NCBI GenBank assembly: GCA_051294375.1
Contig: JBJCIZ010000030.1
Coordinates: 1 to 54,759, forward strand
Length of the DNA: 54,759 nucleotides
Source: Paraspadella gotoi
Taxonomy: Eukaryota; Animalia; Chaetognatha
Direction of reading: 5' to 3'
This document shows positions 1 through 54,759 of the stretch, in pieces. Under the pieces are notes generated by a model. It was given only the letters and a program-made list of their open reading frames with translations. It had not been told where the DNA came from and did no database searches. Numbering within the stretch: position 1 is the first letter of the stretch; every line of letters begins with the position of its first letter. Position numbers and translations under genes: made by a program.

Positions 1-1929
1 GCCCTCTTTTCACCTTATGCCAAGGCATGTTGAGGCCTTTTTTTTCAAAAATTTTTAGGTGATTTTTTTTGCCGATAAAGATTTTCATGTATATCATTAA
101 ACAGCATCGTTATCCAAACAATGGAAAAGTTAAATTTCAGATAAAATTGTTAAAAGATTTCGATCTATAGCACGGCCTTCGCTTCATCATAATATATTAA
201 AAAGTTTTGTTGAGTGAATAGAAAAATAGGCGATTAAGCTGGAAATAAATTTCTCACAGAAGTTCGAAATAATTTGTGAAACAATTATCTTACTTTGAAA
301 ACCATGCTGAGGCCTCTTTTATCCCATAAATTTTTTACCAAGATATTTTTGCGCCAATAAAGATTACATCTATTATTTTTTCAGAGTCATGATTTTGGCA
401 GATGATGAATAGTAATAGTTTGATTTGGTCTTTTCATGCCCAATAATATAAAAGAAAACAAATTATTTCTGGAAGTAACATAATATTTTATTTTTAATAA
501 CACTGACCTACGGCCTGGGCATCATTCAAACAAGAATTGCATTAAAAGCTTTGTACAATTTATTATTATGTCAAAGAAAGTGTATTCCTTCACGTTTCAA
601 AAAGAAAAAACTCTAATTGATTAAGGTTCAGCTTCAGAGGCAACTAAAAATCGGGGCAAATTTTTTTTATCAGTAAACCTTTTTTAAACGCAAATTTTTA
701 ATTTTTTTTTCAATTAACAGCACCTACCCTCAGTGTATACTAACAACTAAAACCAAGCCATTCCATTTGTTATTGAATCAATTAATGATGAAAACATAAA
801 CGTTTATGTAGAGAGAGAGCAGAACGCTTATATAAGGATGTCTATTATCATTTTATTACAAAACAAGAATGATAAAAATTGATAAAATTTTTAAATTCAA
901 AGACATTCGTCCACTGGCATCTGAAGTTGGGTCCACTTTTGATAACAACCCTCAAATGGTGCCATAAAGACTGCCACAGATTCACAGACGTACCAGCCTC
1001 ATGCTCTGCTTTTGACATTTAGTTTCTGTTCCCAGGTTCAAACTGGTTCAAAACAAGACTGAGAAAAAAATAAATAAACACTTTGCAGCATTCCTCTTTG
1101 TGCTTTCCCCAGCCCAGCCATTTGTTAATTTAAAAAAAAATTGTACAAAATTTGGATAAAACATCATTTAAACTAGAAATGAAAATAGATTTCGAAAAGT
1201 GATACGATTTTAAGTCTTGCTCGACTTTCAGTTCTGTAAAATCTACAGAAAAAAAAAAAAAAAAAACAAAAAGAGTTGGAGCTAAAACCGTTTGAAATAA
1301 AAAATAACTAAAATTATTTTTTAAAAGTATGGAAAGGTGGGAGAAATTCTATGAGATGATTTTGGAAAATGTTACTAGTTTTCAAGATATTTAGAATTTA
1401 ATGCCAAAATTTTCTTATTCTTTTTTTTTTCTTATGAATTTGAAAAATCCCTCTCATAGAATGGGACCCTTGTCCTCAAGGTAAATTTATGTAAAGTTTC
1501 ATGAAAATCCCCTTAGACGTTTGGGCCGCAACTCTTCCGAAAGGTTCTTTTATTTTATATAGTATATAAAATTCGAAAAAACAGCAATGGATTCGAAGAA
1601 AGATAAAGTGAATACAGAATCACTGGACCTCTTAATTTTCGGATACAAGCTTTATTTAATCCTAATTCTAACTTTGTGCCAGTGATCCCAGGCCTTAAAG
1701 AACTTCTGTCTCCCCTCAAGGTGATAACAAAATGAAGACAAAATTTACATCTATGTCATTAAACAGCATTGTTATCTAAACCAATATACAGTAGGGTGGA
1801 GTGATAAAGATTGAGCGATGGAAAAATTTTTTTGCTCCTTTGTATATGTAATAAAAAATATTCAACCCTTTTCAAAAAAAATTTGCATAGCAGTAATCAT
1901 TAATTGAATTTTCTTTATAGTAATATCCT

Positions 1930-2233
1930 CATTTAAGTAAGTAGACAGAGATTTCAACATGAAACCAAAGTGGATTTTATCTCGGAAAGTTCACAGCAAA
2001 GAGCGGCGTGAGACAGTTTAACACAATACAGAAAATGCTCGGTATTTATACACAGTGAACGGATCAACGACATGGCTCTCTTCCCGATGGCATGAAGCCC
2101 ATCTTCTCATTGGTTGATTCTCGGTGGTGATTCATCCAATCAGAGAGTCCTCGGTGATTTCATCCGAGTTGTCGATCGGTTTGGTTCTGATTCGATTCCA
2201 TATTTTCTCTTGATTCCGATGCCATCTTCGATG
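1930..2233 (-). repeat. 3' LTR of element 1
   Basis: Near-identical to 11612-11922, differing mostly by single-base indels. Sense termini CATCG...AAATG. TATAAAT box on the minus strand near 2044-2050. Confidence 0.93.
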
Positions 2234-4155
2234 CGTCCCCCCCTCCTCAGACGACGGCGTACGGGTCAGTCGGTAGCCGGAGTGGAGACTGGTATGGCAC
2301 AAAAATTCTGTTTTGGCCTGTTCCCAGGTATCGTTGGGTGGTGGTTGGCCTAAGCGTCGCTCTGATGTGCTTGGTGGCCGCAGCAGCAGCAGCATCCGCG
2401 TTAGTCCCGCGATGATGATGACGACGGCGATGGCGAATGGGATGATGTTTGCCGCGTCGGTCAACCAGTTCAACTTTGGTATTTCACCGAATATTTTTCT
2501 CATGGTTGCGTGTGGCGTGCCGCTCGTGATCTCGCCGATATGTTCCTTAAAGTTTTTTTGCTGTCTGGCGTAATTTTCGTGATTTTTGAGGAAATCGTCT
2601 ATTTGCATATAGAGCTCATCCTCGGTGGAGACGAGATCTTTTGTTTCCGGGAGATTGGCCGTGATTTTTCGGTAATCGTTCTGCCGTTCTCCCTCTGTCG
2701 TTTGATATCTTTTCTTTATGTAGTAGATTGGTGAGGAGAACAGCTTGTCTTCGTAGATGAGGTAATGACGTGATGTAGATCGAATGTCGAAATACGTTTT
2801 CTCCTCGGAAGGAAATGGGCAAATCGTGATAACAATCTTTAGTTTTCTTACTGTGCAAGCGTTTGGTCGCATCGAGCGGTCATCAATATTCGCCTCGGAT
2901 GACGGCGACTAAGCCTCTCTTTATGAATGCCGTTGACGTTGGATTTTGTAGCGACTTCTGCTGCTTTTCTTGCTTCTGCGACTTAGATCGCAGATTTCTC
3001 TAGGGAGGCTTTAGTTAAGGTTTCTAAGCTTGCTTGATTCTTTTGAGCAAGCTCAGATCCTTTTTCTCGCAATGCAAGGATAAGCTTGTCATCTTTGCTT
3101 AAGTCTTTCGTCATTTGTTTGGTGAAAAAAAAGTGTGCAGAGTTTGTCTCCNNNNNNNNNNTGTCGCAATCGGGGATTTCCACTTTTTTTCCTGTGCGTC
3201 GTAGAGTGAAAAGCACCTTCTGCTCTGCTTCGCAAATTGGGGCACAGCGTTCGTAGTTATCCGTGGTGCTTGGGCGCACAAAGTTACTAAGGCAAGCTTT
3301 CCAGCATGTTGCGAGACTTCTCTTCACTGCTGGGCTGTCCTTGCAAGGCGTTTTGCCGTCCCTGAGTTTACAATCTTGTAGTGCCGCTTCTCTATCTTTT
3401 TCGGTGAGTGATCTTATAATATTGTCTGAGCTCATCACCATGGGTCCCGTATAGGCCTGGTGAGCCCGACAAGTCCGCTCTTGCCAGGCGAGGACGCCGC
3501 CTGGGTAGAGGCACATTTGTGCGGCTTTGTTGCACTCCGTCTGTCTTGGTAGATTGTCGAGGTCTATGAGTTTGACCTTTTGTTCGTATAATGTGACGTT
3601 TACCATTAATGTTGCTCTCTCTCNNNNNNNNNNNNNNNNNNGAAAAATAAGTTTTTCGCCCGTGCAATATCCGTCGGCATCCGTTGTTCCAATTTCAATC
3701 TTGACTTGATAATGGCCGACTTTGCCGCCTGATATTGATAGCGGTTCCATCAGTCCAGTCTTATCAGAGGTCCTGACCGGGATATTATCGAGTACAACTC
3801 TCTCGCCTTTGTGGAGCGTCAAGCATTGGATTCGGGTGAGTGAGAAGTGGTCCAATGTCTTCAAGTTTGGATATTGGATGGACCACCATCCACAGATGCT
3901 GCCCTGGGCTACGATGGTTAATTCGCAACCCTTCGCGTCATGTTCCTCCTTGTCCGGGATGAACACCAGTTCGCCCCGCACAACTTTTTCAGAGGTTGGC
4001 TTCGGGGAGTTGCAGTGGTGTGGGTCCAGGAGCGTTGTGGAGTGGTCCGACGTTTTGTTGCAGTTGAAGACGTGAACGACCTCAGTTCCGTTACCAAGGG
4101 CTTTGTAAATCATGAGGGCTAAGATTAGCCTCGTGAAATTTTGTTTCATCTCCAT
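2132..4155 (-). CDS. env: Env-like glycoprotein of chuvirus G (class III fusion) type, split across frameshifted ORFs 2983-4155, 2616-2858 and 2132-2872
   Basis: Signal peptide and N-glycosylation sequons (NGT, NKT, NVT). Cys scaffold FNC...HHC...GCEL...ICGWWS...QCLTLHKG...DGYCTG. Later GLVAVIRGE and TKDCYHDLPISF. C-terminal TM helix IIPFAIAVVIIIAGL. Lies between pol and the 3' LTR. Confidence 0.8.
2234..2248 (-). promoter_or_regulatory. Polypurine tract of element 1 (GAGGAGGGGGGGACG)
   Basis: Purine run immediately 5' of the 3' LTR on the element strand. Confidence 0.85.
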
Positions 4156-4229
4156 TTTTTTCTTGATTATAGCGTTAGTTCTTTGAAAAAGATTTGGAAT
4201 CTTTTTCTAATCTTTTTGATTATAGTTTT

Positions 4230-4413
4230 GATCTTTCTAGACTATAGTCTTAAGAAAGACTTTTTGGTTGTTTTCCGATCTTTCTAGACTAGTCTTAAAA
4301 AAGACTTTTTGGTTTTTTTCGATCTTTCTAGACTAGTCTTAAAAAAGACTTTTTGGTTTGTTTTTCGATCTTTCTAGATTATAGTCTTAAAAAAGACTGT
4401 TTTGGTTTATTTC
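4230..4413. repeat. Four tandem 44-47 bp units upstream of env
   Basis: Units start with GATCTTTCTAGA at 4230, 4277, 4321 and 4367. Each contains the inverted repeat AGTCTT-N4-AAGACT. Confidence 0.9.
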
Positions 4414-4779
4414 GGAGCCAAAGCGGGTAAGGGCGCGGAGCGAAGTTGAGTGATCGTGTCATGAATTTCGCTTGTCCGTGCTCGTTTTATTCGGCTCTCT
4501 CTCGCTTCGTCGAGGAGGAGGAGGAGGAGGAGGATCTCTTTTCTTTGTGGCTGGCTTCGTTTTGCAGTTGGTCTTCGCTTGGCGGCTGGCATTGCAGCTG
4601 GCCCTGTTTCTCTCGCGTCTTTTTGCCTTTCTCTTTTCTTCTTTTTTTTTTTGTCTGTTGTTGTTTTTTTTTTTTTTTTTTTTGTTTTTTTTTGCTACGT
4701 CTTGCTTCCGGTTTGCGGCTTCGTCTCTATGTCTTTTGTTTTTCTATGTCTATTGTTTCTTTATGTCTGCGGGTTTTAT

Positions 4780-7700
4780 CTAGTTGTCGTTAGTCACATG
4801 GAGTTTGAGCCTTCTTCTATGATATTTCAGATTTTGTCCGTTGATCGAGACGACGTAATGGTTTCCGTCTCTCTCGATAATTTTGTGAGGCCCTGAGTAA
4901 ATCCTTTTTACTTTGTTTTCGGTTGTTGTTGTTCCGGTTACCATCAAGTCGCGTCTGGCCAGGACCAAGTCGCCGACCTTGATGGTTTTTGTTTTTTTGT
5001 AAGGATTGTTTCGAGCCGATTGTTTATACAGTTTTGTTCTTTGATCAGCGATTTTGGATCTAGCGTTTTCTTGTTTTTCGGCTCGTTTTCTGATGAATTC
5101 GATAAGATTTCTCTTTGTATAATCGTCAGCAGCCTCCACTATTCTTGGCCGGTGTCCAAACTGTATTTCGTGCGGGGACATTTCGGTTTTCCAACCGATT
5201 ATCGGGGTCGCGTTTAGGAGGAGCATGAGGTGCGGCAGCTGGTCCAGCCATTTTCTGGGCTGATCTTCTACTGCCTTCCTGAGGGCCTGCCTTATTCTGC
5301 CGATGTCTCTCTCGGCCCTGTTGCTGTCTTTTCTGCTGACTAATACCCGTCGTCCAACCGTGTCCAAGAGGTCAAGTATTGATCTCATGGCTTTTCCGTT
5401 GAGCTGCGTTGCTCCGTCGAAATTTATTTCCATGTATGATCCATGGTGGAGAAAAATGTTTTCATCTAAGGCCTTGGCGACGGTTTCGGCATCGGCTCGA
5501 CGTAAGGGGATGGCCCACGTATATGCTGAGGCGTTGTCTGATGCTACGAGAATGTAATTATAGCCCGCTACTGAAGGGAGGTGCATTACATCTATGCTGA
5601 GCGATTCCCAAGGCGTAATGGCTAGGTTCGGCGCCGAGGGAGTTTNNNNNNNNNNCCTTGAGTCTGTGGCTTTGGCACAATTTTCACAGTTTCTGACGCA
5701 TTTTGCGGTTGCACTCACTAAGCCTGGTGACGAGATATATTGTGCTGTTATGAAAGCTGTGCGATCTCGGCCCGGGTGTCCAAAATGACAGTGTATTTTT
5801 GTAATTATCTCCTCGACTTTGCTAGGAGGTACCACATATTTGGTAGTTTGGCTGTTATTTTTGAAACCTTTGAGGATGAGTATGCCATTTTCTGTTACGT
5901 CCAGGTCGGGAAGGCAGTTTGTTAAATATCTCTCTGTGAGATCTTTTCTTTTCTCCATTTTTTTGTTGAGGAGTTCTTCTGCGGTCGGTCGGTCATGTTT
6001 TTGTAATGTTTCTATGATGGTTTTGAAAAGTTCGTCATTTCTTTGCCAAGATTTTATTATGGATGCAATGGGAAGTAGATTCTTTTGTTTGACGTGGGGT
6101 TGTTTTGCTTCTTCCGCTATTTCAGCTTCAGTGGCGTCGACATCAGCCTCCATTGTGCTGTCGATCATTGCCTCTCCTTTTGCACCTGGCCAGTTAACAT
6201 TTATGATGTCGATGGCATCTGTGCTAGGGGGAAGAGTATTTTGCTTTTCTTTTTCTTCCGTTTCGTCATTGTTTTCCAGCTTAATATTGATGAGATCACT
6301 GGGGAGCTGATCAACTTGGCATGTGTTGGTGATCGGTCGTTTTGGTCTCCCTCGTCGTTCTGGGGGTCGGAGTTCGGCAACACATATGGTTTGGATTGAC
6401 TTTTTGGGTAGGATGTTGGCCGGGCGCTGTGGTGTTTCATCGCTGACCAAGCTGACTTGGCCAGTGATGGTCCTGAAGATCCTTATTTTTCTATCTCCGT
6501 TTGGGTTCCCATAGACCTTTTCATATTTGCATCCTGCTTGTTTTGTTGATTCCTCTTCCATTAATATGATTGTGATGTTGGTCATCTCGCTGAGTAATTC
6601 TAGTTCAGGATGACCCAAGTTCCAATCTTTGGCGGCGATAGTTCTGATGAAAGTGTCCGCGTCTTTTGTTTTCGGTTTCCCATATAATTTTTCTATGTTA
6701 CTTTCTTGTTGCGAAATTTTTGGCGGACGAATTCGAAAAATTTTGATCTGAAAAGTTTTTGTGTCCTCCTGGAGAATTTGTGACATGAGGGTTAATGTTG
6801 GTGCATGTCCTGTTACCAGGTCGAGGTGTTCTGGATTTTTTTGTTCTTCCACTGGATTTTCTGCGAAACCTGCCTCATATTTCCCGTCGATGTCGAAGCC
6901 GGCGGGAAAAAAAGGCGTGTCCAATGGGGTTACTTGTCCTTGTTCGGTGAATCGCGTGAGAAAATCAGCTGGATTGTCTTCACTTTTTACCAGAATCACC
7001 TCCTTTGGTTGGCATTCTTGCCGGATCTCGGTGATCCATCGGAGGACATTGGTGGGCAGGAGTTGTTGCCTGTCATGTTGTAAATCCATAATTCTTTTAA
7101 AATATTGTGAATCTGTGACGAGAGTAACTCTTCTGCCACATGTGTAGCCTTTAAACTTTCTAACCATCATGTTGAAGGCTAGGGTTTCGAGGACGTTTAT
7201 GTGCTTTATTCTATATTCCTCTGGGAATGATTTAGAATGAAAGGACAGTGGATATTCGACGCCGTCAGCAGTGGCGGTAATGAGGCCGCCCATTGCGCTG
7301 GTGCTGGCGTCGGCGTATATTCTATATGAGCCATGTTTGATTCTTGCGTCATTTAAAAAATTTAATCCTGGCGACGATTTTATTTCGTCGATAAGTGTTT
7401 GAAGCATCGCGATGTGTTTGTCTGAAAGCTTAAATTCTTTTTTGTCTAACAACGTGAGGGCGTGGAGTGGTTGAGCTATGTATGAGAAGCGATGTGTAAA
7501 GCATCTGTAGTAGTTGAGGGAAGCGAGCATTGCTCTTAGCTCCTTTTGGGTTTTGAGAGTCTTTAGTTTCACTTCTACTGCTTCGAGTTTCGCCTTCTGT
7601 GGCATGAGTTTGCTCTTAGAGATACTGAAACCCAAGATTTTGATATCTTCTCTGCGCAGCAGGACACTTTTTGTCCATTTAAGGACAACGTTTTCGTCTC

Positions 7701-8221
7701 TGCATCTTTGGAGAAGGTCACGGAGTCTTTGTGCCATGTCTTCTGGTGACTTGGCGGTTAGGATTAAGTCATCCACGTATACTAGGAAACTTTTTACATC
7801 CGTCCCCAAATCTTGGAAAATCTCGTCGAGAATTGCTTGAAGCACGTTTACGCTGTTGACTCCTCCCATGGGTAATTTGTTCATCCACCAGTTGTGGCCG
7901 GCTCCCGCGNNNNNNNNNNATGAGTCTCCACTGTTTGGCGAATGTTTCGTCATTCATTTCATCCTGGCCATCGGCTATGTGCCCTGGCTTCTTAATAAGA
8001 AAGGCGTTTGAGTAAGCCTCATTTCTGGTCCTTGATACGATCCCTGCCTTTTCGTATACCTCTAAATATCTTTTTAAGGCCGCCTTTTTCACTGGGCCTT
8101 GATTCGCAAATTTTGGTTTTGGTAGATTTTCTTCTGAGAAACCAAGGTCGACTCTGTAATTTAAGAAACCTTCTTTGCAATCATTGATGGTTTCTCCGAA
8201 TACATCTCTGTATTCCCACAC
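4780..8221 (-). CDS. pol: Pol of element 1: RT, RNase H, inserted domain, integrase (broken by a frameshift and N-gap at 7910-7919)
   Basis: RT: QWRL, KLPMG, VYVDDLIL. RNase H: YADAS...ETLA...VTDSQ...ADFLTR. Integrase: HCHFGHPG...CENC zinc finger, SIDVM/NFDGA/RAERD catalytic DDE, YSGPHKI GPY/F-like module. Confidence 0.93.
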
Positions 8222-11200
8222 CGTTTCCCAGACGAGGTGAGCTTTTTCTCGTAGGCTGGGATCGACATCTTTGAATGGTTTGAGGAATTCTTCCTTTCCG
8301 CGTGCGTCATGTTTTTCTTTTCTTTTTGTCGTGCTTCCTCTACTGCTTTCATTTCTTCCTCTGTGGGTTTGTGGTGGATAATAGTTGTGGCTGGGATGTG
8401 ATCCTTCCTTACTTTTCTTAATAAGGGTTTTTCGCCTGATGTGTCGGCCTGGACGGGTTCTGCGGTGGCTTCGGTTTCGAGGCCTAGCTCCAATTTTGCC
8501 TCATTTGTGATGAGAGGGCGTGCAGTTCCCCATGTTCCGGGGCTGGTGTCCAATTCTATTCCTTCGCGGAGTTGGTCGCCGTTGACAACATATGTTTTTT
8601 TGTCATTAGATTCAAGTATCCATTTTGAGCCAGCAACAGTCTTCCAGTAGGGCCTGCTTGTCATCAGCCTGATTGTTCCATAGGCGTCACGTTCGGCGTG
8701 TATGGGCAGTGTTGTTGCTTCATCCAGGTTACCGTGCGCAAGCCATCTGGCAGCTTTTAAAGCCTCGTATTTCTCCCTGAACAGGTGAGTGATTGGTTTT
8801 CCGGCCATCGACGCGATCTGCAGGTTGTCTCTTTGGTCGGAAGGTTGTACGACCCAGAGTTGTTCTGGTGGGCCTGGGTTTGTTATCGCTGTTCCGATGA
8901 TGATATCTTGATCGTTTTCATCGGCAGATATGTAAAAAACTGTTTTCAGTACCCACTTCTGGAACATTATTCTGAGGTCGATCCTTTCAGTGAGAGTTAT
9001 TGTGCCTGTCGCGGTTGACAGGCGAAGTGGAGAACCGTGGTAGATATTCTTGTTGAGGGACCATTTGTCTACAAATTTTCTAGGTATAGTATTGACCGAT
9101 GCTCCTGTGTCATACAGGCAGCTAGCTGGCACTCCCGCGATTACAGCCGGTATGTAACTATTTTTGCCTGAATGGCATATTTTTCCGGTGTCGTCCCTTG
9201 GTTCGGGACCTTGCTCCTCGTTGATTACGCTTGCAATTCTTTCGGGGAGGGGAGGCATGTCCGTTTCATCCTTGGTGGATGTGGGCTCGGTTGGGTGATG
9301 AAGTAGATTTTCTGGTTGGTGGCATTCTTGCTCGACTCGTCGAATGGTGGCTTGGTGAAGAGATTCACCAGTTTGTTCACCCGCCACAATGCGGTAAGTA
9401 GGGTTACCTTGGTCTCCTGTTGGCCGGAGCTTCCTGAGGCTTGGCCTCTCATTTCTCCTACTAGGATTTGGCCTGTTTTTATGTTTGTCTGGTTTCTCAG
9501 ACGGGAAGGAGAGTGGTAAATCGGCAAAAGGCGTGGCGTTGTCATTTGCCTGAGGATCTTTCGATTCTATATTATCCTCATCTCTTTTTGCTCGTCGAGC
9601 GAGTTTGGCACAAGCTCTGGACCTAGATATTCTGGCCTTCTTTTCGCCGTTGTTGGCCTCGGCCCAGTTTTTCCATCCTAGTTTGTGTAGAAATTTATTT
9701 GCTAAGGCAATTTCCCTGGCGCTGAGGGGTTTGAGAAGTTTGTATAATCGCGACGCCGTTGACCTTCCACGGAACTGGTGTGCCGTCTCGGCTAGGGTTC
9801 TGACCTTCTGCCTAGTTGATTCATCAATTCCATTTGTTTTGATATCCATAATCTTTTCTCCGAGAGACTTGTAATTGTCTTTTAGCTTAGCTTGCGAAAA
9901 CTCACTTTCGGTTTTATATTGTTTATGGATAACACGGTTGTAATAGAAATTGTTTTTATTTTCATCTAAATCATCAGCAGAGTCAATATCAAGATTATCC
10001 GTTAAGTCTACGATATCCCGGCGTCTCCCAAAGCTTGGCCCCTTTTTTCCTTTCTTTTCATCTCGCCAGTTGGTCCTTTTTTCATTTTTCCAATCGCGAG
10101 CCTTGTAGTTGTTGTTGTAGCTTTTCTTTTCATACATCCGGTCCGGGCTGCGCCTGTCGCGGCGGTCGTCGCGACGTTCATAACGGCGTTCAGCTTGTCC
10201 ATTTCGTCCTGATCTGCCAAATTCTTTTCTCATTTCTCTCATCATCTCGCTCATATTGTTTATTTCCTGCAAGACTGATCCTTGATAAAATGCTGTGGCG
10301 CTGTTGTTTGGGTCTTTGTCGTTTTGGCCCTTTTGAACGAGGGCGTTGACGAGTTTTTCCTTGTCCTCGTCGGAGACCGTCTTAACGATTTTCCGTGTGG
10401 CGCCATCGTTGCTTTTCTTCAGGTAACCTCGCAATTTGTACTCAATTGCTTTGCCTAGTTTGCGTGTTTCGCCTTTTTCGAGGAGGGTCGTCCACTCCAG
10501 TGTTTCAGAAGTGATGCCGGGTACGTAGGGTTCGAGTGCTTCTACCAGCATCTGGGCGACGTAATCCGGGATGGANNNNNNNNNNTTTTCCCGGACCGTT
10601 TCGAAATTTTCTTTTGCTGCATTTACGAGAGCCAGTCCGTATTTGGCGTGCACTTGTGGGTCGACTTCGATTTTTGCCTCGGCAAGTGCTTCCGCAATGC
10701 TGACGGACGATCCTTCACATAAGGCGCGAAGTCCTAGCCACATAGATTGATTTATGGGCTCGATAAATCGACTTGCGACCTTGTCACGGGCGAGGAGAGC
10801 TCTCAGCTGTTGGTCTACCTTGTCGGTTGTCGGTGAGTCCTTGAAGGCCTCATAGAAGCTGCGTAAGAAGTCTTCCGGAGATTCATCTCCTCTTCTCTTC
10901 TCGAGTTTGATTGGCTGGTCGTTTGGAGTATAAGATGGTGGATCGCTCCTACCACTTTCGGATGGAGTGTCTTCCTGTTGGGGACGGGCTTCTTTGGCAG
11001 GTGGTTGTGTCAGATAAAGGTTGTTCCCTTGATCGGCGAGGATGGCGTTGGTGTTAGGGTAGATCGAGGGTGGTGGAGGAGGGGTGGGTTGGGCAATTGA
11101 GGATAATCGCGCGTTGATGTCTTGGCTTTGTTGTTTTTCCCGATGGTCTCGGTTTTCTTTGGCCATGTCGCGCGTTTCTCTCATCATCTCCTTCATCATT

Positions 11201-11529
11201 TGGTGGAGTTCTCCCAGTTGGGATCCGAGATGCATCTCGGTTTGATCCAGTCGAGTGTTTATTTTTGATTCACTTTCGTCGATCCGTTGATTTACCTTTT
11301 GGTAATTCTGCTGCTGTTTCAGATTATTATCATTCACCAGCCTCAGAATTTGACGAATGCTTTCTGCTTGCCTATTTTCTTGCAAGCATTGTTCTCGCAG
11401 TGCTCCTGAGACTTCGAAGGTGTGGAAGTCCAAGTCAATGCTGCCGCCCTCGCTTTCGGTGGAGCTGCCCGGCGCCGTGGGTGTTGGCGGCGTCGGAGCC
11501 GTCATTTTTCTTCTGACGGCGGAGTCCAT
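8161..11529 (-). CDS. gag: Gag plus aspartic protease of element 1
   Basis: 1122-aa ORF starting ~80 nt after the PBS. Coiled-coil and Pro-rich N-terminus. Protease motif CLYDTGASVNTI with downstream IIIG. No CCHC knuckle seen. Frame shifts into RT near 8200-8300. Confidence 0.85.
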   Translation of the reverse strand: MDSAVRRKMTAPTPPTPTAPGSSTESEGGSIDLDFHTFEVSGALREQCLQENRQAESIRQILRLVNDNNLKQQQNYQKVNQRIDESESKINTRLDQTEMHLGSQLGELHQMMKEMMRETRDMAKENRDHREKQQSQDINARLSSIAQPTPPPPPSIYPNTNAILADQGNNLYLTQPPAKEARPQQEDTPSESGRSDPPSYTPNDQPIKLEKRRGDESPEDFLRSFYEAFKDSPTTDKVDQQLRALLARDKVASRFIEPINQSMWLGLRALCEGSSVSIAEALAEAKIEVDPQVHAKYGLALVNAAKENFETVREXXXXSIPDYVAQMLVEALEPYVPGITSETLEWTTLLEKGETRKLGKAIEYKLRGYLKKSNDGATRKIVKTVSDEDKEKLVNALVQKGQNDKDPNNSATAFYQGSVLQEINNMSEMMREMRKEFGRSGRNGQAERRYERRDDRRDRRSPDRMYEKKSYNNNYKARDWKNEKRTNWRDEKKGKKGPSFGRRRDIVDLTDNLDIDSADDLDENKNNFYYNRVIHKQYKTESEFSQAKLKDNYKSLGEKIMDIKTNGIDESTRQKVRTLAETAHQFRGRSTASRLYKLLKPLSAREIALANKFLHKLGWKNWAEANNGEKKARISRSRACAKLARRAKRDEDNIESKDPQANDNATPFADLPLSFPSEKPDKHKNRPNPSRRNERPSLRKLRPTGDQGNPTYRIVAGEQTGESLHQATIRRVEQECHQPENLLHHPTEPTSTKDETDMPPLPERIASVINEEQGPEPRDDTGKICHSGKNSYIPAVIAGVPASCLYDTGASVNTIPRKFVDKWSLNKNIYHGSPLRLSTATGTITLTERIDLRIMFQKWVLKTVFYISADENDQDIIIGTAITNPGPPEQLWVVQPSDQRDNLQIASMAGKPITHLFREKYEALKAARWLAHGNLDEATTLPIHAERDAYGTIRLMTSRPYWKTVAGSKWILESNDKKTYVVNGDQLREGIELDTSPGTWGTARPLITNEAKLELGLETEATAEPVQADTSGEKPLLRKVRKDHIPATTIIHHKPTEEEMKAVEEARQKEKKNMTHAERKNSSNHSKMSIPAYEKKLTSSGKRCGNTEMYSEKPSMIAKKVS

Positions 11530-11596
11530 CTTCTTGAAGGCGTGGTCGTAGTGGTAAGGCTTTGTCTCTTCTTTTTGGAGTCGTGGCTTGTCGAGT

Positions 11597-11611
11597 CCAG
11601 TCCTGTCACCA
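11597..11611 (-). promoter_or_regulatory. Primer-binding site of element 1 (TGGTGACAGGACTGG)
   Basis: Starts with TGG directly after the 5' LTR. The first 13 nt are identical to the element 3 PBS (34357-34369). Confidence 0.85.
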
Positions 11612-11922
11612 CATTTAAGTAAGTAGACAGAGATTTCAACATGAAACCAAAGTGGATTTTATTCTCGGAAAAGTCACAAGCAAAGAGCGGCGTGAGACAG
11701 TTTAACACAATACAGAAAATGCTCGGTATTTATACAGAGTGAACGGATCAACGACATGGGCTCTTCTCCCGATGGCATGAAGCCCATCTTCTCATTGGTT
11801 GATTCTCGGTGGTGATTCATCCAATCAGAGAGTCCTCGGTTGATTTCATCCGAGTCGCCGATCCGGTTTGGTTCTGATTCGATTCCAATATTTTCTCTTT
11901 GATTGCGATGCCATCTTCGATG
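11612..11922 (-). repeat. 5' LTR of element 1
   Basis: Direct repeat of 1930-2233. Contains minus-strand TATAAAT and AATAAA. Followed immediately by TGG of the PBS. Confidence 0.93.
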
Positions 11923-12255
11923 TCCTTATAAAATCATAAAATTTCAAAAAAATATTTTCTTAATTTTAAAAAAAGAGTTTTGGATTCGAAAACTGAAAAA
12001 CTTTTGTAAAATATATTACATGATATTTTTAGGTTAAAGCTGCGAAAAATGATTAAAAGTTCATCATATAATAGTTTCTACTACAAAGTGTAAAAAAGTA
12101 GAGAATTTGACTTTTTCCATTTTTGACACTGAAGACATTGAAATTTTTAATAACATATTTTATTTTTTGATCTAACTTTTTGTGAAGAATCAGAATCTTT
12201 AATAAAAATTTAAAAAAAATTATTTTGAAAATTTATGATTTTATAAGAATATTAC

Positions 12256-12344
12256 TTAGAGATGAAACGAAAAATTCGTTGTAATAGCAATTTTATTATA
12301 AAAATAAAATTGCTATTACAACGAATTTTTCGTTTCATCTCTAA
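12256..12344. repeat. Perfect palindrome with 42-bp arms and a 5-nt spacer
   Basis: TTAGAGATGAAACG...TTTTATT at 12256-12297 and its exact reverse complement at 12303-12344. Confidence 0.9.
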
Positions 12345-12639
12345 CTATTCTAAATAGCAAAAAAGAAAGTCAAAATACAAGAATATTACTATAAATATAT
12401 TGTAATTAGATTACTATTCCCCAAACAATATAAGCAAAATATTTTTTGTACTCCTTATCACGTCTAAATATACTTGTTTGATCACTCAAATAAAATTTAT
12501 GTTCCCCAGTGCTCCACTCTAATATACAGTAGTCTCTTGCTTGGCTTACGCACAAAAAATAAATCAATATAATGTGCAATGATCACTCTATGATTTAAAT
12601 TGAAGTTAAGTAAACCAGAATTTTAACCCTTATCTTTAA

Positions 12640-13020
12640 GAGAAAAACAGTTTTTGTTTACAAACGATTTATTGACATAGTTTGGTCAGACATGTCGGCT
12701 CTTTTACTTAGAGCCTTCATCAGTGTTTTGACAATCAATATTTTAGTCTCTGTTGAAGTAAGTTTTGAGAGAGAGAGAGAGATAGAGAGAAAAATTGAGG
12801 GAGAGTTTCCCCACAACATCTGACCATTGTCCCTTACCTTATTCTTTGTTGGAAACTCTCCCTCAATTTTTTTTCTCTCTCCTCTCTCTCAAAACTTACT
12901 TCAACAGAGACTAAAATATTGATTGTCAAAACACTGATGAAGGCTCTAAGTGAAAGAGCCGAAACATGTCTGACTAAACTATGTCAAATAAATCGTTGAA
13001 AAAAAAACTGTTTTTCTCCT
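12640..13020. mobile_element. Inverted pair of Penelope-like pseudo-LTR fragments
   Basis: Arms of ~170 bp are reverse complements. Each carries a hammerhead motif and a CT microsatellite, as in the PLE ends at 37672-38120. Confidence 0.75.
12925..12974 (+). ncRNA. Minimal type I hammerhead ribozyme (PLE pLTR)
   Basis: CTGATGA - stem II GGCTCT/AGAGCC - GAAA-CATGTC. Confidence 0.75.
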
Positions 13021-14999
13021 AAACCACAAAAACAACGAAAAGAGAGATATATCATAATTACTAGGCTGAACATGAAAATTAGAAGTTCTCTCTAACAAAT
13101 AATGGTAAAGTGACTGTTAGAGAATATGAAAATAAAATTAATTTTAAAAAATTATTTCATTGATAAGCGCACGGAAGCCTTTAAAGATTATTTATTACTA
13201 TATAAAAGTTAAAAATTTTTTTTGAATTTTTAAATTTTTTTGATAGACTTCGATAGAGCTTTAAAAGTTAGATAAAGGTTATAATACAAATTTTAAAATC
13301 TTTTTGTTTTATTGAAAAAATTTAAAAACCATAAAATTCAGCAATGATTATGATGATGATGATTTTTTAACGTTTTTTGTTTTTAACCAATTTCTTGTCA
13401 AAATTTTTAAAAAATGTAGTACTAACTTTCATTTAACTTTCAAGCTCTATAAGAATCCGTTCTTAAAAATAAATTTTGTAAAAATTTTTTTTATCATTTG
13501 TTATATATTAATAAATATTTAAAAGCTTCAGTGCAAGCAACCAATGAACTAATTCAAAAGTTGCATTGAAAATCGATTTTATAATAGAAGAAAAAAGACA
13601 TTTTTTTTGAGAGAATTAGAAGTTATAAAAGTGTTCAATTTTGGACCGCCTTAATAATTACCCTTATCTTTAAAGAGTCAGCTCTATTTTCCAAAACCAT
13701 CCCGAACATACTTTTACATAGGACTAAGCTCTGACGAACAAAGCCAGAGGTTTTTTTAATATCCTTATAACTGGCCAAGGTAGAATGATGGCAATATTGT
13801 TAATATTTAGTTTCAAAAAAATCCGACCATCTTCGGAAAATCCACCCCTTCTTTGGAAGATTTTCGCCATAGAAGATTTTTCCCGAATCTGACTCCCGGT
13901 TGAAAACTCTTAGAATTCCTCTTTTACTTTTACTTTAATAAAAAATTTCACCAAAATGGACTAATTCACTTTCCCATGATCGTATCATATAAAAATAACC
14001 AAATAAAATGTTAAGAAAAATTTTGAGAGCCCTTCAGACACTTTTGCCAAAGGATTCCAAAATTGGACGTAATTTGTTGAACAGGACATACCTCAGTCAT
14101 GTTTATAACGTTTTCAGGAAAAAATCCCTTTCGTTTTTATAAAATCAGAGATAGAAAATTTTTTTGTCCAGAAGTCTATATATTCTGGCTTGTTTGATAT
14201 CAAAATGTTGATGATTTAACAAGAGAAAAAAAATGCGAGCCCTTCAGATACAACAGGATCGGAATCAAGTGTTTTTACATCAATTTTTTACCGGAATTTT
14301 TCCCAGGAATGTTTATATTGTTTGGTAGTCAGATTTGAACGAAATCTCCATTGAAAATATCTTTCTCGATCTCTAAAGAACGACGTTGGCTCCTATTTTA
14401 CATGGATTTTACATGGAAAAGAAATGAAAAGCGATTTTTACAGGGAGGTCCAGCTCTAATTGGCTAACTTCAAGTGCTTACAGTACAAAAATGGTTTCTC
14501 TTTTAATCGATATCAAAAAACGTCTGGAATATCCAACAGCAACTCCTATAATTGATGCTATTTGCGTAACATGTCATATTTTGTCGTGCCTTTCCTTTAC
14601 AAAATTTTGAGAAATTTTGAAGAAAAGCAAGATAAAGCATAAAGATTCCCAATTTTGACCGCGCGGGTTTCTGACTGCAAACGCCATGATTAATGAAAAT
14701 GTAGGATAAAGAAGCAGAATGTCAACACATATTCCCCAGAACCTCTACTTTCGGATAGTGGCAGGAATGGCAGCATTCCTAATAGGCGCAGTGGCAAAAG
14801 CATGTCCGCCTTCTCTGCTTATCGCAGATTCCAACACTATAATCCACTTTGTCGGTCCATCGGGTCCCCCCCACAATATTGTGGTCATTAAGTTAAATCA
14901 TGTCAGAATATCGAATTATGATAAATTATGCAAAAAAAATGATGTCCGTCTGGACGTCAAGTTTAAATGAAAAATACAAAAGTCATATGTACTTTTTTA

Positions 15000-17250
15000 C
15001 TTTTTTTTACTTTGTAGAGAAAGAAAGTTTTATTTTTATGTGACAAAACAACAATTTCATTAAATATTAGCAGACATTGTTCGACTCTTGTTGCGAGTAA
15101 TCATCAGCACTGGTTCTCAAGAGGTATTAGAGAGGCGGTCTACATCAAAGCCTCTCGAGCCCTCTTTGAACCATGATGGAGGACGATTCGATCTCCCTCC
15201 AAATTACGAATTTGCTTATTAAAGCAGGGGTGGAACGCCTACACCACTACAGCCGCACAATGACTCCCCTGTCCTCGGCGGATGTACCTGATGCCTCCAA
15301 CGCTCCTGTTGCAACTCAGTCCCTCTCTCTGGACCTGAGCTCCGCCCCACACGACGCTAAAAGGAGGAGGAGGACTCCACCAACTCTTCTAAAATAGCAA
15401 GATGAACCACTCGCCGCCTCACCGTCAGGTGAGTAGAAGTGATAGTCGGCAGCATATCAGGCCTAAGGATTATCAGCGGTAGCACCTTGGTTTGTTTCCC
15501 AAGGGAACAATACCTGACCCGGCTCATTTAAGAGCAACCCCATTATCCTCACAGCCAATGACACAATGACCTGTCACCATCAGCTATACTTTTCCTTTAT
15601 AAGACCGGGGTGGCCAGCTCATTTTGAGCTCTTTCTTAATTCTGCAATTTCACTATTATCTCTCACTTATCTGTCATATTTCAATTTTCAATTTTTAAAT
15701 TTCATTTTAGGTTCCGCGTACAAACGTTGCATTTAGGAAAAAAACGACTCTTTCCACTATTGTTCAGTTGTTACTTACAATGTTGATTAACTTTGTGCCA
15801 CAACACAAATTGGGCCGAACGAAGGATTGGTTAGAAACATCTCCACCAGTTTCTAATGATAAAAGAGTACCATTTTGGCAACTTTTAAGAAAAAAAAATA
15901 TGTCCATTTTTGTCCATTTTTACTTACGACTTCTGATTTGAATGCCAAGGAAAGTTGAGAAAAATATTTTACTTTAGAAATCCGTTCTTCCTTATCTTCT
16001 TTACCCCTGGGTAAATTTATTTGCTTAAATCATTTATAGTTTGCCTATGAATTAATTTTAAAGTTAACAAGTAAAAAAGTTGCAGTTTCAGTCTTTATCA
16101 TAATTTGTTAAACAAAAATAAATCAAATCGGTTGAAATTAACAGAAAATATAGCCTATTGAATAAGCTTTTAACACTTACAAAATTATCAAAAAAACTTT
16201 TTTCGTTTAGCCACAAATAATTTTTAAAGACAACTTTTAATTTGTAACTTTTTGTGACTTGCATTTATTTTTGATAAAGAGAATAATTTTAGGTCATTTA
16301 TTAGTTTTAAAAGATGAGGTACATACTGACGTTATTAAAACAAAAAAAACCGCATCCTTTTAATACAATGGAAAGGGTCAGTTTTTGTTTTTCTCAAAAT
16401 CGATAGATTTTGCGGGAAAATTTTCCGCAAAATTTGTCGATTTATTAAATCTGCTAGGTAACCAAAATTTTTTTTTTTTTTTTTTTTTTTTTAACCAAAA
16501 TTGAAATAAAATCTTCCATTACCGTTAATTTCTTTATTTGGCTCAATATAAATGTAGTGAGAGGGAAGAGGAAAAGGAGAGCAGGAAAAGGAGGTCGGGA
16601 GAGAATGAAAGAGGGGGGCAAATGGCAAAAAATAGAAGGCAAATGGCGAAAAAAATAGTGAGATAAATAAAAAGTAGGAAAAGAGGGAAAATGGAAAGAA
16701 AAATAGGGGAAAAGAAAGCTTCATACTAACCAATGAGATCAAGAAAGATGGTAATTATTGAAGTTCAGATTTCGATATCTAAAAGACTTTGATTGTATGC
16801 GGAACCTTTACTAAAGCAACTTTCAACTAATTTATATTTCTACAATGTTAACAGACAAGTTTTCAATATATATCTTTGTTGTACATTGCTCAAATGTAAT
16901 TCTCTATGAACTCTCTCTCTTTATCTGTCACTCTCTCTCTGATCAAATTTCACTTCTTTTTCACAGCTGACTCAATCTTGCCTAATCTCAAATCTGTCCT
17001 CACTTCTAACCACTGTCCTTTATCAATTCTTTGTTGAAAACTTTAAACCTGACCTTTCTTTCTCTCTCTCTCTCTTTCTCTCCCTCTTCTTCTTTATTGC
17101 TTTTTACTCACAAAATTTCAAAACTGTAAAAGCGCTGCTGATGGCTCGCAACAAGAGTCGAAACATGTTTGCTAATATTTAATAAAATCATTGTTTTGTC
17201 ACAGAAAAATAAAACTTTTTCTCTACAATTCTAAATCGCAACGAAACATC
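15000..17250 (+). mobile_element. 5'-truncated Penelope-like fragment with a short inverted pLTR, interrupted by a TIR element
   Basis: 15110-15300 matches the GIY-YIG C-terminus at 40548-40700. Hammerhead-like motifs at 15069-15110 (-) and 17133-17172 (+). Confidence 0.7.
15710..16806. mobile_element. Non-autonomous TIR DNA transposon
   Basis: TIR GGTTCCGCGTACAA / TTGTATGCGGAACC flanked by TTTA on both sides. Superfamily uncertain. Confidence 0.55.
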
Positions 17251-18940
17251 ACAACTAAACCGGAACTCAAGGGTTGGTGAACGAGTACTTAGCTGTCCAA
17301 GCCAATGGGATGAGCTGAGTATCACCAAGTTATACGGGAGGCGAATTTAGGATTCGCCACTATATCTTCTTAAAATTTAATCTTTTTTCTTCAGGGAGAA
17401 ACGAACAATGCAGGATCCTGATATCAACTCGTCGTGTCCCATGGTTACGGTCGTATCTTGTCATGACCGGCTTAAGGCCAGGGATCACTCAACCTAAAAT
17501 TGTAGAAATCTCAATTTAATGTATATTAATCATTTTCTCGCGTCCCGTAAGAGGTTTTCTATTAAAAAATATTTGAAAACTTTTAAAAATCTACCTAAAA
17601 TGTTCATAAAAATTTAAACAAAATTTTTTCTACGGTAAAACTAGATTTTCAAAACTAAAATATTTTTTTAAATGTAAGGTAAATTTTTACAACCAAATTT
17701 TTAACTTAAAACTGATTCTTTACAGTAAGCTCAATTTCTACTTCTTATATTTAATTCTTCTTTTGGTGCAAGTACGTACTTGGAGTTGTATCACTAATAA
17801 GTCTAAAATAAACTATCTACACATTTTCCTGACGGGTTTTTATGCTTTTATGAGTTGTATGAGTTAAAAAACTTATCCAATTTATTTCAATTTGACTTTT
17901 TACTTTATGTAAATGTTTATATCATAAAATAGTTGCCCTATTTTTTAGGGAATCTCTGAAAAAAAATAAAACCTGGATTAAGAAAATTAAAAACAGTAAG
18001 CCGTTTTTTTAAGACAAACTCCATCATCACATCCCGTGTTTGTGTATGTTGTGGTGAATCTTGCAAGAGTAATGAGTACAGAATTTAACTTTCTTGACGA
18101 AGAGAAGTTAAAAACGAAGAGTTGCAGCTCAAACCACAGGACTCTTCTTGAAGAAAAAAATATCTTGGGCAAGAAAGGAAAGGTGGGGAAGATTCTATGA
18201 GCGCGTTTTTGGAAAAACTTTTTTCGTTTCAAAGATATCAGGAATTAATCCCAAAAATTTACTAAAATAATAAAATTTTTTATGAAGGAAGGCAAATTTT
18301 GAAAGTATCTTTTCATAGAATTGGAGTCCGTGACCTAAAGATAATTCATGCCAAATTTCATGAGAAACCGCCTTACCGTTTGGTCTGCAACTCTTCAAAT
18401 AGGTTTCTTTTATTTTATATAGTACAAAAAAAATCGAAAAAACGATGACGCCTTTAAAAAAATAGTAAAGTGAATACATTTTCGGAATCGTCAGGAGCAC
18501 TCCTTTCGAAATCCGAGCTCGGTTTTAGCCTAATTATAATTTGAATTGAGTGATTTGAATTTGCATATATCGTTCGAAAATAATGTATCTTCACCTTTAT
18601 TTTATCTACTTTGGTATTCTTATGATTCCGCTGATTCTTCGGTTTTTTCAGTCATTTCATATGAGGCCCGGATCACGCATACAAAGCTTAGACTAAATTC
18701 GGCGTTCTAATGATTTGAACTCGTAGTACTTTCTTTGTAGATCCAAAACGGAATCGGTTTAAACAGCGGGAGTTGATCCGCCGAGACAGCGTTTTTTGCA
18801 GTCTTTTTTTGCCGATTACTTTTGAACGCTTAGTCCGATTTTTATGAAATTTTAGATTTCGGCTAATTTCTCCATTCTCTTTCCAACGATACCAAATTTA
18901 TATAGTAAGTACGTCTAGTTTCGAAACGACGTGCTAAGGT

Positions 18941-19487
18941 GGGACAGACGGACGGACATCGTTTTTTTGCATAATTTATTATAATTCGATGTTCCGACAT
19001 GATATAAGTGAGTGCCTGACAATATTGAGGGGGCAGACCAACGGACCGACAAAGTGAATTATAGAGTCAGGATCTGCTGAAAGCAGATCCAACTCAAAAT
19101 TATGCGAGTTAAAAAAATGGAGCGAGTTAAAATAAATGATGCGATTTAAACAAATGATGTCAGTTTAAAAAATGATACAAGTTAAAAAAATGATGCAAGT
19201 TTAAAAAATGATGCAAATTGAAAAAATTTTGCAAGTTGAAATAATGTTGCAAGTTGAAAAATTGATGCAAATTGAAAAAATAATAACAGTTAAAAAAATT
19301 ATTTATACCATAGTAACAGTTCAGTTTAATCCCTTGCAAAAGATTTACATGTGTTGGTTTGGTACGGTTTGATCTGTTATGATCAGTTAGGATCACAAAT
19401 TGAAAGAATTATCGTGATTTATCATCTGATTAGCTGATCACTGCTTAATTATTGTAGGCAGATCCGACATTGTTTGCTCAAACTTGT
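18941..19487. mobile_element. DINE-1/HINE-like repeat fragments (two copies) with an 18-bp tandem array
   Basis: GACG microsatellite and terminal hairpin GGATCTGCTGAAAGCAGATCC. An inverted AACAAGTTTGAGCAAACAATGTCGGATCTGCC terminus ends at ~19487. AAAAAATGATGCAAGTT-type repeats at ~19100-19300. Confidence 0.6.
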
Positions 19488-19794
19488 TTATAGAAATATC
19501 TCTTCACAGTAGGGTCCTTTTTAATCCAAGAACTTTCCGAAATTTGAATTGGATATTCAGAGGTAAAAAAGAAAGTAAGTTGGACTGTTGGATGTTAAAA
19601 GATAAAAAAAAGTCCGAAGTTACATTGATTACAAATACAGCCATAATATTTAATATTTTCATTTAAATCCTATTTAAAACCTGTGTATATTTAATTAAAG
19701 TTCATTAGCAAACCCAAAACACAATCTCTAACCATAAAATGGGATGCTTTAGGGAAATGAGGCGAAAAAGTCAATCAATCCTGATTGCCGGCAA

Positions 19795-20557
19795 CTAAGG
19801 CGAGTCAATTGTCCACTGGCTGTCCATGATCCACCCTCCATGGATGCTCTCGGGCTTTGAGTCAAATCCACCGTCTGGCAAACAGTATGAGGGAGGTGGT
19901 TGCAGTCCTGGGGGGGCATAGCGATCCTCTCCACGCAGTCCATTTTTTTCACGCCAAACACATGGGCGATAAAGGTCGATGTCGGAGGGAGGAGGGTAAT
20001 CGGGGTAGCATGGCGGAGAGCTACCATCAACATTCGGTGAGCCTGGTACCGTGACAGATAAATTATTTCCCAAATATGGCAGAAATTTGCAGAAATCTGA
20101 AGTGCAGCGGATTGGAGCCGCGTCAACGGGTGCCCGGTGCCTGGTACCCGGTGGTTTTCGGACAAGTTTACCGGTTTGGTTCAAAGTCAGCGGAACATGC
20201 TCCGGCTGACCAGGGCTGTACCCATAAAAATCCTTGGCTCTGTTCAGCAAGCGATGGCCCTGAGTCTGGTCTGAGTGAAGTCCAACCCCAATATTGAGAG
20301 AGGGAGAGTAAGGATGAAGTTTACGATCTAGCGATGCCAGTTTTATGGCGGCAAATAAGGCGCCAGGGGCCAGCAGAAGGTAGACACCAAGAGAAAACCA
20401 GAATCCATTGAAAGGAAGGAGAAGATTCACGCATACAAGATCGGTGAAAGAAGAAATCATCGTCCAAAGGCAATCACAGGTGCCAACATTTGTTTCCAGA
20501 GCCACTAAAAGCGAGGACACTACCCAATCCGCTTGCATCACAACATGGTTTACATAT
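19795..20557 (-). CDS. PROM: Prominin, last coding exon (TM5 and Pro-rich cytoplasmic tail)
   Basis: VGTC...LVC...PFNGFWFSLG...FAAIKL is the prominin TM5 signature. Acceptor TATAG|A at 20557 is phase-compatible with the exon 2 donor. Confidence 0.8.
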
Positions 20558-20701
20558 CTATAATAAATTAATAATAATTAATGTGTATCCCGCTTAAAAA
20601 AGAGTAGTACAGGTCTGTGCAAAAAAACACACTCTTAAACATTGCGCAAATAACTCTTGTTAAATTCCTTTATTATGAAAGGATAATATTTATAATATTT
20701 A

Positions 20702-23700
20702 TGTAACCAGTAGACGCATTTGAATCCGACTGAGGCGATATACCACTGGTCTCTCTCTCTAAACCCTTCCTCTCTCCTCTTTCTCCGAGCCGGTCTATTC
20801 ACACGGTCACTTTGACCAAGCTTTGGCAATGACCTTAGATTGACCAGACTCAGTAATAGGGCCAAGGCGACCATGAGGTCAAGTTGGTCCGGGTGATGAT
20901 AAAAGTGGATCAAGAGAGAGCTCGTCTCACTTCTTTTCTACTTCTCTTACATCGTCACAATTCTTCACCTTCTCCTCACTTTTATTATTACTATTTTCGA
21001 CTTCTACATTGGTGAACCCGACTTAAGATAAGTAGCCTTATGATTTATACTAATACTGATCAATTGGTTTATGATCTGATTGATCAAGTAATTGATCAAT
21101 TATTTTATTAATCAATCAATTAATAGGCGGTTTAATTAGTGAAAAAGATTTACTCAGTTTCACAGCCTATTTCGCGATCAGTTTATTTTAGATTTTTGGC
21201 CCATTTTTCTTCAAGGAATTTTCTTCAAAAATTAAACAATTTTTGCAATTTCTATTTTTCTCAGTCTCGCGCGTCCCACATTTCGTTTTTCCAAAGTCCA
21301 GCATTTCATCTCGTCTACCATCGTCTACCTGGATTACCTCATCAAAGCTCAAGATTAATTCTTATTAGGCATTTTCAATGATTTCTCCTAAGCTCAATTT
21401 TGAATTTTTGAAATACGATACTAAGCCTAATCAATTTTTATCACATTTTTGAAGAATTTTGTATTTAGCTCTCAGTTTAAATAAACTTTTATTAAAATCT
21501 AACCTACGGTATTGTGAAAAATTGTCTCGCCAACGATTTTTTCATTTTACCACGCCGTTTAAGCAAGTTTTATGAGAAATTTTGCTAGCTCTATTGCTAT
21601 AGAACGATTACGCGAACATTTTTCTTTCAGACTTTTCCCTTCATTAGAAAGATTGAAAAATTTTGGACTCATCTGTACGGCGCCACCATCACCAGAGCAA
21701 GATGACGCTTTCAAGACACCACACGGCGACCAGATCAAAGTGAAATCTATCATCAAGCCCCCCCGATCCAACGTCGGCTCAATTGCAACTGCACAAGGAC
21801 CATCAAACAGGCTGATAACCACCTTCAACAACAGGATTTTAGGTCTAGAGGCAAAGCAGGAAAGTTTCAATGAGAGCGTAAAGGTATCTATAGAATACCT
21901 TAAATCACAACTTCAAAAACTCTTGGCAGCACAGCAGGCGCCACAGGCAATGCCAGAAAAATCCACCGGCAACCTCAGTAACAGATTATGCCAGTTCATG
22001 GTCAAAGCCACCCAGACAACGTCGACGTGGTGGGAGCCTCCCCACCAACACCCATGGATTATCAGGCGCAAAGCACCAACCGGTCCAAGACACCCAAGTT
22101 GCTGCCTTTTAATGTCGGCAACATTCGAGCCTGGCTCGCTGCAGTCGGGGGGAGTTTCCGCCTTGCTGCAGTCGTCGAGCAGCACAAAAAGATGCACCTT
22201 CTGGGTGCAGTCCCGCAGGAGCATCAGGTGTTGGTCAGAAGTTTTTATACTGATGACCACCCTGTCTCAGGCGGGTACCAAGCCCTGAAAAAGCAGCAAA
22301 CTGAGCTGTTCGCCAAAAAGCCTCGGCAAAAGGCACAAAAACTTCTTGGTCACCACTCCCTTGCAGGACGCACACCTTCGCAGTTGGTGGCCGCACTGCG
22401 CGCTGAGGTCAAATCCCTGGCGATAGACCATCTCCTCAATGCGATCCTGGCTGAGGTCCTCCCAGCCCATGTGGCCGGAAGGGTAGTCAGCGATGGGGAA
22501 GAGATGCATTTTACTCGGCCCAAGGTGATCTTCAAAACCAATTGGAAAAGTTGTCAATCATGTCGACACCTCCAATCGATGGGACATCTTCAAGGACGAC
22601 CTGTTTGACTCAGAGTGCGATGAGTACGTGCCCGACTTGGTGGATGACACATCCACCACAAAGGATGTACCTCCACGCAAGTACACCAACATGTGTGCCA
22701 CGAATTCCGGACGTGCCCAACTACGCCCCAGGACACAGGTCCACCCTGGCTACCAAAGGTCAACAACAACACAGCAGCGCCATTTCCCCAACAACAGCAG
22801 CACCACATTTGCCGACCAACTAACAACTACTTCAACTCCTCACCTGACCTGGTAAACGGACTCTGTTTCTATCTTGGACATTCAGAGACCAAGCAATCAA
22901 ATGCTACCTAGGATGCAAGCGGGGAAACGGCCAAGCGAGCAGCCAGAGGCAGTAAATGCCGCTAATGGTAGTATAGAACCCTTACTGCACGTGTACAACA
23001 ACAACAACAACATGGCTTGTGGACGGTAGTGCAAGCGTCACTTTGATGGCGCCGACCACAAGCTCGGCCTACTTGTAGATCTTGACGATTTTTTAACTAT
23101 TACAGACAAATCCTACCTGGACAGCCCTTTCAGAGTCAACACGGTCAATAACGCCTATTTCAAATTGATTGACGAACGGCCAGAACTCACTCAGCTCAGT
23201 TTTGACTCTTCAAAGACGAAGCATGGTGTAGAACACCATATTCCAACCGAGGGTCATTATAAGGAAGAGTCAGAGTGCTTGGGCATCACCACTACATGTG
23301 GTAAAAAATGCAGTCACAAAATACAACCGCTGCCCCATCATGTCGCAGGCAAAACAATTTTTTCAAAAGTAGACCTTTGTAAGGGCTACCATCAAGTACC
23401 TATAGCAGAGCAGGATATTTGCAAAACCGCCGTCATCACTCCTTTTGTCTCGTGGGAATTCCCGTTCACTCCATTTGACCTCAAGAATGCAGGTCCGGAT
23501 TTTCAAAGGATGATGGACAAAGCCCTCAAAGATGTACCACACATCTTTGTATATCTAGATGACATCCTGGTCGCCTCAAGCAATGAAGAAGAACACATGC
23601 AAGATCTCACATTACTGTTTGACACCCTGCAAGCGAATGGTTTAGTAGTTAACAGGGCAAAATGCGTATTGGGCATACCATCACTCGACTTTCTTGGTTA

Positions 23701-25600
23701 CCAGGTAGACGCAACAGGCGTCAGGCCATTGGACACAAAAGTCGAACATCAAGCAATTCCCCCAGCCAACATCAGAGGTTCAAAGATACTTGGGCATGCT
23801 CAACTACTACTGGCGTTTCATTCCACACATTGCCGAAGTCCTTACACCAACCCCCGAGTCCTTAAATGGACCGAGGAAATTACTCAAGCCTTCAACGAGT
23901 CTTCAACAAGAACCAGACCAAATGGCCACCTTTCGACCGGGAACTCCTTGCCGCACACCGCTCAGTCTCAGAAGGGCGCTACTTCGTTCTGTTTTCTGAC
24001 CAGAACAGCCTAATTCCCGCCATACGCAAGAAATCTGAGCCACATTCAATGCATCAAACATATCAATTATCTGCCATCTCCAAATACACAACAGACATCC
24101 GATACATTGAGGGCAAGGCCAACGTGGTAGCGGACACACTATCAAAAATCATCAGCCCAGCAAGCAGTGGCCCAGAACCTGAAGGATCATCAGGACATTC
24201 AGAAATGCCCTCGTTGGTTGTAACAGTCAACGCAGTTGGCCCCCAAGGCATTGATTTTGCCGCTTTAGCCGGTGACCAGAGTTCTGACGAGGAGATCTAG
24301 CGACTACTGGCAGACGCCCACACCAGCCTGCGATTCAAGATAGTTCGCCTGAACGATTTTGACATCATCTGCAATGTCAGTTCAGGCAGGGCGCGCCCCT
24401 TGGTTCCCACAACATGGTGCCATCGAGTCTATTATGCCACCCACAACCATTCTCATCCGAGCGTCAAATGCACAAAAAAGCTAGTAACAAAGAGATTTGT
24501 TTGGCCAAAAGCCGCGTCAGACGTGGCAAAATGGGCTAGCACAGCAAGGTACAAAGACACACCCAGGCTCCACTACAACCTTTTGAAGCACCATCGAGGC
24601 GTTTCGAACACGTTCACATTGACTTGGTGGGTCCCTTGCCCACCTCAGCCAAGCTATAGACTACAAGCTCAACACCACCACAGCTTACCACCCGCAGGCG
24701 AACTGGATGGTCGAACGGTTTCACCATACCATGAAGGCATCATTGAAAACGCGTTGTGATGCGTCCGGCGCAAACTGGTTTAATCAACTACCCTGGGTCT
24801 TATTAGGACTTGTATTCTTGCCTCAGCAAACCGGGTTTTTGTGCTCCGTGGCCAACAGGGTCACTCGCTAGCTACTCCCTACTTGGGCCCTTACAAAGTA
24901 GTCTCAAGAGATGACAAGACCTTCAGTGGACATCCCCGGCCGTGGACAAGAGAAGATCTCAATCGACAAGATTAAGCCAGCAACAACAGAACCAGATGTC
25001 CAACCAACACCTCCAGCAGCCCCAAGAAGAGGACAACCACCAGCAGCAACAGGCGAGTCATTTCCTAGGGGGGAAGGTCAAACAAATAATAGAACGAGTC
25101 AGCCCAGCGGCCGACTCCACTCATTCCCAACATTTATATCCTCAGGTGACCCAACCTCAACAGCAACGTCAACAAGAACCTCCACAGCAACAGCAACAAT
25201 GGCCACCACGACAACGATCCACTCAACAACCAACATGACTCCAACCTCAAAGACAAGCACGTGCAAGGCAATACCATCGTCTGGGTTCTGAAGTACTAGA
25301 TATATATTATATTAGATGTTTAAGATCTATCAGTCATTTGCAAGATCCGTGATTGCTAGATAACCGGTTATCAGCACTATCACCAGATCATCACCAGTTG
25401 GTCACTGTTACAATTAATCACAACTTGCCTAACAGCAAGTAATCATCAAAAACAAAATCATCAACAGCTGGTTATTTTCACGATTTAACCAAGCTTGCCT
25501 AACAGCAAGCAATCATCATAACACTTTGACCAAATCAATCATTTTTCCTATCTCCCTAATTCCTTTTTGTAAAATTTCTTCCCAAAATATTTTTTTGAGA
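20702..25600 (+). mobile_element. Degenerate CsRn1/Kabuki-type Ty3/Gypsy element (element 2); 3' LTR not found
   Basis: Candidate 5' LTR TGTAA...CTACA at 20702-21008. Trp-like PBS TGGTGAACCCGAC at 21010. Gag KLLPF...AW and LCFY...KC motifs. [10 protein letters not shown] and YLDD. RH DRELLA. INT remnant YHPQANWMVERFH. Many stops and deletions. Confidence 0.85.
21988..25000 (+). pseudogene. Decayed gag-pol of element 2
   Basis: Fragmented ORFs 21988-22608, 23165-24013, 23866-24300 and 24400-24759 carry gag, RT, RH and INT motifs. Confidence 0.85.
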
Positions 25601-28600
25601 AGAGATACAGTAACTTTTCTCTAGACTCCTAGTAGTTCAGGGCTCTCATAACTCTCGAAATATGGGCTAAAATTTCTTTATATTCGAGGATCAGATGCGG
25701 GAATAATTGCTTTATTGCCCACTTGACGGATTTTAAGAAATTTCAAAATTTTGCGCTCCAAGCCCTAAATTTTTTAAAAATTGTTGAAGCTATAAAATGA
25801 CGTAAAAAAAATTTAAAAATTATTTATATTTTTTATGTTATTTTGAAAAGTTGTAAAAAAGCTATGATACCATTGTTCCTTTAAAAATTTTGGATACAAA
25901 CAATTCTCTCTCTCGCGAGATTGTTGTAAGATTACTTTATCATTAAAAAAAATTTGTTTAACTAATGAAAATCTTTTTATAATTTGTAAAAAAAAAGGAA
26001 ATGCTAAATATATATATGTTTAAATCTGAATTGTCTCAGTACATCCAAAAGTAGAAGCTATACTGATTCTAAATATACTTTCACATTTAAAAAATATTTT
26101 TTACAACCAGAGATATTTATTTACGAAGTGACAAAAAATTATAAAAATCAACCTTTTTTTAAAGCTTAATAAAAACTGATGGAATGAATATTATTCAATG
26201 AAATTTTGCATTCGGGTGAGTTGCCTTGTGATTGTCTTTTTCTTGCTCTCGGGTTTTTATAATAATCAACCGGATCTGTGGGAAGGGTAGAATTTGCACG
26301 TTTTGGCTTCTCGTCTCTGATTGGTTGCGAGTCGGGGAGAACGACGGAGGTGAATGAGCGTCATTTCTTCTTTTTTTTTTAAGGCGAGTTTCTCGTCTTT
26401 TGTTTCGACAGAGGTGAGTGAGCGTCGTTTCTTTTTTTGAGGCGAGTTTCTCTTGTGGAACCGGTTTCTCGTAGCCTTTGTTTTCATCTCGTGAGCGTCA
26501 TTTCTCTCTTGCACTAGTTTGAGAGCCAATTTCTTTGAACATTATGATTCGAGTAGGAATGTAGAGAGTTTTTTTTTTTGTTAAGGATTAATAGAATAAT
26601 GTATCTAGTTTGTTCCTCTTTTATAATAAAGGTAATTTTGTATACTATTTATATATTTTTTTGTCTAAATTTTGTATGCTGGTTTTTGTTTACTAAGGGT
26701 AAGTACATCATTTTTGTTGAGTGGGGTTTGTCATTCGATCGAGTCTTCATTAGGCACGGGGTTAGGTTTTAGACGTCTGTGGTACCGCGACCTTTGACCA
26801 TTAATAATGATGACATAATGATTACCATCTTCCTGGACGACTTTAAGAGGGCCCGTGTAGATGCGCTTAACTTTATTTTTGGCAAGGGTTGCGCCTGTGG
26901 CTATGAGGTCTCGTCTTGCCAAGACCAGATCTTTGGTTTCCTATATGTATTTCGCCTAAAGCTCTGTCTAAAAAGGTTTTGTCTTTGCTCAGTTAGTTTT
27001 CTTTCGGCCTTTTCGCGTTTGTCTGCCCTGTGTCTTACGTATTCAATGAGTGATCTCCTTGTGCAGTCATCGGCATTCTCGACGATCCTTGTCCAGTGTC
27101 CGAATTGAATCTCGTGTGGGGACATGTCAGTTTTCCATCCAACAATGGGCGTAGCGTTTAGTAGTAACATTAGTTGTGGCAATAATTCGAGCCAGTTACT
27201 TGGCTGGTCTTCTATGGCTTTTCGTAATGCTTGCCTGATTCTCCCAATATCTCTTTCTGCTCTGTTACTGTTTTTTCTTCCTACTAAAATTTTTCGGCTG
27301 ACAGTGTCTAAGAGATTCAAAATGCATTTCATAGTTGAGCCATTGAGTTGGGTGGCGCCATCAAAATTAACTTCGAGGTAAGATCCGTGGTGGAGGAAAA
27401 TGTTCTCATCCAACGCTTTGATGACGCTGTCAGCGTCAGCGCATTTGAGTGGGATTGCCCATGTATACGCACAAGCGTTGTCAGAAGCAACGAGGGCATA
27501 TTTATAACCTGGTGCATTTGGGAGGTGCATCACGTCAATGCATAAAGATTCCCATGGTGAGATAGCGAGGTTTGATGTTGATGGCGTCTCATTGTTCTTT
27601 TGTTGGTCAGTTGCCATTGCGCAATTTTTACAATTTCTGACCACTTTTGCCGCTGCAGTTGTCAGTCCTGGCGCTGAGATATACTGGGCTGTGATGAAGG
27701 CTGTTCTGTCTCGTCCAGGGTGTCCGAAGTGCTCGTGTAGACTTTTTCGGGAGGGATTACGAATCTGTGTGTGGCGTGTCGCCTTTGAATCCTTTGATGA
27801 TGATGTCGTCCGGGGTGACGTCAAGGTCGTCAAGACAGTTGGAGAGATACTTTTCGGCGGCATTTTTTCCTTTTTCTCTCTTTTTGCCGAGAAGGTTATT
27901 TGTCTTTTCCCTGTTCCCTTTTTTATTTCGTTTATTACATCTCTGAAGGATTCATTTGCTTGGGATTAATGAGAAAACTTTTTTGTGTGGGTTTTTTATT
28001 TCCTCCTCGATCTCTTGTAGAGTTACGTCAATGTTTGCTTCCATGGCGCTGTCGATAACGGCTTCCTCTTCTGCTCCCTGCCAGTTGATAAGAAATCTTT
28101 CAATTATCTCATTGTGAGAGTGATTTTCGACTGGTACATGGATTGTTGTGACGTTTTCAAAGTTTATGAATAATAAATCATTTGGCGCTTCATTGATGGG
28201 TCTTGTTTCTGTTGGTCTTGGATATTAATATTTAGTAAGTCGTTTGGGGCTTCGCTGATGTGCCTTGTCTCTGTTCTTTCTTTCCTTGGTCTTCCTTTGT
28301 TTTTGGGGAGTTTTAAACTTGTTAACTCAATAACCTTTAAATCATGTTTGATTGGGCGCAATTGATTTGCTCTGTCTGAGTCGCCAACCAGACTCACTTG
28401 TCCGGTAATGGCTCTGAAAATTTTTATCGTTCGATCGGCTTGTTTTGTTTGGTAGTGGCGTTCGTATTTGCAACCCGTTTGGCTTATATTATCCTCGTCG
28501 AGCATGACAATGTTTATGCCGGTCATTTCGGCTAACATTTCGAGTTCTGGATGGCCGAGAGTCCAGTCTTTGGCTGATATTGTGCGGACAAAGTTGTCCG

Positions 28601-30634
28601 CGTCCTTCGTTTTGGTTTTTCCATACAACTTCTCCATATTTTCTTTTTTTTCGAAGCTTTCTCTTGTGAGCTCAAAGAACTTTGTCCTGAAGGCTTTAGT
28701 CTCTTGTCCAGAGTTTGCTGTTTGAGATACTGAAACCGAGAATTTTAATGTCCTCCTTTCGTAGTATGATGCTTTTTGTCCACTTGAAGACTACGTTCTC
28801 ATCTCTGCATCTTTGTAGCAATTCATGGAGTCTTTGGCCATATCTTCTGCCGATTTAGCCGTGAGGATCAAATCATCGACGTAAACTAGAAAACTTTTTA
28901 CGTCTCTCCCAAGATCAGAGAAAATTTCATCTAAGATGGCTTGTAGAACATTTACACTGTTTACGCCTCCCATTGGGAGCTTGTTCATCCACCAATTATG
29001 TCCGGCTCCGGCAAAGGTGGTGACGCATTTACACCTTTCGGTTAGGTTTACTTGGTGGAAACAAGCCAAGATTTCAAGTGAACATTGGAGCTCATGGGGC
29101 TTGTATTGTTCGAGGATCGACGTTATCGTTTATGGCTCTGTTGCGTAGGTGGAAATTTATCATTCACTGCGGAGAGATCGCATATTAATCTCCATTGTTT
29201 TGCAAACAGTTCGTCAGACATCTCTTCTTGTCCTTCCGCAATATGACCTGGTTTGTTTATTAAAAATGAGTTCGAGTAAGCTTCATTTTTTGTTCTTGAA
29301 ACGATCCCGGCGTTTTCGTAGACCTCGAGGTATTATTTCAAAGCTGCCTTCTTTACCGGTCCTTGGTTCACAAAACGTGGTTTAGGAAGATCCTCCTAAG
29401 TGAACCCAAGATCAACTTTGTAATTTAGGAAACCCTCTTTACAATCGTTTATGCTTTCACCAAAAACATCCCTGTATTCCCAGACTATCTCCCATACTAG
29501 TGGGGCTTTTTTAGCTAGGGAGGGATCGCCGTCTTTAAAGGGTTTCAAAAACTTTTCTTTCCCTCTTGCATCATGCTTTTCTTTTCTGGCTTGGCTAGCT
29601 TTTCTTACGGCTTCCCGTTCTTCCTCTGTTGGGTTATGGTGGACGATCGTTGTTGGCGGGATGTTTTCTTTTCTGACTTTTCTTAAGTGTGGTTTCTTTT
29701 TACTGAGATCGGCCTGGACAGGTTCGACGGTGTTTTCCGTTTCAAGATTTTGCCTCAGTTGTTATGAGGGGGAGGGCATGTCCCCATTTCCCTGGGTTGG
29801 CCTTCATCTCGATCCCGTCTCTAAGGTCGTCTCCATTTACTATGTGGATGTTTTCGCCATTTAACGATTGGCTAATGTTATCCAATAAGTCCGATCTGCA
29901 GTTAATTTCGTTTTTCCGTCTTTTTCTTTCTCTACATGAAGTGGAAGCTCGATTTTCTTATCGATGCTTCTTCTTGCCATCCACCTGGCGGCCTTAAGGG
30001 CTTCATGTTTATCCTGGAAAAGATGGGTGATGGGTTTACCATCCATGGATGCCATCTGTAGATCATTTCTTGCTTTTGATGGTTGTACTACCCACATTTG
30101 GTTGGGTGGCCCTGGGTTGGTAATTGCTGTGCCGATGATAATGCCCTGGTCGTTTTTGTCGGCTGAAATGTAGAAAACAGTTTTTAAAAACCAGGTTTGA
30201 AACATTATCCTGATGTTTATCATCTCGGTTAAAACTATGGTTCCGGTTGCTGTTGAGAGTCTTAACGGTTTTCCGAGGTAAATTTGGGTAGCTAGTCCCC
30301 ATTTTTCAACAAATTTTCTGGGGATGGTATTTATTGAAGCCCCGGTGTCGTATAAGCAACTAGCCGGGGCGCCAATGATGACAACCGGGATATAGCTGTT
30401 TTTCCCGGCGTCATCGCGTGGTGCCGGTCCCTTGATTTCGGTAATCAATCTTGTATTCACTTTCTCTGGAAGGGGGGGTAGCTCTTTCTCATCTGTTGAT
30501 GTTTCGACGCTCGGTTGTGGAGGCAAGAAATTTTCTGATTCATGAATTTCTGTCTCTATCTGCCTGATAGTGGCTTGGTGTAAGTATTCTCCGTTGAACT
30601 CTCCTTTGATGATGTCGTAAGTTGGGTTGTTCAA

Positions 30635-31238
30635 TAAGGCGTAGTAAAATTTCTAAATCTAACTTTAATTAAAATTCTAAAAGTGAGGAACGAACAACAT
30701 TATTCTAATGAACATTTATATAATAAAAAAATTTATAATAAATTTTACAATTTACACAATAAGCCATATTTATACTAGTACTAAACCAATAAATGTTAAA
30801 ATTTCAAAACGGTGTTTTCTAAGATTTTTTTGCAGATTTGGATTCGTCATAAAAAGTTGATAAAAAGAAATATAACTCTTTTTAAAAAATTCCTTCATTA
30901 AGTGGGTCAAAAATTAGAAAAAGCTATATTTTAAGTTGAAAATTAACTTTTTATGTATTAAATATAGTTTTTTTAATTTTTAACCCACTTAATGAAAGAA
31001 TTTTTAAAAATGATTTATATTTTCTTTTATCAACTTTTGACGAGGAATTCAATCAAAATTTAGAAAAGCCTATTTTGAAATTTTTCGATTTTATAAGGAT
31101 AGTACTATATATAAATATAGTCTACTGCGAAAATTAAAAAACATAAAATTAATTTTTTTTACAAATTATTGTTTACTGATGGTATGTTGTTCATAATTGA
31201 CTTTTAGAATTTTCGTATGTAACTTTCACTACGCCTTA
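30635..31238. mobile_element. hAT-like MITE inserted in element 3
   Basis: Perfect 11-bp TIR TAAGGCGTAGT / ACTACGCCTTA. 8-bp TSD TTGTTCAA at 30627-30634 and 31239-31246. Fold-back interior. Confidence 0.9.
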
Positions 31239-32168
31239 TTGTTCAATCCACCTGTAGGTTTTAATCTCCTGAGTCCAAGTCGTTCATTTCACCTCTTGGG
31301 ATTTGGCCTATTTGTTTGAGGGATGACGTTGTTTTCCGCCTCCTTCCGTTCCGCCCTTCTAACGAGTTTTGCCCAAGCTTTGGACCTCTTCATTTTGGCT
31401 TTCTTTTCGGCTTCATTGGATTCATTCCAATTTTTCCATCCCATGTGATGAATTAATTTATTTATCACTACTAATTTGTCCCGCGTTGATGTATTAAGTA
31501 ACTTATGCATTCTTGCAGAGGTAGATTTTCCTCTAAAGTTATTTGCAATCTCTGCCAAGCTTTTTACCTTGGTAACATCATTTCTGTTTTCGATATTTGC
31601 TTCCTTCGAGTTTATTTTCTCGCCTAGCGTTTGGTAAGCTTGCTTTAGGTATTGATTTTTGACTATAGTTCTTTTCTTTTGATCAATGACAATAGGGTAG
31701 TATAATTTTTCTTCATTTACAGTAAACGAGTCATCATCAGCGGAATCATTTTCCAATTATTCATTAACATAAACTAGGTCTCATCTTTTTCCAAATCTTG
31801 AGAATATTTTTCCTTTCTTGTCATCGTTTTGCCAACTTCTGCTTCCTTTCTCGTTTCTCCAAGCTCCTTTTGATGAAAATCCTTTATCAAATTTTTTTCC
31901 TTCGTGACGGCGGTCATCCTGGCGGCGATCGTCGTAGCCCTGGTTGTCCTGGCGGCGATTGTCGTAACGACGGTCATTGCAGCGTTGTTTGCCGCGTTCG
32001 TCGTTGAATCGAGTAGGTTTGCCGATCTGGCGCCTTATCTCCTTGATGGATTCGTTGACGTTGTTCAATTCTTGGAGCATGGTTCCCTGGTAAAATGCTG
32101 TTGCACTCGCCGTGGGATTCTGGTCGGTGAGACCCTTTGAGACAAGAGCACTGACAAGCTTCTCCTTG

Positions 32169-32548
32169 TGAAGAGAAATTCGCCTCGTGATCCGTGAACT
32201 TTTTATTGGTCATTTCTCTCTCTCCCTCTTTCGTGATTTTGGCCGATATTCGGCAACTATACGTTTCTTTATCAATTTTTGTGACCGGCTTGTTCAGTCG
32301 TACGTGAAACCACTTGAAGAAACGTCGCTCGTTATTAAACATTGTTTTTACAAGTCTTTGACTTTTGCTACTATTTATGTCACGTCTGCTACGCCTTGTG
32401 TCATGAAGAAAATACAAGTTTTACAGTTTTTGAACGCGTCTTATCGATTTCTTAAGAAATAGTCAAGACTCTCGTCAAAACCCCTTTCTCGATGAGCGAC
32501 ATCCTTGAACAAGGTCCGCAAAGCGTGGAGACTCAAAACGTCTCTACA
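32169..32548. mobile_element. Solo LTR inserted in gag of element 3
   Basis: Termini TGAAGAGA...TCTCTACA with 5-bp TSD CCTTG. Removing it restores EDKEKLV, matching element 1. Confidence 0.85.
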
Positions 32549-33189
32549 CCTTGTCTTCTCCGGAGACCATGCTAACGGTTTTCCTTGCCCTTTCGGGTTC
32601 GGCGCCGCTGGTTAAATAACCTTTAAGTCTATATTCAATTTCTCGTCTGAGTTTGAGAAGTTGTTGGCGTTCCAGTAGATACGTCCATTCCAGGGTTTTT
32701 GTAGTTATGCCATGCATATAAGGTTCCAAAGCTTTAACAAGAAGCTGAGCGGCATAATCCGGGATTGATGGTTTATCTTTTTCACGGACGTTTTCATATT
32801 TTTCGAGGGCTTCATTGACGAGCGCAACCCCATATCTGGAGCAGATTGACGGATCGACAGAGTGTCGCCAATTTGTCTGCTTCAGCAATTTACAAGATGC
32901 CTCGAAAATGGCTCATAGTCCGAGCCAGGGGCTGTTGTTGATCTCGATGGTGAACCTTGTTGCTTCTTTGTCTTGGACGAGAATGGCTCAAAGTTGTTCG
33001 TCGATTTTGAATGGTGACGCCGTTTAATTTTTATAGGCTTGGTAAAAGTTTCTGAGATATGGTTCAGGGGTCTCGTTCTTTGCCCTTTTTTCCAATTTAA
33101 TTGGGCGTTCAGAGGGGTTGTAGCCCGGCGGTTTGCTGACGTCGCCTTCTGATCTGCCGGCGTCGGGGGCCTTGACCCTGACCACGAGA

Positions 33190-33791
33190 GTGATGTGAAA
33201 ATGATAAAATTTTAGAAAATTAAAATTTAGCATATAAAACATGAACATAAAAACCATTAAAAATACTTTGGTAAATTTATTTTTTAATTTTATACATTAG
33301 TGGGCACCAGTGAGCTATATTTATATATAGTAATAAGTATATAATAGGCTAAAATTTTAAAATACAATTTTTTTAATTTTAAGATCGGATTTGGATTCCT
33401 TACAAAGAGTTGTTAAAAGAAAGTATAATTCTTTTTTAAAAATTTTTTTATTAAGTTAGTCAAAAATGTAAAAAACTATATTTAAGACACCGATTTTCAA
33501 TTTCCAGCTTAAAAATATAGTTTTTTGTAATCTTAACCTACTTAATGACATAATTTTTGAAAAAGATTTATATTTTCTTTTATCAACTTTTAACGAGGAA
33601 TCTGAATCTGTTCACAGAATTAAAAAAACATTTTGAAATTTTGACATGATATAAGGGTAGTACTATATACAAAATAAGCTGACTGGGCTACTATATTTGT
33701 AAAAAAAGAAAAATAACTATAGATTAGTATTCACTAATATGATAGTTTTCAAGATATAATTGCTAAATTTCAATACCTAACTTTCACTTCA
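33190..33791. mobile_element. Degenerate MITE related to 30635-31238, inserted in gag of element 3
   Basis: AT-rich fold-back insert sharing GATTTGGATTC...AAAGAAA blocks and the AACTTTCACT end. TSD not recognisable. Confidence 0.6.
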
Positions 33792-34369
33792 AGGAAGTTG
33801 CGTTGTACGGGCATCGCGACATGTGTGGCGCTAGTTAGTGTGGGGTAGATCAATGCTGGCGGCGGGGGCGTCCCTTCCGCTTTGATGTGCAGCTTGGCGA
33901 GGATGGCGTTCAATTTTGGCGTCACTTCGGACATGTGACAGTCCATGGATTTTACTTTGTGATCCATGGCCTGCATTTCTTTCGCGAGGGCGTCGATTTT
34001 ATTTTTATTTTCGATGTTCGCGTCATTGACAATTTGCATCATCTGTTTTGCGATTACTCCTTCCTTTGTGGTAAGTCTGCAGTGCTTGGCCAGTTCTTGT
34101 GGCATGTTGAAAGTGCGGATCAAATCATCTTCTTCGGCACTGCTACTGTCATCGTCGTTTAAGAGTTTTGGCTTCGTTTTGTTTGGGTCCCGCCAATCCA
34201 TCCAGTTGCCCTTGGGTGCCGGGATGGGACCGGATGGGTGGTATATTTTTCCCGGCGGGGGCGGAATCGGAGGTGGAGGGTACAGAGTCAATTTGGGGTG
34301 GCGTGGTCGTTGTTGTTGGCTTCGGCTTCTCGGAGGAGTGGTGAGTCTTGCCCAGAAGTCCTGTCACCA

Positions 34370-34716
34370 CATTGAAGGAAAAACTCATGGATTTCTAAGA
34401 CGAAATCGAACGTGATTTATTCTGAGAATAATAACAATAACGGTGAGACACACGCAGAAGTCCAGATCAATTCTACTGAAACTAAGGAAAGCTAGGTCTA
34501 TTTATTTCTAGAGAAGAGGATCAAAGGCAAGGGGTATCTTAACAATTCTGTTGTTTCTGCAAGCTGGTTGGTCGATGCCATTCTCTCCTCAACCAATCAC
34601 GATCTGATAATCCGAAATCTGCGGATTTTCTCCTCCGATCCTCCGATCCTGTTTTGATTTCGGTTCTGGTTTATATTTAATATCTCTCATTTGGTGAGGT
34701 TGAGTCTCCTGCGATG
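34370..34716 (-). repeat. 5' LTR of element 3
   Basis: Abuts the PBS and has the same CAT...ATG termini as element 1. The outer boundary is inferred from the shared CGATG end because there is no partner LTR. Confidence 0.7.
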
Positions 34717-34787
34717 ATAGTAACATTTAAAATTTTTACCACGCTTTACGAGCAATTACCACTAGCCAGGCTATTCCTAATTCTAAC

Positions 34788-35218
34788 CTCTGGGTAGCAT
34801 TTTCCATCAAGTTCTTCCATTGGTTCTCAAATTTTTCAAAATTAAGGAGATTGTCAACAAGAGTAACGGCGTCCGACTCTAAGGCGCGCCCATCGTATAA
34901 TCGCCTTGTTGCGAGAGCTGCTTCAGTCAGGGACGGTCGTAAAAAGGCGGAGACATAGTCCTCCGCCTCCAAAGCTGATGCCAATTTTTTGAAAACATGG
35001 AAGCGTTTTGCAAGTGGTAGTTTCCCTGTCACCAAAGCTTGCGAGGCGGCTTCGCCGAGAAGGTGTCGTATCGTCGTCAAGTTTATTGTCAAAAGAAATT
35101 CATCAACATTAGAGTCAGAAATAAAAGGCGGAAGCCAAAGTGTGAGGTTTAATTTGTAAAAACGCTGAAACAATGCAATTGCTTCTGCTGAGATAAAATT
35201 TGGTGAAGCTCGCTCCAT
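34788..35218 (-). CDS. PROM: Prominin, middle exon (second extracellular loop)
   Basis: Pyrimidine-rich acceptor TTTTAG|ATG (phase 0) and donor AG|GTTAGA (phase 2). Open helical-looking frame that joins exons 1 and 3 in frame. Confidence 0.7.
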
Positions 35219-35297
35219 CTAAAACGAAAGTAAAGGCTTTTAAGTTTATATGAGGAAGGGTAATTTAGAAAGGATGAAAATTCCTAAACTAAGGCAG

Positions 35298-36034
35298 TGT
35301 GGCGGTATACTCACACCGCCTCACATCCACCATCGTTCAGCCAAATCCATTGGCTCAGAGGGGAACACACCATCCCAGGCGTAGTGTTCCATCCACAGTC
35401 CTAACGACTTCCCTCTGCGTTGGTAAAGCGAGACCGTCCTAGGTTAACCACGCCAGTGACTGGAGGCGTCACTGAGGGTCGGAAGCCCCCAAAGGCAACA
35501 GTGAGATGCCCCATCCCAATGGGCATCACAGGCAACCCAGCTGTTGCCATAAGTGGTGAGCCCTACTATCGAACACGCAACCTTCTCAGGGTACGCTACG
35601 ACAAACGCCTGCCTGCCACTTCGGGTACGCTACGACAAACGCCTATGCCCCTGGGGTACACTACGACAAACGTCTATGCCCCCACAACTCGCGCTCTCTC
35701 TCTCTCCCACTATGGTGACAGTCTTGTCAGACACCCCTCAGGCTTGAGGAACCTGAGTGATGTCTTGGTCCGGGGATCCTGTAGCAGTATACTCACACCG
35801 CCTCACGTCCACCATCGTTCAGCCAAATCCATTGGCTCAGAGGGGAAACACACCATCCCAGGCGTAGTGTTCCATCCACAGTCCTAACGAATTTCCTCTG
35901 CGTTGGCAAAGCGAGACCGTCCTAGGGTAACCGCGCCAGTGACTGGAGGCGTCACTGAGGGTCGGAAGCCCCCAAAGCCAACAGTGAGATGCCCCATCCC
36001 AATAGGCATCACAGGCAACCCGGCTGTTGCCATA
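35298..36034 (+). mobile_element. TRIM-like miniature LTR retrotransposon A
   Basis: Direct repeats 35298-35551 and 35780-36034. 4-bp TSD GCAG. PBS TGGTGAGCCC at 35554. 228-bp non-coding interior with 3 short tandem repeats. Confidence 0.85.
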
Positions 36035-36109
36035 GCAGTCAAGTAGTACATCGGAGGTATCAGTTAAGGCAAAGTCCAAAGTCAGGGGGCAGATAGCTTA
36101 TTTATTAAA

Positions 36110-36738
36110 TGAAAGGGTAATTGAAAATGAAGACGAAGTCTTTTCAACAACGATTTGATTTTTATTACAACAGGGACATTTTTCGGTTTTCATGCAAGCC
36201 TTCATCAGCGCATTTTGACAATTTCACATTTTCGGTTTTTCAATATGACTTTTGAGTGAGAGAGAGAGAGAGAAACAGACAAAGAAGCAAAGGTTAACAT
36301 TTACAGAGACAATACAACAATAATAAAATTAATAAATAAATATGTAATCAGACTTAATTGGTAAACTAAATTTAAATGACTTTGAATAAAGAAATTGAAA
36401 TTTAGATGAAATGGAAATAAAGATGTTAAGGGATATTATTTTTCACTTAAGTCTTTCCATTTGATCTAAATTTCAATTTCTTAATTCAATCTAATTTAAA
36501 TTTAGTTTACCTATTAAGTCTGTTTACATATTTATTCATTAATTTTATTATTGTTGTAAATTAACTAATGTATTGTCTCTCTAAATGTTAACCTCTGCTT
36601 CTCTGTCTCTCTTTCTCTCACTCACAAATTTAATTTTTCTTTTCCCTCACCATCTCTCTCTCTCTCTCCCAACTTAAACCTGTCCTCATATTTCACCACT
36701 GTCCTGTCTCACAGCTTTGTTGGCTACTTTCTTCCCTC

Positions 36739-36783
<45 letters not shown>

Positions 36784-37662
36784 GTCGAAAATGTGAAATT
36801 GTCAAAATGCTCTGATGAAGGCTTGCATGAAAGCCGAAACATGCCCCTGTTGTAATAACAAGTTTGAGCAAACAATGTCGGATCTGCCCACGATCATTAT
36901 CGGAAATTAATTATTTAATTAATTAATTAATTAAAATTAATTAATTAGTCAATTAAATAATTAACTTGATCCGAAATGTTTATTTTGAATAATTGACTAA
37001 TTACCAATTAATTAATTGACTAATTGATAAATTAACTGATTAATTATTTGATTAATTTATACATCTTGCATTTACATTTAATATAAAAAGAAAAATAAGC
37101 ATATTCAATTAATGAAACAGGTTTTTTTTCCATTTAAACTCATTTCCACTTAAACGGTTCTATCAAAACTTTATTTCCAGCTTAATAACTTTCCTACCCA
37201 CATACAAAATTTCAGGTTAATTGCCCCATCCACTCATGAGTAATTGGTGTTCAAATAATGAAATATATTTTTTTGTTTTTTCCATTTATACTCATTTCCA
37301 CTCGCACGATTCCATCAAAACTTCATATCCAGCCCAATCACACACTTCCCTAACCACATTTCAAACCAAATTTCATTCCAATCCATCCATCCAATCACGA
37401 GTAATTGGTGTTTTTTGTCAGGGTGGGACGGACGGACGGACGGATGGACCGATGGATGGACAGACAGACGGACATCTTTTTTTTTTTTTGCATAATTTAT
37501 CATAATTCGATGTTCTGACATTAAATAAGTTAATGCCCGACAAGATTGAGGGGGCGGACCGACGGACCTATAAAGTGAATTATAGAGTCGGGATCTGCTT
37601 ATAAGCAGATCCGACTAAAAATCAAATTGTTGTTGAAAAGACTTCGTCTTCATTTTCATTTA
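36110..37662. mobile_element. Inverted Penelope pLTR pair interrupted by a HINE-like insert
   Basis: The left arm from ~36121 is the reverse complement of ~36780-36856 plus 37617-37662. Hammerhead-like motifs at 36173-36212 (-) and 36810-36848 (+). Confidence 0.7.
36857..37616. mobile_element. Complete DINE-1/HINE-like (Helentron non-autonomous) element
   Basis: AACAAG end, subterminal inverted repeat GTCGGATCTGC / GCAGATCCGAC, terminal hairpin, GACG/GATG microsatellite. Inserted in an A/T run with no TSD. Confidence 0.7.
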
Positions 37663-38008
37663 TCTGAAACACAACTATCCCTAACAAATGTAATTTTTCT
37701 CATTTCACATTTCAAATTCTATATTTAATTTAATTTATTATTTAGCTAATTGTTATTTCCACTTTAAAAACTTATATCTTTGTTGTACATTGCACAAATG
37801 TAGCATATTACCTCTCTCTCTCTCTCACTCTCTCTCTGTTTGATCATTTCACTTTCTTTTCAAAAACTCACTCAATCTGTCCTTGCCTTCACCTGTCCTC
37901 ACCTCTGACCACTATTCTGTCTCACCACTTTGTTGGAAACTTTAGCTTTGTCTCTCTCTCTCTCTCTCTCACACATTTACTTTTGCAAAAGTTTTTGAGA
38001 GTCTGTCA

Positions 38009-38048
38009 ATCACTGATGAAGGCTCGAACAAGAGTCGAAACATGTCTG
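38009..38048 (+). ncRNA. Minimal type I hammerhead ribozyme (PLE pLTR)
   Basis: CTGATGA - GGCTC/GAGTC stem II - GAAACATGTC, about 100 nt upstream of the PLE start codon. Confidence 0.75.
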
Positions 38049-38141
38049 TTTATATTAAATAAAAAATTGTTGTAGTACAAACTCTAAACTTTGTTTTCGC
38101 TAAAACACCAAAACACAACGAAACGAAAGCAATACCACATT

Positions 38142-40698
38142 ATGGCTACTAATCAAACGTCCTGTTCCACAAAAGCGCTTATAAACAAACTATCACATAT
38201 TTGCAACTCTCTTTCAAGATGGAGTAATCACCTCCATTTTTCCCTCTCCTGTCGCACATATGGCATCATTCCAGACGCCATCCAGATCCGTAGCAACACA
38301 AAAAGGGAAAAAGACGTACGAACAATTGACCGTGCCAAGCGAAGCCTGCTGTCAAATTTCATAAACCGCTGCCACAGTAAACTGAGATGGCTACATTCCG
38401 AACAATGACGTCTCCAAGAAGCCTTGTCCCACCTTCTCCTTTCGGAAGACTTCGAACGATGGCGCCAACGCATCGAAGACGACGCCGCAAAAACCTTTCG
38501 GATTATGAAAGAAAAAAGGCCAAACTCAAACGACTCCGATTACGCCATGCCCAAGAATGTCTCGTCAAGGATAGGCGAAATAGGCAACGCAACAAACTCT
38601 TCAAGCTTACAAATGATGAAATACGTGACGCACAAAAAAGATGGCTCGTCAACCATTATTGCGTAAAGGCTTGTCCTTTGTTCCAACGTCTTTTAATGTC
38701 CCTGCTATTGACCTCATTGTCGGTGTTGAGACAGGAGCGAGACTCCTCGATCAACAGCCCGAAGCGGCGGCAACCCTTCGGGCGGCGGCGGCGCGAATGC
38801 TTAATGCCAAAAGAGCTCCGCCCCCGCCAAATGTCGGTAAGGGTGAGCGCAAGGCCATTGCCTCACTCAAGCGCAATCAGGCAATCATGGTTCATCCCGC
38901 GGACAAGGGAAGAGCTGCGGTAATCATGGACGCCCATGATTACAAAGACAAGGTACTGAAAATGTTGGCAGACTGAAAGACATACCACCTTCTGCCAAAG
39001 GATCCGACTCTTGCATACAGGGCTCGAATCCAGATGGTCACAAAAAGAATACGTGAATACTGTTCCCCGGCAGTATTTCACAGAGTCAATCCTGACTCAA
39101 CGCAGCCTCCTCTGTTCTTCTGTCAGCTGAAGGTACATAAGCCCGATTTGCCGCTACGCCCAATCGTTTCAGCCCGCAATTCCATTTTTAATGTGATGAC
39201 GAAAGAGTTGGGGCGCATCCTCACTCCATTAGTCGGTAACCAACACCACCTCCGGAACTCTGTTGATCTGACAGAAAAGTTGCAGCATATCACAGTGCCC
39301 GATACTCATCTCTTGGTCTCGTGTGACTTGCAAAGCATGTTCACTAATTTACCCAAGAATTGGCGTTGGCCTCAGCAGAGCGCCGCTTGAGGGAAGATCG
39401 GTTGTTGCACGAGCCTACGTCAATCCAATTAGATGATATCATGGCACTGCTGCGGCTCGACCTGGAACTGGCGTACTTCAGGTTCGATGGACAGTACTAC
39501 GCCCAGCCTGGTGGCTTAGGGATGGGCAAGTCGACATCAAGTCCTCTGGCAGATTTTTATATGGAGGACTATGAGGTGGAAGTTTTGGCCTCTTTTCGAT
39601 TGTTGCATGGGGCAGAGTCAGTCCTCTTCTGGTATCGGAAGGCAGACGATACTATTCTGGCCGTGAGGAAGGACCTCATCAAGGACCTCTTAAATCACTT
39701 GAACAGCATACATGCGAGAATCAAGTGGACATGTGAGAAGGAGGTGAATGGGTCAATTCCAATGCTCGATGTGCTAATTCAGCAGAAAGAGGGCGGCTCA
39801 TTGGAATTTTCAGTCTACCGCAAACCGACCCACACCGATCAGTACATTCCCTTCGACTCTCATGCCCCCTTGTCCCACAAGCTCGCCACGGTCAGGTCCC
39901 TTACCAGAAGAGCTCAGCTGATTCCTTCGACCCCCAAGCTTCAGGCCGCCGAGCTTGAGCACGTCAAAAGAGCCTTTGCGATCAATGGATACCCTCTGTG
40001 GGCCTTCAAGAAGGCGAGGTATCGGCCGCGCCTGGCTGAGGGCAGTGGCCAACCAGGGTCTGCCCAAGTAACCGCTGACGCAGTTTCTTCCTCTACCCCC
40101 CAGGAGGAAGAAAGGGTACTTGCTGCTGAAGAGCCTACCGCGCCCACCAGGAAGATAAGCAGAAGCGCCCTAAGAATGTGGGTCACCTGTCCCTCCCCTC
40201 CCCTACCACCAGGAGATCACTGAAGCATTGGTGCGGGTGCTGGCAAAGCAGGGAATCTCCACTTCAGTGACGACCCGTGGCTCTCTACGTGAGCATTTGG
40301 TGAAACCAAAAGATAAAATTCCCAGACCGAAAACATCAGGAGCCGTCTATTGGGCGGCCTGCGCAGGGGAGGACAACCAAGCCTGCACAGCAGCATACGT
40401 GGGCAAGACAGGCAGATCGATTCCAGCAACACACAAAGCCTTATCGTGACGCCCGAGGTCACTACTTGTCAGCAATTGCCGAACACTCGGCAAATACAGG
40501 CCATCTGTTCAGAGAATCTGACTGTCTCGTGCTGTCCCATGACCCGAACTGGTTCTCAAGAGGTATTAGAGAGGCAGTCTACATCAAAGCTCTCGAGCCC
40601 TCTTTGAACCGTGATGGAGGACGATTTGATCTCCCTCCAAGCTATGATTCGCTTATCAAAAGCGTGGTGAAGGCCCCGCCTCCACCACGTCCGCACAA
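38142..40698 (+). pseudogene. Penelope RT and GIY-YIG endonuclease ORF, frameshifted
   Basis: PADKG, KVHKPDLPLRPIVS, VSCDLQSMFT, GLGMG...LADFYME, RKADD, VYRKPTHTDQY. GIY-YIG: GAVY...YVGKTGR, SAIAEH...GH, REAVYI...LNRDGG. Confidence 0.9.
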
Positions 40699-42719
40699 TA
40701 GATTCAATTTTGACCGGGAGAAATGTTAGTAGACCTCAACGGAGCACGTCTATCGATTCGTCTTTTCATGGGCTATCTTTTGGTATTAGTTTCAAAAGAA
40801 AAAAAAATTATCCTAGGGTGTTACAGAAGCGTCAAAGTGCCACGAGCGTCAATTATTAGATTTTTAATAAAATTATTTGTGTTAAATGATAGAAACCAGT
40901 TGTAATTATAATTTTTTTTAAATTTTATTAACATAATTCATGCAGAATTATTATACTTAACTTCACTTTAAATCCTAAACGTTTTTAACGCTGCTGGACC
41001 GGAAGTGTTACCCAAACAGAATATTTTCTAATTTTTTTGAGGATCAATTATATTCATTTATTTTTTTATTCAGCCTCAAAAAACATAATGAGCAATAAAA
41101 ATATACATTTATTAACATATTTTTGTATTTAAAGTCATTTTATTTTGTAGTTTTTTGGTACTCTCTGCAAAATTTTCAATGCCTTGCAGCATTTCGTCAT
41201 GCTGCTTTTGGTCACAGGTGAATTCACCATAAAATTCAGCCACAACTAATTGCTCTCATCATTTATATTAGAGAATCTATTGAAAACAAAACAAAAACTG
41301 TAGTCAAATTCGTCTTTAGGGCTATTCTGCGTAGGTTTGGAAAAAAAAGGAAATTTATAAAAAAAATAATTTTTTGGAATTTAAAAAAATTATGTATAAC
41401 AAATAAAATATAGTGGGCATTGCCAAGTTTCACGCCACATCGATATCAATCCTTCCAAAGATTAATAAATCATTTGTGCAGAATTATTATACTTAACTTC
41501 CCCTTGAAAGGTAGCAACTCAGTCCCTTTCTCTGTGGGCCGAGCGTCCACCAAAACGACGGCTACAGGAGAAAGGAGAGGAGTCCACCACTCCTGTCGCA
41601 AAAGCGGCAAGAACGGACAACCGCCCACCTCGTCAGCAGGCAAGACGAGGGCAGTCGGAAGGCGTAACAGGCCAATGACGCACTACCATGCACTACCATG
41701 CTCTACCAAGGGGGGCCAGCTCATTTTGAGATCTTTCTTAATTCTTACATTTCTCTTTTCTCTTTAACTTATCTATCCCTAATCAAATGCACATTTCAAA
41801 TTTCACATTCTTCTTTTCACTTAATTTATTACTATTAGTTAAAGCACTGATGATGAACGAAATATACGTTCGAAACATGTCTGCTACTATACAAATAAAA
41901 ATTCGTTGTGAAAAACTAAAAAAAATTGTTATTTCGTCTAGTTAATTGTTAAAAACCGCTATTCAGTTTTAAAAACTTTATATCATTGTTGTACATTGCA
42001 CTAATGTATTGTTATTTTACTATCTAATTGTCTCTCTCTCTCTCAATTGACCATTTTCACTTCTTCACAACTCACTCATTCTGCCCTTACCTTCAACCTG
42101 TCCTCACCTCTTACCACTATTCTTTCTTACCATTTTGTTGGAACACTTTTCTCTCTCTCTCTCTCTTCTTTAACACAAAAATTTTGACAATATTTAAAAC
42201 TGATATTTGTACAAAAGTCGAATCATGTCCATTGAATAAAATAAATCATTGTAGTAAAAACTTTTTCGTCTCTTCTACTAAAAAAATAATTTTAAAAGAG
42301 CCAAAATTTATTTAAACTTGTTTTTAACCTATATGTATTTAGTGAACTAGTGTTGTAAGTAAAAGCAATTCAGCAAACCATTTGGTTTAATCAAATTCTA
42401 GACAAAAACTTCCGGTTATTATTATAAATATTTAAAAACAAATTATTAAAAATCAATATTATAAATAGCTTCAGCATGTCATTTTCTAGTTCTAAATCTG
42501 TTTCCAACTATGTTTTTATGTAAATTAAAAAAAATTACCAACTTAGTCATGAAATTATGTTTTTGGCGCCAGTCACGTAACTTTAACGCTTTTGTAACAC
42601 CCTAGAACATATTTTTAAACACTTAAAAACTACACCAATAGATAGCCCATAAAAAGACGAATCGATAGACATGCTCCGTTGAGGTCTACGAACATTTCTT
42701 CCGGTCAAAATTGAATCTA
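40699..42719. mobile_element. Non-autonomous DNA transposon with long TIRs, containing PLE fragments
   Basis: TIR TAGATTCAATTTTGACCGG... extends imperfectly for >100 bp. 8-bp TSD CCGCACAA at 40691-40698 and 42720-42727. Confidence 0.9.
41843..41885 (+). ncRNA. Minimal type I hammerhead ribozyme
   Basis: AGCA-CTGATGA-T-GAACG/CGTTC-GAAA-CATGTC-TGCT; stems I and II both pair. Confidence 0.8.
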
Positions 42720-44058
42720 CCGCACAATGACTCCCCTACCTCCACTCAACGAGGCAGGCGGAGACCCTTGTGCAGGCAATGGACAGGCGATGCCTCTCCT
42801 TCAAATGCAGCAACTCAGTCCCTCTCTCTGTTGACCGAGCGTCGCCCAAAACAACGGCTGCAGGAGGAAGGAGTCCACCACTCCTGCCGCGAAAGCAGCA
42901 AGAACGGACACCCACCTATCTGACCAGCAGGCGAGAAGAGGGCAGTCAGCAAGCGTAACAGGCCAGAGAGACATAAAAGTGGCAATAGGAATGTTCCCAC
43001 AAAGAACAATCCCCAGCTCGGCATTTACCAGCTCAGTAACACTCTCCTCTCAACCATTGACGCGCTAATGACCTGACCACATTGTCCAATGTCCATGTCT
43101 CTCCTTTGCTCCACCAAGGGGGGCCAACTCATTTTGAACTCTATCTTATCTCTTATATTTCATCCTTTCTTCTTTAACTTAACTATCCCTAACAAATGTA
43201 ATTTTTCTCATTTCACATTTCAAATTCTATATTTAATTTAATTTATTATTTAGCTAATTGTTATTTCCACTTTAAAAACTTATATTTTTGTTGTATATAT
43301 ATATATAGAAAAATTATATTTTGCGATTGTCAATTTAAAAAAAAATGAAGTACCGAGGAAATTAAAGTTACAGTTTCTGAAAAAAAAACTGTTTCATTGT
43401 CAAAAAATAAACTGATCAACAGACGCAGTCCCTGAGAAAGAAAAAACGAAATAAAAACCCGATGTTGCGATGCCTAATTTTACGAGTTCAATCCTAATTC
43501 AATTTTTTTTAAAATAAAAACGCAGAGAGAGAGAAAAAGAAAAAATCAAAAGGCAGCAGCAGAAGCAGCAGGAGAAAAGAGAGAAAAAGAGAGAGCCCCT
43601 GCAGACTCAAAAGGCAGCAGCAGAAGCAGCAGGAGAAAGAGAGAAAAACAACAAGCCCCTGCAGAGCCAGCTGCAGACTCGTTTTTTTCCCCTATGAATC
43701 AGTGACTAGGGAAAAGAGATAGGGAGAGGCATATAATTAAAAGAGAAAAAAGAGAGAGAAAGAAATATAAAAATAAAAGCGAGAAAATTTGTTTGTTTTG
43801 ATAAAACATAAACAAAACATATTTAATAACTGTCCTGACTCAATTTTAAAGACATTGAAGCTGTATATAAATTTTCAGCTTCATACACCCAAATTTAATC
43901 ATAAAAAAGATCTATAATTTGGAACACCGATGACAATGACGACGACAACGCCACTTCTGTGTAAAACCACAGCAATATTGTCGCAAACGCAAAGCGATTG
44001 CGACGATAAAAAAGATCAACATCGAATTCTACAGACTTGAATACACTAAAATAGCTAT

Positions 44059-44717
44059 TGAAGAGACAGTGATAATTGTTATATCGTTAGTGACAGAACC
44101 GTTCAAATATAAGCAGTCCCTGAGCTTTGGATCAGGCTGTAACACCGTGTTAACCGCGGGTTAAGCGCCCCGTCCCTCTTAACTGCTAGGCGACCACCGG
44201 CTAGAACCCCGGACCTTTGGGTTTGGAGGCGAATGACTTGCCTCCGGCACCAATGGGCGCTGATGAACGGTGTGTTGATTTTAGTCCACCATACATCGCC
44301 CCCTCCCGTAGGGAGAAGTCTGTTGCATCTCTTCAGTGAATTGTTTGTTGTTGGTGGAAAGTGAGTCACCAAGTTGAGGCATGTTGCCTGATGTGTTGTG
44401 GGCAGAAAGTGCATCGCCAGGTTGAGGCATGTCGCCTGAAAGTGTTGTGTTTAATGTTGTGTTTGGAAGTCGGGCTCACCAATGAAGAGACAGTGATAAT
44501 TGTTATATGTTAGTGACAGAACCGTTCAATATAAGCAGTCTCTGAGCTTTGGATCAGACTGTAACACCGTGTTACAGGCGGGTTAAGTGCCCCGTCCCTC
44601 TTAACTGCTAGGCGACCACTGGGCTAGAACCCCGGACCTTTGGTTGGGAGGCGAATGACTTGCCTGCGGCTCCAATGGCTGCTGATGAAACGCGTTGGTG
44701 GATTTTAGTCCACCATA
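44059..44717 (-). mobile_element. TRIM-like miniature LTR retrotransposon B
   Basis: Direct repeats 44059-44295 (TG...CA) and 44483-44717. Minus-strand PBS TGGTGAGCCCGACTT at 44467-44481 and PPT GGGAGGGGGCGA at 44296-44307. Probable TSD CTAT, with the outer LTR missing 2 nt. Confidence 0.85.
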
Positions 44718-44854
44718 CTATGTACCTTATTCGATATTTATTTTGTTATTTTTAAACGCCCTATTCTCCAACTAATGATATACTTATTAATTATATTTAT
44801 AAAATATTTAAAGTATAGTAAAGATTTTATTGGTGTCACTCGCGAATGGACACG

Positions 44855-46100
44855 GGGAAGTTTGTGAAAAATGTGAACAATTTTTGTGTGAAAGAAGGGG
44901 AGAGAGAGAGAAAAAAAAAATAGGGACAGGGCAAAGTTTCCAACACAGAGTTGAGAAAGAATAGTGGTTAAATGGTGAGGACAGGTTTAAGAGTGAGTTC
45001 AGATTGAGATTTTAATTTTGAATAGGAAATGAAATAGTCAAAGTGAGAGAGAGAGATGGAGAAGGAAGAGAAACAAGGAAAAAAATAATACATTATGAAA
45101 TGTACAATAAATAAAAACTTTAAACTAATGAATAAAACAAGAATTAATAATTAGCTACTAATAAATAAGTTAATATTAAAGAGAAAAAGGAAATGTGAAA
45201 AGATACATTGGTGCAAAATAGGTAAGTTAATATTATTAGAGTGAAATTTAAGAGTAAAGATAGAGCTCAAAATGAGCTGGCCCCCCTTGGTTAAAACAAA
45301 TGAGAGGTTCGGACGATGAGGCTGGGTCATTGGTGTGTCATTGGTTGATAAGACAACTGGACCAAGCATGATACTGTGGGGCTAAGTTGGCTTTCTTGAG
45401 GAAATATTCTAAGAGACACTCGGATGTCTCTCTGACATGGTACGCCTGCCAGCTCTCTTCTCACATGCTGACGAGGTGGGTGGTTGTCCGTTCTTGCCGC
45501 TTTTGCTTTTCTTGTAGCTGTTGTTTTGGGTTGCACTCGCTCCACAGAGAAAGGGATTAGTTGCTACAATTGAAAGTGAGGCATCGCCTGCCCATTGCCT
45601 ACGTAAGGGTCTCCGCCTGTCGCATTGAGTGCTCATTTTGAGCTCTATCTTTACTCTTAAATTTCACTTTAATAATATTAACTTACCTATTTTGCACCAA
45701 TGTATCTTTTCACCTTCACATTTCCCTTTTCTCCTTCACATTAACTTATTTATTATTAGCTTATTATTAATTCTTGTTTTATTCATTAGTTTAAAGTTTT
45801 TATTTGTTGTACATTTCCTAATGTATTATTTTTCCCCTTGTTTCTCTTCCTTCGCCATCTCTCTCTCTTTCACTTTGACCATTTCATTTCATATTCAAAA
45901 CTAAATCTCAATCTGAACTCACTCTTAAACCTGTCCTCACCATTTGACCACTATTCTTTCTCAATTCTGTGTTTTTGAAACTTTGCCCTGTCCCTTTTTT
46001 TCTTTCTCTCTCTCTCCTTCTTTCACTAAATAATTGTTCACATTTTTCACAAACTAATTTGACGCTGAAGAAGGCTTGAAACATAAGCCGAAACAATGTT
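44855..46100. mobile_element. Inverted pair of Penelope-like 3' end/pLTR fragments
   Basis: 44860-45278 is the reverse complement of 45631-46056. Hammerhead-like motif CTGAAGA...GAAAC at 46063-46100. Confidence 0.75.
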
Positions 46101-46129
46101 TATATTTTTTTTAAATTTCCAAATCTGAC

Positions 46130-47977
46130 CTGATTAAGGGCGGTTTCTTGAAAATCTTTAAGTATGTCGGTTAAAAATGGAAAAACTTTGGCAAAGGAGA
46201 TTCTGTGTTGAAAATCATTAATATCTTCTTCAAAAATTCGCGTCTTTTTAGCGATCGAGTAAAGGGTCTCGTTAGCTTGGCAGGAGGCCATCACCTCCGA
46301 AAGTGACAAAGTCCCAACCGCCGCAGACAAAGGGTTTGTTTCCTTGAAGACCGTTTCTAGAGATGAGTTTGGATACATTGCGGGGCGACTTAATGGGTCG
46401 CAAACTTCAGTTCGCAGCAAACTTCCTGTTAAAAACATCAGTAGCTGCACAAGCATAAGTAACCAGGCGAGGAGAAAAAAAATAGCAACGGCGGTTAGGA
46501 GCAGGCAGGCGCCTGTGCCGCGGCGGCAAGGGCGTTCTGACCCAGGTCGGTTCCCGCAGACAAAAGGCAGACCGATGAAGACGAATCCCATTATGATAGC
46601 GCAAACGGAAATGAGCGCCACAAAAATCGCTTTGAAGTAAAAAAAATCCCAACTATGCACAAAACTTTGTAATCTCTTGAAATGGGGTTTAACAATTCGC
46701 TTTATCTTGACTGGTTTGAAGTAGGAGCTCATGCGACCAGTGAACATGCAGACCTCCTTGGCAATGTGAAGTTTTCCCTCTTGGATTGACTCGGAAATTT
46801 CAGGCTCAAAGTTAATAATATAGCTTTGAACAGCGGCTTCTACTTTGGCCCATTTGACGAGACCATTGAGGAGATATCTTTTTAAGTCGGAGCCAACTAT
46901 TTCTTTCAGGTTTTCAGACAGAAATAGAAGTTGACCATCAACAGATGGCGCCAACACTTGCAATTGGTCGAGTGTATCATTAAAATAGTTGCAAACTCTC
47001 AGATAGCAATCACCGCTGCTGCGAATCTCGTCTAATCCGCTGAGCATGACTGAAAACAAATCCGATTTCCGTACAACATCTGATGCATTACGCAAAGAGA
47101 GGATGGAGTCCAGGATGTTCTGTGCTTTTTCCAGAAGGGTTAAACCTCTCTGCAGAAGAGTAGGCATTCCCGACAGCTTGTCCATTTCCTCTCCTACAAA
47201 CTGCCCCGCGATAGTGATGGCAGCCGAGATATTTTGAGAGGCAGCAGTGTATTCATCAACGAGGCCACGATCAATGCGCTCAATCAAACTTCGCTTCACG
47301 CCTCTCATCCCATCAATTTGATGTTCAGCACGAATGCTCCAGTCTGCCACTTCGCGACTAAGAGTCGCGGATGTTAGAAAGCAGGCAAAGATGGCTGTGG
47401 TGGCGGCAAGGACGAAGACTAGACCAACAGAGAAATAGAAAAAGCGACGACAGTTGTCCCACTTGGTGTCCACTCGATGAGTCTTTCCACCGCATTGACC
47501 AAACAGGCGACAAATGCAAAGAACCATCCCTAAAAAAGGTACAAGCGCGACCATTGTCAACATTGCCAGAGCTATGCAGGTTGTCCCTAATTTGGCTGTC
47601 GAAGCATTGATCCAGATTTGATCGGCTTTGGCGCTGAGATACGGCCATTTGATGAAAGAAGCAGCAAAATGAAATAAATTCCCGGCAAAGGAGGAATTGT
47701 CAGCAGCACCAGATGTCCGCCACGATTTTAAGGACTTATCGACAGAAGCTAGAATATCGAGGAAAGATGATGACGCCGAGATTATCCCCTCCATCTCCTT
47801 AGTCCATGTCTTTGAAAATGTAAGATCGTAATCATCTTCCCCAGGTCGAGATGCTAAGTGATAAAAAAGTTTTGTATCTCCGCATTTGTGAGCATCGATG
47901 GCCCAAGCTGATAACAACCAGCATGTAATAAATATGGCAAAGAATTTGTCTAATAACCTACTGCTTTTAGTAGACAT
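46130..47977 (-). CDS. PROM: Prominin, first coding exon (signal peptide and TM1-TM4)
   Basis: 616 codons. Cys-rich motif after TM1 (PFLGMVLCICRLFGQCGG), TM3/TM4 with CRRGTGACLL, then EVCDP and C...ETLY motifs. Donor CAG|GTCAGA. Confidence 0.9.
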
Positions 47978-50685
47978 TGCACTTTAATTTCACCTAATTA
48001 TTAAATCAGTCAAATGAAAAAAAAACAATGTGGAAAATTCTACTATACTTATCTACTTATATACTAGTCTTCAGCAGGAAAAAAACAAAGCAAAACCGAA
48101 AAGCATGTATTTTTTGTCGGTCCATCAGTCCTATCCCAAAAATCTTGCCAGTAATTGACTAGGATTTTCTCTAAAGATAATCTTATTTTAAGACAGTTAA
48201 TATAATTTTTATTGTAATAAGAATGCATCCATGAAAAGATTTTACCATAACTTGGATATTAAAAAATATTGAAATGTTTTAGTGCATAAATTAAAATTTT
48301 CTATTTGCGGAGCAACTCAATAAGTCACTTTTTGGTCGGTTAGTGTGTAGGTTGGTCTGTTAATATGTTCCACTTATATTTTAAATGCTCATAATTCGTA
48401 AAAGGAATAGGCCTCTGTCTTGTCGTCTTCCTCCCCTTCGTCTTCTCGGTTTCTTCTCTCTCGTCTTCAAATTTCACAGCTGCCCCAGTCCGTCCCGGAT
48501 GTTTCCCACTCTCTCTAAAAATATCTCTCCTTTCACTTTTTCTGTCTCTCTCTCTCTCTATATTTATAGTCGGATTTTTTTGAAACTTAATATTAACAAT
48601 ATTGTCATCATTCTACCTTGGCCGATATAAGAATATATTAAAAAAACCTCGGGCTTTGTTCGTCAGAGCTTAGTCCTAATCTATGGCACCATAGAGTGTT
48701 TCTATCTCAGAGGATCCGATTGCAGATGCCAATGGACGATTGTCTTTGACTTTTAATAATTGTACAATTTTTGTATTACTCTTTTAGTAATAAAATAGTA
48801 TTAGGCATCACTAAATATGTATTTTGCACTCTCTCTACATAAACGTTTATATTTTCATCCTTAATTGATCCAATTACATCATAAGAATGACTAGTAGACA
48901 CATTTGAATCCGACAATGTTTTAAATAAACAACCGGTCTCGGTGTCAATCTGTTCGTTTTTCCAAGCTCTTTTTAACTAAAAAACTTTTATTTGAAAAAA
49001 AAAAATTTTTCGCCCGAGCCAGGGGTGTTAAAGAGCCAAAATATGGAATTTCACCTTTTATGAGTATTTTTTAGCTTTTTTCAGTATTTTTTTTAATATA
49101 ATTATCATTAATCAAGTTAATTACTAATGATAATGTTTTTAAATTATCATATTTAACTATTTTAAAACATTCATTCACAAAAAATATTAGTTTAGGACTT
49201 AAGCCAAGGGTTGTTAAAGATCTAAAATTTTTAAATTGCCTTTTTAATATTTCAAATAATAATATTATTATTTTTTTAAGGATTACATATTTTAATCATG
49301 ATAATAAAAATATTTGGAATTTTAAATGTTTTTTAGTTAATTAACATACTTAATTAATTTTTTATAATTAAAAGCATTAAAAACTATTGTGACCTATTTA
49401 TAAAAAGTTTTTTTTTAAAGATTCATCTTAAAAACAAAGACAATTCATAAATTTTTTAAAATAATATAATGAATTGTTACAACAAGATATAATTATCAAA
49501 TGATATCCACTATCCAGATTTTATGCGATATCGCATAAAAAATAATAATTTTGGTTAATGAACTGAAACTAAGTTCTAGTTATGGCAATTTTAGCAAAAT
49601 TAGGTTAAAGGGTTAGTGTTTAGTTTTAACATTTGAGGTAATGTAATTCAGGTTGAATAAGTAAAAGTGAGCATTATGACAACAAGGTTGTTGTAGTTAT
49701 ACCAACTGGAAAGTTACAGATGGGAAAGTTTTATGGCCGATGATAGGTTCAAGGTTCATGCTTGGCCTTGGATGCAAAGCGGAGTTATGGCGAGGGAGGG
49801 ACTTAGTGGGATGCTAGGATAGAAATGATTTAATATTTTAATTAAAAATTTTAATTTAGACTTAAGAAAAACTTTTTTCTCATTAAAAAATTATTGTTAA
49901 CATATTCATTGTTTGATCCTTTCTTTTTTGTTGTTTTAGAGATTACAAAGAAAATTTAATGAATTTGTTAACAACGATAAAAATAAAATTTAACAAATTT
50001 ATTAAATTTTTTGTTAACATAAAATTTTTTTATAATCTAAAAATGCAATAAAACAGTTCAACACAATGTTTATAATTTAAACTTGTTAATAATTTTCTAA
50101 TCAATAAATTAATTAACAATTAGATTTAGTGAGAAAAACAAAACTTTGTTAAACAATTATTGAATGAAAAAATAAAAAACAATTATCTTTTAAAAATTAT
50201 TGTATATTAAAGAAAAATTATTTTATTTAATAACAAAATATTTGTATATAGAGTTAAACAACTATTACTCTTATCCGTACAAAATTTATATTCAATATCA
50301 TTTTTTAAAAATATTTTTTAAATAAATTTATATAGTATAAAGTAAACATTTTTATAGTTCGTTGTTATAGTTTAATTTCCGTAAAAAAAAGACTTTTTTA
50401 TCTTCATTTTCCCATAAGCCTCCCGAGAGTATTAAATTTTTTTTTGTTTTTATGGCTTTTGTTTGTAAAGGGGAAGGACGAACAGACCGACAAAGTGCAT
50501 TATAGAGCGAGAATTGCGATGAGCAGATTTGACTAAAAACAAAGAAATGGTTGAGAATAGGAATAGGGGGGCGCAGAGAAAAGTAAAAAGAAGAGTGAAG
50601 GAGAAAGGTGCAGAAGGATGACTATGCGGCTGCGGCTTAATCTGATAATGAGTCCCAGGGTGATAGTGTCGTCGTTGTTGGCGGC

Positions 50686-50891
50686 TGCATCATTCGGACT
50701 TTTTTTGGCGGTGAAGAGCCGGATCCTTGCTGACCGCCGCAACCGCCACGGTTTTAGAAGAGCTGCCTCCTTTATCATTGTCATTGTCGTTGTCATCGGT
50801 TAAAAACTCCCGCTTTGGGTAAGGCACTGGCGGCCTTCGAAAACGTCTTCACATGGTTGGGAATTTCTTCGAAGTAGAAGTCCTCCAGAGC
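50686..50891 (-). CDS. Possible terminal exon of an unidentified upstream host gene
   Basis: Acceptor TTCTTCCTAG| followed by ALEDFYFEEIPNHVKTFSKAAS in a GC-richer island. Stops after 32 aa, or after ~67 aa if one indel is assumed. Confidence 0.3.
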
Positions 50892-51144
50892 CTAGGAAGA
50901 ACAAAATGCTTTTTAAAAGCATAAGATCGTTGCAATCGCATAAAAGAAAAATCTGGATGACGAACATATTTTGATAATAAAAAAATCAAATTTGAGAAAA
51001 GAAAATTAAGTTATACACAGAAAGAAAAGAAAAATCTTAAAAGCATAAGGATCGTCGCAATCGCATAAGAAAAATCTGGATTGACGACAATTTTGATAAT
51101 AAAAAAAAATCAATTTGTTGAGAAAAGAAAATTAATTTATAAAC

Positions 51145-52320
51145 AAAACCCTACCGTGACGCTCGCGGGCACTTCCTGTCCACTGTTGCTGAGCACACAG
51201 CAAACACTGGCCACTTATTTAGAGAGTCAGACTGTCTCGTGCTGTCCCATGACCCAAACTGGTTCTCAAGAGGTATTAGGGTGGCAATCTATATCAAAGC
51301 TCTCGAACCCTCTTTGAACCATGATGGAGGACGATTCGACCTCCCTCCAAGCTATGATTCGCTTATTAAAAGCGTGGTGGAGGCCCCATCTCCACCACGT
51401 CCGCACAATGATTTCCCTGTCTCTACTCAACGCGACAGGCGGAGACCCTTACGCAGTCAATGGGCAGGCGATGCCTCTCCCTCGACTGTAGCAACAATCC
51501 CTCTCTCTGGGGAACGAGCGTCGACCAAAACAACGGCTCCAGGAGGAGGGGGAGGAGTCCAGCACTCCTGTCGCAAAAGCGACAAGAACTGACAACCGCC
51601 CACCTCGTCAGCAGGCGAGAAGAGGGCAGCTGGAGGGCGTATCAGGCCAAAGAGACATTCGAGTAGCACTTGGCATGTTTCCGCAAGGAAGCCTCCCTAG
51701 CCCGACAATAACATGTTTGGTTCAATTGTCCTCTCAACCAATGACACGCCAATGACCCAGCCCCATCGCCCGAGCCTCTCATTTGTCCAAACCAAGGGGG
51801 GCCAGCTCACTTTGAGCTCTATCTTAACTCTTAGTTTCTAACTTAACAATTTATCCTTTATACTAAATATATCTTCTCACTTTCACATTTCATTTTCACC
51901 TACACTTATTTATTTATCTATTAAGTAGTTAATTGTTAATGCCTGTTTATTTAATTTAAAAACTTTAATTGTTGTACATTTGAAATGTATTATTATTTTC
52001 TTTCTCCCTGTCTCTCTCTCTCTCACTCTGACCATTTCATTTCTTATTCAAAACTAAAATCTCTATCTGTCCTCATTCTTAACCTGTCCTCACCACTTGA
52101 CCACTATTCTTTTCTCAACTCTGTGTTGGAAACTTTGCCCTATTTCTCTCTCTCTCTTTCTCCCTTCTTTCACACAAAAACTGTCCAAAATTTCACAAAT
52201 CAATGACGCTGAAGAAGGCTTGCATCCAAAGCCGAAACATGTACGTTTTTCTATGAAAATAAAAAATTCCTTGTAAATTCAAACATTTTGCCTCTAAATA
52301 CATACAACAACGAAAAAAGA
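51145..52320 (+). mobile_element. 5'-truncated Penelope-like fragment (GIY-YIG C-terminus, 3' region, pLTR)
   Basis: LSHDPNWFSRGIRVAIYIKALEPSLNHDGGRFDLP is nearly identical to the protein at 40530-40700. Confidence 0.85.
52206..52246 (+). ncRNA. Minimal type I hammerhead ribozyme
   Basis: ACG-CTGAAGA-A-GGCTT/AAGCC-GAAA-CATGTA-CGT. Confidence 0.75.
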
Positions 52321-52334
52321 AAGGTTATTACCGC

Positions 52335-52907
52335 TAAACAAAAAGAAAAAGAAGAAAAGAATAAATATAAAGAAAGAATAGAAAGGAAGAAAAGAAAGGA
52401 AAGAAAGGAAAGAAAGAAAAGAAAGAAAAGAAAGAAAAGAAAGAAAGAAGAGAAAGGAAAGAAAGAAAGAAAAGGAAAGAAAGGAAAGAAAGAAAGAAAA
52501 GAAAGGAAAGAGAGAATAGAAAGGAAAGAAAGAATAGAAAAGGAAAAAATAGAAAGGAAAGAAAGAATAGAAAGGAAAAAAAGAATAGAAAGGAAAAAAA
52601 GAATAGAAAGAAAAGAAAGAATAGAAATGAAAGAAAAAATAAAAGGAAAGAAAAAATAAAAGGAAAGAAAAAATAGAAAGGAAAAAAAATAGAAAGGAAA
52701 AAAATAGGAAAAAAAATAAAAAAGGAAAAAAAGAATAAAAAGGAAAGAAGGAATAAAAGGATAAGAAGGAATAAAAAGGAAAGAAGGAATAAAAAGGTGA
52801 AAGAAAAGAATTAGAAAGAAAGCAATAGAAAGCGAAAAAAGAAAGAATAGAAAGGAAAGAAAATAGAAAGGAAAGAAAGATTAGAAAGAAAAGAAAAAAT
52901 AGAAAGA
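52335..52907. repeat. Purine-rich low-complexity tract (AAAG / AAAGGAAAG)
   Basis: About 570 bp of degenerate A/G repeats. Confidence 0.9.
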
Positions 52908-53600
52908 AACAAGTTTGAGCAAAACAATGTCGGAATCTGCCCTACAATAATTAAAGCTCGGTAATCTGCTAATCAGATGCATAAATCACAATATTTTTTT
53001 ATATTTTATTGTCGGATCAGCTTATCAGCAGATCCACGACTCTATTACTCACTTTGTCGTCCGTCAGTCGCCCCCTCAATATTGTCGGAAACACACTTAT
53101 ATCATGTCAGAACATCGAATTATGATAAATTATGCAAAAAAAACGATGATCCGTCCGTCCGTCTGTCCTGTCCGCTCCGTTCCGTCCCCCACCTTAGAAA
53201 AAAACTCTAATTACTCTGCTGATTGGATGCGATGGATTGGTATGAAAATTTCTCGTGTGTGTGGGTAAGGAAACTGTGTGATTGAGATGGATATGAAGTT
53301 TCGAGGGAATCGTGCCGAGCTGGAAAATTGGCGTTTAAATGCGAAAAAAACAAAAAAATATATTTCACTATTTGAACGCCAATTCTCATTCTTGGATGAG
53401 GGCCAATGACTTGAAATTTTGTATGATGTAGGGAAGGTGTGTGATTGAGCTGGATATAAAGTTTCGATGGAATCGTGCGCGAGTGGAAATGAGTTAAAAT
53501 GGAAACAAGTTTGAGCAAACAATGTCGGATCTGCCTACCGATAAATTAATATTAATTAATTAATTAATTAATCGGATTAATTATTTAATTAATTAATAAT
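52908..53600. mobile_element. Cluster of DINE-1/HINE-like fragments
   Basis: Two AACAAGTTTGAGCAAACAATGTCGG termini (~52908, ~53504) and an inverted core with a GTCC microsatellite matching 36857-37616. Confidence 0.6.
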
Positions 53601-54759
53601 TTTAATATGTAATAATTAATTTTAAATTTATATTCAACTTATCATCATCGATGTCCTTAAAATTGGCGGTATTAGGACAGTTATTAAATATGTTTTGTTT
53701 ACATTTTATCAAAACAAACAAATATCCTCTATTTTATTGTATGTCTCCTTCTCTCTCTCTCTCTCCACTCACTCTCTCTCTCTCTCTTCTCTCTCTCTTC
53801 CCTTTTTCGCAATGCGACGATTCTTTATTGCTTTTCAGATTTTTTTGTAACTTCATTCACTTCAATTAATTTAAAACATTTTATTAGTTAATCATTAATA
53901 TTAAAGATTCAAGTCAAAATGTGACTTATGTTTTTTCATTCTAAACTTCATTTCCCCTGGCACAATACTCCGTCAATACTTATATATTATTACTATATTA
54001 ATAATATTTAAAACTTCAGACTGCAACAACCCAATGAACAATTGCAAACAGTTTATATTGAACAACTCGATTAGTAGATAAAAGGAAAAAAAAATTTGAA
54101 AGAGAACTAGAAGTTATTAAAAAGTGTTCTTCCAATTTGGCCGCTCCTTAGCTAGATATTAGGTCTCCTCCACTAGACAAAAATTATGCGATTTGTGTGA
54201 TCGTGATACTTTATAGTGATGATATATTTTCTTCTTGAATTTTATCAGTAAATCTCGTCTTCGATATGACAATTATTGTGTTTCGTAAATCTTTTACTAT
54301 ATTTTGATTTTGAATTTTACTCTCTTTCGAGATTTGAACATGAGCCAGTAAGGTGAGTAGATAAGGGGGAATAGTGAAATAAGTTTGTTGATACAAGAAG
54401 CTAAAAGATATAGAAGTTTTGACCTTGTTCGGAATGCAAGTTGTGAAAATATATCAATGAAATGATTTGCAAGTTTGTAAAAATGGTGGAATGCCCAAGT
54501 TTTTAATAATAAATCCTTAAAAAGAGTCATAAGTGTATCGTCATTCCCTTTACCGTGGATGTATTGCATAAAAAGAAGTAACGAACGTCATGTAGAGGAT
54601 AAATGAGTGTCAGAGAGAAAAGACGCTGGTTTATTGTTAGATGCCCTATTTTATCTCGGAAACTCTCTCATCTTTCGGTATCATTGTCATGCTCTTCTGC
54701 TCGCATACTCTCGTCTATCTCTGCATCTTTTGAATTGACGGACGATACTCCTATAATAG

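Follow-up and report, generated by a model that had tools for sequence, protein, structure and literature searches.

A Ty3/gypsy-like LTR retroelement with a broken chuvirus-type envelope gene in the chaetognath Paraspadella gotoi

The 54,759-nucleotide stretch of Paraspadella gotoi DNA analysed here (contig JBJCIZ010000030.1, positions 1 to 54,759; hereafter the window) contains an integrated LTR retroelement of ~10 kb (1930–11922, minus strand), in which gag-protease and RT-RNase H-integrase are followed by a third gene, env, that is homologous to chuvirus-type glycoproteins and is broken in the assembly. The element is probably a divergent offshoot of those Ty3/gypsy elements that carry an env, the HSV/gB-type errantiviruses. 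Its features, and a decayed sister element elsewhere in the window, are as follows.

1926–1929, no strand: target-site duplication, 3' side, AGGA in the sense of the element
1930–2233, minus: 3' LTR, 304 bp, termini CA...TG
2236–2248, minus: polypurine tract, separated from the 3' LTR by 2 nt, read from the sequence
2132–2999, minus: fragments of the C-terminal half of env, split between frames -2 and -3 and interrupted by stops, placed by tblastn of the relatives P0009 and P0024, hydropathy and stops per frame
2983–4155, minus: N-terminal env ORF, 390 aa, with the putative class III fusion-domain region and two N runs inside
4156–4779, minus: pol-env spacer, A-rich, with a short tandem repeat at ~4212–4416
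4780–5850, minus: integrase, HHCC finger, intact D-D(35)E, GPH tail
6394–6840, minus: OTU-like insert in the RNase H-integrase bridge, weak matches
6970–8320, minus: RT and one RNase H, YVDD at 7779, N-terminal part of RT in a frame other than the remainder
8161–11529, minus: gag-protease ORF, 1122 aa from the ATG, protease DTG at ~9111, without a CCHC knuckle
11599–11611, minus: primer-binding site, abutting the 5' LTR, 13 nt common to the sister element
11612–11922, minus: 5' LTR, 311 bp, termini CA...TG
11923–11926, no strand: target-site duplication, 5' side, 4 bp
26200–34716, minus: sister element, decayed, of a related family, gag-pro-RT-insert-INT, integrase core 72% identical

Between the two LTRs, the domains run in the order protease, RT, RNase H and integrase, and together with the primer-binding site (PBS), the polypurine tract (PPT) and the target-site duplication (TSD) this is the arrangement of a Ty3/gypsy element. 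The 4-bp duplication flanks LTR ends that were defined by homology, where random pairs of flanking 4-mers would match by chance in 0.8% of cases. Aligned with each other, the two LTRs agree at 296 positions and differ by 8 mismatches and 7 gaps of one base, and from this ~97% identity the insertion would be young. The catalytic motifs of RT and integrase are intact. No Gag family matched the gag-protease ORF in profile searches, and an Rfam search of the window returned no match. The PBS agrees with a tRNA-Leu entry in the supplement of PMC13524379 over 9 nt only, and its exact 12-nt form is absent from the supplements of that study. The window has five N runs (3152–3161, 3624–3641, 5646–5655, 7910–7919 and 10576–10585), every one of them within coding regions of this element.

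The RT-RNase H segment matches Ty3 best (78 bits), followed by caulimovirus (66), foamy virus (47) and MLV (35), in a comparison whose matches included no Bel/Pao or Troyka structures, while the integrase is a tie between foamy virus (53.7) and Ty3 (52.8). Pfam recognised RT_RNaseH, Integrase_H2C2 and rve in Pol, and no Bel/Pao Pol or Gag family at E<=1 on either gag-pro or pol. Judged by sequence, Pol is Ty3/gypsy-like and not Bel/Pao. A first-pass annotation of this DNA had called Pol Gypsy-type from WRL, LPMG and GPY/F motifs, with a Bel/Pao grouping of RT named among the results that would overturn its reading; WRL and LPMG are present, but the integrase tail is a GPH variant where GPY/F, which is not universal in Ty3/gypsy, was expected. 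One RNase H directly follows RT, and the bridge to the integrase gave no match to a second RNase H, which together with a tether characterises Retroviridae and Loki-Odin. The nearest database relatives are 22–30% identical, and no relative exceeds 30% identity to RT-RNase H; against 11 aligned references its identity is 21–30%, at a median of 73 bits compared with 108–191 among the references themselves. In a 12-row RT-RNase H tree, built without named references or outgroups and after dropping L010, L012 and L013, which had no usable RT segment, the element forms the longest branch (2.16). An RT-motif scan at the DNA level yielded five loci, and the four with a readable match proved not to be RTs.

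The termini of the element depart from the usual pattern, and they do so in two families. The 5' LTR of the sister element (34370–34716) starts with CATCG, ends with AATG and is followed by the same 13-nt PBS, so that both families have CA...TG ends in place of TG...CA, the form that is usual, if not universal, in Ty3/gypsy. Compared end to end, the LTRs of the two families align weakly, scoring 149 against 59±9 in 300 shuffles. A boundary scan of 16 inward trims and 4 TSD lengths gave two matches, one with a TSD of 4 bp at the ends defined by homology and one with a TSD of 3 bp; the latter, a Troyka-type boundary, was rejected because it needs mismatched LTR ends. The TSD was seen in one copy only. 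TG...CA is the retroviral end rule, and CA-3' ends are near-universal. With CA...TG ends in both families, integrase would thus join TG-3' ends. If these ends are real across copies, integrase would break the near-universal CA-3' rule, providing a natural test of end recognition, and such elements would escape annotation tools that require TG...CA. Word searches of the open-access literature, a scope outside which Repbase falls, returned no description of CA...TG termini.

Neither an env nor a 3' LTR was found in the sister element, which looks truncated. It is interrupted by two related AT-rich insertions forming an inverted-repeat pair (~30650–31240 and ~33200–33760). Prominin coding pieces, which mark the host as an animal, lie at 46100–47983 (minus strand, Pfam E=4.5e-46, an uninterrupted frame of 627 codons) and 19795–20577 (minus strand, E=4.2e-8), and the sister would be intronic if both were pieces of one gene. 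The window also holds a second, ordinary-looking decayed gypsy-type element (21563–25100, plus strand, RVT_1 E=4e-21), and a long A-rich tandem array with a 9-nt period (52283–52950). An RT-like frame at 39348–40223 (plus strand), which by eye we take to be Penelope-type, had no Pfam match at E<=0.1 and lies amid repeated fragments at 40400–52000.

A stretch of ~370 residues separates RNase H from integrase, and part of it resembles an OTU protease in both families. The Pfam match to OTU is E=0.021 in the window element and 0.086 in the sister, and the top two Atlas clusters for the insert carry OTU (0.90 and 0.89); PDB and NCBIfam gave no support. By eye, the insert lacks Cys or His at the expected catalytic positions, and it is predicted to be degenerate and inactive. 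OTU domains have been described for Ginger1 and Helitrons in the available text of PMC2836005 and PMC6431247. Word searches of the open-access literature found OTU described for these two only and returned no account of it in LTR elements, and the main text of PMC13524379 does not mention OTU.

Taken together, the CA...TG termini, the long Gag without a zinc knuckle, the OTU-like bridge and a class III env subfamily of its own could instead mark LTR retroelements that form a deep lineage of their own, on a par with Troyka, a reading that we consider unlikely. We are equally doubtful of its fuller form, an undescribed deep enveloped lineage represented here by two or more families in the one animal, an integrase that would join TG-3' ends, a pseudo-OTU in Pol and its own fusogen subfamily. 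The ends and the PBS are indeed common to two families whose LTRs align weakly, but only one copy carries a TSD, and non-TG/CA ends also occur in insect errantiviruses. The RT-RNase H is distant from all 11 references, yet Ty3 remains its best match, the single RNase H and the GPY/F-like tail fit Ty3/gypsy, and gypsy elements often have long branches (P0005, at 1.94 in the same tree). The 229 ENV/fusogen sequence rows in the supplement to the eLife study (PMC13524379) lack the motifs of the env subfamily, a result of exact-motif searching, which is insensitive in gapped alignments. There is also the precedent of Troyka, where odd termini and phylogeny together led to superfamily status in the available account (Kojima 2025, PMC12440569).

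A divergent gypsy branch, the reading that we favour, has against it the termini, the GPH tail and the OTU-like insert, all of them unlike what gypsy elements usually show. It is tied to known envelopes by the homology of env, and this homology had to be traced through relatives. The whole 390-aa env ORF gave zero matches in Pfam, PDB sequences and a word-index protein search; the Pfam signal appeared only with the unbroken N-terminal piece, and the relatives surfaced only with an index-free phmmer search. For the N-terminal piece, Pfam returned a sole family, PF24664 Monjiviricetes_fusion, at E=4.7e-4 and 18.7 bits, below the cut-off of 27. The phmmer search recovered 15 relatives among 1.84 billion representatives, the best being P0009 (E=6.7e-28), which was also the only protein returned by a profile search. 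The closest relatives are unnamed metagenome proteins, 28–41% identical. Seven of the 15 match PF24664 at E<=1, and two pass the cut-off. P0024, a full-length, intact protein of 717 aa and a cluster mate of P0009, matches PF24664 at 76.6 bits; env aligns to it with 30% identity and 186 bits, compared with 16.9 when the sequence is reversed and no more than 21.6 in any of 50 shuffles; 14 of the 16 Cys are common to both. With 18.7 bits for the N-terminal piece and 77 for P0024, against 864 for the env of L001, sequence comparison places env as a remote member of the PF24664 family. L001 and L002, recovered here independently, combine a gypsy Pol with a PF24664 env of 864 bits. L002 (1–9150) is an IMG/VR contig with terminal overlap, carrying gag, pol and a PF24664 env, apparently a circular or complete gypsy element. 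Neither viral nor metagenome contigs yielded a locus with a relative of the window env or Pol, and the failure to recover any contig that links an env relative to this type of Pol counts against the favoured reading.

Structure prediction for P0024 points in the same direction. Its model has a mean pLDDT of 47 and is confident only over approximately residues 116–290. Searched against BFVD, it gave a best E=1.8e-8 and matched herpes gB as well as glycoproteins from chu-, xinmo-, qin- and rhabdo-like viruses, and among the top 17 rows the 16 that are named all come from the chu-/xinmo-/qin-/rhabdo-like or gB groups; identity to these viral glycoproteins is 9–16%, with TM values of 0.14–0.21. 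With VIA, the top seven rows are all class III fusogens, with an rmsd of 4.2–5.3 Å over 109–138 residues and Z scores of 5.0–6.5, in a range (under 8) where scores are common. In a Foldseek search of the PDB, herpes gB gave the best rows, none reaching E 0.001. The L001 env was among the sequences aligned for this model, and its presence may favour a class III fold. The class III fold is seen for P0024 only, in the fusion-domain region 120–284; a single-sequence model of the window env was unusable (pLDDT 36) and found no Foldseek match. A likeness of the N-terminal piece to ML/MD-2 lipid-binding proteins (Atlas 0.91–0.94, recognition below threshold) was dismissed as generic beta-sheet resemblance. 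By transitive homology, the view that env is a remote class III fusion glycoprotein of the chuvirus/herpes gB type is well supported.

This agrees with the first-pass annotation, which had placed env with chuvirus class III glycoproteins and not with baculovirus F: the PF24664 and P0024 matches bear it out, and a structure search like the one it proposed gave chu-like and gB matches for the P0024 model, though none for the window's own model. The sequence motifs on which it relied are present as a CTLLHKG-type motif (CLTLHKG), DGYCTG, AVIRGE and TKDCYHDLPI, with a Cys-CG spacing of x10 instead of x9. Its further proposal, that the glycoprotein was captured independently from an RNA virus, lacks support; we see no sign of recent capture because identity to viral glycoproteins is as low as 9–16%. 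That a gypsy element recently acquired a chuvirus glycoprotein would accord with chu-like virus glycoproteins being the best structural matches and with env not being seen in the sister, but the missing env says little because the sister is truncated before any 3' LTR, and the nearest relatives of env are unnamed metagenome proteins. Moreover, gypsy elements across animals widely carry a gB-type env, an association argued to be ancient in the available text of PMC13524379, so we regard recent capture as distinctly improbable. Likely, env was long inherited with the element lineage, not freshly captured.

As assembled, env has no intact reading frame running from signal peptide through ectodomain to transmembrane helix. 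The ATG at 4155 (minus strand) opens 390 codons with 16 Cys and 4 sequons, ending at a stop at 2983–2985, and the hydrophobic, presumably transmembrane, helix at ~2381–2446 (KD 2.6) lies in a different frame. Alignment of a relative passes through frame -1 (to ~2990), frame -2 (~2993–2775) and frame -3 (from ~2632), with in-frame stops between, so that env is broken across three frames in the assembly. The third gene reported between integrase and the 3' LTR is therefore there, with its sequons, Cys and transmembrane helix, but not as a single ORF; of the reported signal peptide we find, by hydropathy alone, a weakly hydrophobic candidate N-terminus (KD 1.1), and the interval given for the gene, 2132–4155, runs ~100 bp into the 3' LTR. 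All seven LTR gaps are one-base losses from the env-adjacent 3' LTR within same-base runs. Losses of this kind are typical of long-read assembly error, and this pattern suggests assembly error near env. Pol carries breaks too, the start of RT being out of frame. That env is already dead cargo in an element spreading solely as an intracellular retrotransposon, as its several breaks and the env-less sister might imply, is highly improbable given the 14 of 16 Cys kept relative to P0024, LTR gaps that fit the assembly-error pattern, and the breaks in Pol as well.

If the element is a divergent gypsy branch of this kind, its intact family members would follow a retrovirus-like cycle. The 5' LTR would drive genomic RNA, a host tRNA would prime at the PBS, and RT/RNase H would make cDNA using the PPT. 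Integrase would join TG-3' rather than CA-3' ends, leaving a 4-bp duplication, and a trimeric class III Env may let particles fuse into other cells, for example those of the germ line.

Several described systems share parts of this design. In the available account of Troyka (PMC12440569), termini are likewise non-TG/CA (rare variants begin CA or end TG), LTRs are short and there is a single RNase H; its own traits are CG...CG ends, a 3-bp TSD, a CX2CX8-10HX4C knuckle and the lack of env and GPF/Y, whereas the window element has CA...TG ends, a 4-bp TSD, no knuckle and an env, and so falls outside Troyka. The giant gypsy-like Burro/GYPSM1 elements, as presented in PMC6431247, also combine an env akin to the glycoproteins of negative-strand RNA viruses with additional ubiquitin-related domains, but exceed 30 kb and have their env between gag and pol in one continuous frame, unlike the separate 3' env gene found here. 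Anakin, a Pao element of mosquitoes (Dezordi et al. 2020, PMC7642597), is likewise an LTR element whose pol is followed by a chuvirus-type glycoprotein, while the window Pol is gypsy-like and without Bel/Pao domains. A later study reports, in its accessible part, no clear capture of a chuvirus glycoprotein by gypsy elements (Dezordi et al. 2023, PMC10084718).

The closest parallel is provided by Chary & Hayashi (eLife 2026, PMC13524379), whose available text counts 1512 gypsy elements that carry an env and finds the gB type to be spread as widely as the F type. The novelty that the first-pass annotation saw in a gypsy Pol with a chuvirus-type Env does not stand, because the methods of that study list 114 elements in which a Chuviridae-like glycoprotein, found with chuvirus-like baits, adjoins gypsy pol, and because L001 and L002 were recovered here. 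The HSV/gB-type errantiviruses described there and the window element are alike in their LTR-gag-pol-env-LTR order, gypsy-like Pol, length of ~10 kb and class III env, whose Cys scaffold is that of the Insecta_C1 rows; they differ in that the window env is of a remote subfamily and the window termini are CA...TG. Not being intact, the window copy would fail the filter of that study, and its lineage may already be among the elements reported there. The combination of a gypsy Pol with a class III env extends a published pattern by a further host lineage, and the residual oddities, namely the CA...TG termini, the Pol insert and the RT-RNase H divergence, outweigh that combination in interest.
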